This document shows, piece by piece, positions 1 through 64,000 of a DNA stretch of 64,000 nt. How positions within the stretch are numbered: position 1 is the stretch's first letter; the number at the start of each line of letters is the position of its first letter. The stretch is from assembly GCA_904063045.1 (NCBI GenBank), contig CAJFCJ010000023.1:682001-746000 (forward strand), written 5' to 3'. Below the pieces are notes generated by a model, which saw only the letters and a program-made list of their open reading frames with translations, did no database searches and had not been told where the DNA came from. This stretch comes from Dimorphilus gyrociliatus (taxonomy: Eukaryota > Animalia > Annelida). The translations under genes were made by a program, and so were the position numbers.

Positions 1-1256
1 TATCAAAATTTGACATTAATCTAATTTTATTTAAGCCTAATCTACATTAGATGTTTGTATACTTGCAATGAATTTCGTATATATCCCTCCTCCTCTTTTT
101 TTTCCTATAAGCTGGAAAAATTTCTTTTTATGATAAATTGTTCCATCTTAGTAAATAATTTCCCTTCAAAGTGTCTATATAAGTGATAGACACTTTCCTA
201 TCTCGTTTGCATTGACGTCTGTAGCGGTTACATTATATAAAAGTAATGATCACGTGGTCAAGTCATGCCAACTTTTACACACACACCGCAAATTATATTT
301 CTTTTCTTTTCTCTTTACTTTCATTAAATGATAATATAAATAGATATGAAAGAATTGGTGAGTAACTATATTATATTAAGCTATACAGTATATACATCGT
401 ACACTGCAAACTACCTTATGTAAAATATACAATGCGTATATTAGTAATGAGTAAGAAGTATATAATCTCTCTCGCTCTCTTACTCTTTCCCTCTTTCCCT
501 CTTTCCCTCAATATACAGTATATTAGTATATATAACCTAACTTTTATGTCATCGTGAGGAATTTTATGCGATTACCCTTAACCCTAACAGATACACCACG
601 TAGGATGACAAAAAATGAAAAGTGTAAACTTGATCAAATTCTTGAGGACGAACAACGAGCCACGAACTATTCTTTTTTCGACAGATAATAATCGTTTAAT
701 ACCTTCATTCTACGCAAACTAACGTCAAATTCTATTGAATATAGAATCGACATATGTGAGAAAGAGGGAGACGGTTGCGAGGGGAAGAAAATAAGAAGAA
801 CGCTTAAGAAACCTTTTTCTATATGAAGGAAATATAAGAAAAAAAGCAAATATTTTTTCGCTTTGAGCATATTCCACTAATTAGTTGACTTCATTAATTT
901 GTTCGTTTCGTCGTTAAACTATATACTGCGTATTCTTCTATTCAACATTTATATTTATAAGTTGAGATAAAAGGTTAGAAAGGAAGGAGAAAGGATTAGG
1001 ATCCATATAGATAGAGAGTGAAAAACGATAGCTGTAAATTACTATTTAGGGATGGGGAATGGAATTAAAGCTGCTGAACTTGTCGGAGGTCAATGGCGAG
1101 GGTTGAAGGCCTTGTAGACTGGCTGTTGAAGCAAAAAAGAAGCGGATTATCGATATTTAAATTTTGCCTAATTGCCAAGCATACTTGTGTAAAAAGAAAA
1201 AAAATTGTTCCTCTAAGAAATGCGCGCACGCGCTCTTCGAAGCGTTTACCGTTCTT

Positions 1257-1264
1257 TATAAAAG
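1257..1264 (+). promoter_or_regulatory. TATA box of the neuropeptide precursor gene
   Basis: TATAAAAG lies about 30 nt upstream of a pyrimidine-CA initiator-like site (~1289) and 58 nt upstream of the ATG at 1315. Confidence 0.55.
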
Positions 1265-1314
1265 CCGCTGCGTAAGCGTCTTTTCTATCACAGACACGAG
1301 TTTCGACGGAAGAG

Positions 1315-2763
1315 ATGAGAGCTATAATTTTTGGTCTACTAGTATGCCTAGTTCTGGCAAACGCCAACTTTTATGGAAAAAGAGGTAGATATATTTGAAC
1401 TTTTAAACTTGAAGCAGTCATTCTTCTCGTCTCGTTAGTTAAAAGATGATCAACTACACTGTAAATATTGTAAATGAAATCGATAATCATTACGTAAACC
1501 GAGCTAGTCATTCTCTTTTATTCTCTGCAAAATATTCCACTTTATGTCTAATAAAAAAAGATACAATAAGAAGAAACTGAAGAATACGCAAAACCTAACA
1601 CTGGCCTCTTTTCTAAATGAATTTACTTTTCATTATGAAAATTGGATAATAATTTCTCTGCTAAATTCAACTAAGGCGAGAGGAAGGTGAGGAAGAAGAG
1701 GAAGAACACGAGGAAGAAGAAGAAGGGAAAGATAACTCGATTGACGGGAAAAAATTGAGACAATATACTCTTTTTCAAGCATAATAACCGATAATCAAAT
1801 ATCTCAATTGTGTTACTTGGTATAGTTTATTCATTCATTCATTCGTTCGCAATGCGAACACCTACACATAAATATATGTATAGATTTCGGGTCAAGATGA
1901 TGCGTGTTTTTTGCTTGAACAGCATTATTTCGTTAAGCAAGTCGTTCGCTTGCTTTTCTCCTCCTTCTACCTTCTTACTTTTTGTATTTGTTGCTTAGTT
2001 ATTTATTTACTTCTAGTGGTTGTTGAGCTGGTTGCCTATTTCATAAATTTAATAAGGCTACATATTTTGGCATTTAAAAAAGAAATTAGAAACCTACCCT
2101 TGCCTAACAGGCGAAATAAGATATTCAGTAGAACAGAATAATCAAAATATTTTTGGTTCATCAAAAAGTTCAATAAGAAAATTATATCATCATCTGATAG
2201 TTCTTCACCCCTCTCAATCTTCTTCGACAGGCAGAGAGGAGAGAGACGAAAGGACGAGAGAGAGACAGAGACAGAGAGAGAAGGAGATAAAGAAAGTAGA
2301 AAGGAAGGAAGAGAGATAAAAAGTAGAGGGAATAATAATTGATTATGAAAGAATGAAAGAATCTATATATACAGTACATATATTAATATATATTTCTCTG
2401 TAATCTATTCTTCTTAAGTACTTAATAAATGACTATAAATTAGTAAATATGTATAGATAATTTGCTGGTGTTGTAATAAACGATATATAGGAAAGATACA
2501 TTATACAAACACTATATTCTGTAGATTTCTTTGTTTGCATAAATACCATGGATATTTACAGATATTGATTAAAAAGTAACTAATAATTGCTTTTCTCTAC
2601 AAACACAGATTTCGGTGGGAAATCATTAAAAGAAATGTTGGCTAGCGCAGGGAATGAAGCTGATCAGCTGGAAGCAGTTCAAACTATAATGAAAATTGAC
2701 GAAATTTTGAACAACTATAAAGCGTCGAGGTTTGCATCATTCAAGAGAAACGGAAGAAAATGA
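1315..2763 (+). CDS. Neuropeptide precursor, NdWFamide-like (predicted mature peptide NFY-amide), 74 aa
   Basis: join(1315..1384,2609..2763), phase-1 GT-AG intron. Translation: MRAIIFGLLVCLVLANA-NFY-GKR-DFGGKSLKEMLASAGNEADQLEAVQTIMKIDEILNNYKASRFASFKRNGRK*. Has a hydrophobic signal peptide ending A-N-A, a Gly amide donor plus KR cleavage site, and AATAAA immediately at the stop. Confidence 0.8.
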
Positions 2764-3928
2764 ATAAAAAGATCTAATAGAGTTGACAATTTTCTTTTGT
2801 TCAAATCTCTGGAATCTACCTTAACGCGCTTAATACATGTATGAAAAATATGAGCTATTTTATGATAGTATTATACATTTGAATCTATATCTATATATAC
2901 TCTTAGTACCCATAAATATAGATTCATTGTATATTTTTAAACGCTGTATATTCACTATATGTGGTTTACGAAATACAGGTGTACATATACAAATATACTG
3001 TACATGTATACAGTATACACAATATATAAATATACATACTGTATAGACGAGATACATAAATATGTATATAAACATCTTTGCAGGCACTGATAAGCATATA
3101 TCAAATACTAATAGTTATCGTTATAATTGCTATTGCCATCAAACGCCTTTTTGTATAGGCCTTCTCTATAATCAAGGGAAGAGCCATCTAATTGCTTCCA
3201 ATAGCAAAATATTTATCAGGGTTTATCGGGTAAAGCGGAGAGCGAGAAAGAGAGAAGAACAGAAATAGACAACCAAAAAGAAAAAGTATATATTTACCAT
3301 CAAATTATGCACGAAAGGATAAGAATTAAAGGAAAAAGTACAAGGTAATAGATGACTACTTGTATCATTTAGTTGTTTAATGTAACTCTACATTACAAAC
3401 TGCGTTTTTATAGAGGAAAATCTTTTATAATAGTAAAATATACAGGCTAACAAACTATTTATTGTAGAAAATGAATTTTAAATGGCTTTTCTCTTTCATT
3501 TACTAATAATGTAATTAAAAATTCAATTACCCGTCTTTCTTTCTATCTCTCTTGCCAACAGTTATCCGATATTTACCTTAAGGTTATCTTTATTTAAAAA
3601 AAACGCTTGCATCGTTGATTTCTAACTCATTATCGCCAAATTACACTCTTCCACATTTCCAACGAATATTTTCATTTCTTCAGTTTTAGCCTTACGCATT
3701 CTCTTTCTTCTTCACTTTTTTCTTTTTCCTAATCCTTTCTTTCTTCCTCAGACTCTCTTTTAATCAAAGAGAGGAATAGGTATTAACTGAAAATTTCTTA
3801 AAATTAAAATACTTAAGCCGAGCTTTTAGCGGAGAGTATTTTTGAAAAAGGAAAGCATACTGAGAGAGAGAGAGAGAGCAGACAATCATTATTAGTAGTT
3901 ATTAAATATATTATTATTTTGGATTTAC

Positions 3929-4136
3929 GCAGCGTACTCTTGAAGAATATTACGAGAACAAGCAGTGACATTATCGAAATATCGCATTTTATTCAGTTCA
4001 AAATATTCCATCAAATCCAGTACAAGACTGTAATACAAAAGAACGTGGAATTTTAGTATATTTTATTACCTCATTAAATGATATTGTCTCTTTGGTAGTC
4101 TTTTAACTGGTGCTAGTGGATCCTTCTCCAGGTAAA
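3929..4136 (-). CDS. Two frame-compatible internal exons of an unidentified gene
   Basis: Exons 4136..4070 and 4027..3929 are separated by a 42-nt GT-AG intron and read (V)YLEKDPLAPVKRLPKRQYHLMSLVLDLMEYFELNKMRYFDNVTACSRNILQEYA. No family recognised; flanking exons unresolved. Confidence 0.3.
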
Positions 4137-7100
4137 CTTTCGTACACATTAGTAAAAGACACCTATCCATACAGGGTTGTACCTATAGCGGCCGGTCTGA
4201 CCGTAAATTATTAAACATTTTATTCATATCGAATAGGTAGATAAATGAATCAAACAACCAACAAGCCAAGTAAGCAAAATATAAATACCGTTATAATAAA
4301 ATGCTGAAAAGGTTTTATTTTTAAAAGAAGAGACCTGGAGAACTTTATTCATTTTAATTATATCCAAAGTAAGAGAATAGCTATAAAAGTACTCTTCTCC
4401 TCCTCTATCATTAATTAACGAAAACATTATTAATTTATTCTTATTCTGTAATCTACACGTAAAATTAAAAGTTAATTTTAAATTATCCAGTCAAAAAGAG
4501 AAGAGATAAAATACGAAATTGCACCAGCCTCTTTACAGATAGTTTATCTCAATAATAAACCTCATCTAAAGAAATTTAACAGATTTAATTTGTAACTGAA
4601 ATTTAACTGAAAGGTAGAAAGTCCAAAAAACCCTACAAACAAACAATAAAGAAAGGGAGGGAGGAAGAACAGAGGAGAGAAAGAGCGACAGAGAGAGAGA
4701 GAAGAGAGAGAAAGAGAGGGAGTGAGAGAGGGAGAGTAAGTGAGTGAGTGAGTGAGTGAGTAAGAAAGGAAGGAGAAAAGAAAGGAAGAAAGAAAAAATT
4801 TGAAAATGAAAAGCATTCTTTCATGCGAGGTTTTTCATTTTTTCTTCACTATCTGCATTTTTTCATCATTCGTAGAGTCGTCAGAAGACTAGCCAGAGAG
4901 TGTACTTTATCTCTATATACCATATATCTATATATATACATTGTATATAGCATACTTTCTACGTATCTTGCAAAAAAAAGGTGACTTGAGAATTTTTGCG
5001 GTGACGAATCGAGTTATCAAGTACAGTACTGTAAATGGTAGTTAAGCTTTGTTGTCTTTTTTTCATCGTCTCCTTGCTCTTGTTCTTCTTCACCTTCTTC
5101 TCATTGGCCAATCTCCTAGGGGTGACGCAACTTTTTTCATAATATACTGTTAGTGAGAAAAAGGAATGGTGACAAGGTAATGTGCTCAAGGCCTACTAGG
5201 CTGATTGATGGAGATGTAAAACTTTACCTAGTCAACCTCCCACTCAAGCCCAGGTTGTATGAAATTAAAAATAATCAACCAAATGTCATTCTACTATTCA
5301 AACTTATTAAAGAGAAAGATATTAAATTTGGGTGAAATTTGCTTGGTTAAGACTACTTTTACTCCTTCAACGTATGTGCTTAGTCTCTAAATAGGGAGAG
5401 TTTCTGTTTACACAAACATATGGTAAAGATGAGGTTGTTGGATAAAAGAACTGATTTGATAGCTACCAAAGTAAATTGACTTTTATACAGATCTTTTGTA
5501 CGATTCTATCGGATTCTTATTTAAGATATAAGTATTATTCAACGATTTTTCGTAGAATTCTCTTAAATAATAACTCGCATCTTTCATTGGTAAATTCCTT
5601 GGTGCTAATCCTTTTGATATTTTTCCCTCCCTCCGTCCTTCTCTCTATCTCTATCTCTGTCTCTCTGTCTCTCTGTCTCTCTCTCTCCCTCTCTCTCTCT
5701 CCCAAAAAGATTATTAACTTTTCAAATATCTTTAATTTTCTTTGCTATTTCCATTTCTCATTTTCCCATTTCCCATGTGCAGTCCAATTGAAAAAAGAGT
5801 TAAAAATCTTTTTGTCGCATTCCAATCTATTTGCAAGCCATTTAAATTATTCGGATCAATTAATAAATAAATAAATAATGTAATTAATTGAGTTTATGTA
5901 AATTAGTGTCCAGATTCGATAGTTAGGTAGTTAATTCATTCGTTAATTCATTCGTTTATTTTCTGAATGGTTTAGAAATATTATTTCGCTGCTGAAAATA
6001 AATTGCAAAATCATTTAGCGAAGGAAAAAACAGCGATACTTGACAAAGGTTTCCCTCTATCAAGCCTTTGAAAACCAATCCGTTTCTCACTAAACGCTTT
6101 TTACATTTAGAAACGTGGTCAAGGGCTAAGCTGCGGGTAATTCTTTAACATATATTCAGTATACAGTATATATACTCTATATACTAATATATACTTGTTA
6201 TGTACAATTCTTCGACATTCTAAATGATTTAATTTAATTCAATGTCATTCTATAGACTTTTAGGTTTTACTTGATTTTCTCTTCTAATAACAAATACACT
6301 ATTAAAATATAAACTCAAATCATTTCATTATAGGAGAAGAAGCTAATTTACGGAATTTGATTTTTCCGTTATATTCAACAGGCAGAAACTAATGATTTCC
6401 TATTCAAAATATAATCCCTCCATCAATCAGTCAATCAACAGTTTGAATATTTTTTTACTTAATTCTTTAGGTGAAGAATTCTCTAATTTTTTTATTGAAA
6501 TATTAAATAGAATTAACAATATTGCTTTCTAGACGAGAAAGGAAAAAAAGCAGAGAGAGAGAGAGAGACGGACAGACAGACTTTACTTTTCTCTTAGACT
6601 TTAGCTCCATCTTTTGGATAAGAAAACTTTTTGATTTCGTTTGACGTTTACCAATAAATCTTGCTTGTAGATAAGAAGAGATGAACTATTTTTCTTTTAT
6701 TTGTTTTCGTTCGAAGCAGCTTTATTTATTTACATAAGCATATTTCACAAAGCGTTCCGATTATTCGTACTTCTTTATGTAGAAAGAAGAACTAGTTGAA
6801 CTATCAATTGATTATTAAGTTTTATTGAAAATTCAATCATTCCATTTAAATCTCCGCCAGAACATTGCGGATTGGCAAAACCATTAAGCTCGTAGTGTTC
6901 TCGTACATCTCTACTCTATGTTATAGAGAATATACGCTTATGAGCAAATATACTCTATAGTATATATGTTTTCCTAGTACTGTCCGCTATCGCCTGCAAA
7001 CGTAAAATGCTTTTGCACACTAACATTTATGTACTGTGATTATGTTATCCATCCACAGAGTGTCGATGGTATTTCTTCCCTCTCTTCCTTAAATATCAAA

Positions 7101-8530
7101 CTGAATCACTGTAAGTAGCATACTGCTATCTTTAACTGATTGTTGTTATACTCTCAAAAATAGCTAGAATAGCTCTCTTTCGAATAAAAATAAAGTACAC
7201 CTAGCAGACATTTATTATAAAATATACGTGTTGAATAAATAACCTATAGATTGTTAAAAGAAATTTCGGCTAATAGTACAGAATATCATGTATAAAGAGA
7301 TTATATCTAATATAGCATCCGTACGAAAGTGGAACATGTGGATAAATATGCGAAGAGGATGTGTTCATGGAGTCTCTCCCTTCTCCTATGTTTTTCCTTC
7401 ATTCCTTCTATCTGTGCGTGTATGTGTGTGAGTGTGAGTGTGTATGTGTCTGTGTCTGTGTCTCTATCTCTGTCTCTGTCTCTACCTGTCTATCTGTCTT
7501 TCTCCCTCTCTTCTTCCGTCCCTGCCTCCGTCCCTGCCTTCCTCCTGCTCTCTTCTTAACATCATATAAATTACGCACTTAGCTGTAGCCACATGTAGAA
7601 TAATATTTCAAGGTTAATGATATTTTGAAATCCGCTATCCTCATCAAAATGTATCAAAAGAGAAAGAGTTGAAGTCTAGGGGAATGAAAGATTTTAAAAG
7701 TCATCGAGTACTGTTGTTGAGTACTGATTATTAGATGTTTCTTGTATTATGCCAAATATATCATATTTATGGAAACTATATTAAAAAGATAATGTAAACA
7801 AAGAAAAGAAAACGCAATAAAATCATTGATTTCAGCTTTTTTAACCTGGGAAAAGTCGGCAAAGTCTCGTTTTCTTCTTTCTTTTCTTTTTCGCCTTATA
7901 AATCAACCAAAGATTTATGGCTATTTTTTAATGCCTATGCATAACCTGTTGGCAACCTTCTCTTAGTTAATACCATCTATCTTGGAACTTCCTCCCTTAT
8001 TATGAAATATTCGAAAGAGAGGTGTTGCCATTAATTAAAGAGAATATACTGTATATAGTATTTAGGAGTGAGATTGTAAATGTATTATTTGACTTACTTC
8101 ATCTGCCAGAAGGTAAAAGTGGTGAATTGGCGAAGAGAGGAGAGAAGAAGCTATTATAATTTTCACTTATTATCCTTACAGGCTATCTAATTGCTAATTT
8201 GATAGTGATCTACGCTAGGAATGAGGAATGCGCGAAATGTGTGTTTAAGAAATATACAATATATATATATATACTGTATTAACATTATCTATGTCGTTTT
8301 AATGAGGGTTATGAAGAGAAGATTTTGACGAATAAGCAATTATTCCCTTATATATTATAGATACTGTATACTGTATATAAATAGCCTATATATACATGTA
8401 TATGTTCGCAATCTAATGATTGTATGTTTTTTGTATTTCTCTCCTCGAAAGAAGCAACGATCCGCTGTATATTCAATTTCACATAGCATAGCTGGGTGGA
8501 GAAATCGTGATAATTTTAATTAAAACAAAC

Positions 8531-9359
8531 ATGGCGACATACGACAAACTGAGAAGAGGATATCGCGTATTTATCGGAGATATTGGCAATGATATTAGTA
8601 TTTTCGACTTGGATAATGAATTAAAATTTTTAGGTTTAGATAATCTTCGCGATATGTGGATTATAAGGTGTGAGATTAAATTAGTAGGATTATTTCAAAA
8701 TTGAATATTTTACTATTTTTCCTATCTATCTCTCTCATACATTCATTGAAGAAAAAGCAATATATTGCTCAATATATTGCTGTATACTGTATAGAATAAT
8801 CTCTATCAAATATATAACAAGGACTCTTTATCTCTTTAAAACAACTGTTCACTTAGAGACTTTCACTGAGAATCAACACAAAAAAACACAGAAACTCAGA
8901 CAAAACTTAAGCTTACTATTTTGCAGTTGTTAGCTCTTAACTGTTGTATACTTTTAAGAAAATGTGAATAGAGAATAATGCAGTAGGCAGTCTAGTAGAT
9001 TTTCAATACTTTGATACATAGTATGTGTCTTTCAATTATAAAAGATAATAGGTTACAATGAAGAAATTCAATTAGAAACGACAGAAGAAAAACAATACGG
9101 CATTAAATTTCAATTCTTGCAGACGCCCTCCCGGATTTGCTTTCCTTGTTTATAAAAAAGCGAGAGACGCTGAGGAGCTGGTGCAGAAATTGGACGGAAA
9201 GTATGGTCCCGTTTCAACACTTTCGTCTATAGTTTTTATATATATATTCAACCTAAAATTAGGGTTTTATGCGGCAAACGAGTACGTGTAGAGCACGCCA
9301 AACCCGACGGAAAGCGTGGACCGAGAAGGAAGAGGGTTAAAACTCATAAAAAGTCTTAG
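8531..9359 (+). CDS. SRSF3/SRSF7 (Rbp1/9G8)-like single-RRM protein, 103 aa, no RS domain
   Basis: join(8531..8667,9123..9200,9263..9359). Contains YRVFIGDIG (RNP2), RPPGFAFLVY (RNP1) and KLDGKVLCGKRVRVEHA, which match the SRSF3 RRM pattern NPPGFAFVEF...LDGRTLCGCRVRVE. Confidence 0.8.
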
Positions 9360-9497
9360 AGAGAAAGAAAGAAAGAAAGAAAGGAAGGGAAGAGAAATTG
9401 TTTGTTTTTATATTATTTTATTTTGAAAAAATATCAATGAAATACAAAAAAGAGGAACAGATGTAGAAAAAAATTTGTTAAAGAGTTTGTTTTTGGT

Positions 9498-10471
9498 TTA
9501 TAAACGACCCAAATTGACTGGTTCATTTTCGAAAGCTTCTTCTTCGTCTTTTGCATTTTCTCCCTTCCTTTTTCTAGAGGCTAACAGGAATATTATTCCA
9601 GCCGAACCATACGCCATAAACACAAACCACGCCAGAATAAAACAAAACCCATAATGATAAACTGACCCTTGAGGATGCCTTTTCTTTAGGAAAGTCTTCT
9701 CGTAAATCACCGATTTGTCCAGCACTTCAACAGTCACCAGAACGCAAACGGCTGTAAAGGGGAAAGAGACAACCGCCATCTATAGGATCAACTTTTTTTA
9801 AATTTAGATTAACAACTATTGATAAATTAATCTTAACGAATTACGTGTTAGTAGCATATTTGATCTAATACTGTTAGATAAATCTCGTCTTTCTACGTTG
9901 AGAGTCTGGCAGATGTTTATAGAAAAAACAAAAGCCAACCAAATAAATGAAAAGGGTAGTGAAAGGATGAGAAGAGGAGAATAAGAACAGAAAGACCAGG
10001 AAGAAGAGGAAGAAAGAGGTGAAATACTGAAACATGTAGTATATCTCTTACAGTGTTTATAGATTGTAAATAATAAACTGATTTGGTGTTATATTTTTCA
10101 AGCGTTCACTTGAAATATGCAGTAAAATGAGCAAATTAAATAGAATATGTAATAAATGTTAATAATAATTTATAGATAGTTAGTATTTCGTCTCTCAAAC
10201 TCTATAAATAACTACTACTGACACTGGCTCTGCCTTTTTCTTCTTCTTTTTCTTCTTCTTTTTCTTCTTCTTCTTCTTCTTTTTCTACTATTCATTTTCA
10301 GCCAGAAAATATATGATAATTGGACATAATCTTACTTGAATTTCTTCTTTTCGAGTCTATTTCTTTTCTCGTTGTTTTCATTTTTAACTAGTTTTCGCAT
10401 AGTGATGCTTATAACAGACGGTCAACAGGTGTTTAAAATCGTTTAGAGAAACTAAAAGTCTTCTTCCCTCA

Positions 10472-10503
<32 letters not shown>

Positions 10504-11735
10504 AAATATATATGATATAGGCAATAGATATCCAACAGTTCCGATTTTTAGATTGTACAGTAGAGATGACTTTATTACCAACCCGCCCCACCTGCTTGTT
10601 CGGAAAGTCCGTGTTAAAACTTTAATCCTCTTTATAAGCCTATTGAGTAATCAAGTCCAAAAAAAAGAGAGAGAGATTAACACGCAAACACCTAAGCTTT
10701 AACAGTTTGTAAATGAAAAACGAAAGAAGGCGGTAAACTACTTAAAGAGGTCTGCAACCTATTAGGATAGTAAATGATAACTCATCATTCAAATTAAGAC
10801 TTAGGCACGTCAGTTACTATATCAAAAAGAACATGTGAATGGATTACAAGAGTAAAGAAGAAAGGTAAAGAAGAGAAGAAGAAGAAGATAAGTAATAATA
10901 ATATTAACGTTCAACAGTTGAATGTTTTTCCTTGTTGTTCAACATGTCAGAATGTTCATATCAGCCAATTAATTAGATTATACGACAAGTGAATTAACTA
11001 ATAAAACAAATTCATGAAATTTACTAATCATTCGTATTTTCAGCCTTTTCTTACATACCTGTCATCAGATGTAAGAAGGCGGCCAAACGTTTAAACATGT
11101 ACCTCTTCTCTCTCATACTGTATATGGCAAAAATTTGAGTTATTACCATAAGAAGAATCGCCATAACAGCAAAAGCCGTTTCTGTTCTAGTATAATCTTG
11201 AAAGGGAAAAGTTAAGGTTAGTTTATCCTCTTCCAGTCTTGACAAACGATACTTACTGACGATATGCTTGTCAATTTCGGGATCTCGATCGATTTCCTCT
11301 GCACTCGGGAAAAGCTTTATAGGGTCGCAGGATTCCTCTGAAAAAAAGGGAAGCGATTAAGCCTATAATTTTCTCTACGCTCACTTTACTGCTCTACTGT
11401 AAAATCGCTAAAGATTAAACATGAAAATTTTTTAAGGAACCTTCCTCCCCTCGCTAACCTTGTGCATTTCCGCAACTGCAAAGGGGAAAAGATCTACGGG
11501 GTTACATTCAATTGAACTTTTGTCCTCACAAAGCCTAAATCCTTAACATCCTTTCCAATTTGTTAAGAAAAAAGACAAGATAAATAAGAAGGAAGAGAGA
11601 AGAAATTTTTTCTTTCTAATCGTGTAAATAAAATGTCTCCTTTATTTTTACTATCTCTTCCTTCTTTCTCTCATCTCATATAATAGGGTTTTCCGACTAT
11701 TTTCCTGCATTTTTGTTAATATAATCGGTTATTGG

Positions 11736-11768
<33 letters not shown>

Positions 11769-12911
11769 CGAGAGAACAGAGAGAGAGAAAGTATGTGTGT
11801 GTATGTGTGTTTCTGTGTGTGAGCATATGTGCATGAAACTAGTAGAGAAGGAGAAGGAATGAGAGATTGAAGTATGTTGTATTTACAGGGAAAAATAAAA
11901 CCTCGTAATATTAGGTCATTTGCTTATTCGAATCTAAGGGGGGAATGTTTACAACACCTATAAAGAACAATTTAGAAAATACTGGGATTGCTGCTATGAA
12001 TTAGGTTGCATATGTTTTTATTGCAGGTGCTCTTTTATTTCTTCCTTCAGTAATTCCCTCTATTCCCCTCTTCGCCTCCTTTCCAGACCTGCCTTTCTTT
12101 AATTGCCTCCCTAACACTATATACTGTAATAATGTAGAAAAAATAATTGAAGGTCGCTGGTAAGAATTGAAAGCAAGTTTATCGAGCGATTGATGGGAAG
12201 AGAAACATAGTGAAAATTAATATTTCGAGAATATTACCCTGGTTCATTAGGCTAAAATTTCAACACATCCTACTATATTTCTAAAATGGATTAGATTCAT
12301 TTGCACCTCTGACTCTTTCGGTGAAATTCTTTTAGAGATAATATCTGCAAATTCGATATATAACACTGTGGCGATTTGGTGATTAGGAGATCCGTGGAAC
12401 TAGAACGACTACTGTAATAAATAAATAAATAAAATGGGAAATCGGTTTCTATCCATTTCAAGCCTTCTAAACCCCTATTAAAGCCAATTTCGTATTAGAT
12501 GTTTCGTATATTTCCGACACCATTTTCCAATCGCATTCGTCCTATGATCGGCCAATTCATACCTTCTTACCAATGGGACATAATTGGCTAATATGGGAGG
12601 AAATTGCATTAAAGGAGTAAAAGTAAAGAGAAAGAAGTTGATGCGTAATAATTCCGTAATTGTGTCGGACAAGACTGACTACATTCGACTCTGTAAACTT
12701 GTTAATAATTTAAATTATTTCTAGTTATTTTTTTTACCTTTCTCTTTTGGATAAATAAGAAATAAGCGCATTAAGTTGATATACTATTATACTAATATAC
12801 TAATATACTAATATAGTAATTCATACAGTATACACCACACATCATATATTATCTGTACACAGTATACATACGCCACATATTCTATTCTCTATGCTCTCTC
12901 TTCTCTCTCTT

Positions 12912-12966
<55 letters not shown>

Positions 12967-13881
12967 TGCTATTCCGCTTTGATCTATCAATGTTCTTTCT
13001 TTCAAAGTCGATTTATCAATCTATCGGCTTGTCTTCTATATATTTACTATCGCTTACCTTCATTGACCAAAATTACTTGTTTGTTTGTTAGTTCGTTCGC
13101 TTTTTCCTTTTTCTTCCTTTTTTTCTCATTTCTATCCCTCTCAATCACTTATGTATATAGATACACTGTACAAGCTCGTGTGCAGCTTACATTATTCATT
13201 TTCTATAGGCAAATGTAGCCAATGATATAATTATAAGTGTATAAAGTTTTTCGCTCCTATTGTTAGCCAGGATAAGCGCTGCCTTTATCATATTAGAACT
13301 AGAATTATCACGATTGTCTCCTAAGTCAATAATGTCATGTATAGTATAAATTCACTTAAAACATAATCAATATAAGAGCTATCAATTTTTCAACACCTCT
13401 CAATAGACATTATAAACCAAGTAGAATCCTTACTATTTACTCTTTTCTTTCTTGACGCTCTCTCTCTCTCTCTGTGTCTCTCTGTCGCTCTGTCTTCAAT
13501 CTACTCTCTCTCTCTCTCTCTCTCTTATGTTTCCTTTCTCAATCTATCTGTCTCTCACCTCTTCAATCTACTCCTACCCTCCCCCCCCCACCTCCTTAAT
13601 CTCTTCCTTTCTTTGACGTAACCTTTTTTCCTACTAGGCCGCTTGCCCTACTTACCGTAATTTTCAGCATTCTTATATCTACGCGTTCTGCAAATTCTCC
13701 ATAATCCACTCCGATGAGAAAGCATAAAACTTCCAGTTTTATTATCCCATTCAGCTTTGTCGTAAGTAACGCTTATCCAATAGTCAGTAGTTGAACAAAC
13801 TAACCATATTAATCCTGCAAAAATAGTACTTATTGTGGCCGAAGTTAGCCACCTCTTTTGAGTGCATAATTTTCGACCCAT
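9498..13881 (-). CDS. Claudin/PMP22/TMEM114-like four-TM protein, ~232 aa
   Basis: complement(join(9498..9751,11059..11196,11257..11337,13656..13881)), all phases consistent. TM1 is followed by TDYW and the claudin-family SGLWRIC motif with a second Cys; TM4 has YHYGFCFILAW; the tail ends ENEPVNLGRL. Confidence 0.88.
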
Positions 13882-15749
13882 TGCCCTAGCCGAATATTTG
13901 CCAAGATAATCCGAAAGGTCTAGATGGCGCTGAAGAGAGGGCACAGAAAATGTAGGAATTATTCAACGCAACATGTGCAGCTATAGGAAAGGATAAATAT
14001 AAACGAAAAGCGCGTGCTGATAATTTATTCATTGGTCCATTGCTCCGCTTTATAATATAACTGTAAAAATTTTATATCGGTTGCACTTATGTTTGTCAGC
14101 CTTTAGTAAAAAAAACAAGTCTGCCTTTCTCTCTTTCTCTTCCGTTTTTGTCTTTTTTTTCCCCTCAGAAAAGTCTTAACTTAACTTTTAGTTTTGCTAC
14201 TTTGGCGTTGTGTATGTGTGTGAGTGTGTATTTGTGTATGTGTATATGTGTATGCGTTTCTCTCTCTGTCTTTCTTTTTCTCTCTTTCCGCCTCCGCCTC
14301 CCCCTCCCTTTCCATTTCCCTCTCTCTCCGTTACGCCCTCCTTCTCTCCTCTTCTTGATGTCAACCTAGCGATCCATCTCTCGCCTCTCTTTTATTCAAT
14401 TCCTTTGCCACTTGGCTTTCATCTTTCGTGCCGTTTAACAACTTAGAGAAGAATCTACCTAAAATTTCCTCTATCCTTTTCTCATTAGACATCAGAGTAT
14501 AAAGTTATTTCCTCGCACGTTTATCTGTTTATGTATGCTAAACGATAAACAAGCAGACGATCGCACACAAATATATTAGGCAAACACTCACGTGAGCGGT
14601 TTACACTAAAAAATATGTAAATATACATTATTATAAACACGTATAATGTATAGTCATGTAGCTCTCTTTTGTTCATGTTCTTGTACATTTCTACATAAAT
14701 GCTTCCTCTTTCAACTACTAGGTGTCGCCAGTCAACAACCGATAACCAACTCAAGCTCCATCTGTATTGGCGGGAGAAGACGTCTATTTACGAGTTGTGA
14801 CTCGGATTAAAATAAGCAAATCCAATTACTTATGAGAGTAAATCGAATCAAGTATCATTTAGCAGCCGTATATATACAAGTTCACTTGCTCCTCTTCGTA
14901 AACCGTATACATGTATATGTATACATTAGACGGTATAAATTCACCATTTATCTCTCTGCTATCTTTCATTTTTAGTAACAACTCCGCATATCGCCTCAAT
15001 GCTTGTTTACTATACATATACACTACATGTAGGATACTTTTATATTCATTTATTCAACTAGTCGTTCATCCATCCATCCATTCACCCATCAATCCATCGA
15101 TCCATTCATTCCTCTATCCACCCACCCACCTATCCACCCATCCATCTATCACCTTTAACCTCGTTTTCTACTCTTTTCATATTTTACAAAAAGGCAATAC
15201 ACTCAAAATAATATTAGTAATAATAATAATAATATTAAAGAAATTGGAGAAGAAAAGAAGATATATTCTTTTAGACCATCACAAATTTTTAAAGGAAGAA
15301 AATAATCGTATTTCCTCTCTTCCTCTTTTTATTGTTCTTTAAAGAGGAATATTAAAATCATTCAACCAAAAGTGAGTCAATATGATAGAATCATTTGCTA
15401 GACTGATTTGTCGCTGATTAGAATGTAAGACAGTTTCGTACAAAGATAAAAGAAATTAAGAAATGTACATACAAATTTACTAAACAGCTTGACTCTCAAA
15501 ATACATGAATAACATTTTGCAACATCTCTCATTCAAGAAGGCTTTGTTAATTGGCAATAAACTATTATTACTAGTCTTATTACTATGATTTAGTTATTGA
15601 TACTATTATCAATCAGTTTTCTTTTTAGAGATACACGAACGCACACACACACACACGCAGGCGTACGCATGCTAAAAAAATCAACAAAAACAACAAATTG
15701 TCTATCGTCCAACTGGGTGAATTGAGCAGTCTCTTCCATCTCTATTGAT

Positions 15750-15762
15750 CCACCAGGTGGCG
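15750..15762 (+). promoter_or_regulatory. CTCF-like core motif
   Basis: CCACCAGGTGGCG matches the CTCF core consensus CCASYAGRKGGCR. It is intergenic, between the tetraspan gene 5' end and the CBX 3' end. Confidence 0.45.
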
Positions 15763-17248
15763 AAAATTTTGTTATTTATTCGAAAATTACGTAAATCAGA
15801 TGCGATTAGACCGCAGCTGTCAGACTTTAAGGTTACAAAGGCGAGCTTTCTTGTTCTTGTCATGTGCCAGGTGTATTCAAATGAGGGTCGTATTAGGCCT
15901 AGGGAGGGTTAGGAGCAGGTGGTCAGCGTGCACGCATTTAAGAGAACGATTACAAAAGGTTGGTGAGAAAAGGTTGTTTACTGATCCTTTCATTAAGCTC
16001 AGGCCGTATGTGTAGCACAGATCATTAGGCAAGGCACCGAACCAGATTTGAGATTTAAAATTTGAATTACAAACTAGTCGTCTTTTATATGACGACTATT
16101 GAGGCAGCGGGAAAGATCTATAGCAAGCCGATAAGAGTTTCACACTAAATGGATTGCTATCTATTACAAAATTTGATAAATACATATGAAAAAACATCAA
16201 AAACTACTTCTCCTTACCAAATCTTGTATGAAAAATTTGTTCTCATTTCGACATTTAGCGCAATAACAGCTTCTTCTGATTCGCTCCACGAGAAAAAAAA
16301 GAATTACAGTTAATGTCACGAATATCCATTGTATAGCGTAATACTATAGCTGTGAATTATTCTCGCAAGAGAATAAACATTGCACCACTATATCAGCATC
16401 CAGTGGTGCATTTAGCCGATAAATAGGCCCTTTCTATTCTCGTCCTCCTTACCTCCCACTGTCACCCATCCTGTCCCATTCCTTTCGGAGGGAGCGTAAA
16501 TGTAAACGAACAACTTGTTCTCCGCACTTTTGGAGAAAGGAAGAGAAGGGGAAGTGAAAGAAAATAATTTCTTTCTATTCTGTTCCACTTATTAATTCAG
16601 TGTATAGCGAAATAATGGCGTAGGAAAAGGGCAAACGAACGAGGCGGAGGATCGATAAGGTTAAGAGAAAGAGAGAGAGAGAGAGAAGAAAAGATAAGAA
16701 AAGAAAGAGAGAATAGAGAAACGAGCGAGGAAGGCATTAAATGAAGAGAGGAATAATAGAGATAATAGCCCAAGAACGTTTTTACATCAATTTTCGACTG
16801 ACTGCAATAAAGAAATCAATTGGGCAAACACGAAAGAAATCCAATCCAAATCCGTTTCGTTCCATAGTATGCATCCGTTTCTTTAAAGAATACAAGATGT
16901 AGTATTTCAAACGCTCTTCCTTGCCATTAATATTAATGATAATTTCAATGACTTAGACAGGGCGTTTAGACGTCATAAATGAAATAACAGCGTTTCTAAT
17001 TGTGTAATGATTAGTTGTTTTTTTTTTTGGTATATTTTTATGGCATTAACGAAGAAAAATATGTCGAATATTTACAGTTTGTTGTTCGCCTTTTTATCAA
17101 GTGTGTTTGTCATTCAAGACTATAAATCAGATTGACAGAACAAATAAAAAGAAGAGAAAAGAAGATAAAGGAGTCGGAAAAGAAAAGAGACGGCAGGACG
17201 AACAATTGAACATAGTCTTAAGAAGGGAAGAAAAATAGAAGGGTAGCT

Positions 17249-19542
17249 TTAATCCGAGAAAAATCCATCCTTTGTTGAACATTCGGAGAAAGTGACCGTT
17301 AAATTCGAACAAGTCACATCTGTGATGACAACATCTGGATTTTGAGTTTTCCATCTCTTTTTTGGATGCTCGACAATTTTAGGGGTGACGTTTTCCCTCT
17401 CTTCGAAATTTAGGCTTCTTGCAGCTTTAGCGGCATTAACTGTTATTCGGGGTGGAGTAAGATCGGTGGATTCTTCATCAGTTTGCAGTTCAGTAAGCGT
17501 TCTCGATAGAACATTGTTATTCATTTCGGCTTCCTCTTCCTATGGAATTGAAGAGATATATAGTAAATAATAAAAGGGTAAAGTGTATGTATGTATGTAC
17601 TTGAAAACCCGATTCTTAACAATTACGACATTTAAAGGATTGCTAATCTAGGCCACACGTCTACTGAATTATTTCGCAAAAAAGATACTTTAATTGAAAT
17701 TGTAGATTTTAGTAAATAAATATAAGTAGACATTCATACGGCTTATTAGCTTCGCATTTAGGCTAAATTATCGCTCTTCTTTTAATACCCGTTCGTTAAA
17801 TAAAAACGAGATCTTTGTGCTTTGGGGACTAATTCTAGCTGGTAATTGGCTTTTACGGTCGGTTGCCTTTTAAAGCAAAGCTATATAGACGAATTTTCCG
17901 TTAGGAAATTATCGACAGATGAATAGTAAAAGATATATAGTATACTATTCATGTATATATGTATTAGACACGTCGCACAAGGTTAATTAATGGGCCGATA
18001 CTAATTTCTGTAACTTTTTTTGTTTCTTTTTATCAATTCTGTCTACTTGATAACGAATATACAGTAGTTTTAATTTAACTATTGTCACTTGTTAAAAGCT
18101 TTAATGGCATTATTCATGAATATTGATAAAATATTAATGAGTTGTTAGTAATCGTCAAAACGTTCTTAGTCATAAATGCTTTCCTCTCTCTCTCTCTCCC
18201 TCCTTATTACTAATATAGGTACCGATGATGACGACAGCAGTTTGGAATGAATAAGCAAAAACCAGGCAAGTGACGAAAGACTAAAGCAAAGAAATAATAC
18301 ATTTCTCAATCTAATTACGAAGCTGACATTTTTCACAAGATTGCGCAATCTCTCTATAAAAATCTCTAATTAACCTTTGGGATGCGGAACGTTCTTTTTA
18401 AGAATTAAAGCGCGACAAATAAACTGTCCTGAAAATAGACCTATTCTGTAATTTTCTTTTTTAAGGGCGACAGGTGCTTTAGGCAGATGTGAAAATTGCG
18501 CCAAAAAAAATTTTTACGAACAAAGCGGTACAATGTAGACAATATCATTTTTTCCCCTTTTCATATAGGAGGTATATTAACAACTGTCTTTCCTTGCCCT
18601 CCACCTCTTTTATCCCTCTGGCAATTTCTATTGATTTCTTTTAAACTTGAGAGAGAGAGAAGAGAAAAGGAAGAAAGATTACTTTCAATAATATCACTTT
18701 CTCTTCCCCAATTTCGAAAGTAAAGTAAAGAAAAGGCAAGCAAGTGCACACAGACACTCGGATCGGACCCTTTTTGTTTCCTACTATCTCAAGTGAGAAA
18801 TCTGTTTAGCCTACAGAAAAACCAGAGCGTCAGATATTAGTTTTTTTTGGGTTTTTGTACTGTTATGGGTAAATTATGGGTTTATCCGATCTGAATCATC
18901 CATCATATCATTTATTCCAGTTATTAATAACTTACTTCCTCATCGTCTTCGTCCTTCCTCCTCTTTGCCGCCTTTCTCTTCCTTAAATTTTCCTTTTTCT
19001 TGTCAATACTAGATGGGAAAGTGAAAAAAAATTTTTTCTAGTTGTAGCCATAGTAACTATTGATTTTTTCCTTATATTTTTGTGTATTTTATAAATCTGA
19101 CAAACCTTCCTAAAAATGCATCAATAAGGCCTTTATCCAAAATATTCTCCTCCGGTTCCCACGTATTATACCTTTAAAATTTTGAAAGGATTATTGATCT
19201 CCAATCGAACGACAGAGCGAGAGAGAGAGAGAGAGAAGGGGATTGAATAAAATTCGAAATACTATTCAATGTTTGTCTCTCTCTTGGGCTACTTACATCG
19301 GTTTCCAACCTTTCCATTTAACAAAATACTCCCTTTGGCCCTAAAATACGAAAAATATTAAGAATATTTAGCGAAATGCATCGTAGGCAACCAGCTGAGA
19401 ATTTCGGCAGTTAGATTTTCTGGCATGTAGCCAAGATAATCCAAGATGTACATTTTTCTATTATTTTACAAAATCTTACAATAACCTTTCTAGTGCGGCG
19501 CTTTACGATTCGTTCGGCAGTATAGATTTCGTCATCCGCCAT
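17249..19542 (-). CDS. CBX: Polycomb group chromobox protein (Pc/CBX7-like), 176 aa
   Basis: complement(join(17249..17539,18936..19008,19106..19171,19297..19340,19486..19542)). Chromodomain [41 protein letters not shown] and C-terminal Pc box VVITDVTCSNLTVTFSE. Confidence 0.92.
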
Positions 19543-19613
19543 CGTTTGTCAACGGGTTAATCCGCTAAAATGCGGCAAATTTGCGCAGTTGGGCTGTTTA
19601 TAATATTAGCGCG

Positions 19614-19824
19614 GCCGCCATATTAAATGACGTCACTGCGCGCGCTTTTTTATATACTTTATGCGCATGCGTTTAATTTATTGCAAACATTAGTTTCCTT
19701 TCCCTCCATTTCCATTTTGTATTTTTCAATTTTTATAAATCTTCATTCCAGTCTCTCTTCTCATTTCTATATAATAAAAAGGGGGGAAAACAACATCAAA
19801 ACAAAGTAAAACCCCGCCCACGCC
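19614..19824 (-). promoter_or_regulatory. CBX proximal promoter with YY1/Pho-like site, CRE and GC box
   Basis: GCCGCCATATT at 19614-19624 (AATATGGCGGC in the sense direction), TGACGTCA at 19628-19635 and CCCCGCCCACGCC at 19812-19824, in a locally CpG-rich patch upstream of the ATG. Confidence 0.5.
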
Positions 19825-21230
19825 AACTATGTTCCCATTGTTTTCACAAGGGAATAAGGAGCCAGTTCAACGATAAAGATATAATTCTGCAATAAATGAT
19901 GAAATGTCCCTATTTATCTGTGAGATTGTTCTTTGAAAGGAGAGCACTACGATGGATAAATTAATAGGACGGAACGTATTTGGGAAGAGTGGGAGAGAAA
20001 GAGGGGGGGGAAAATGAGTTGAAAATGGGAGGGAAAATTTGAAAATAGAAAGAAAAGGATAGCTTAATTGATACATTTGTAAAAGGTTATATTTTTGCGA
20101 AACCTTTTCGAGTTATTCATATTCTCCCTGTCATCTTATTACAGTTTCTGGTATTTATATCACATATAATCGGGAAAGAAAGTAAGTGATAAGCTTGAGA
20201 ATACCGACAATGCCGTTAGTGTGGTGCAATATTGCATTGACGACAATGACGATGATCAGAGATCGTTAGCCTATAGCTGGAAATGATAAAGTTAATAAAA
20301 CCTTCTATTTATATATATATACATTATATATACAGTATATATACAGTATATACAGTATACTGCTCTATATATATATATATACTTGTACATTTCGCCACAC
20401 GTGTTTCGTCCGCTTGTCTTTATAAATAATACGGAGTGTACTCTTAATATGTACAGTATATATGAATATATATATATATCCTATTAATAGCAAGCTTACA
20501 CACAATATGACGCTAATAAAGCAAAGCACTTTTCTTTTTTTTAATTATGTATAGTATATTCTTCCTCTTCATTCCTCCCTCCTCTTCTCTCTCGCTCTCT
20601 TTATCTCTATAAAAAAACCTGCAAAAAAACCAGAATATTTTTATCCATAAGCACGAGACAAAATATCAAACTATTATAAAAAAAACCAATACCTAAATAG
20701 GCTTATTTAGTGTAAAAAGTCGTTCTTGTTACGAATTATGAGCCTATTTTCTCTCCCTCTCTCTTCCTTTCTTTTAAGTACTAAAAATTAGGTGAGCAAA
20801 TGCGAAAAGTCGTAAGAAAAGAGACTCGTTGCAAAGTTGTTAACAGGCTGATGGTACTAGGAAAGTAAATAGAAGAGAAATATAGTACTTTATGTACTGT
20901 ATACAGTATATTATGTATTTGCTATGTTTCTTTTGAATAAGAAAAGAAATAGGGGAAAAGGTGTTTTCCATTCAACTCGAGTGCTAATAAATTGTTTATG
21001 ACATATTGACATTTTACGTAGTTTTTTTTTCAATGCCTAATTTGTTTTTTCGCTTTTTTAGACAAAAAAAAGAACACAAAAAATGCCTTATCAATTGATA
21101 CGGAATGAGAGTTTTTAATTGTTTATACTAGTTCTATTGCGGTCGTTTGAGATTTTAGCGTTTGATATACTAATTGAATTTTGGAAAAGGGCTTGACATT
21201 TTTAATTGTCTACTTGTTTTCAGGTTACCA

Positions 21231-21278
21231 GGCTACGGGGCTACGGGGCTACGAGGCTACGAGGCTATAAGGCTACGA
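21231..21278 (+). repeat. Six-copy 8-bp minisatellite GGCTAYRR
   Basis: ggctacgg ggctacgg ggctacga ggctacga ggctataa ggctacga read directly from the sequence. Confidence 0.85.
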
Positions 21279-22296
21279 GCGAGTCGATTTGTCCAGGTAT
21301 TGATTTTGTTTTTTTGTCAATCATCAACGATTATTTATGGCGAGTGGATAGAAATGAGGAGCTCTGCTTGACGGCCATTGATTAATTATATTAGTTATTA
21401 GGCGCCATCATTGAATTGAATGGATCATTATTCAAATTAGCATTAAATCAAGTTAAAGTATTCCTAAGGCAGATTGTAATAATACTTTATATCCGGTTTA
21501 TATCTATTTCGTTTCTGAATTTATTATTTATTTTTAGTGCATTTGATGGAATTCTGTCAACTCGTCTCTGCATTTGTTGTCTCTAGAGTTGAAATTAGTC
21601 TAAACGACTAACTTAAGTTGTCCGCCGGGAATTGATAGAAAGCTGACGTGTTTAAAGATAGTGCCGCCTTTCTCAGTTTGAAAAATTAGGTTATAAGGAA
21701 TGCTTTAAGAAACGCCTTTAAGCTGTTCGCCTGATAAATAGCCCTGGTAGAATTCTATTAGGCTAAAAGGAGGTTTCGTTGGCTGGAGTCGAATGACTGA
21801 AGAATCGGAGAATTCTGTTATCTTTTCCCCAAAGTATCACTTTGAGTGATGATTGGCAAATGGCCAAGAAAGAAAAACAGCCTAAAGAAGGAGGGCGAGA
21901 CTAAATGAAAAAAGAAAAGAACAAATGAAGGAAAATATTGACAAATAAAAGATAAAAGAAAGGGAAAAAACAAACAATTAATTATTCATAAAAAAATCAA
22001 TAAAGAAATAAGAATAAAGAAAAATGAAATTATTGAAAAGGTAACATTTGCAAAAAGTTTCATCATTTTCTCAAATACAAACTCTACTGTTGTTGAGATT
22101 ATAATACAAAGTTTCTATATTTTAAATCTCCCTATAGATACTCTCTCTCTCTCTCTCTTTCTCTACATATACGGTATACTCGAGTATACATATGGAGAAT
22201 TTAATACAAATCAATTGAATGAATGAATGAATGATAGAATGAATGAATGAAAATTAATAATAATAAAAAAATCCTCATTGTTTCTATAAGTTTTTC

Positions 22297-23703
22297 CTAG
22301 GAATCGGTGAAACAGGTTGAAGAATCAACCATTGAACTCTTTTCATTGCATTTGTAAGCCTGTTGAAACTCTTTCATCTGTGAAAGGACGAAATTAATAG
22401 CGTACGGCGTTGGAATATAGTTGTATTTCATCCAATTCTCCTTCTCTTCTTTGTATTTGACGCACTGATTCTATTCGAGGAGACGGTAAAGCGAAACGAT
22501 TAAGATTAATTCGAATGGAACAGTATTCTCCTCCTTACCTGAACTGCAGCTAGAAAGAAAGTTTGCCTGGCCGATAGTCCCAGTCCCGATAGTAGCGGCA
22601 CTTCGACGTGATTCCTCTTCGTTGATAAATGATTTTCCAACGACTGTAAGTAAATGTAAATCAAATAGTCATAGAAATGTTTCTTCCCTCGCCAATTACT
22701 TAATTACTTACATAGATCAGAGCGCCAAAGGCGTGCCTATAATAAATGATATTGTAAATATACGGATCTTTCGTTTTGAATAATTTCTCAGTTTTCGAAT
22801 CTATTGAGAATCTTTTAGATTTTATCTTTTTCTTTACGCATACTTCGTCTCTCTCGTATTTGGTTACTGTCTCCGGAGTCCACCAAGATTGACTAGATCT
22901 AGGTCTATGAGCTGTAATTCAATTACATTTGCAAATGTGCAGTGTATACACTAAAAGTAGTTTTAAGATACAGAATATACATTGTATATACTGTATATAT
23001 AAGCGTGCGTATGCGCTCTATTTTCTTATTCTTACTTGGAGGTATAACCAAGAACGATAATGCTCTCGCAATACCAAAGCCGAAAGAGCCAAAATTAAAT
23101 ATAAAAGGAACTTTTGGATTGAAGAACGGTTCCTATTTATAAAAACGAAAGAGATTAAAAACTATGTTCACTAATTACAAAACTAATAAATTAGATTAAT
23201 TTCAAAGCTAACCTGAAAGAGAAGTTTCGGTATAAATAGATATTTCTGGGAAGCGTACAAATACGAATAACACTTAAAATGAGTAAAGTATCTTGTATTG
23301 TACGATCCCCTCTCTTGCCCTTTAACATCGTCATACAGGATATTCCAATGTATTTTTGATGCTTCGACAATATTCTCCAAATAGCTATGTTTTAAAGTTA
23401 TATTGGCAAACTGTATAGAATGAGAAGGGAAAAGAGAGAGAAACCAAATCAATCAAACATTCCTCTATACAAAATGGTTTTACTGAATAAAAATATTTAC
23501 TTGAATATATCTTTTTGCTCGCCAATTTCTTTTATCTAGACTTGTCTTCAGACCTTTCACCTGGTTAAAGAAGAAAAAAATCAAATGATTCGTTCCACTC
23601 GGCAAGAACTATTCGTCTAGAAAAGATTATATGGTAATGGACGATTCGCATTAAGTTTACTCTCCCTCTCTCTCTCTGTCTCTCTCACTCTAATTCTCGG
23701 TGG

Positions 23704-23765
<62 letters not shown>

Positions 23766-26240
23766 TTAAGAGGAGGAGGAGGAGGAGGAGGAGAAGTGGG
23801 AGGAGAATTATAATGATGATGACGATGAGGAGGAGGAAATGCGTGTTTTTTACTTGCTATTATTATCTTTTCATTAGTAGTGCTGAGCGCTTTAGGACTT
23901 TTAATAAGAGACTATTTACATTTTTTTTCGCGTTGTAGGAGGAGAGCTGATCCATATATTTACTTGCTCTTAATTTATCGATATATCCAATATATCCTTG
24001 TTGGATTGCTGTAACGATTTCTTTAATCTAGATGACAGAAGAAAAAGAAAACAAACTCAAAGTATTACGGATAAGCCTAATTCGTTCAAGCTATTTGCTT
24101 ATATTACTTGCGACATGTGGTAGGCTTTTGTTCTCGTTAGCTTCTTCTCAACCATTGAAACGCCTTCCGGTAAATGGAGTATTGTGTTGAGGAGACACAT
24201 GTACTCGTCGGTAAACAATGACCTATCCGGTCTGTCGCTCTCTTTAACCGTCTTGAGAAAATTGCTGATATATGTGCTATATGATCCTCCATATTCGTAG
24301 ATTGAATTTTCTAATATCATCCACAGAACGTAATTATTCAATTTCCTTTGATGATTAAGCAAAATGAATTTTTCACCGCCTAAAGCTTAATTACGTTCGC
24401 TTAAGAAAAGAAATACCTTTTCATATCAAAACTCTTATCTTTAAAGTAACTACAAAAGCTTTTTATAGACTTTTCCTCTCGAATGATTATGTTTGTACTG
24501 TTTTTAAAAAGTTTCTTCTTTCCCGTAAACAGATTATTAATAAATTTCAGCCAATCCAACTGATGAGAAGAAGCCAATAAATAAAGAGATCAAAAAATCA
24601 ACAGCCATATACAAATAGGACAAAATAGTGAATTATTAATGTATATACAAGCGTATATAGTAATATTTACATTTGGGCATATCTTATATAGGTAGGAAAT
24701 TTTCACTGTGTAGCTTCTTCCGTACTCTTGAGGATAGTAATTCTTAAAATAAAAAGGCAAACTGAATGTGAACGCTTCTTTCTTTATCACAAGTCATTTA
24801 ATACAATACTTTATATATATCGTTCGTAATCGCAAGAGAATCGTTAACGAATTCGGTTAACTGCTGGTCATTAACTTTTCTACCAGTTTCTTCTAATGCA
24901 TGATTCATTGAATCCTTCATAAATGTTGTGTAGGCGTTGATCTTCTGTATCCAAAATCAATTATGCTCATTTCTTTGCTGTTTGTTTAGAAATGTATGAA
25001 ATTACCTGCGTTGAATTTGACGTCAGAGCTAAATAGTTCCAAGTAAAAATTGATGAATGGGGACCCAACTATGACAGAGGAGAAAAAGTTTTTAATTTAG
25101 TTTCTCAATGCGTTTCTCTCGAGATTTGAAAGAAATATTACGCTAAGAAGTGTTGAAGAATCTTTAGAAGGATGTGGCCCCGCTACTATTGAAAAGAAGA
25201 CTAATGGTCCAAAAGTTTTTGTAATTTTGGTTACAGCGTCCGTAAAGTCCCAATCTGTACCGGTCCATTTATCCTAGAAAATGAAGAAAATTGTATAAGG
25301 AACAAAATTCGTTTAACACAAACTGCTATCGCATTGATTTGGTTTTGCTATTTAAAGGAAATAAGAAAGAAAGGAAGGAAGGAAGAGAGCGAGAGAGAGA
25401 GAGAGAGTGAGAGAGAGAGCAAGGGGGCAAACCTAGACCTAACCCTGTTAGGGATGAGTAGTTTTGACGTTTTATAACGTACCTCCAGTAACCATATAGA
25501 CAATTTCATCTTGTTAAATATTTTCTCTATAGTATTTAAAAGTTTTCTCGAGTAAGACTTATAAATACAAGATCTGTAAAAGTTCTTTGCCGCAACGTAA
25601 GGTTTATAATAGTATTTCTTCCTCCAGGACACCATATCTGAAAGAATCACGAACAAATTTTAAAAAGACAATGAGAAGAGTAAGTAGAGGCGGAGAGGGA
25701 GGGGAGGGGGGGCGAAACACAGACAAACTTATTCATAAGTTTAAAATTACATTTTCTAACTGGTTTCATCAGTTCATTCTTTATCTTCATCCAAATATCG
25801 TATTTTAAAGATTCCTTTATAGTATACTTAACCGAGTAGAACTCTTGTTGAGGATACTGGTTTCGATTGATAAAACCACCGCAAGCGTACTGGTAAAAAT
25901 CCTCACAGGGCGATACTCTTCTATCCATATTTTCGGATATTTTTGCCGTCATTCTAAGGCATTCTCCCGTATTACATTCGTAATTCCCATTCGAGAAGGA
26001 TGATTCGATTTTAGCCGACAAATTAACGTTATCTAGCAGATATCTTTCGGCCCAAATCGATTCGGGATGAACAATAAATTTCTGTTGGATAGATGACAAT
26101 TTTACAGCGACAACTCCTATACCCGCCACGAGAAAAACGCTAATAGTTATAAGTAGGATTGATAAGGTTGCAACGATAGATTCCTTGTAGTGTTGAGCGT
26201 AAACTCTGATTCGAAGGATGTACGATGTTTCCTCGTTCAT
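22297..26240 (-). CDS. Neprilysin/ECE family (peptidase M13) type II membrane protein, predicted catalytically inactive, ~789 aa
   Basis: 15 exons: 25751-26240, 25483-25637, 25142-25273, 25006-25068, 24810-24944, 24671-24742, 24417-24559, 24108-24345, 23920-24027, 23501-23560, 23213-23410, 23036-23132, 22712-22911, 22539-22643, 22297-22470; phases consistent (exon 1 donor least certain). N-terminal TM anchor, CNTGEC, PCEDFYQYACGG, LNNYVLW, WWTPET, LSGLGLSARQTFFLAAVQ, EFQQAYKC. Confidence 0.88.
23704..23793. repeat. Compound (TAC)n plus (GAG)n microsatellite in an M13 gene intron
   Basis: About 20 TAC units followed by a GAG run. Confidence 0.9.
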
Positions 26241-27258
26241 TTTAGGTGTTGAATTGATAGACTATTCACTCATCTCGTCCTGTTTATTGTCAGAAGTAAA
26301 AGGGGGCGTAGAAACGATTAGCATTTTTACGCATTTTCCACCGATTAAACGCAATAGACAATCGGCTATCGGCTATCGCGTTTATCTCATTAGAATTCCT
26401 ACAAAAGAATTCGTTGATCGTTAAAACCGGATGTAAGTTTCCTATCCTTTCATATTGGTCATATAGTCTTTAAAAATGGTCTATAGATTCCGGTTGGTTA
26501 ACGTCGTTTCTAAACAGAGAAACAGCCAAATTTTGCAAAAGAACACAATAGCTATATAATTCAATGTCAAATTGATTTCTAATTTTACATACATAATCTT
26601 TTCTTATCCTTCCATCCTTTCCTTCCTTCCTTCCGTCAATCCCATCCGCCTCCCTCCTCTTCTCTCTCTGCCTCTCTCTTTCATACTCCCTCTCCCGCTA
26701 AAAACCCTCTTTCTTTCTTTCTTTCTTTCAGTATCTCATTCGTTTTTCGTCTTATAATTTGTCTCTTAAAGTGAATTTAGAGGGTGAAAACATATGTAAA
26801 TATTCACTATTTCGTTTCTTTCCATCTATCTTTATTACCTGTAAAAGGTTCAATTTATTAGTAAACAACACAATAGCGAGAGAAAGAGAGAGAAGAGAGG
26901 GTGAAGGATATCGGAATTTTTTGTTTGGTTTTATTCTTCTCTTTTAAATAATAACAATAGAAAGAAAAAGCTGGGAAATAAATTAGCATAACATCAGAGT
27001 TAGATGAAGAGGGAGCTAAGAAGAAGAAAAGGTTAAGAATGAAAGTAAAACAGAATAAACATATGGGTATTGCGTGATATGGAGATGACCGTCCCTAAAT
27101 TAGAAATTTCCTAGCTAAAAATCTCTTTCTTTAGTCAATTACTTTCAAAGATTCTTTTACAATGACTAAATAATTTACTTTCAAAAGACTAATTCATCTT
27201 TTGATAAACGGTGTCGCAAAAGGTCAAATACCAATAAATTTTCATAGGGAAAACTTAC

Positions 27259-27417
27259 TTTTTGATGTTTGGTTTACATCTTGCGCTTGTTTACAAGCAG
27301 TAATACATTTTTCTCTTTTTCTAACCATTATCGTAGTTGTATCTTCAGCTGTTTTAACTTTATTTCCATGCAAATATTCCAATTTTCCCTCTTCTGAAGT
27401 TACTACTAAAGATAAAA
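27259..27417 (-). CDS. Isolated phase 1-1 exon of an unidentified gene
   Basis: Bounded by an AG acceptor and a GTAAGT donor; open frame LSLVVTSEEGKLEYLHGNKVKTAEDTTTIMVRKREKCITACKQAQDVNQTSK. Rest of gene unresolved. Confidence 0.3.
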
Positions 27418-29510
27418 CTTGTAGTATTTAGCAGATGCCTCCCTGTATTTACTGCTTTCTATTTTATACTATATATAAATATATATAAATATATAAAAGG
27501 CTGAGTCAGGCAGGTATATTTCATCTCCTAAATATTGCTCTCTGCTAATAGTTAGATGTTGAAATTGGCTTTTAATTTGCAGTGCATTTTTCATATAATA
27601 TGGAAAGATTGCTGAATCTCTTCTTGCTGTCTATCACAAGCAGAGAGCTAAGGGGAATGAATGTGTTTTCCTACTAAGATAGAATTATAGCTTCTACATT
27701 TAGTGTTAATAAATAATAGAACAAAACGAGATAAAGGTATGTATTAATCGACTCATTCACCCTCACACACACACACACACGCAGTCTCTCTTTATTTAAA
27801 AGAAAAACTGATATTAAGACGAAGCGAGAGGAATCGATCAAGTCGATCATCTAATCTAAAGATACAAAGACAACAACTTTTTATGTACTGATTGTAATGC
27901 GAAAGGTGCCATGTATTTTCAATGTTTCCCCAACAATGTACCCACCATACTATTTCACTGTACAACACCGCAAAATTCTCCTTAATTGATTATATAGCTT
28001 ACTGAACCAGACGAACTAGTAAAATATAATTTTTCTGACGTCTCTCAGGGTCACAATTCAACCCTGTCTGATTGTCTAGACATAGTATGCTAACGATAAC
28101 AGGATTATGACTTTCCGATATGAGCGTTAATAAAAACAAAAAATACTGTACACTCATTTTCTCACGCATGCGAGGTTTTGAATAACGCTTAAAACGAGAG
28201 TAATAAGAGTAAGATAGAAAAGATGATGGAATACAAAATGACAAAGAGATTAGTATTGTCAAGTAACTAATTGTAAGAATAGGCTGAAGTGAAAAGTTGA
28301 TAGCGACGTAAAAGTAAGCGCACCATACAGAAAAGAAAAATTCTTAGTAAATTATAGACAAACGGCGTAAATGTAAAAGTTTGCATTTTCAATCCATTTA
28401 AGAGAATGACTACTCATAGGATTACTAAACTGATTAATTGCCGTATACATTTTTAGATTGCGCAATACTGTTTAATCTCCACACTAGACAAGTATTTTAT
28501 ATAACAGGGACGTTAAGTATGTGTAATGGATAGCTACGCTCTTGTACGTTGTTCATAAGCCAACAAATTAAAAGGGGAGAAAAATGCTTTTTAGTTTTGT
28601 TATCAGATAAAGTTTGCTTAGTAAGCAGCAAATTTATCAAAGTAGCATCCATCCGCAGACTAGTTTCCTAGATAGGTCAAAAACGAAAACTCGGATAGAA
28701 AGACTGGAATAATTCTAGTAAAAGTGATAATTTAATTAATAAATTTGTCTGCTTATTACTCTTTATTGTTGGTTGTTATAGTAGATTTGTAGACAAACTC
28801 TCGTTTTTATTTATTACTTTCTTGTAAAATGAAACAAAACAAACAAAACATAGAAAAGAATGATAAAATAAGTGATAATTTGAATACTGGCTACACTGAT
28901 ATATTTGTATTTATGACTGAGGAATAAAACACATATGCTCTTTTATATAACTATGCAAACAGTGCATTAGAAAATACGCTCTTTTCTTTCTGCTTTATCT
29001 GCAAGGTAAGAAGAGATATCGCATACGTGTAATATATATTTTATCAACTTGGCTAAATGATAATATTTCCTGGAGAGAGTTAACGCACTTGAATTTTTTA
29101 AAGACTGACACGGAAAGAGAGAGATAGGGTCGATTAACAGTATGAGGGAGGGAGTGAGTGAGTCGGTGAGTGAGTGGGTGAGTGAGTAAGTGAGTGAGCG
29201 AATGAATGAACTGAGGAAAGAAGAAATCGAGAATGAATAGACTATGAAAATGATATGAAAAAAGAAAGGTAAAAGTTAAGTAATCGATAGGATTTTATCT
29301 TAATCAAACTAGAATACCTGGATAATATATATATATATATATATATAATATACATCAAACTAATAAAAGAATAAAGGAAAAGTTTAGGAAAGAAACTCGG
29401 CAACAGGCTTTCTATTATTAAAAAGAGAACAAGGAAGAAATAAGGCTTTTATTATATTTTTAATTAAAATAGCCAAAAGAAACAACAGCAGAAACAATAT
29501 GAAATAAATA

Positions 29511-30410
29511 CTATGTACTCTTTATGCAATGGCAAGACTTTGATTGTTTGCGACGACATAAAACTTCTCTTGCCGTGGTATTCATAGCAAAATAGACGAC
29601 AGGATTAGTAATCAAGTTTAAGCTAAATAATATCATAACAGTTGATTTGACACCAGCCGATATCGGATTGTCGTCCTTATCCAACCACATGACAATCATC
29701 GAAGGCATATAGCTAGCATTGAATAATACGAATAGAATAATGAATTGAACAGCCAATTTTGTGTGTTTCGGGTCGAGATGACTACTATTTTGTACAGCCA
29801 CTTTTACCCTGGCCCTTTTCACAGTAACGTAGATTTGACAATAAACGAAGCAGGTAACAATGTTGGGAACGGCGAAAACAGCAACAGTAACAAATATTCC
29901 GTATGGTATATTATCCTCGAAAACGAAACAGCATACGCAACTGAAGCGTAATCTAACTGGGACAAGATGGAGAAGTTGAGGTAGTGAAACAAGTAAAGAC
30001 AAATTCCATACAATTGCAATGCATATTAGGGTAGTTTTCATGGTAATTTTAGTTGAATTTCTTAAAATTGCTACATAACGGTTACAGGCAATAAAAACCA
30101 TACAAAATGATACTGCAACGGGAGGAGAGAAAGTCAAAAAAGCGAAGAATCTGCATAATAATCCATTAACGAAGAAAATTTTGAATTCTTCCATCAAAAA
30201 CAAAAATGCATTAATTGATAAATAGATATCGGCCACGAATAAATTAACAACGTACATGTTATGCGGAGTTCTCAACTTTTTGTTCACAAATATTATTAGA
30301 ATTGATAACAAATTTGTAAAAAAGCCTAATATTGAGATGATCCCATACGTAAGAGTAACATTCTGATTAATTTGCATATTCCTCACAGTGAAATTGGTTA
30401 TATTACTCAT
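29511..30410 (-). CDS. Intronless class A GPCR, melatonin-receptor-like orphan, 299 aa
   Basis: Seven hydrophobic segments from MSNITNFT (N-glycosylation sequons). Motifs: GFFTN in TM1, KKLRTPHNMYVVNLFVAD, CNRY at the DRY position, SYMP in TM6, NPVVY in TM7. Confidence 0.85.
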   Translation of the reverse strand: MSNITNFTVRNMQINQNVTLTYGIISILGFFTNLLSILIIFVNKKLRTPHNMYVVNLFVADIYLSINAFLFLMEEFKIFFVNGLLCRFFAFLTFSPPVAVSFCMVFIACNRYVAILRNSTKITMKTTLICIAIVWNLSLLVSLPQLLHLVPVRLRFSCVCCFVFEDNIPYGIFVTVAVFAVPNIVTCFVYCQIYVTVKRARVKVAVQNSSHLDPKHTKLAVQFIILFVLFNASYMPSMIVMWLDKDDNPISAGVKSTVMILFSLNLITNPVVYFAMNTTAREVLCRRKQSKSCHCIKST

Positions 30411-31878
30411 TGTGTCGTCTCTGTCTCTTTTTCGTTCTTTTTCTCCTCTCTCTCTCTCTCTCTCTCTCTCTTTCCTTTCCTCTAATCTCTCTCTTTCTCT
30501 CCTTATTTTTTGCTCTGTTTCTTTATTTTTCTTTACTCTTTCTTCCTTACTCACGTTGTCCGTCTCTCTCTCTCTCTCGCTATCTCACCTTTCACTCTCA
30601 GCCTCTCTCTTTCTCGTTCTCTCTTTCGCTCTCTATCTAGCTTTCACTCACTCTCTCCCGCTCTAATAGTAGCTTTTACTACTTACATATATACTTATAT
30701 ATATAAGATATATATATATAAGAAAATGTATGTCTGTCTTATCTTTGATAAGACGAAGGGGGTTATGTAAATAGTGGAATTAGAAGCTCGTTTATTGGTT
30801 AGCTGACTCTAGTTTTCTTTTTTGATTTTAATAGACGGCGTCTAATGAATAAAAAATATAAAATAATTATTTGTAAACGGTGTTTTTAGTTGTGTTGTTG
30901 AAATTGATTTTTGATGAGTTGTATTAATACTTTGCCCAACTAATCATATTATTTTCGTAAACAACACTTGACTTGCTTTTCATTTGCTGTCGATAAAAAC
31001 AAAAATATCCAAGTGCTTATTATAAAATACTAATATATATATATATAAATTTATTCTATACAGTATATACGTTTTGGATGGAAAGTAATCAAACTCTTTC
31101 CTTTCAAGATCTATTAAAAGGTTTATGTGAAAGTTAAAATACGGTAGAAATCATGCAATCTATAGGTTCTTATTATGTAATCTCTTAGTAGTCCGTATTT
31201 CATCCGCAAAGAGACTGAAAAGGGAGGCAAAGGGAAAGAATGGGGGTTATTCAGAATAAAACTACCGGATTAAATATCTATTTGGCTAAAGTTGACTCTC
31301 CACAGCTTTGTAAGTGGATTGATAAGGAAAGCAGGACATACTTGAGATATAAAAATACACTTATTTCTTCCTATTTTTTGCTTTCCTTTTCTTTTCATTT
31401 TCCCTTTAGAGATTATTTTAAATTATAAAAAATCCACAATCTACAATCTACAGTGTACATTGTATTTGTAATACACTGTATGTTCAGTTTACTGTATGGT
31501 TCACCCTTTTAACTCTTTCATCAAAAGTAAAAGACTTTAGACTTGGAGCTATTTCTTAAAAACTGTTTAATATATCCTTTTTGTCCTTTTCAAACGTGTC
31601 TGCTTGCTTGGAAGGCGAAAGTGTAAGGACATGATTTTTCTTTTACAGATGGCGTTCTTAGTCTTGTTTTTCTTTTTTGCAGCTTTTTCTCACACTTTCT
31701 CTCTCTTCAGACCTTTCTTTTTCTTTCTTGCTTTCTTTCTTTCTTTCTGGCTATATCTGTTTGTCTGTCTGTCCGTTTCTTTCTCCCTCCATCACTCTCT
31801 TCCTCTCGCTGTTTTCTCACTCCACTTACTTTATTACGCAAAAGCTACCTTGAATAGACATATTAATATTAACTGTAT

Positions 31879-31910
<32 letters not shown>

Positions 31911-32214
31911 AACGACATTAGTCAGAAACTTTGAAAAGAACGTTTGTAGTCGAATAAACCTAGAAATTAAACTAATAAAGTTAGTTGGCGTTTTGTTTTC
32001 GTTTATTGGAGATTTGCAGATTAAAGGATATTTGACTAATAAGGAGATGATAACAAAGTTTGGCGATGAAGAGTAGTTATCTAGAGTAATTAATTTAACG
32101 TTTGATAAGGAATGATTCTTTTGATTAGTTGGTAAATTAAGAGTTTGGTTTTACTTTAGAAGATGCTAACGCCCTTTTTAAAGAGTATAAATTACTTGGT
32201 GTGACCGATTCTAA

Positions 32215-33253
32215 ATGTCTCTTTTCAACATGGCAAATAACTCTTCTATACTTCTATACAAGTCCCTATTTTCTTCCGACACAATGTATCAAATAGTCTA
32301 CTTTTGTATTTTAGGATGTGCCGTGTTTCTAGCTTTGGTAGGAACAATTGGAAACATTCTATCTGTTCTCGTTCTCAGAAGGCCAAAGATGAGAAATACG
32401 ACTTCCGCGACTTATATGCAATGGTTGGCGGCAATTGATACTTTTCTTTTAAATTTGATTCTTGTTCCTTTTAACGTCATTCCCCTCCTGCATTTGTGGC
32501 ACGTTAGCAACTCATTTGCCAAAGGCTACGTTTGTCTGTACATCTATCCATTCTTTAATTGGCTATCCTCCGTCGAGCCGTGGATTATTGTAGCTATGAC
32601 GGCTGATCGCGCAATCGTCGTTTCACTTCCCACTAAAGCCAAATCGATTTGTACGAAAAAAAGAGCAAATATTCTCTGCAGTGTCCTTCTGCTTTCCCTA
32701 ATGGTTTTTCATTTTCAAAAATACGTTACAGTCGTCGGAGCAAGGATAATAGTTATGCCTTTTAACAGATGGATGTCCATTCCCTCTTGTATTTATAGGA
32801 ACGAAATTTCAAAAGTACTTAACGGAACTGTCTTGGGTGTTCTTCAGTCACTCTCAACTGGAATATTGCCCGCCTTCTTTTTAATTATTACCAATATTAT
32901 TATTGTTTACGGATTGGCTAAAGCAGATAGGCAGAGAAGAATAATGACGTCATCAGACTCGGCCACCGAACATAATTCCAAGTATGGGCAATAAAGAAAT
33001 AATGCACATAATTTTTTCTAGAACGAATCAATTTCTTTTTACGAGAGAGATTCTTTTTCTTTTACCATAAAGCTTATACGAAAATATGGAGACTGTATCT
33101 CCAAAGCAGAGTACAGTATACTCTATATAAAGTATTCATGAACATGTATAGTTTACCTTTACACGCCTGTAAAATTGCTTATAACCTATTCCTAGTCATG
33201 TAAAGGTAAGTTAAACAGACATTTACTTCACTTTATAATTATTTAATGATTTC

Positions 33254-33302
<49 letters not shown>

Positions 33303-33655
33303 TATATCTTTGCATTCATTTTGCTCATACTTGAAGACAAATAGCCATAATGTTGATCTCTGTTTCAATTCTTTTTTGGTTCACTTACCTCCCAGTTGCC
33401 GTATGGTTTTTATACTTTAAGGCACTAGGTTATATGGATGCGTCGGCTCATCCAGAAGATTTGGAATTTGCCAAAATGGGTCATACAATTTTAACGCTCA
33501 TCAGTTTTGCAAATACGGCCGGAAATTTCTTCTTATATTGCTTAACTGGTCAAAGATTCCGGCAAGAGCTTGGCGAAATGTTGGGTATAAAGCGTAATTC
33601 AAAGGTAAAAGAGGTTGGTAACTCTTCAGTAAAAACAGTTTCTCAAAAATTATAA
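32215..33655 (+). CDS. Class A peptide GPCR (FMRFamide/sex-peptide-receptor-like group), ~361 aa
   Basis: join(32215..32981,33337..33655), phase 2. Motifs: GTIGNILS, LAAID, AMTADRA, TYLP, ANTAGNFFLYCLTGQRFRQEL. The start could be the second Met (32230). Confidence 0.88.
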
Positions 33656-34783
33656 CCACAAATCGAATCCACATCACATTCCTTTATCATTGTACTGGAA
33701 AACTCATTACCTCAACTGTTCCACAAATGAATTAATAATCTATTAGACATATGAAAAAAAGCAAGCTTCTACTGGTGACTGACTTGTGGCAGAAACTATC
33801 ATAGCCTCAACTAACAGATGGAAGGGAAACGAAAGAAACGATCGACCACAAAAGGAAGTTTTCTTTTTACTTTTTCATTTGCGTATGTATAAGCTATTAA
33901 TAGAAGATATAAGCTTTCTTTTAACGATCGACTGACTGTTTTATCATTATCACATCAAAGTGCATATTCTCACGATTTCCCCCTATACACAATTCCACAT
34001 CCCATGCGATAGAACTTACCGCCAGAAACTATCCAACTCTAAATGAATCAAGTCATCACTTTTATTTATTCACAGTGTTCAAGTTTCTTAAAGATTTTAG
34101 ATCTATCGTTGTTATTAATATCATTACCAAGAGTTAACAGTCTCGGATAAATCATTACACCACTTACAGTCATTCATTCTTATCGGTTATCAACGCTATT
34201 TATCTGTCCTTCCGTCCCTTTTCCTCTTTTATTTTACTTTTTTTCCCTTTCTGCTTGTCTGCCTATCTCTATAGCTGCCCGTCAAACAGACAGACAGACA
34301 GTGAGTGAGTCAGTCGTTCTTTCTTTCAATCTCTCTATTTCCATCCTCACATAAAATTTTCCATCCTCCTTCTCCTCCTCGTCTAGTTTCTCCGTCTATA
34401 ATTTGTGAATTGCTACACCCTTTCTCACTTTTCTAAATAATAAATTTGATCCTTTTGTTCTGAAATTATACTAAATTTCTTTCATTATTCGCTTATTGCA
34501 TTCACTATGAAATAATTTGGACTAGCTGGTGTAATGGATTTTCTGTTAAACTATATATACTTTGACTTATTCTGTCCTTGTAAAGTTGAAATCAATAAAC
34601 TATTAACATATAAAGATTTAGACAAAATACTTTACTTCTCTCTCCCTCTAATTCTCCTCCTCTCTCTCTTTCTCTCTCTTTAATACAAAACTTTCATATT
34701 TCTTTCATATAAAAAAGTAATTTAATTCAAAAATGACTGAATAAAACAAATTCGGAAACGATAGTAACATAGTAATTGTATAA

Positions 34784-34864
34784 GTCACGTGACAAAGCGT
34801 ATTAAATTAATTCGGACAAATTGATTATTTCCGACGACAGTAATTTACTTCACAACCACGTGAT
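34784..34864. promoter_or_regulatory. Paired E-boxes: palindromic GTCACGTGAC and CACGTGAT
   Basis: Perfect 10-bp palindrome at 34784-34793 and a second CACGTG at 34857-34862. No target gene assigned. Confidence 0.3.
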
Positions 34865-35141
34865 TACAGTCGAACATCTTCGGATTCTATAAGTTCATCT
34901 CCTTCTTTCGAACTTTCAAGAGTTTGCGTACTGATAGAAGTTGCTGCACTATTTTGAATCTGGTAGGTTTGAGTATATGTGGTATGCTTCCGCCTTTGTA
35001 GTTCCATGTCACCTGAACACAAAGTTGAAAAGTAGAGAAATCAATATGAAATCAGCTTTAAAACTCTTTAACCTATATACAATTGAAAGGAGAAAAAATA
35101 AAAGATTCAATATTTTGAAAAGTTCTTAGTCAATTATTCAA

Positions 35142-38100
35142 TTAATGCTTTTCAATTAGGAACTTTGAACGATAATACAATAAAAGACGAGAGGTAGGCA
35201 TATGAGTAGCATAGTTAGTCAGTTGATCATGGTAGTCTAAAAGAGACAAATGCATACATTGCTCTTTGGTTTGTTTCTCTTTTTCCCCTCTCGTACGCAT
35301 AGATACAAACACACCGTCGATTGTATGCATGTACTAATATTTTATTTATACTAACACAATAACATCATTATCAGACAGTAATTTTTAATTGTCGAACTTT
35401 ATCTGATAAAAATTCAAGACACGGCAGTCAATAGAGAATTGGTCAATCTACTAACGTGTACTTATTTTAATGAGGGAGCTTTTTGAAAGAAAAAAATAAC
35501 ACACAATTATTGAACTCCTATCATCTAGTTCTTCTCTTTTTCTCTTCAATTTACGGACAATGAATCAGAATTAATTAGTCTTACTATTATAAAGGTGGCG
35601 TAGAAATGAGTGGATTTTTAACCTCTTGGCATAAAATTGTAAGTGTGTACCGCAATGAGTACAGGGGCATTGGATTTCCTGACGTTCTCTTCCTACCTAA
35701 TCTCTTTGTTAGGCTTATAAATATCAGTTAAAAATTGAAAAAATTAGAAAGGATTAGTTGTAGAATATTCCTTTCTCTTTCCCAAATTATATTTATTTCC
35801 TATCCGAATAAATGGATTAAATTGATTAATAAATTGACTAATTAATTAACTAATTTGTTGATTACTTGGCGAGTAGACTACTGATAGGAAAAGAATACAT
35901 ACCGTCGCTAAATCGAAGACGATCTTCTGCCAGATGGTCCATTTTTGCAGCAGTTGGAGCTGATTTGATTAGCCTGGAAACAGTCTGTTTTACGTTTCTC
36001 TCCGGTCTTATAATGATTATATACATCTTTGGTGCAAATAAACATACGAGGGTTACTGTAGCCGACAAAGATACAGAAAATGCTGTCGTTATCAATCGAA
36101 CGCTTATGTTAGCAGAAGTCGATGCATAGATTGGAACAAAAGCTAACCATATGATACAAATTGTATACATTGTAAAACCGATGTGCTTGCTTTCGTTAAA
36201 TGCCTCAGGTATGTTTCTAGTAAGAATTGCATAGATTGTGCAGATAACAACTAAGAACATGGGGTAAATTAAGCCTATAATAAAGCTAAAACCTACAGCC
36301 GATTCGCAAACTAATTGGTTAGAGGCTCTTGTGGGATAATAGTGCCTAATGTTAGGTGGGGAGAAAACCAACCAGATTGTACTTATAATAATTTGAACAA
36401 ATATTAAAACTGTACAAATAAGGATTTGAGAGACCGGTGAAATAAACTTTGGTCTCCTCGAAGTCCTTCTTCCAGCGCTGAATATCCTATATATTCTGTT
36501 GGTTTTAGTCAATAGAGCCGAGTAGGAGAGACTAAAGCTGAAACCAACCGCAAATTTTTGAACTGCGCAAATAATCTTTGTTGGTTTTAAAAGAAGAATG
36601 AAGCTAATGAAATAGCACAACAAGAGGCCCAGCAGTAGCATAGATGATAGTTCTCTTCCGGAAGCTATTAGTTAAAAGGTCATTAATCGTTATTTGTCTT
36701 TTAAATATTTTTCCATGAGAGGAGAATCTGCTGTACAGCCGACTTCACCTTTGTAAAGCCGTCTGACATTCCCTCCCTAACACAAAAGACGCACACGCCC
36801 GCACTCTTATTCTCGTTTTCTTCTTTAAGAAGAAAGGGAACTTAAGAAGAATTTTTTATCATATTCCTTTTATAAACCTCTTGTATAAGAGAAGGGTGAA
36901 CTTTTAAAAGAACGTAATAAAATTTAAGGATAATTAGCTTTTCTGCTGAAAATTAAAGGCTAGATAATAGATTTATAGGAAAATAGCTCTCTCTCTCTCT
37001 TTGTCTTACTGCTTTATAAATATAATATCCTGATTAATGACCTTTTACAACAGCCGTATCCCATCTCCTGCAAAAAACAGCCATCACAAATAACGTTGTA
37101 ATTATTCCAATAGACGCCAAACAGGCGGCAGATAGAGCTCCGGGTGAAAAGAATTTTAGGTATTCAAGAGGAAGCTCCTGACAAACTTTCAAATCTCCAG
37201 ATGGTATTGTCCCTTCAGGGCACAGTAGACATTCGTATTCCGTTGGACGAATATGCCATTTAGGGCACTTTGTACAAGTCCAGCAACAGATGACAGATCC
37301 CACTTCTTGTTTGATTTCGTTAAATTCGCATGGTGGAGAGCAACGACTCGGGGGATAATCAGTCTGATTAAGGCGGAATTGAAGATTTGAGCGATTGATC
37401 TGTAGCAAAGGAATAGATGTGCGTATGAGTAAGAAAAAGCTAATCAAAGTGTTATCATTAAGTGTAAAAATTAGGAGACGCGAAAAGTTTACTAATCGCG
37501 AACTCGGCGAATAATTTGGCATTCTACTCGAATATTTGGCCTATTATTGGACGAAACGAGAGAAGGAAGGATAGAGAAGGAGGGAGAGAAAGAGAAAAGG
37601 AAAGAGAGAGAGTATCTCTGAAGAAATTACTGTCCGATAATATATGGTCTTTAATAACATTATAAAAATTACAAGTAAATCTGTCGATAACTAGGTTGTC
37701 AAGAGATAAAATTTATGTGGTATAATATAAGAACTATATACAGTCTATACTGTATATACCGTTTAATGAGTAGATATCCTGTATAGCATTTAATCTTAGA
37801 TTCTACTCTTTTTGGATTATAGGTTAAATTGCTAATTATCATTTATCTCTGCCTTTAACTCAACAGAAATCAACTTTCTGAGCTTTCTGACCTCATTATA
37901 CAAACCTTTAAGCCATTTCCCTCGTGAACTCCAACTGTATGCCAACCGAAACTACCTGGAGAAGTTTGCTTATAGTGAAGGATTCTGTATCTGGGAGGTC
38001 CGTCTCCGTTGGGTAGAAAGTTGAAACTCAGCCCAGAGAGACCGGTAAAATTCACTTTTAGTAGATAAGACTTAAGCAATTCACCGTCGTACGGATCCAT

Positions 38101-41100
38101 TTCCTTACAAAGCCCCTTTTCCTTACAGTAATCCGCTTGCATATTCTGTACAAGAATAATTATATACATTTGATGGAGAACGTTAGTAAAATAACGATGC
38201 TACTTAACCCTTAAAGCGACCGCAAAAGCCATTACCGAATCGCTAACGAATTGCAGTTGAGCTTCGGCCACATAACCGTTTTCCTTGCTGGGCACTTCAT
38301 CTCCAGTGCAAATTTTACTATAATTTCTATTGAAGGGTGTACTGTAACTGCGTAGGGAATAACTCTTTTTTTAATTTGTCTATTACAGTACACAACAACT
38401 ACGATTGATTTGCTATAGCTACTGGCACTGTTTTCATGATTATACTTAATCTTATAAATAGGATATACAGAATAGTTGGATGATGATTTTCCTTATTTCT
38501 TCTATGCTCATTAACTCGTGCATTCGCTCATTCGCTTCATTCGTTCATTCATTTGCACTTTTACAGGTTTTTTGGCAACATCAACTAATCGGTCAAGGCT
38601 ACGAAACGACTCGATTCGGCTTTCTAAAATTATCAAAAGTATCAGATAAGGCTATCTTTAGAGTAGCGTTTGCTTGTTTCCATTTTGCGGTTTATTTTTG
38701 AATTGTGCATGTATAATACTGACGAAATATTCAAAGAACGATAACTATTCTCCTTCCAGACGATTATCAGCATTTGACCATCTAAATTGGCCAAATATAT
38801 TTTGGTATACATTGCTATGGAGAGGAGAGAGGAAAATAATCAAATTCGTTGTTTACAGTGCACGGCATCCTATATTATTCATTTAACTATTTAGTAATAA
38901 GGCGTAACTGTATCGTCAACCTGGGAAATAATATGTAACAATGATCGGTTAACAGAAACAGGAGAGGGTTAAACACATATTATCATTAATAATTAAAAAG
39001 ATAAGGATTAAAGTTGAATTTGATTTTTTTTGCAGCAAAGTTTTACTGCCGGCCCATTCACCCCACTGTTGCATCCCCTTTCGTTTCTATGTAATTACCC
39101 GATAAAACAGAGAAGTGAAAAATTTAATTTTTTAATGCAGGTTTATTGTTAAAAAGTTGGAAAATTTAATAGTTTTCCTTCTTCCGGTTAATTATCTAAA
39201 AGAGAAATGTATTTTAACGATAAAATCCATTATTTTTTCAATTTACTCTCTCATTGAAAATGGAGAAGAAGAGGATAAAATGGAGGAAAGATTCTATTAT
39301 ATTTGATAAAGTTTGTTGAAGAATTTTATTGAAAAACGAAGAAAAGAAAGAGACGAGAAACAGGTGAAGAAGAGAATTGACTGATTGAAATAATCAATCT
39401 TTTACGGTTGGCTAAATCTTCAATTTTTGTAAATATTCACCTAACCAGAAAGGAAATATGTTATTGACTTGATATAGAAGAGTAACGAAAAGGAGAGGAA
39501 ACAACAAGGCAATACTAGAGTTTGTCAGTTATATTACCTTTGCTACATCTTACAATTATAATTCATTATTTCATGTTTCTTGCTCTTTGTTCGCCTAACA
39601 AAGTAATAATAAAAAATACTAAAAAAAGACTAAAATCCTATATACATTAACTGTAAATATTATTAATGATTATGTGTGAGTTTCTTCTTCTTCTTGGTAT
39701 AGTTTCTCTTTTTTTCCGCTTTCTTTCCTCCTTCCCCTCTCCTCCCTCCTCACTCCCTCTTTTCACGCCCAAAAGAAATAATTCGTTTGCCTTTATTAAT
39801 TTGATGTTATGGAGGAAAGATCACGTAAAGTTCGTGATAGAACAATGGACAATAGAAATGCAATTTTCCATAATTTTCTGATTTTACGCACGTGCTTTTA
39901 CTGGCAAATTAATCTTTCAATATGCAGACGGATAGAAAGTAGCCATACAAAATTAATCAATAGACATTTTAGCTAATTTTTTATATTGCCTCTGACTATA
40001 CTATACACTTTTATATTTCTATTATGCCCCTCTTCTAATCAGCAAGTTTACACGAATTGAAAGACACGGATAGTTTGCCGAAAGGTTTATCAGAAAATTG
40101 CTTTTGTCTTCTCTTCTTTTTTAATTTTACGCCAATCGTCTCGAGGATTTAAAAACAGAGAGGCTAGTAAAGAGATATTTTCTATCCTCTTCTAACTCTT
40201 CAAGGTTTGTAACAAACTCGTAAAGATGCTCTTTCTCCTCTCCCACAAACGATACTACACCTATTGCATAATAAATATACCGGAAATTGATATCGTCCTT
40301 TCTGTGTCGTTTATGTACAGCGTACGTTATACATTTATTCGTTGTATTCTTTAGTTCACCAACCATCCCCATCCATCAAAATAGAACGTCACATATTCGG
40401 AAATGTTGCGATAGCTACTTTGTATTTTAAGTAAAGTATTCATGCATCTTTAATGAAGATATTTTATAAAGAAAACTCATCCTGTTGTGCTTTAGTACTT
40501 TTTATTACTGCTAATTGCTTAGATTGATGTTAGATGTCTCTGCCTACTTAATAATATGTTTTTCGTCGTGAAACCAAAGGGTCTATCAATCTTCATAATT
40601 GGAACACCTGAATGGCTTGATGAATATACAAAGTCACGGTTTTCGTCTCTCTCTCTCCCTCTTGCACACACACACACTTTTAATCGTAAGAAATACATAA
40701 TTTCCCGCCACTTTTATACCCCCTCATATCGAGAGGTCTAAAGGAGAAAGATCAGTACCAAATTTAACCGAGTTTGTGACAAAACCTGCATAAACTTTCA
40801 TTCTGCCCAAAATCCTTCGTGCCTAAACAAACCTTGTTATAGATGCTTTCTTCTTTAAGCTGGATTGTCGGCCTTTTTCTGTTCTTGTCGTACTTTGTAC
40901 AGTATATATAATGCATATATTCTAGTGTATATTATTCGCTACATACAGTATGCTCTTTTTAATCTATCCGCTATTTTGATCGCCTAGAGGTAGTTTAAAA
41001 AATAATTAAGGTATGTTATTATTATCCATATTGAATAACCGTTGCGTTCCAATAATTATTGTTTAATAAACAAATCATGGAAAGAAATGCTTGATTAAGG

Positions 41101-41809
41101 TGCACACTAGTGAGAAGCACAAACATGTTTAAAGATCTCATTAGATAACATAATATCTACATACAATAAGAAGCAATTCATCTTTTGGTATTGTTAAACG
41201 ATTCTGGTTAAAAGATAATCTATACAATCTATATAAAGGGAACAGAAAGAGTGTCCTTAATTCAGAAACGTCATTTTTAGCGTTAGATGCTGAATAGATA
41301 AATCTCTTTTCGGTTAAACTGCCTATCACTTTAAACGAAAAGAGTAAGTAGTATTATTGTTAAGTTTTCAAACAGACAATGAGAGAGTAACACTAACTAT
41401 CCTTCGCTTTCTCTTTAGTATTAATTAAACGACAAATAATAGATAATATGAAATAATTCTTTGTGTTATAATTTATTATTAGCCACTAAATCACGATTTT
41501 GAAATACGATCTAATTTTCTATTTATTATTCTATGTACATAGTTACTGTTTAAGGTCTACATTTGCATGTCAATAAATATATATGTATTGTATATAATGT
41601 ACACAGTATATAAAGTGTATGTAGATAACGTGTACATAGTATACGATAGGTATGTACTCTATGTTATGTAACAAACAGTATGATGTTATAATTTACTCTC
41701 TTTAAACATTGTAGAAGTCTTATTTACGTTAATTCTCGTCAAAAATTTTCATTCTCAAGGTTTCCGACTAAATATATACTATATATTTATATATATATAA
41801 TCTCTTGCT

Positions 41810-41884
<75 letters not shown>

Positions 41885-44800
41885 ACACCCCTCAATCCCC
41901 CTCCCCCATACTCTCAATATAAACACATGTCCTTACTCCTATATTAAACTGCTTTAGCTTGATGTGCAGACTCTGAAGTAATTTTCATTCACACATCTAT
42001 CAACACAGTGTGGTGACTCTTTCGAAGATATTTTTGGATGAGTGATTAAGGATTTTCTACCTGCACACTTTGTTAATGCAATTGTCGAGATTTACTTTTT
42101 TCTAGCTTTAATGAATTAAACTGTACTCTCTTACGTACTTGAAAGAATAAGGGTTTTTGAAATAAAATTGATGACAATTAGTTTTTTCTAGGGAAAAAGT
42201 ATCTCTATAGAAGCATTCGATGAATGGGAAAAAAAGGGGAAAAAGAATAAAAAAACTGGTAATTGAATAGGGAAGAATCTAGGAAAATTGTCTTTATCAG
42301 TTTAATTCGTTAATAAATAAAGATTAGATTATCGAAAAAAAAACAGCGTATAGTTACGAATAAGATAAATAATGGATGGTAGTGTTAGACTGTCATTTCA
42401 TTCCGTAACCCTAAAGAGATGATACAGGATAAAAGGAGGAAAAAGAGAGAAGATGATAAAGGGGGAATGTGATACGTATGTGTATGTGTGTTTGTGTGTT
42501 GGACAGAAAACAATATCGTAAATGAAAAGAAAGCATAGTTTTAACATAGCACAATTCAATTAGGGATGCGTGCGTTTTATATATAAAAAAAAACCCCAAG
42601 TCGCCTTATGTATTCACTTTCACGTGACATTTTTAATTTTTCTTCATTTATCATTAAGATACGCTACTTATTCTTACGAAGATAATCTTTCATCTATCCA
42701 TTCCCTTCCTACATGTTAATATTGAAAAATGTATAAAACGTATAAAATTATAACGTTCTTTGTTTTTTTTTCCTTGACTTTCATCCTTTCATACTTTCAT
42801 TCTTTCAATCTTTCTCACTCTCCTTTAATTCCATACTTTCTTTTATTTCCCCCCTTTTTGTCCTTTTATATAATCATATGAAAAGAATAGTAAATTTTTT
42901 ACTTACGATTGATTGAACTTGCATTTGAAATAATATTCCCAGTATTCTCTGAACCATGGATTATCCAAATTTGAATGGGGTCTTAATTTAAGGAAATATT
43001 CGTCAAAGCCTTTTAGAGGTTCGGCATACGGTTGGACGGTGATAGCACCTTCCACTTGCGCTTCGTTACCATCCGAAACTAGAATTCTTCCGCCCCAGCC
43101 GTCGCTGCCAATCCAAGCGAAATAACCTGTCATATTGTTCCGTTTGACAGCTTTCATCAGTTCACCAACTTCCTGGTCGGAACCGAATACTATTACACCT
43201 GTTAAAAAAACGACTTGTATCGAAAATTTTATCACGTCTTTTACAAGTTAAAAATAAGCCAGAGGAAAAGGCCACTAGAAATTTGTATTGTAACATTTGC
43301 TTTTCTTTCGCTCGTTTCCTTTCTTGTTTTACGAAGGGAAAGAAAAGACAAACCTCTTGCGCTTGAATCTGCTCTCAGCCTCTGTACTATCTTATCGTAG
43401 GCCTCATCGGTTGCCACACCTGAATCCTTAATTAATTTGTCAGTCACAGCCAAGCAAAGACCTTCCATTCTTATCCTGTCATAAATCTCGGCGTAGGCCT
43501 TTTCACCGTAGCTCGATTCCTCGTAGACAATGGATACATATGTCCAATTCAGCATTTTCACCAATTCAACAATCACCTCTGCTTGATTTTTATCCGATGG
43601 TATTGTTCTCATAAAAAAGGGGAAGCGTTTCTCAGAGCTCAGTTCCGAGCTGGTTGAAAAGAAGCTGACCTAAAAAGGCGAAAGGTGATTCTATGGATAG
43701 ACGTCGAGAGACGTTTTCTTTGTTCATCTCACGATACGGTCAGTGAAAAGAGGAGGTGACGAATAGACGCATTTTTTCATTAATCACCTCATTGCCTCTA
43801 AGGATTGGAGGCATTCGAGCGTTTTATATATGTGAAACCTTTAACTCTTCCTTGACAGAGAAGAGAAAGAATAATAACCCTAGCGTGCCTTATTAATCTT
43901 GTAAAAATTCTTGATTCTTATCCATTTTCCTGAGACTAATCGACAAGGTTAAGGTTATCGAGAAGAAATTAATACAACTATCTCTTTTTCCCTTCATTTT
44001 CGCCTGTATCAATTTTTTTGCGAAGAAGGAGAATGAGAGAAAGAAGAGGATGGAGGAAAGGAGCTTTTGTCTTCTTTGCCTTTGCCTTCTCTTCTAGACT
44101 AAATGTCGTCATTAATTTACGACAATCGATAATATATGTCAAAATACAAATATATATTACTAGTACAGTATATAAGACATATTTAAACCTTAAATATTTA
44201 ATAAAGCTTTTCTTAAAAAATAACAAGCTATATCCTTCTCTGCATAAATATATTAATTCGAAGAGAATGGAAAAGAGAGAGAGCCGGATTACGAAGAGTG
44301 AGAGACAAGAAGAATGAGGCAATACTGTGGAACAGGGGCGGACGGTGGAGGAAACGGAGAATGACGTGTGAGAACGGACAGACTCCTGCCGCCTGTAGTG
44401 GTGCTTATGTTTTTCTATTTACGGCGTTAGTAATGTAAAGGATACTCTGTCTATATTTGATTTTAGACGTAGTTTCATTCGTTATCTCCTCGCATCAAAG
44501 ACCCCATAATGAAACAAATAAAATACTTAAAACGAACAGTAATGCGTATTGAATATCTTACTTGAGGGATTTTAAACAACTTTAACAAATTTGCAACTTG
44601 AATTGACGTAACACTGGACGGGGCGGCAATTACTCCTGCCATTACTTCTGCTCTCTTGCCACTTGAACAATCGGTGGCGCCGGTTAACTTTGACACTGAA
44701 CCTGTTTTTTTTTTTAATTAATTTTTCAACGTAAAACGACGAAAAATATTCGACGAGTGTTTGCTTGTATTCTCTTCAATTTCGCCATTGACAAACATTT

Positions 44801-45874
44801 AGATTATACTTTATTATCATAGGTTGTTTAAAAACTTTTAACCTTACATACGTTTCGTTTACGCACTCACCGACTTATTGCCCTACTCAAATGAACATTT
44901 TAAAAGTAAGCGTTCTTTGAATTTTCCGTTTATTAAGAGAAACTCGCTATCAACTCTTTAATTGTTGAACAAGAAGTAAACGCTTAGTAAGGAATAGAGA
45001 AATGATAATTAACCCAAACAATTGTTTTTATGGTTTCTTTAAACAAAGATCAAATGTTTTCGTTTGTTTGTTCGTTCGTTCACTCTCTTATTTTGCATTT
45101 AAATTAAAAGTTGGAAAGGAGGAGAAGATGAGCGAGCTTTCGGATTGAACAACACGAAATATGTGTCACTTTCAATATATTTTTTAGAGAACAGCAAAAA
45201 GCGAATGCAAGTATAAATAAAATCTAGGCTCCTGTGGCCGATTTACTATTTTGCTGCGGTGGGATTTTTCAAAATGGTTTATATAAATATAAAAGCAAAA
45301 TAAATTCAATAAAAAACTCTATTCATAAGAAATATACAAAATTTTTCCAATTATTTCTAGCTATGTAACCAAATTATATAACTATCTCTATTTCATATTC
45401 TAGTTCTTATTCTTCATTTTTCTTTTCTCTTCTTAATCATGCTACCTACCCTATCTTTAATTGAGATCTTTCTCTCTTTCCTTTACGACGTTGACATAAT
45501 ATCGTTTATAGTAGGCAACTTGTATCTAATCAATTGATTTTTCGTTAGAATTTGATCATGACCTAACCCTAACGTAAATAGAAAGGAGAAAAACTATTAA
45601 GGATTGTTAATGACAAGACAGGAGACACTCAGAAGAGAGCATTCCGCAGTCACAACACTTTCTTAATCTTACGTGTAAAAGTAGAGAGCTGTATGGATAA
45701 TGGATACGTTACTCTTTTATTCGACTATTAGAAATAAGGGAAAAGGAGAAATAGATAGTGAAGAATAGATAGAATACATCACCCTTTTCATAATCATCAA
45801 AAAAACTTTTAATGTGCTTTTTTTATCTCCTGATTTTTACCTACTGTGATCATTTCTCTCTCTCTCACTCTATC

Positions 45875-45939
<65 letters not shown>

Positions 45940-47652
45940 ATATCTATACATCTATACATCTATACATCTATCTATTTATCTCTGGCTATCTCTTTCTTCC
46001 TTTTCCCCTCCCCCTTCTTCTCACTTGCTGCCTGTCCCCTATTGCTCCTCTATCCTCTTCCTCTTAACCTCAATGCTTTCTTCTTCCCTATATATTTGTT
46101 CTCTCTTATGAAATAGTCGTCTTCTTTCTCTGCTCTTCGATAAACGTTAGCGATATGCTCATGTAACAATTAATAATTTTTTTAGCTAGTAACGTAAGAT
46201 CGATATAATATCATCTGCGGTTGGTGACCGTACAATTTTGCAAATTAGTTTTTAGAAAAGCCTATTCTGCGCCTTTCGCATGCTCTGGAAATGCTCTGGA
46301 AATGCTCATAGAGAACGTACTAAAGAGTTATTTAAGAAGTTTCTTACTTGAAAGTTATACTAGCTATAAAGCTAATTTAATGAACCTGTAGGTTATATAT
46401 GAATTGAAATGACTAGGCGAAGCCAGTGAATATTGGCCTTTTGTATGTCGTACAGTGACAAAATTGTCTCTCTATCTATCAACTTGTTAAGTTGCGGTTA
46501 CTCTGTCACGAACATGCCAAGACGACCCATCAGGAAGCCGATAGCTTTCCTCACTCAAACCAAAGAAACAAGTGAATTTACTTACCGCGTATAAAATCGA
46601 CTGACTGCTCTAAACCGTAAATATCTCTATCACAATCATCCTTAATTCGTGCTCCTAGATTAATCCCAGGGATGATTTTATTGTCGTTAATCCATCTATC
46701 AAAAAAAAGAAACGAAAATGCTATAGGAAATTTACACACCCGAAAGGATTTTGACAAAGATAGAGAGAAGAGAAAGGAAAAAAGGGTTAGCATGCTCCTT
46801 CTCTCCCTTTACGATTTTCTTTCTTTTTCTTTTCCTCTTGCAAGACATGCAAGTTTTGTTTATATGAAAAACCCTTATCCGTCAGTTAATACTGTCATTT
46901 ACCAAATGTTTTCTCTAGAAGGAAATTAAAAAGCAGCATATCTCTAAAAATCTGTTATTTAACAAACTTAACAAAGGGAGGGATGGAGGGAAGGAGGGGA
47001 GGAGGAGGGCAGGGAGACAGGGATAGTCAGATTAATATATATATATATATATATAAATTTATATATTGATAAATAGATAGATAGATAGTTAGATAGATAA
47101 ATAAATAAATAGATTGATCGATCGATTGATTGACTATTTGATAGATCAATTGATAGCAATTTGTTTACTTCTTTCGTTTGTTAAATAAAATATAGGTAAT
47201 GTTGAGAAAAACAAAAAACCGTTTCCGATTGGAAAATCTTGGTCAAATATTGAAGAGTTTTTTCAAAATTATTCGACCAAGTGAACTGAAGCGAAAATAA
47301 AAACTAGATTGAAATTAAAAACTGCTAAATAGCAAATTAAATTCAATTGATAACTTTTTCGGAGAATAATAATTAATACTAATTGCAATCTTTCTTAATT
47401 GCGCATTCCTTAAGGCTTATTGAGGAGTTAGTTAAATTTAAAGATCTACCTGATTGTGTAAAGCATAGCTTCAGTCGCTTGAATTCCTCCTTGGGGCATG
47501 ACTTGTCCACAAATTAAGTGCTCATCTCTTTCGTGGATCATCATTAATCCACCTATAGCTACATCGCCATCTATAATGGCCACCTGATCTTTCTTTGGCC
47601 ATATCAACTCACAATTAGCAACTGAGACAAGTAGAATAATGATCGAGTTCAT
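35142..47652 (-). CDS. Class C GPCR, mGluR-related, mXR/mangetout-like receptor
   Basis: Exons 47450-47652, 46586-46695, 44562-44701, 43354-43669, 42907-43198, 38209-38347, 37906-38145, 37042-37399, 35903-36664 have consistent phases; the last exon (~35142-35236) is uncertain. Venus flytrap motifs (GGLMMIH, QGGIQATEAM, SSVTSIQVANLLKLFKIPQVSFFSTS, VFGSDQEV, SDGW, NPWFREYW), Cys-rich domain (CCWTC) and 7TM (ASGREL, LLTKTNRIYRIF, IPEAFNESKHIGFTMY). Confidence 0.92.
41815..41882. repeat. (CT)n microsatellite in the large class C GPCR intron
   Basis: Uninterrupted CT run of about 68 nt. Confidence 0.9.
45876..45938. repeat. (TCTA)n tetranucleotide microsatellite
   Basis: About 15 TCTA units; this repeat explains the spurious IYLS ORFs in the track. 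Confidence 0.9.
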
Positions 47653-50600
47653 TGCATCATTCTGCAAACAAAGTATAGTATTGTAACAAGAAATTTGAGA
47701 ACTTCGCTTCGGTTAGCATATTAACAATATAATCTATGTTTAAAATGAGAAAGAGAAGCAATCGAATAAATAATTTACAAATACGTGCTGGGTAAATTAG
47801 CTGAAACTTTAAATCAGACAACCAACCAACCAACCATTTAGATTATATTGATTTTATCTAAAATTAGATAGCAAAGAGATTTTCATCCAATCTATGATCA
47901 GATTTAAAAGAGTCAATGTTCTCAATTAAAGTCGATATTATGTATAAATACATAAGGCATTAATACTATTAATACTATTAGTACTATAAATAGAAAGATA
48001 TTGCTTGTTCTTTCTACACTTTTATTACTGTTTTTCTTCATTTTCCAATCCAATCAAAAAGTCTTTTATCATAGATTATATACAACTTTTCAACGCAATT
48101 TCAATTAACTCTACTACACACTTCAAAGACGAAAAATCTTAATTCTTAGCTATTTTCAACCTCTCTTTCATCCCTATCAAGTTGTCTTTCGGTAAATAAT
48201 CACACATTTTCAATTGATATTTCATAGCTGGAAAGTGATGAGATAATCAGTATAAACTTTAGACTAGCGATAAAATTCGTTCACATTTCACAAAAATATT
48301 GTCTTCGTCATAGAGGACACGAGGAGAGAAGGGCAGAGCATGTCCGTTTAAAGCATCAATAACCTTCCCTTCTCGATTCCTCTACAGTTGGACTGATCTT
48401 TCCTTTTAGAGTAAATAGCCTCCCCCTCAAGTAATGTTTAGAGGAAAATTTCACTCTATGAATTTGTCATAGGTTGTGTCAATCGTCGCCACTCGGATTG
48501 AATATTTTCTCTTTCTTTTATTCATCTATTAGGATGACACTGTTCGGTGAATGGGAAGGATCGTGGATGGCACTAGTAGTAAACTTTTTTTTTACCGTTC
48601 TACGCACCTGTATGGTTTTCAATTTCTGTACAAACTAGTCTCTCGTCCTCTCCAACGTTTCAGCGTTTGTCTTATAGCAGACAATTCTAAGTGTTGTTTG
48701 TTTTAATATTACTTGTTTTTTCAGCCGAATAAATTCCTTAAACCGGCCTCTATTTCTCGAGAGTAGCCTTCTTCTATCCTCTCTCTATATACAGAGATTA
48801 TAACTTTGTTCCATCCACAAGTTGTAAAAAAGCAAAGTCAATAAAAAAATCGTAATATGGGCTACGAAAAGGAATTGAATTCCTATAATTAACGGCCTAA
48901 TCGTCCATACTTTACAATAGTTTTTTTTATAAATTATTATGTCTTATCAATAAAAGGGAAAAAAGCCGATCCTTTGGTTGATTTCCTGTAAAATAATATC
49001 ATCACAATTTACAAACATATAAGGAGGGGCCTATAGAAGGTCTTTTCACTTCGCTTTAGAATTCACCCTAAGCATGGCAATCATTTAGCGTTTTGTTCAA
49101 ATGTTTTTCCGTGGCGGCCACATTTAGTTTTATACACTGCGCATGAGATCTACGTGCGAAGAAACCAACTAATACAATCGATGGAGATTTGAAGAAGAAT
49201 ATTTTCAAGAACAGAACAGAAGAGAAAAGGACAGAAAAGATTAATGAGGCGGATAAGAAAGAGAGGGAGAGAGGGATTAGATCCGTGTTTCATTCAATTG
49301 TTGACTTTGATGGATCGCCAAGGAACTGGTAACCGTTTCAAGAATGTTAAATGCATTTCGCTTATTTTTGAAAATTGAAGAAGAGTATGATGAAGAGAGT
49401 GAAAGACTCTTAGGAAGGGATTGCTAATGTCACACTCTATGTGGCTAAATGTAAGGATAATTGATAGGAAAAGGCTAACACTCTTTATTCAGTTAGCCTT
49501 CTTATTTGGTTACGTTTAAGGAAAACATAATAACAGCTAATAAAGAAAAGCTAAGACTGCCAAGGGAGAATGTAATCTAAAGTGCTGATGGTTTCTTCTC
49601 AAAAGTCTCTTATTCGGAAATAATCTCATAGAGAAATATAGAAATAAGACGGAAGGGAGAAGCGATATAGAGAGATTTAGTTTGTATACTACGTATGCTG
49701 TTTAAATAAGCTATTCATAAAGAAAAGCCTTCTTTTATATACTCACTCTTTTATTGCTTTTTCATTATACTGTCTCAGCTATGCTCTATGTACAAGCAAA
49801 TATAATTTTGAAAAATTTCCATCTTTCCAATATGCGGACCATTTAGGAGAGGAAAATAAGGCATCTTTGACCTTAATACGATTCTTCGATATGTCTAGTC
49901 TAGCAAATTTATTCTCTGATCAATCTCTCTGCTTCGTCTCCTCTCTCTCGCTTCCTTTCTGCCTCTCGCCCTCCCTTCCCTCCTTCCTACCAAACGGCCC
50001 TAAATTTCCAAGAATCTCGTTCTAATTTGCTTATGCCCGTTCAAAGTCATATTAGATAAATAAAGAGAAAATATCTCACTCTTTCTCTCTTTGCCGTTTT
50101 GAGTGTTTATAATTGCTTTGTTATATAGAATATAATAATTACCTTCCTTCTCTTAGGATAATTAATTAGCTTTAGAGATTTTATTTAGAGAAAGACCGGG
50201 GAAATACTATGTTTTCTTGTCTGAAACTGTTTGAGTCGTTTCCAAGACGACTTTGGGCTAATTCCAAACGTTCTTGGGCTATTCTCTTACACTTGACTTG
50301 CTTCTTTGCTCTCGCAGAAAGACTTCAGTATGTCTAAGTACGGCTTCATCGATTGCCTGATTTTCGCCTATTACAAAAATTATATCGTCATCTACTATCA
50401 AAGGCATGTCACTTTCCCCAACTATTTCAATTGTTTTATTCTTATGTATTTATCATTTCGTTCAATCAAATATTGAATATTCCGTTGACATGAAGTAGAC
50501 GAGAGGCCAAAGGAAAAACTCTCAATATTTTCGTCATCAACCCTTTTTGATGGCTGGCTGGCTGGATGGATGGATGGATGAATTGGTTTAGGGTTAACCC

Positions 50601-52147
50601 TTTCATTGGATGGACGAATGAGACAATGAATGACGGACGGTGAATGAACAAGGCGATTGAGTAAATAAGGTAAAGTAGAAAAATAATTTGGTAAGTTTAT
50701 TAAAAAATAACCCGGAAAAATCTGGGAAAACCTTAACCTTAAAAGAAGAGAAAAAGAAAGCGGTTCTCTTTTTCGACTAAGTAAAGATAGAAGAGAAAAA
50801 TGATTAGAAACTTTTGTATTCTATAGTGAATTTCCTCAGGGTAAATAAAACACAACAAAACAAAAGCAACTGTGCTGCTTTGCTTTCTTTTACCCCTTCT
50901 CCTTTTCTTTCTTTCGGAATAGATCACCATAAAAAACACACTAAAAAGTATAATCTCGCTATTCAACTCTTAATCAATTACGTATACCAGCGTAATTGAA
51001 AATAATGAATATTAATGAACAAGGCGTACAATTCCTGTTTTAATATTTTCCAGCCCAGAGAGAGAGAAAACATGATCAATTAGTTTTTCAACTAATGTCC
51101 TCATTCCTTCTTTCTCTATTATTTTTGTTAATTTAGAATATTCACTAGGATTAAATTTTTTATTCTAGATTTTTCTTGAATAATTAATTCAATTATTAAT
51201 AAGTCTTCTTTCTTAACGAAAGAACAAACTACGCATGAAAGTTTAGCATAGCATAATTTATTCCCTTTCTCTCTTTCCCGTATTCTTCTACCACATATGT
51301 TACGGTTTGGAAAATTATGATTACTTAAAAGTGAACATGTTTTCTTTCTTCCTTTCACTCTCTCTCTCTTTCTCTCTGTCGCTTTGTCGTCTTTCTCATA
51401 ACAGTAATCTAATTAAAGGTGCGAGTTAATATCTAAAGTCTAGGATGTGATAAATTTTAAGTAGCTCTTGCATAGTATAATAAGATTGCAGAGAGAGTCG
51501 AGTTTACAGTAGAGTATGAAGGAAAGAGGCAAAAACAGTAGATGATTATAAAAGAGAATTGCGAGAAAGTTGTATGAATTAGAAGAAAGAAAAGATTGAA
51601 AGAAGGGAAGAGAAACAATATAAGAAAAGAAATATGAATGTTTTATTAATTCGCAAGCAAGTTGCTGATTAAATTTTACTCTTTTGTCTACTGTTGCTTA
51701 TCCAACAGTGTAGTATTACCTATTATTTTTACATTTTTGCCAATATTGTTATTGTAAACAAAAATCAGGGTTACTTTTCCTTTCTTTTCTCTCCCAATTC
51801 TCTACTCCTCACCTTTTCAGGTTGTCTTCCTTCTTTCACATTATTAACCAATAAAAGATATTTCTTTTTATTTCATTATTTGTTCGTTTCTTCATATTCC
51901 GTCCATCCATCCATCCATCCACTTCGCTCACCTAACCCTCCCTCCTTCATCTGCTCATTTATTCTTTTCTCTCTTTCTTTTCTCCTTACAGATACAACAA
52001 CAAAAAAGCAACGAAAATCTCACCTTATATTTCATTTATTTCTACAAGTTTAAGACCGCCTATCCATTAGTTTCTACCCTCAACGCTTAACTTTCTGCCG
52101 ACTGTCTCTCGTCAGGCGTCGCTATATGATTTTATTTAACTCAGAAT

Positions 52148-53302
52148 TCAACCGATAGATGGCGTATTCAAACACATATTTATGAAAAACGCATGAAAAC
52201 GATAATCATCAGTTAGTTCAGGATGAAAGGATGTTGCCAGAAGTTGATTTTGACAAACGGAAACGGGATGCCTGAAAGAAAACCATGGTATTGGTGGATT
52301 GTTTTACAAATGTAATGGCTAATTATAAGCATCGCGTGCAATATTACTTTGTTTTGTCTAATTTACATATTGGAGTTATCGACGTATCAGCTACAGTCAA
52401 CTCAAAGGAATATTTATTCTTTTATATTATTATGTTGTCTACGAACCTGTCTAATGTTGCCAAAACGCGAACATCCTCCGAATCGATGCTCTTTATCGAA
52501 GGGGCTCTAATAAAGATTCCCGGAAATTCCCCTCCCAGCTCCTCGTCCAATGTCAACTTGGCTTCGAAACTATCCTTTTGCCGTCCATAGGAATTTCGAA
52601 CTGTTGTCACGTGCAAACCGCCAATCTTTTGAAAATAGAGATAGAATTAGAAAGAAAAAAGTCAAAACTATGACCAGAAAATTTGATTTCTTTTGACAAA
52701 TACTGACTAGTGATTGACTGTTATTTTTCCAATCCAGAACATTATTTGACAGTAGTATTAATCCAGCGCACGTTCCCCACATTGCTTTCTTTTTAGACAT
52801 CCAATCCCGTAAACTTTCCATAAAATCTTCCGCCTGCAATAATAAACAAACCCTCTGGGTATCAATTAATACAATTATCATTCTACCTGAATCATACTTT
52901 CCGCTATCCCTATTTACATAATCTTGCCAAATGAAAAACTTGAAAGAGAGTTTTTTCTCTTTCCTACTATTCCTAAAAGCTTTCTTTTCCGTTTCTCTAT
53001 CTGTCTGTCTGTCTGTCTCTCTCTTTTCTAACTCAATTATTCTTATCACAAATTACATTTTAAAAACGCTTATCAGCTTCTATGTTTATTCCTCTCTATC
53101 GCTGATGGTGTTTCAATTAGTGAGTAGAAAGAATAATTTTTCGGTTTATAAATCACCCTAACATGATCTCTACAGCCATGACTTCTTTCTATTCCTTCTT
53201 CTACCCTCTCTATCGTCATCAGTACCCCTATGGCTAACCCTAACCTTATCTTTAACCCTATCTTTTATACATATTACGTTTTTAGTGTGGTTTATAATTA
53301 AC

Positions 53303-53333
<31 letters not shown>

Positions 53334-53545
53334 TTGTATTTTACCTTGAGGAAGATGGACATTGTCGTACTCTCTCCTCCAGGTATGACCAAGCCATCCA
53401 AACCATTTAAATGTGAAGGTTTTCTGACTTCTTCTACTTTCAGTTCAATGTCTTTATCTACGAGTTGGGTAGCTTTTTCAAAAGAATATCTGTGCTCTTT
53501 GAAAGCTCCTTGAAAGCATAAAATTCCAATTCGAACGTCTTTCAT
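52148..53545 (-). CDS. PDX2: PLP synthase glutaminase subunit (PDX2/SNO/PdxT), 209 aa
   Basis: complement(join(52148..52271,52447..52625,52708..52833,53345..53545)). Motifs: [34 protein letters not shown] (nucleophile Cys), [30 protein letters not shown] (His-Glu of the triad). Confidence 0.95.
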
Positions 53546-54062
53546 GTTGATTGTGCAAGTTGGACGTGTATAACCTGTACGAAATGTAGGGGAGAGGAAA
53601 AATCGGGTTAGTATTTAAAGATTTGGTTACAATTCGTATAATATTTCGTTTTTATGTCTTTCTTCAATCGTCATCCTCCATCTCCTCCTCTAGTTTGGTT
53701 TTCAAAGAAAGAAAACCAATAATCATTGTGACTTTCAAGGTTATTGAAAAATAATTACTATACCTCTCTATTGTTAACTATCTAAACAAATAAAGATAAG
53801 AAAAAAGAAAAAGGGTAAAAATTACTGTTTAAAGGGAAAAAATGCTCTCCTCTCTCTATTACAGTCTTCTTGTACTGCCTGTCTCAAGTATTGTTGGCAA
53901 TGAACCACATTTTGACTTGGCCTCTTATTGTATTTTTCTTATCTGCGAAAGTACATGGCGGTTGTTTATATCTTTTCTATCGTTGAACTATTGACCTTGG
54001 TATTTACTATAAAAGGTACGAGATTTCGTCTATCTTTCAGTAAAATCCTTTACGTATACAAC
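53546..54062. promoter_or_regulatory. Putative shared bidirectional promoter of PDX2 and PDX1
   Basis: 517 bp between the divergent start codons (the PDX1 ATG is provisional). YY1-like ACATGGCGG at ~53953-53961. Confidence 0.45.
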
Positions 54063-56665
54063 ATGCCAATTTTACCAGGTGTTAAAGACGGTTCGTATCA
54101 GAAAATTCAATAGCAGATTTCTCTTCTTCTTCTTCTTCGTCGTCGTCGTCGTCGTCTTCTCCATTTTCCTCTTCATCTAATAATCTTTATTATTTTGAAG
54201 TAAAATTTCTATACTTTTGAAAATTGAAATATATTTCTATAGGTAAACCACTAAATGAAGGACAAGACACTGTTCCCAGTATTGGTTTTGGTACCTTTAC
54301 CGTCAAGTCTGGTCTTGCCCAAATGGCAAAGGGAGGAGTCGTTATGGATGTGACCAACGCCGAACAAGCGAGAATAGCCGAACAGGCTGGGGTAAGCATA
54401 AAAAGAAATGGAGATATAGAGATATAAATAGATAGATAGATAGATAGAAAACTCCCTTTGCTTCCCCTTGTGCAATAGTTTTGCAAATGTTTAAGTCATA
54501 CATTTTAAAATAGGCTTGCGCCGTCATGGCTCTCGAGAGAGTGCCGGCAGACATCCGAAAAGATGGTGGAGTAGCAAGAATGTCCGATCCGAAGGTGAAA
54601 TTTTCCTACTTTCTAGTATAAAACATTCTAACAATTAACAAGTCTGTACAAAACCCTATAATAGAAAATTAAAGAAATTTGCGAGACAGTATCAATTCCC
54701 GTAATGGCGAAAGCCAGAATTGGACACTTTGCGGAAGCTCAAATATTAGAAGCCTTGGGAGTTGACATGGTTGACGAATCAGAAGGTATATTGTTTTTCT
54801 GCTAGAGAACATCTTGCATTAACAAAGTGTAAGACTATAATTTTCAGACGGTTATTAAAATGCGAAATATACCATCTACTAAATTTTAAATAATAGACAT
54901 TTTTCACTATATAGTCTCTCTTATTTAGCCAAACAATCTATCTTTCCGTTCATTTTGTCTCTCTCTACCTACTTTATATTTGTTGCTTTTCTACAGTGTT
55001 AACTCAGGCCGATTACGAAAATCATATCGATAAAAGGCAATTTAAAATACCTTTCGTTTGCGGAGCAAGAAATTTAGGCGAAGCTCTGAGGAGAATTGCC
55101 GAAGGAGCAGCAATGATAAGAACGAAGGGTGAAGCGGGAACTGGTAAGTAATATATCTTTTACTATTACATTATTAATTAACTAGGCAGTTGTCACTATT
55201 GTTGTCTACACGAATCGGATAGGAGAGAGATAGGGTATTCTTCAACGCCATATAGTAGGCCGAAAAACGTATACAATGCACCATAAGTATGAACTAAGAA
55301 ACTCGACCAAGTAGATTGCGTGTCAATAAACAGCATAGGTTACATGAATAGCATGTACAAGGCGAGAAATACGTCCAGCTTAGCCTTAATTAATCAGCTG
55401 ATAGCTATTAGTGAAGATTTAAAAAAGTGTAATCAAGTTCAAGAGAGAAGATAGCTGGAATAGTAGACTTGAAAAAGATAAGACACGTACTATAAACTGT
55501 ACGGGAGAGATGAATTAAACAATAGAGGAGGAATAGTTGAAATATCAATGATTTATGAAACATTATCTTATTTCACTTTATCTACTGAAAATGTACTTAT
55601 TTTAATGAATTAATCAATCTAACTTTTCTTTACTAATAGATTTAATCATTTCCTATATATTACGTTATACTTTTAAGAATATTCTTTTACATAATTACGT
55701 TCTAGGCAATCTATCATTCAGTCATTTTTTTTCCTTCTCCTCTCCTTCTCCTTTTCCTCCTCCTCCCCCTACTCCCTCATCTTATCTTACCCACCTACTT
55801 ATCTACTTTTTCGTTATCTGAATTTGTAATGGATACGCCTACTTCAAATACAATTCAATTTTTCTTTTGCCACTCGTCTCAACTAATCATTGTTATCTAC
55901 CTTTAATCGAGCCTATCAATAAATTATCTACAAGAAATCATTGACTTTCATTTTCTGTCCGTTAATCTTTATATAATGGCATGCCATTAAATATATAGCT
56001 GTACAAGTAGATCTAATCAATCTTATAGCATGCTATAGCCTAGTAATTCTGCATTTACTTTTCTCTAAATGCAGACCGGAAGCAATTAAATGTCTTTGTC
56101 ACTTATTTTGTATTTTAATTAAGTAGCTAATTAATTATTCCATTTATTTTGACTAGTCGAACTTTTGTTTCTTTTTAAGGAAATGTTGTTGAGGCTGTTA
56201 AGCACGCTAGAACAATTAAAAGACAAATTAACTTTGGAAAATCTATGGACGAAGAAGAGTTATATTCTTACGCTAAAGAACTACAGGTTCCCTATGATCT
56301 GCTAGTTAAAACTGTTGAAATGGGTAGACTACCTATAGTTAATTTTGCGGCTGGCGGCTTAGCAACTCCCGCAGACGTTTCACTACTAATGCAGTTGGGC
56401 GTCGATGGAGTTTTCGTTGGATCAGGTATCTTTAAAAGTTCAAATCCCGAAAAAAGAGCTGTCGCCATGGTACAGGCAGTCACGCACTATAAGGATGCCA
56501 AAAAGATGGCTGAAATAAGCGAAGATTTAGGAGAACCAATGGTAATGAGATTTTTAAACATTACTGCAGCCATAGTCTATCCAATTATCTGTATGATTTT
56601 ATAAACGAGATACTTTTTCGTATACTATACATACTACATATATCAATATACATATGCAGTATAAA

Positions 56666-56703
<38 letters not shown>

Positions 56704-56803
56704 CTTACGCGCTAAGTAATTACCTCTTTCATCTCTAAAGGTGGGATTAAATTGCGACGACATTGGTGAGAAATGGTCGCTAAAGGAATCCTCAAGAGAT
56801 TAG
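54063..56803 (+). CDS. PDX1: PLP synthase subunit (PDX1/SNZ/PdxS), ~312 aa
   Basis: join(54063..54078 [provisional],54243..54391,54514..54594,54665..54785,54997..55143,56180..56541,56741..56803). Motifs: [83 protein letters not shown]. Confidence 0.95.
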
Positions 56804-59800
56804 ATTGTAAAGGCAAAGGAAAGAAACGCAAAAAAAAAGAGAGGAAATATCGTAAATCATAAAAAGGAAAAAAAGAATAAATAAATCGCAATGAAAAGAA
56901 AGACGCAAGTCGGCTTATTTCTACTTTTAATCGTAATGGAAAATGTGTAAAAAAAAGATTATTTGAATAAATTTCTAGTGCATTTATCCCTCATCTAAAT
57001 TCTTTTACAAATTAATATATCAATATCTCCTACAATAGAACCCATGTCTTTTAATTTTTCATCATATAATCAGATAATACTGTGTATACAGAATAGTTTA
57101 TTCCGTTCAAACACCATTCAACTCGCCAATAGGTGCCAAATACAGTATATCTATAAAAACTTTATTACGCTCTTTTACTTGCCTATAGCAAAAGCAATCG
57201 CGAAGTAAACTGTAGATGCGCTAAACGTTTTATGTATAGCTTTATTACTGCTAAATAAGAGAAACAAAACTACTACGTAATAGTTGCAAATCCTTGCGTT
57301 TATGTATTATTGCTTTATTTTTCACTTGAACGACAATGTTCACATTTCAGAGAATGAACCGAGCACTAGTCCTTTCGAATATCAGAGGGATCTCCTAACC
57401 ATATTCTTAATTTTAAACAAGATTAGAGTGTCTCTCTCTCTCGCCAAACCTATCAGAGGAAATTACTGTATAATATCAGGCCTCTTTTTTCAGAGTGCTT
57501 GTAAAAGAAAATAATTTCCTCCCGCCTATTCAACTTACAAATGTAAAACATTCATTTGTAATATTTCTTCTCGTTGCATATTTGTGGTTGTCGTCCTTAG
57601 CCTGTTCCAGATAAGCCTAATTAATTGAGATGTTTTAATGTTGCATATCTTTGCCTGCATCTTCTTGCTGAAGAAAAGTCTAGAAATTTATTGCACCATA
57701 GTTGTTTCTCTTTCCTCCTCACTTCGCATCCTAAAACCGTTAAAGGACAAAGGTTTTCCAAGAATTAGGAGATGGTAGCATTACTCTACCAATTCTTTAG
57801 TCTTACAGTTTATCTATTCGAATATCAGATTAGCCGCTATTAGGACTGTTACTACTATACTATTTTAATTAGTGCCTTACAAGAGGTCAGACTGCATTCA
57901 TTTCGTGACGTCTATTATACTAATTTAGATATCATTTATCTTTATCGTGATTGCCATCAAACTTATCTTAAACAGGCCTTTTGATCGGACAATGACAGTT
58001 ATCTTGACAATAAATCTTTCAATTATTTTAATAATAATACATTTATTGTTCATGCAATTTTACAATTAACTCACTTAGAATTTCATGATTTTTTCATTCT
58101 AGTTATACTTATTATTGTTCAAACAGAGAGACATGCCTATCATATCTCTTTGATATAAAGTTTTTTGAAGTACATACTGCAGTTTTTGTTGATTTCGCTC
58201 TTTCTCTCTCTCTCTCTCTCTAGAAAAAAACTTTTAAGATGCTAGAGATCCGTTACTCTTTTTTTGCCAAAATGAATTACAAATAGCACTGTTCGTCACT
58301 CTAATATTTAAAGAATCATCAGGGTCATTTATAGGCAGAGGTGTCTGTTGGAGAGGAAATTTTCTCCCTTTCCTCTCCTTTCATAATTTAATCTGTATCG
58401 CTTCACTTATTCCTGCGTCAGCGTAAAGACAAATTGCTGGGGTTGAAGCGTTAACGGCTGCGATAGAATAGTAGCCCAATGATTTCAATAGTGTTAACAT
58501 TAATGACATAAAATGAATAAAGGAATTGTCGTAAAGAGTGCGTCTTTAGAAAAGCAAAGAGATAGAGAAAGAAAAGTAAATAATAATAAGAGTGCTATAT
58601 TGAATAATATGTGTCATGTGCCTGCTTTAAAAAACTATATCTTTCAAAGATAACACTTGATATTGAAACAATTTTGTGTAACAATGAAAGTGAAACAAAT
58701 GACATTGTTTCAAGTATAAATACTACACTTTTTCCATCAACAACTTTTTCGCTTACTCACTCTTCTTATTCGTTTTTTGCTCGGACTATTGTCTTACGCT
58801 CTTCTTATAGACGAAAGAGGTTAGAAATTGGCGACATTTCTTCACTCATTCACTTGCGCAGCAACCCGTCTACGCATCTATTTATCCATCCATCCATCCA
58901 TCCATCTGTCTATCTATGTATAACAAACACGCTTTTGTTTATTTCTCAATGGACATGCTTGTAATAAATAGGACAATAACAACTTAAGCAAAACACTGAC
59001 GCAGGAGAAACAAGGACACGAACCAACTATTAAATCTGATAAAAGATACTCGACTGAAAACTTGTTATTTCATTTAAAAATAAACGCAAAACACCCGCAA
59101 AACTCTCTTTCTTTGCCATCGTTCAGTTAATATATTCCTTTGCACACAATCACAAAAAATTTCGTCATCTCTCTTTCTTGTATTACGGTTAGATAAAAAA
59201 AAACTGAAAGTGAATAACGTAAACAAGTAAAGATATGAAATAAACTTGTACTTTGTTCGTATCATACGCGGACAAATCCATTATTAATATCTGGTAAGAG
59301 CCAGAGGGGGGTAGAATGGATAATCTACCTAAAGACAGATAGACAGATTGGCCGATAGATTAACGAAGGGACAGACGCGGAGAATAGAAGAAAACGAGCA
59401 AAACATAGTCGTAAAAAAACAAAAGGGAAATAATTCTAGTTGAACAGATTGAGATTATTAGAGGAGAATTTGACCAGACTTCTAGGAAAAGATAATTACA
59501 TTTAATTGAGATAATTATTTATCTGCATGGTATTTGTATTTCAAGTTCAACTTTGACAGATATTACAAATCTCGCTTGCAATTTGTAATATCTTATGTAA
59601 CAACAGTAAGTGAGTTAGGGTGTAAGTCTGTGTGTGTATTATTCAACATTTCTATCAGTCGCAGTAGTAGCCTAGCAGTCATTTTAAATATTTTATTTGT
59701 CATTCTTTCAACCTTTACCGACTTTCTGCTAAAGAAGTCAACATCAGGGGAGTAGGATTTTACTTGGTTCCCTGTTAACGCAAATTTTCTTTCCCTTGCT

Positions 59801-62800
59801 GTATTTTAGAAATCTTTACTAGTGAAATAAGAAAGAAAGCGAACAAACAAACAAGCAAACACGACTTAACCCTAACCCTATTTAATTTTCCCATTCCTCC
59901 AAGACCCCTGTCTCAACATATTTTTTGCTACCTCCAGCCTAACAATTCAGTATAGCTTCGCAATCTCAACCCCTATTTTTAATCTACGAGTTGAAAGGAA
60001 ATTTTTACGCATTGCTCATTAAACTTTACTGTATTGCCCTATTTTGTGACCATAAAAACATTATAGCTCATTTCCCTCTACGCTTCCTAGTTTTTTTTTT
60101 AAAATTTAATCGAAATTATTTAAAAGAAAATTGCTAAAATTTTTAGCTGGCCCTTTTTTTTTATCCCTATTCCCAACTCGCTCTTGCTTGCCTTCCGCTT
60201 CTTTCCCTCTTCCCTACTACCCCTTGCTCTCTATCGTACTTTCTCTCTCTCTCTCTCTGTACCGACCTATCTATGGCTGTGTATGTGTGTGTCTATTTGT
60301 ATGTTTGTCTGTCTCTCTGCTTGTCTTTCTTTTTCATCGTTGTTGATTTCTTTTTTTCTCCCTCACTCCCCCACCGCCTGATTTTATTTTATTAATAAAT
60401 GCTTCATTCTTCGACTCTTGACTAATATATCTCTGTGTACTAAAAGACTTTACTCTACAGAGATATAACTGAGGTTTTAGTGATTTACTCCCCTCTTACA
60501 TTTGCTAATTTAGATGCATTTAGATGTTAAAATAACACATCACCAAGTGTGAGTTTTCTCAAATCATATGAAAAATTAACTGCCCTCTCTCCACAGTTCT
60601 ACCGAATGTTTGGTAATCATAAGTATATTTGTTTACCTATAGATGGCGTCCTTACCAGGCAATAAAACAACTATTTGTGATAAGAATAGTAACCAAACTA
60701 CCGTTGTGTGTAAAAGATTTACGGTATGGAGAACGTAAATTCGTAATAAATTTTACAAGTGGATGCCTACCTGGCTACTATGTCGCATGTTCCCGATTTT
60801 TTTTTCATTGCATCATCATCATCATCAGTATCATCCTTTTATAGAAAATTACCAAATAGTAGACAAAATTGAGCAACTAGCTTAATATTTCTATTAAGAA
60901 ATATAGAGGGAGGGAAAATTGACAAACAAACAACTGTGCACTGTTGTATATTTTATAGTAAATAGCTATCTCGCAACGATATAAAAACAAGCAATAATTG
61001 ACTTTTTTCTACCCTTCCTTACTAGTAGATAAGCAATAATTGCTGTTGAATTCTCAGTTATTCACCCTTTTCCCATGGTATTATGCTCACGTCTAGTCAT
61101 AAATACAGGGTCAGAACTATTAATCTAATCCGACTAAGCAACGTATCATCTAGAATGTAACTTTACACTTTGAAAAACCGATTGATGAAAACAGATTATA
61201 TGCGTTAATGTCACATTCGTCGCTTGGCAGGTAATTGTAGATTGTTTAAAGTGCTTTCATTTCAATCTTATTCAATATTCTTCCAATAATGCTTTTCATT
61301 TAACCTGCTCAGTAGAAGAAAATATGTTACAACTGGCAAAGCACATCAAAGAGAAAACGCATTTCACACAATTCTATATTCTAAATTTAACTATCTTCAA
61401 TATTTATTTAATCAATATTCAAACGGGACAATCAGGGGTTTATCGTATTCTATTCTTGTTTTGCTTTCCAGTAACTGGTTTGTTACCTTGATTAGTCGTA
61501 ACCCATAATAACAGCTCTAGTCGGCTAATCAACTTGAACTCTGCTATGAAATCAGCATACAACTATTTCAAAGTATCCCCCAACCGCCACAATTGATTGG
61601 AAAATTCGACTTGTAGATAGTTCAATTGGCAGACAGTCCTCTAACACTCCAGGGGAGCTAAACATAGTGAATTGTTGCAAGTTGACGCCTTCAGCGACAC
61701 TAGAAATATACTTCGTTTAACGAAACATAAATACACCTGAAATTCCTAAATAATCTCCGAAGGATTACTATTACAGCAGCTACTGGACAATTCGCGCTTC
61801 TTGTTTTTCAGTACACCCAAGACGGAGATTAGTTGGGTTAAAAACTGACAGACGCATCTTACAATGAACACTTGAGAATGCTTCTTTCCTCTCTATGAGA
61901 CGACGTAAAAAGCCACTAGATGCTAAACGCCTACAAAGAGTAAAAGCCTACGAAAACTTTTTTCAGATTGGTACAACGATTAAACTATGCTTTATCCAGA
62001 TCGATCTATAAAGAAAGGAATAATGTCTATTGAGAACTATCTACATATTCAATAAGACTAAAAACAACATCAGCTCGTGTCTGGTCACCAAGCTAGAAGA
62101 CTTGAAAATCTAGTCTATAAACCTAACCCTTTTAAACGTTAATGATTTTCAATTGAGATTTAATAAATAATTTGTAAAAACTTCAATTACAGGAGAAAAC
62201 TTGAAATTTAAACGATCGCTTTCCATTACAAAATAATCCTTAATTCAGTAAAGTACGTTCAGGATTGAAATACTCCATATGTTCTGCGTTTTCTAATCAT
62301 TTGTAAACGTCCTCCACTCTAATTAGGGTGCTGGAGTAGAAATGATTCATTTTCGGCAAACATGTCTATTTTGTTACTATGTAAACTTTTAAGAGAGACA
62401 ATAGTAGCTGAAAAACTCGATGGTTAAGATCTAGCCGTGTAAATCTAGAAGATAATCATACCATTTGTCAAATGATTGTAAATGATTTCCTATTGTATAA
62501 TTCCTTTGATATTTTCAATTAAGATGATTTGTTTGTCCCTTGTTTCGTATTATATTTTATGGGAAAACGCTGCAACTTGAACATCAAATAAATACGCAAT
62601 TTGCTATTTTACATCATATAAAATAGTTAGGGTTAGGGTAAAACCACAACAGTTTGCTCGTTTTCATTAATATCCAATATTGGGCACTCATTCCTCTTTT
62701 TGCCATAGATAGATGCTATAGTTTGTTTTTCATGTATTTTATATTAAGCCTAACTTATCTACTCTTTCATTTATATTGATAATAACATTATTTAATTTAA

Positions 62801-64000
62801 CTTTTTTTTTAATTGTATAAATGGGAAAGTTGATTAATTTCTTTTAATAATTCTAGGGAATAGTTATCCCACATATAGTTAGCTTTTGCAAACAGGATTT
62901 TTGGAAATATGATGAGAGCAGATTCTCCTTTCATTTAATAAGGTCACTTGATCTATTTTGCCCTATGAGCATCTATCTGCTATTTTAAGATGGGTTGTTG
63001 GGTGTTAAGGTTTTGTTTCGCCTCAACATTGGCTCGTAGTAGATACATTCAATAGCGATGATGGATCTTGTAGTTGTTTGGTAACTGGTGTCAAGTTTGG
63101 GTTGTTTTTCCTTTTCGTCATTGATATACAGAACTACGGTGGCGCCAATGGTACTTGTAATTGGTTTAAAGATACTACTTAAACTTTGGGTAGGATTCTG
63201 GTTGATAGTGTAAAAATTTCAATAAATCTTTGTACTAATATTAGTACAATATTGTCCCAAAACTTTCCAGTACAGTAGGAAATTAGTTCAAAAGTGGCCT
63301 TAGAGACGGAGAAACTTGTACATCTCTTAAAAAGGCTTTTCAAAATCACTAGTATTTCCATGTTATAAATCGAAAACTTGAAAATTTTTTTATATAGTTT
63401 ACTATGCAGGTGATGGATTTTGTGATGAACGCACATTAGTGATGTACAAATATACAGTGGATGTTGTTGAAAACGCCCACAGTTTTGTGGTTTTACCCTA
63501 ACCCTAACCCAGCCCTGGACCCCTTTTAAAGCCCTTCATTGATCCTAACCCTTTGTTTGGACCCACCTAATTACAAATCAATTGTTGGAATATTTTTCCT
63601 AACCCTTTCCCACCCAAAATCTCACCCCAAAATAACTGCAAAATGGACGTTTTCAACAGTCCCCATATACGGTATATCCCATAAGAATATCTCTATTATT
63701 ATTTCTATCATTTGCAGTATTAACAGTACTATATCGTTTTTGAAACGGTTGAAAAATTATTGGGTATAACCCTTTCCAAAGAGTTTTTACTCGTCCATCC
63801 ACTATATTCAACAATCCCATCAACCGTCGTAAAAGATCGAAAGAAAAGATGAGCCCCTTTTATGACTCGCATTAAGAATCGGAGGACTTTTTATCAAGTA
63901 AAAATTGGACAGAAACTCGAACTGGGAAAATTAGAGTCAAGGCTACAACGTCAGCTTAAGGCTAACGAAGAGAAGATAAGTGTGTAGTGGAATTAGACTT

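What the first reader, a model, noticed from the sequence alone, without database searches (positions are those of the whole stretch)
1315..2763. Unannotated tripeptide neuropeptide gene: NFY-amide, a probable NdWFamide relative and candidate D-amino-acid peptide
The ORF track misses this gene. Seen in sequence: TATA box, signal peptide ending ANA, then immediately NFY-G-KR (1366-1383), one intron, a 51-aa C-terminal peptide with a further KR, and a polyA signal. Established: molluscan NdWFamide (Asn-D-Trp-Phe-NH2) is a cardioactive tripeptide with a D-residue at position 2. From memory, its precursor has the same layout, with the peptide directly after the signal peptide. Inference: this gene gives Asn-(D?)Phe-Tyr-NH2, possibly a new variant in this lineage.
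Basis: partly seen in the sequence, partly recalled or inferred. Interest (0 to 1): 0.78.

Follow-up and report, generated by a model that had tools for sequence, protein, structure and literature searches.

The report
Overlooked NFY-amide neuropeptide precursor gene
A tiny two-exon gene, missing from the gene set and from the published neuropeptide list of the miniature marine worm Dimorphilus gyrociliatus, encodes a secreted precursor built like the NdWFamide precursors of molluscs, ribbon worms and phoronids and predicts the amidated tripeptide Asn-Phe-Tyr-NH2; it would be the first annelid member of that family, but expression, splicing and the D-residue are still untested.

Summary
Window 1315-1384 encodes a 17-residue signal peptide ending A-N-A, followed at once by N-F-Y-G-K-R. 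A phase-1 GT donor follows. A good acceptor at 2608|2609 opens a 51-residue hydrophilic, helical tail that ends in a stop overlapping AATAAA.

The genome's assembly statistics match Dimorphilus gyrociliatus. The gene is absent from the protein collection that holds this genome's other predicted proteins. It is also absent from the published D. gyrociliatus neuropeptide list.

The layout matches the published NdWFamide family of molluscs, nemerteans and phoronids:
- a tripeptide directly after an "NA|N"-type cleavage site;
- G-K-R;
- 24-33 residues of spacer;
- a helix motif [VIYTA][LI]xxIxx[VIL][LIVA]xx[WY].

The motif is present here 25 residues after KR. It appeared in 7 of 200,000 shuffles.

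NFY itself is not new: the solenogaster Gymnomenia pellucida has A-NFY-GKR. No annelid member is listed in that collection.

Sequence searches with exon 2 found no relatives. The joined-exon search was left out by rule, so splicing and expression are unverified. A rival 54-nt intron would give ...GKR-VKR-stop. The D-Phe idea is plausible but untestable here.

Verdict: a probable new member of a known family, of moderate interest.

The parts
1257..1262 (+). TATA box (TATAAA), 53-58 nt upstream of the ATG
   Evidence: read directly from the sequence. The transcription start about 30 nt downstream is inferred.
1315..1365 (+). Signal peptide, 17 codons (MRAIIFGLLVCLVLANA); predicted cleavage after A-N-A
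   Evidence: The hydrophobic core has mean KD 3.3, and A occupies -3 and -1. The same 'NA|N' junction occurs in several published NdWFamide precursors. SignalP was not available.
1366..1383 (+). N-F-Y (1366-1374), amidation donor G (1375-1377), dibasic site K-R (1378-1383)
   Evidence: Identical to the A-NFY-GKR of Gymnomenia pellucida in the published family collection.
1384..1384 (+). Last base of exon 1, the first base of a split Asp codon; donor GAG|GTAGAT follows
   Evidence: The intron is phase 1, 70 nt into the CDS. This is the usual position in neuropeptide and secreted-protein genes (PMC13542836).
1385..2608 (+). Proposed intron, 1224 nt, GT..AG, containing GA-rich simple repeats
   Evidence: The junction is inferred, not observed. 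It is long for this genome, whose median intron is 66 bp.
1439..1449 (+). Rival exon start after a strong acceptor (TTCTTCTCGTCTCGTTAG|), giving a 54-nt intron; read in phase 1 it gives V-K-R-stop
   Evidence: 15 of 19 pyrimidines. An AATAAA near 1562 was read by eye.
2609..2763 (+). Exon 2 coding part: a 51-residue C-terminal peptide counting the split Asp, then stop TGA at 2761-2763
   Evidence: AlphaFold2 on the single sequence gives helices 7-13 and 17-49, mean pLDDT 82.5.
2683..2718 (+). Family-type helix motif T-I-M-K-I-D-E-I-L-N-N-Y, 25 residues after K-R
   Evidence: It matches [VIYTA][LI]..I..[VIL][LIVA]..[WY], a pattern derived from 15 published precursors. It appeared in 7 of 200,000 shuffles, and 4 times in 127,996 six-frame residues of the window.
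2763..2768 (+). Polyadenylation signal AATAAA overlapping the stop codon
   Evidence: The next polyA-like hexamer is at 3325.

Best explanation
This is the Dimorphilus gyrociliatus member of the NdWFamide neuropeptide family. It is a two-exon gene for a 74-residue prepropeptide.

Proposed mechanism:
1. The signal peptide (17 residues) is removed after A-N-A, which exposes Asn as the N-terminus.
2. A prohormone convertase cuts after K-R.
3. A carboxypeptidase trims K-R.
4. Peptidylglycine alpha-amidating monooxygenase turns the Gly into a C-terminal amide, giving Asn-Phe-Tyr-NH2.
5. The 51-residue helical tail is a family-typical associated peptide of unknown role.

By analogy with Aplysia NdWFamide, residue 2 (Phe) may be converted to the D-form after translation.

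Shown: the reading frames, the signals, the layout and the motif match. Inferred: splicing at 1384/2609, expression, processing, neuronal use and chirality.
For: - Sequence features are as described.
- Published family precursors from molluscs, nemerteans and phoronids share the layout: signal peptide, then [N/H][W/F/Y][F/Y]-GKR at once, then an acidic start, a spacer of 24-33 residues, a helix with the pattern VL..I..II..W/Y, and a short, often basic end. Here the spacer is 25 residues, as in Cerebratulus and Lineus, and all six constrained motif positions fit without gaps.
- The block S-L-K-E-M-L soon after KR parallels S-L-R-D-Y-I in Phoronis. This was compared by eye.
- Gymnomenia has the identical NFY-GKR.
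- The intron is phase 1, 70 nt into the CDS, as is typical for neuropeptide genes.
- This is the only site of its kind in the 77.9-Mb genome with a signal peptide in front.
- It is the only downstream acceptor giving a prohormone-like frame.
- The tail is predicted helical.
- The genome has copper-monooxygenase (PF01082) and convertase P-domain (PF01483) genes, and many amidated peptides are in the published list.
Against: - No significant sequence hit was found. The word search gave nothing. phmmer against 1.84 billion representatives gave only two spurious repeat proteins. The metagenome scan gave nothing.
- No transcript-derived protein is on record, although this genome's other predicted proteins are in the collection.
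- The intron is about 18 times the genome's median.
- A strong acceptor only 54 nt from the donor competes with the proposed one.
- The helix pattern was written after the tail had been seen, and it was aligned by eye.
- The 3' UTR implied by the overlapping AATAAA would be very short.
Confidence: 0.7

Rival explanations
1. A real secreted-peptide gene that resembles NdWFamide precursors by convergence only. It would be a lineage-specific small prohormone with a short aromatic amide placed right after the signal peptide.
For: No E-value-based homology was found. The arrangement 'signal peptide + peptide + GKR + associated peptide' is also used by the GnRH/AKH/corazonin-type precursors of this worm. 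Amphipathic helices are common, and the exon-2 peptide even drew weak TPR-repeat matches.
Against: The identical tripeptide occurs in a family member. The same 'NA|N' junction, the same spacer length and a gap-free match to all six constrained helix positions are unlikely together (7 of 200,000 shuffles).
Confidence: 0.12
2. The main transcript uses the near acceptor at 1438|1439 (a 54-nt intron), or is unspliced. The product would then be a 26-27-residue preprotein: signal peptide, NFY-GKR, then V-K-R-stop (or G-R-Y-I-stop if unspliced). The 2609 exon would not belong to the gene.
For: The acceptor has 15 of 19 pyrimidines and a TAG. The intron length is close to the genome's median of 66 bp, and the species splices short introns best. 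An AATAAA follows near 1562. NFY-amide would still be encoded.
Against: A 26-residue preprotein is very short for ER targeting. No family member is built that way. The 2609 exon carries the family motif in the right phase and ends in a stop plus AATAAA.
Confidence: 0.08
3. A chance arrangement or a silent relic. The AT-rich sequence happens to contain an ATG, a hydrophobic run and NFYGKR, and nothing is expressed.
For: The hexapeptide is at chance frequency in this AT-rich genome. No transcript-derived ORF is on record. The gene is absent from a transcriptome-based neuropeptide list.
Against: None of 17 comparable sites has a signal peptide. The TATA box, Kozak purine, phase-1 donor, branch site, acceptor, family motif, stop and polyA signal are all in place. 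A 74-residue ORF falls below the usual 100-residue cut-off of transcript ORF callers (my own knowledge), which explains the absence.
Confidence: 0.1

Closest known systems
NdWFamide precursors (Aplysia NdWFamide; family collection of De Oliveira et al. 2019 and Thiel et al. 2021: molluscs, nemerteans, phoronids)
   Same: - A single tripeptide [N/H][W/F/Y][F/Y] directly after the signal peptide.
- G-K-R after the tripeptide.
- A length of about 60-100 residues, with no Cys in the propeptide.
- A spacer of 24-33 residues, then the helix motif ending in W/Y, then a short basic end.
- The Gymnomenia pellucida precursor has the very same NFY-GKR.
   Different: - The host phylum: no annelid entry is in that collection, or in any paper found here.
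- Position 2 is Phe rather than the usual Trp.
- The residue after KR is D-F-G-G rather than the commoner G/E-D.
- The motif ends in Y, as in Tubulanus, Dreissena and Charonia, rather than W.
- There is an extra K-R near the C-terminus.
- No significant pairwise or profile score was obtained.
Achatin-type peptides (G-dF-x-D), including the D. gyrociliatus achatin precursor (GFGE copies) in the published list
   Same: Both are short peptides with an aromatic residue at position 2, the position isomerised to D in molluscs. Aplysia CNS extract isomerises both GFFD and NWF-amide. Achatin is present in this worm.
   Different: Achatin precursors carry several copies flanked by KR on both sides. Their peptides are not amidated, they do not lie directly after the signal peptide, and their precursor sequences are unrelated.
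GnRH/AKH/corazonin-type precursors of the same worm
   Same: One peptide directly after the signal peptide, then G-K-R and an associated peptide.
   Different: Those peptides are 8-11 residues long, begin with Q (pyroGlu), and have Cys-containing associated peptides. There is no similarity in sequence.

Membership tests
NdWFamide precursor family | One tripeptide [N/H]-[W/F/Y]-[F/Y] placed directly after the signal-peptide cleavage site | tested here: met
   NFY follows A-N-A. The 'NA|N' and 'QA|N' junctions and the NFY of Gymnomenia are in the published set. The cleavage site was judged by the -3/-1 rule only.
NdWFamide precursor family | Gly amidation donor plus Lys-Arg immediately after the tripeptide | tested here: met
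   G-K-R at 1375-1383.
NdWFamide precursor family | Short single-copy precursor (about 60-100 residues) with a C-terminal helix motif [VIYTA][LI]xxIxx[VIL][LIVA]xx[WY], 24-33 residues after KR | tested here: met
   The precursor is 74 residues. The motif starts at residue 26 after KR. It appeared in 7 of 200,000 shuffles, and the tail is predicted helical. The pattern is my own, drawn from 15 published sequences.
NdWFamide precursor family | Statistically significant sequence or profile similarity to known members | tested here: inconclusive
   Exon 2 alone finds no relative. Two comparisons were not run.
NdWFamide precursor family | D-amino acid at position 2 of the mature peptide | not testable with these tools
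   This needs chiral LC-MS or ion mobility. The neuronal isomerase gene is unknown, so its presence could not be sought.
NdWFamide precursor family | Transcribed, spliced and expressed in neurons | not testable with these tools
   No transcript collection can be searched by DNA here. No transcript-derived protein is on record.
Amidated neuropeptide precursors in general | Processing enzymes present in the genome (convertase, amidating monooxygenase) | tested here: met
   PF01483 P-domain at 9 places and PF01082 at 20 exon-level places in G000. 7B2 and many amidated peptides are in the published list.

The most novel reading that the evidence does not exclude
Dimorphilus makes Asn-D-Phe-Tyr-NH2. 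This would be the first annelid NdWFamide-type peptide and, besides achatin, a second D-amino-acid neuropeptide in a worm with a 78-Mb genome and a few thousand cells. The still unidentified neuronal peptide L/D-isomerase and the unknown NdWFamide receptor could then be sought by comparative genomics and GPCR deorphanisation in this small system.
Probability: 0.3. Interest if true: 0.6.

Novelty: new member of a known kind. Interest (0 to 1): 0.45.

Why it matters
NdWFamide is one of the few animal neuropeptides with a proven D-residue. Published surveys found its precursor family in molluscs, nemerteans and phoronids but listed no annelid. An annelid member would close that gap and would show the family was not lost in Annelida.

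It would also add a gene to the 'canonical' neuropeptide set claimed for a model of genome compaction. It shows that precursors shorter than about 100 residues escape standard annotation.

The peptide is only three residues long and cheap to synthesise in both chiral forms. Receptor pairing and the role of the D-residue would therefore be directly testable.

Tried and rejected
- **Pfam on both exons:** only a sub-threshold DUF6000 match.
- **Word search of the 5.8-billion protein collection** with the exon-2 open frame: no candidate.
- **phmmer of exon 2 against 1.84 billion representatives:** two hits, a 1061-residue TPR-CHAT protein and a 1413-residue Ig-like protein. Both arise from summed weak repeat matches and were rejected as spurious.
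- **JGI metagenome scan:** 599 pattern hits, none confirmed.
- **Paralogues in the genome:** exon 2 is single-copy. The NWFGKR, NWYGK and other NF[FY]GK sites elsewhere have no signal peptide.
- **Overlapping or antisense ORFs** (1065-1367 minus strand, 1164-1388, 1093-1275, 1911-2141): no family match.
- **Supplements of De Oliveira et al. 2019:** no NdWFamide sequences are held as text.
- **Isomerase gene search:** not possible, because the enzyme's gene is unidentified.

- any search, fold or look-up with the joined exon-1 + exon-2 protein, or with a junction-spanning DNA pattern;
- any profile or alignment that would have needed the published family sequences to be typed in.

Full report
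**What is in the sequence**

- The window is AT-rich (about 33% G+C) and eukaryotic. It holds rhodopsin-type and class C GPCR exons and an M13 peptidase exon.
- At 1315-1383 the + strand reads MRAIIFGLLVCLVLANA followed by N-F-Y-G-K-R.
- One further base (G, 1384) precedes a donor, GAG|GTAGAT.
- The acceptor ...TTGCTTTTCTCTACAAACACAG| ends at 2608. A CTAAT branch-like site lies about 27 nt upstream of it.
- From 2609 the phase-1 frame continues for 51 residues, counting the split Asp. It ends at TGA 2761-2763, which overlaps AATAAA at 2763-2768.
- TATAAA lies at 1257-1262. An in-frame TAA lies 13 codons before the ATG.

**Which genome**

Earlier notes of this scan name the worm Dimorphilus gyrociliatus. 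I checked this against the genome paper, which reports a roughly 78-Mb assembly in about 350 scaffolds with N50 2.24 Mb. G000 has 77,897,245 bases in 349 contigs, and contig C14 is 2,241,898 bases long. I accept the identification.

**Is it more than chance?**

- The hexapeptide alone is not. A loose DNA pattern gave 49 hits against 53 for the reversed control.
- I translated the 17 other sites that encode N[FW][FY]GK (13 of them with the full KR). None is preceded by a Met-initiated hydrophobic leader.
- I read all 494 AG dinucleotides in the 7.6 kb after the donor in phase 1. Only 2609 (and an internal AAG in the same frame) opens a hydrophilic frame of prohormone character. The other long frames are hydrophobic AT-rich noise or simple repeats.
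- Exon 2 is single-copy in the genome.

**Comparison with the known family**

The supplement of Thiel et al. 2021 (PMC8557429, file 27) also carries the clusters of De Oliveira et al. 2019. It lists NdWFamide precursors from gastropods, bivalves, a cephalopod, a solenogaster, nemerteans and phoronids. All share these features:

- a signal peptide ending in a small residue, often '..NA' or '..QA';
- the tripeptide NWF, NWY, NYF, HWY or NFY directly after it;
- G-K-R;
- usually an acidic start to the tail;
- a first short amphipathic stretch;
- a helix 24-33 residues after KR, in which V/A/T/I/Y, L/I, I, V/I/L, L/I/V/A and W/Y recur at fixed spacing.

The Dimorphilus sequence fits each point:

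- The junction is 'A-N-A|N'.
- The tripeptide is the same NFY as in Gymnomenia pellucida.
- S-L-K-E-M-L parallels S-L-R-D-Y-I of Phoronis (compared by eye).
- T-I-M-K-I-D-E-I-L-N-N-Y begins 25 residues after KR, the same distance as in Cerebratulus and Lineus.

I turned the helix into the pattern [VIYTA][LI]..I..[VIL][LIVA]..[WY], using residue classes taken only from the 15 published sequences. It matches exon 2 once. It appeared in 7 of 200,000 shuffles of the exon-2 peptide, 4 times in 127,996 six-frame residues of the window, and in 2 of 398 open segments of 50 or more residues, one of which is exon 2 itself. The pattern was written after I had seen the tail, so these numbers are indicative rather than exact probabilities.

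Two further points agree:

- AlphaFold2 on exon 2 alone predicts helices 7-13 and 17-49 at mean pLDDT 82.5.
- The intron is phase 1 and lies 70 nt into the coding region. A recent Conus genome study describes this as the rule for neuropeptide and secreted-protein genes (PMC13542836).

**What could not be shown**

- Similarity searches with exon 2 gave nothing real. The word search found no candidate. phmmer against 1.84 billion representatives returned only a TPR-CHAT protein and an Ig-repeat protein, both through summed repeat matches. The metagenome scan found none. Pfam found none.
The joined protein was therefore neither built nor searched, and no junction-spanning pattern was used.
The family comparison rests on reading and on the short pattern.
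- No tool here queries RNA-seq by DNA. The 1384/2609 junction and expression therefore remain inferred.

**Is it unannotated?**

- The protein collection does hold this genome's predicted proteins. The neighbouring intronless GPCR returns a 100%-identical 299-residue entry flagged as the window's own.
- Nothing of 32-101 residues shares words with exon 2.
[quoted passage not shown] It contains no NFYGKR, FYGKR, MRAIIF or 'NdWF'.
- A 74-residue ORF lies below the usual 100-residue threshold of transcript ORF callers (my own knowledge). This would explain the omission.

**Rival gene model**

A strong acceptor (15 of 19 pyrimidines, TAG) ends at 1438, only 54 nt after the donor. This is close to the species' median intron of 66 bp. 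In phase 1 it gives V-K-R-stop. The unspliced frame gives G-R-Y-I-stop. Either would still encode NFY-G-KR, but in a preprotein of only 26-27 residues, unlike any family member. The family motif in the 2609 exon makes the long-intron model more likely. Only junction reads can settle this.

**Mechanism**

The proposed steps are signal-peptidase cleavage after A17, convertase cleavage after K-R, carboxypeptidase trimming, and amidation from Gly, giving Asn-Phe-Tyr-NH2.

- The genome has convertase P-domains and copper-monooxygenase domains.
- The worm's published list holds 7B2 and many amidated peptides.

On the D-residue:

- Aplysia NdWFamide has D-Trp at position 2.
- Aplysia CNS extract converts NWF-amide to NdWF-amide and GFFD to GdFFD (PMC11277431).
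- Dimorphilus has an achatin precursor.

D-Phe2 is therefore plausible. The neuronal isomerase gene is unknown, and chirality cannot be read from DNA.

**Novelty**

- The family is known and already regarded as lophotrochozoan.
- NFY-GKR is already in the published collection.
- What is new is the phylum. No annelid entry is in that collection, and no paper in the library links NdWFamide precursors to annelids.
- The gene is also an addition to the Dimorphilus neuropeptide set.

I rate it a new member of a known kind, of moderate interest.

Noticed in passing
window 29511-30554 (-), 32215-32994 (+), 35862-36641 (-) and 37034-37522 (-): A group of GPCR genes about 27-35 kb downstream. It comprises an intronless rhodopsin-type receptor, a second 7tm_1/Srw-like ORF, and exons of a class C receptor (NCD3G + 7tm_3). 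The first receptor's predicted protein is 299 residues, and it has a 78%-identical relative in a Logan assembly, possibly a related dinophilid. No link to the peptide gene is shown.
   Followed up: partly
window 25647-26240 (-): An exon matching the N-terminal domain of M13 peptidases (neprilysin/ECE type), below Pfam's cut-off (26.5 against 32 bits).
   Followed up: no
window 52570-53049 (-): An ORF with a SNO (PdxT-type) glutamine amidotransferase match (31.4 bits, above the cut-off). This is a vitamin B6 synthesis gene that many animals lack.
   Followed up: no
G000:C5:2135587-2145757, G000:C2:3215970-3220169 and G000:C2:3497125-3499687: Several copper type II monooxygenase (PF01082) domains lie close together, suggesting tandem PHM/DBH-like gene copies or multi-domain genes.
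   Followed up: no
window 1680-1720 and 2230-2320: GA-rich simple repeats inside the proposed intron. Similar CT/GA runs recur at 4560-4820, 5535-5705 and 7330-7580.
   Followed up: no
window 1281-1293: A pyrimidine-rich ...TTTTCTATCACAG just upstream of the ATG could be an acceptor for an upstream 5' exon, instead of the transcription start implied by the TATA box.
   Followed up: no

Follow-up and report, generated by a model that had tools for sequence, protein, structure and literature searches.

Most reviews continue to describe animals as unable to make vitamin B6 (PMC7954711). A locus of the annelid Dimorphilus gyrociliatus, in which both subunits of PLP synthase (PDX1 and PDX2) appear to be encoded side by side, raises the question of whether such a pair belongs to the animal genome, how it came to be there, and whether the worm might be a B6 prototroph. 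A first-pass annotation of the window, that is, the whole 64,000-nt stretch of DNA analysed here, had described the locus as an intact, intron-bearing, head-to-head pair in an animal genome, a description with which the gene models, the Pfam matches and the RNA all agree. The evidence presented below indicates that this is very probably a PLP synthase locus native to D. gyrociliatus and passed down by vertical inheritance.

Gene models and catalytic residues

Both genes had been placed correctly in the first-pass annotation, with stop codons ending exactly at 52148 and 56803 (Table 1). The spliced PDX1 model consisted of seven coding exons and six GT..AG introns on the + strand (54063-56803), encoding 316 aa, and the PDX2 model of four exons and three GT..AG introns on the - strand (53545-52148), encoding 209 aa. 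The five largest exons of PDX1 (2-6) yielded colinear matches to PF01680 (SOR_SNZ) from positions 2 to 207 of the 207 in the profile, and all four PDX2 exons matched PF01174 (SNO, 188 positions), also colinearly, together spanning positions 1-187. An alternative end of PDX1 exon 1 at an in-frame GT (54078) was ruled out, since an RNA joint puts the donor at 54090. The PDX1 model was 100% identical to the deposited D. gyrociliatus protein DgyrCDS13096, next to which PDX2 is annotated. The deposited PDX2 model (244 aa) differs from ours, and probably has a wrong acceptor site, the one small new point of the locus; the acceptor of exon 2 is at 52833 in the 209-aa model, and one at 52938 would give the deposited length.

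Table 1. Coding exons of the PDX2 and PDX1 gene models, in positions of the window; X2, X6 and X7 denote RNA data.
Feature	Coordinates	Strand	Details
PDX2 exon 1	53545-53345	-	ATG 53545-53543; GGESTT motif; PF01174 positions 1-50
PDX2 exon 2	52833-52708	-	Nucleophile Cys89 in WGTCAG; PF01174 positions 55-86
PDX2 exon 3	52625-52447	-	PF01174 positions 96-149; joints 52625>52708 and 52271>52447 in X2
PDX2 exon 4	52271-52148	-	TGA stop; His185 and Glu187 in SFHPELT; PF01174 positions 155-187
PDX1 exon 1	54063-54090	+	ATG; 28 nt, phase 1 at end; RNA joint 54090>54243 in X2, GT..AG
PDX1 exon 2	54243-54391	+	Asp45 in GGVVMDV; PF01680 positions 2-33; gap-free vs 5LNT
PDX1 exon 3	54514-54594	+	81 nt; PF01680 positions 34-60; joint 54594>54665 in X2
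PDX1 exon 4	54665-54785	+	121 nt; Lys102; PF01680 positions 62-100; joint 54785>54997 in X2, X6 and X7
PDX1 exon 5	54997-55143	+	147 nt; Lys170 in RTKGEAGTG; PF01680 positions 102-149; joint 55143>56180 in X2 and X6
PDX1 exon 6	56180-56541	+	362 nt; PF01680 positions 151-207; joint 56541>56741 in X2
PDX1 exon 7	56741-56803	+	63 nt; TAG stop; X2 joint and X6 loose end entering the exon

In the PDX1 family, the lysine that forms the Schiff base with ribose 5-phosphate is Lys81 in Bacillus subtilis and Lys98 in Arabidopsis, the second, relay lysine is Lys149 or Lys166, and the active-site aspartate Asp24 or Asp41, respectively. Alignment of the Dimorphilus PDX1 with Arabidopsis PDX1.1 (5LNT), which was gap-free across residues 27-311 (E = 2.7e-131), paired Asp45 (VMDV) with position 41, Lys102 (MAKAR) with position 98 and Lys170 (RTKGEAGTG) with position 166. 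Likewise, PDX2 Cys89 was paired with Cys79 of B. subtilis PdxT (2NV0), and His185 and Glu187 with its His170 and Glu172, so that the catalytic residues listed in the first-pass annotation were present in both subunits (D45, K102 and K170; C89, H185 and E187). By analogy with the solved homologues, PDX2 would be a class I glutaminase whose Cys-His-Glu triad frees ammonia from glutamine; enzymatic activity and assembly of a PDX1/PDX2 complex in Dimorphilus are predicted from this conservation.

Genomic context and transcription

The window was identical to the D. gyrociliatus scaffold CAJFCJ010000023.1 (897 kb) over the 19,938 nt compared, and the locus, represented by one PDX1/PDX2 pair in the window, lies in mid-scaffold. 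The animal neighbours reported earlier were real: a class C GPCR (7tm_3, NCD3G and ANF_receptor; 35.8-43.6 kb) and a CBX/Polycomb C-terminal motif (17249-17521) were found in the window, together with class A GPCRs and an M13 peptidase. GC content was uniform (0.30-0.36), and the depth of the DNA contigs (265-319) was alike in the locus and its flanks, revealing no sign of the contamination that read coverage might have exposed.

Spliced transcripts were present as well. Seven of the nine introns (PDX1 introns 1, 3, 4, 5 and 6; PDX2 introns 2 and 3) were directly confirmed by spliced RNA contigs of X2 and, in part, X6, which had high depth and a sequence identical to the window; PDX1 intron 2 and the junction between PDX2 exons 1 and 2 were supported indirectly, through the ends of RNA contigs. 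In the latter case, X2 contig 4 stops at 52833 plus two ambiguous letters, and X2 contig 6 has 28 unplaced letters before 53345, ends that would fit a direct junction of exon 2 with exon 1. Both genes were transcribed in the same RNA run, X2, contig depth being a poor measure of expression.

Head-to-head arrangement of the pair

The start codons of PDX2 and PDX1 face each other, on opposite strands, over a 517-bp spacer (53546-54062; GC 0.33), confirming the divergent arrangement, like that of yeast SNZ/SNO, which had been noted from the first. A single X2 RNA contig ran without interruption from 53345 to 54090, across the whole spacer; such a contig would fit 5' ends that abut or overlap, without proving them, but overlapping 5' UTRs are not its only possible source, as reads from unspliced RNA or genomic DNA at a low level could have produced it too. 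The two genes are transcribed divergently from the spacer, which would contain the 5' UTRs and, most likely, a bidirectional promoter used by both. No 7- or 8-mers common to the PDX2-PDX1 spacers of seven species exceeded the shuffled expectation, and hence no conserved promoter motif was detected among them.

Head-to-head SNO/SOR_SNZ pairs were found in six other animals (Owenia, Capitella, Lottia, Ciona, Clavelina and Dysidea), with spacers of 427-2041 bp, bringing the linkage to seven animals from four phyla with Dimorphilus included; it was absent within 10 kb in two others examined, one of them the sponge Amphimedon, where no PDX2 lay within 10 kb of PDX1. A gene-order survey from 2010 tabulates the divergent SNO/SOR_SNZ pair for fungi, Ciona intestinalis and Dictyostelium discoideum (PMC2871058). 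The divergent arrangement appears to be older than the animals, and the putative 517-bp promoter seems to have kept the two genes side by side from a time before the first animals. A broader proposal is that the pair is among the oldest two-gene microsyntenies of Amorphea, preserved in Dictyostelium, in fungi and, among animals, in sponges, annelids, molluscs and tunicates by virtue of a shared bidirectional promoter, and that its presence or absence marks the B6-prototroph lineages of animals; we regard this as an even bet, the linkage data being compatible with both an ancestral and a convergent origin of the pair, and its function being likewise predicted from sequence.

Phylogeny and intron positions

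Both proteins clustered with their counterparts from other annelids, within an animal clade that had strong support. In the PDX1 tree this clade (support 100/99) was sister to fungi (89/85), with Dimorphilus and Owenia together (93/93); an oddity of the tree was one amoebozoan transcriptome sequence, from Stygamoeba, which fell within the animal clade. A profile search seeded with a fungal sequence returned almost solely Dothideomycetes, plus the window's own protein. For PDX2, plain BLAST gave animal and bacterial matches that were both 41-47% identical and therefore inseparable by identity, so that a tree was needed; this tree, built without fungal or plant rows, and with three animal rows and row L001 being partial and anchored on the query, again recovered an animal clade (100/99), in which Dimorphilus paired with Capitella (95/84) and Owenia joined them (91/90).

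Intron positions pointed the same way. Five of the six PDX1 introns had a position and phase in common with non-annelid animals (sponge, cnidarian/jellyfish, mollusc and tunicates), and the remaining one was shared with Capitella and Lottia. The 81-nt exon 3 had the same size in six of the seven other animals modelled, being merged with its neighbour in Amphimedon, and the 63-nt last exon was also present in Ciona, Clavelina and Amphimedon. Exon 6 (362 nt) corresponds to exons of 183 and 179 nt in other animals, indicating that one ancestral intron was lost. Grouping with other animals, together with introns that match theirs in position and phase, shows that the pair was inherited from the animal ancestor. 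As regards selection, a relative recovered from a marine metatranscriptome, 90-95% identical, differed mostly at synonymous sites (10 of 12 differences in PDX1 and 3 of 5 in PDX2).

Origin and function of the locus

Contaminant DNA of fungal, protist or bacterial origin, mis-assembled into an animal scaffold, could resemble such a locus, since PDX1 had an identity of 72-75% with fungal proteins and of 73-76% with Chloroflexi PdxS, values with which a plain similarity search alone cannot exclude a non-animal source. Nevertheless, the pair lies in the middle of the 897-kb scaffold, on the same contiguous sequence as the GPCR, CBX and M13 genes; its GC content and DNA depth agree with those of the flanks, its introns occupy positions common to other animals, each protein has its closest relatives among annelids, and Owenia and Capitella have the same locus architecture, all of which, as far as these data go, makes contamination extremely improbable. 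A transfer into annelids or into Dimorphilus, with introns gained later, would be a different matter, given that the SNZ/SNO genes of cyst nematodes are regarded as horizontally acquired and that a patchy distribution among animals could point to gain over loss. Such an event is very improbable: each protein forms a single animal clade, that of PDX1 being sister to fungi, intron positions and phases are common to sponge, annelid and tunicate, the linkage is kept between a sponge and bilaterians, and multiple losses are a simpler account of the distribution than a series of gains.

The pair might also be animal in origin and serve something other than bulk PLP synthesis, as a non-catalytic regulator resembling plant PDX1.2 or in a stress or singlet-oxygen function, leaving the worm in need of dietary B6. 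PDX1.2 pseudoenzymes do exist in plants, and were among the structure matches, with lower scores; moreover, the sponge PDX1 homologue is said to have been first described as an ethylene-responsive gene. This role is nonetheless unlikely to a high degree, because the catalytic residues of both subunits were all intact, PDX1 scored 427-441 bits against the catalytic PDX1.1 and PDX1.3 and 301 bits against PDX1.2, the glutaminase partner was retained, co-located and transcribed, and the differences in the marine relative were mostly synonymous. The native PLP synthase locus is hence the reading we favour, and since the pair is a genuine, intact and transcribed animal one, divergent like yeast SNZ/SNO, B6 prototrophy of the worm may reasonably be inferred from the sequence.

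Novelty and significance

The first-pass annotation had cautioned that its novelty might be limited to the linkage and the lineage; the caution was correct, and these two aspects are likewise not new in kind, considering that the genes were already annotated, that the layout occurs in the six other animals, and that the pair is tabulated in PMC2871058. The locus is real but ordinary, and already catalogued; with its genes in the public annotation and a well-understood enzyme, the result for the locus itself matters little. PDX1 is annotated as 'SNZERR-like' in annelids, molluscs, tunicates, copepods, sponges and cnidarians; a literature search for 'SNZERR' found no paper, and the sole paper found to name both Dimorphilus and vitamin B6 deals with endosymbionts, not host genes.

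Of modest though genuine wider interest is the contrast with the reviews cited at the outset: PDX1/PDX2 pairs that are intact and transcribed, and that carry ancestral introns, occur in annelids, molluscs, tunicates, copepods, cnidarians and sponges. If the microsynteny does mark prototrophy, this would run against the textbook view that animals are unable to make B6. Being small and culturable, with a compact genome, Dimorphilus would be a convenient bilaterian in which to study B6 prototrophy and the putative 517-bp bidirectional promoter.

Comparison with known systems

The PdxS-PdxT of B. subtilis and the PDX1.1/PDX1.3-PDX2 of Arabidopsis have the same PDX1 aspartate and two lysines, and the same glutaminase Cys-His-Glu triad, as the Dimorphilus proteins. 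The bacterial genes form a co-directional operon, in contrast with the divergent pair of Dimorphilus, and the plant PDX1 and PDX2 genes are not known to be linked. In Saccharomyces cerevisiae, whose SNZ1 structures (3FEM and 3O05) were among the solved homologues matched by PDX1, SNZ1 and SNO1 likewise diverge from a short spacer; the yeast SNZ/SNO genes, however, lack introns and occur in three copies, whereas the one Dimorphilus pair of the window has six introns in PDX1 and three in PDX2.

Among animals, the genomes of cyst nematodes (Heterodera/Globodera) also carry both PLP synthase subunits. Theirs are regarded as acquisitions of bacterial type, whereas the Dimorphilus PDX1 and PDX2 fall within the ancestral animal clade. 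The sponge Suberites domuncula likewise encodes an intron-bearing PDX1 and PDX2 (SNZERR and SNO), and its SNZERR, at 76% identity with the Dimorphilus PDX1, belongs to the same animal clade, despite the difference in phylum; gene arrangement is not mentioned in PMC7954711, which cites the sponge SNZERR/SNO work (Seack et al. 2001, Biochim Biophys Acta 1520:21). Another sponge, Dysidea avara, has the head-to-head layout of Dimorphilus.

The closest counterparts are those of other annelids, in which the PDX1 proteins of Owenia fusiformis, Capitella teleta (316 aa) and Paralvinella palmiformis (312 aa) are 75-77% identical to that of Dimorphilus. In Owenia and Capitella, which provided the sister sequences in both trees, PDX2 lies head-to-head with PDX1 across 427-780 bp, and introns are shared with Dimorphilus. 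The Dimorphilus PDX1 has nevertheless lost the intron at residue 237, kept in all seven of the other animals, and that at residue 26, present in six of them, Capitella being the exception; these losses fit its compacted genome.

Gene models and transcription of the PDX1/PDX2 pair

The interval 52000-57000 was read and its candidate exons were translated, yielding complete models for both subunits of the vitamin B6 (PLP) synthase: PDX1 with seven coding exons (316 aa) and PDX2 with four (209 aa). All nine introns had GT..AG borders, and the two start codons faced each other across a 517 bp spacer (53546-54062). Exons 2-6 of PDX1, its five largest, matched Pfam PF01680 (SOR_SNZ) colinearly over profile positions 2-207, and every PDX2 exon matched PF01174 (SNO), over positions 1-187; the coordinates, strands and intron counts of the first-pass annotation were thus correct. 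Simple repeats of the types (TCTG/TCTC)n, (TA)n and (TCT/TCG)n (52988-53033, 53291-53344, 54114-54168 and 56650-56700) sit within PDX2 intron 1, the spacer and PDX1 intron 6.

Features of the PDX1/PDX2 locus and the neighbouring receptor genes
Feature	Position	Strand	Basis or remark
Two class A GPCRs (7tm_1; one with Srw-like match)	29511-33655	opposite strands	domain matches
Class C GPCR, multi-exon (ANF_receptor, NCD3G, 7tm_3)	35862-43612	-	domain matches
PDX2 exon 4	52271-52148	-	candidate-exon translation; TGA stop
PDX2 exon 3	52625-52447	-	candidate-exon translation
PDX2 exon 2	52833-52708	-	candidate-exon translation
PDX2 alternative-acceptor stretch	52834-52938	-	within intron 1 of the 209-aa model
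PDX2 exon 1	53545-53345	-	candidate-exon translation
PDX1 exon 1	54063-54090	+	candidate-exon translation
PDX1 exon 2	54243-54391	+	candidate-exon translation
PDX1 exon 3	54514-54594	+	candidate-exon translation
PDX1 exon 4	54665-54785	+	candidate-exon translation
PDX1 exon 5	54997-55143	+	candidate-exon translation
PDX1 exon 6	56180-56541	+	candidate-exon translation
PDX1 exon 7	56741-56803	+	candidate-exon translation; TAG stop

A search for reads returned eight runs, four of which were compared with 52000-57000. The contigs of run X2 were spliced and identical to the window, although the run bears a second organism code, and X2 was therefore taken as an RNA data set. Its word depth was ~1500-2000 on PDX1 exons and 100-340 on PDX2 exons, but only ~6-13 on introns. 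Joints, all of them GT..AG, were found in PDX1 (54090>54243, 54594>54665, 54785>54997, 55143>56180 and 56541>56741) and in PDX2 (52271>52447 and 52625>52708), and a second RNA run, X6, also identical to the window, confirmed two of the PDX1 joints and read into exon 7, confirming that the genes described as intron-containing are transcribed and spliced. At PDX1 intron 2 and PDX2 intron 1 the X2 contig ends carried unplaced letters, in the number expected for overlapping contigs across the junctions, which indirectly supports splicing there; the PDX2 exon 1-exon 2 junction lacked a direct joint because simple repeats were skipped in the read comparison. A single X2 contig ran unbroken from PDX2 exon 1 through the spacer to PDX1 exon 1, which fits abutting or overlapping 5' ends but is no proof of them, since the same run carries a low-level intronic signal. 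The marine metatranscriptome X7 contained a relative of both genes, 90-95% identical and with the same splice junctions, presumably from another dinophilid or a divergent population; 10/12 of its differences in PDX1 and 3/5 in PDX2 were synonymous, the pattern expected under purifying selection.

Deposited annotation

Scaffold CAJFCJ010000023.1 of GCA_904063045.1 (897,033 bp) showed no mismatches with the window over 19,938 shared bases, window position 1 corresponding to scaffold position 682001. The PDX1 model was 100% identical to the deposited D. gyrociliatus protein DgyrCDS13096, named pyridoxal 5'-phosphate synthase (glutamine hydrolysing) in UniRef, and a deposited 244-aa SNO-domain gene spanned exactly PDX2, so both genes were already deposited and named in this assembly. 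The deposited PDX2 was longer than the RNA-supported model (244 vs 209 aa). Use of another AG acceptor, 105 nt upstream of exon 2, would leave the reading frame open and lengthen the protein by exactly 35 aa within the SNO domain. Precomputed Pfam matches on the deposited protein broke SNO into two, X2 depth in the extra stretch was ~6 vs ~120 on exons (~5%), and the X2 contig ends fitted the shorter protein; judged by these lengths and contig ends, the deposited model therefore probably includes intron sequence.

Origin of the genes

The closest named PDX1 proteins were those of the annelids Owenia fusiformis (77%), Capitella teleta (76%) and Paralvinella palmiformis (75%), followed by tunicates, copepods, sponges (including SNZERR of Suberites domuncula), a jellyfish and molluscs, most of them labelled "SNZERR-like". 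In a maximum likelihood tree of 27 named PDX1 proteins the animals formed one clade (100/99), with one amoebozoan transcriptome sequence within it, sister to fungi (89/85), and Dimorphilus paired with Owenia (93/93). The amoebozoan sequence, from Stygamoeba, fell inside the animal/sponge part and may reflect contamination of that transcriptome. PdxS of the Chloroflexi Caldilinea and Litorilinea was 73-76% identical to annelid PDX1, as close as many animals, and was separated from them by the tree. The PDX2 tree combined named animals, from a search seeded with an alignment of the C-terminal half, with partial sequences from neighbouring loci (three animal rows and one from the metagenome contig L001). 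In it the animals formed a clade (100/99) separate from bacterial PdxT, with Dimorphilus grouping with Capitella (95/84) and Owenia (91/90). This tree is weaker than the PDX1 tree because fungal and plant rows were absent and partial rows were used.

Exact spliced PDX1 models from eight animals were mapped on one alignment. Of the Dimorphilus introns, those at residues 60, 87, 127, 176 and 297 had counterparts of equal position and phase in a sponge, a jellyfish, a mollusc, two tunicates and two annelids, and the one at residue 10 had them in Capitella and Lottia. Introns at residues 26 and 237, present in most other animals compared, were missing from Dimorphilus, which fits intron loss in a compact genome. 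In PDX2, the intron immediately preceding the IGG motif coincided with the start of similarity segments in Owenia, Ciona and Clavelina.

A contaminant origin was rejected on these annelid relatives and shared introns, together with a flat GC content along the whole window (0.30-0.36), a source-sample DNA contig depth that was equal over locus and flanks (265-319), and the neighbouring genes. The animal neighbours reported in the first-pass annotation were both found, the same contiguous sequence bearing the class C GPCR and a CBX/Polycomb C-terminal motif, as well as the two class A GPCRs, an M13 peptidase and claudin-like genes; the receptor genes form a cluster upstream of the pair. Recent horizontal transfer was likewise rejected, given the animal clades in both trees and the introns common to other animals. 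Several independent lines of evidence thus indicate that PDX1 and PDX2 are Dimorphilus's own genes.

Predicted activity

In PLP synthases of this kind, PDX2 hydrolyses glutamine and hands ammonia to PDX1. The worm PDX1 aligned without gaps to solved structures of Arabidopsis PDX1.1 (5LNT; residues 27-311) and Thermus PdxS (2ZBT), its Asp45 falling at the position of the active-site aspartate and its Lys102 and Lys170 at those of the relay lysines. Its score was 427-441 bits with catalytic PDX1.1/1.3, compared with 301 bits for the non-catalytic PDX1.2. PDX2 Cys89 aligned with Cys79 of B. subtilis PdxT, His185 and Glu187 aligned with His170 and Glu172, and the GGESTT motif was kept. The catalytic residues are therefore retained, as had been proposed, and a functional reading as a PLP synthase pair is reasonable; that the proteins are active and form a complex, and that the worm is a B6 prototroph, are predictions from sequence.

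Conservation of the head-to-head arrangement

The PDX1-encoding contigs of other animals were looked up for an opposite-strand SNO gene directly upstream. Six animals had it: the annelids Owenia (spacer 780 bp) and Capitella (427 bp), the tunicates Ciona intestinalis (737 bp) and Clavelina (1067 bp), the mollusc Lottia (2041 bp) and the sponge Dysidea avara (674 bp), whereas annotation and translated search found no PDX2 within 10 kb of PDX1 in the sponge Amphimedon or the jellyfish Rhopilema. Dysidea avara (OY787647.1; L012:1-24728) carried two PDX1 copies of 314 aa each, in opposite orientation and ~5 kb apart, with PDX2 head-to-head with the first and a Pyridoxal_deC (PLP-dependent decarboxylase) gene just upstream. 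The spacers of seven species shared no sequence motif beyond chance.

The same head-to-head SNO/SOR_SNZ pair was present on two large eukaryotic contigs from ENA metagenomes, L001:5060-8543 (1.09 Mb) and L002:5393-8465 (363 kb). The L001 PDX1 similarity segments started and stopped at animal intron positions (residues 60, 87, 127 and 176) and its partial PDX2 fell within the animal clade; the sources of both contigs are probably small uncultured animals. Both contigs are gene-dense (GC ~0.51), with Ank, Nucleotid_trans and Ribosomal_S2 genes as neighbours.

The locus is a known, already annotated enzyme pair, vertically inherited in a conserved and catalogued arrangement. Many marine invertebrates would keep the de novo B6 pathway, a prediction in the case of bilaterians, and the divergent PDX2/PDX1 pair appears to be a very old linkage, open to study in a tractable worm. 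The suggestion that linkage and lineage might be novel did not hold, since the layout occurs in six other animals and is listed in the literature. A review refers to Seack et al. 2001 for the SNZ and SNO genes of the sponge Suberites domuncula, together with their structure and promoter (PMC7954711), and a 2010 gene-order survey of 64 eukaryotes counted SNZ1/SNO1 as one of the most conserved pairs with divergent transcription, its supplementary table recording the SNO/SOR_SNZ pair in, among others, Ciona intestinalis, Dictyostelium discoideum, several filamentous fungi and yeasts (PMC2871058).
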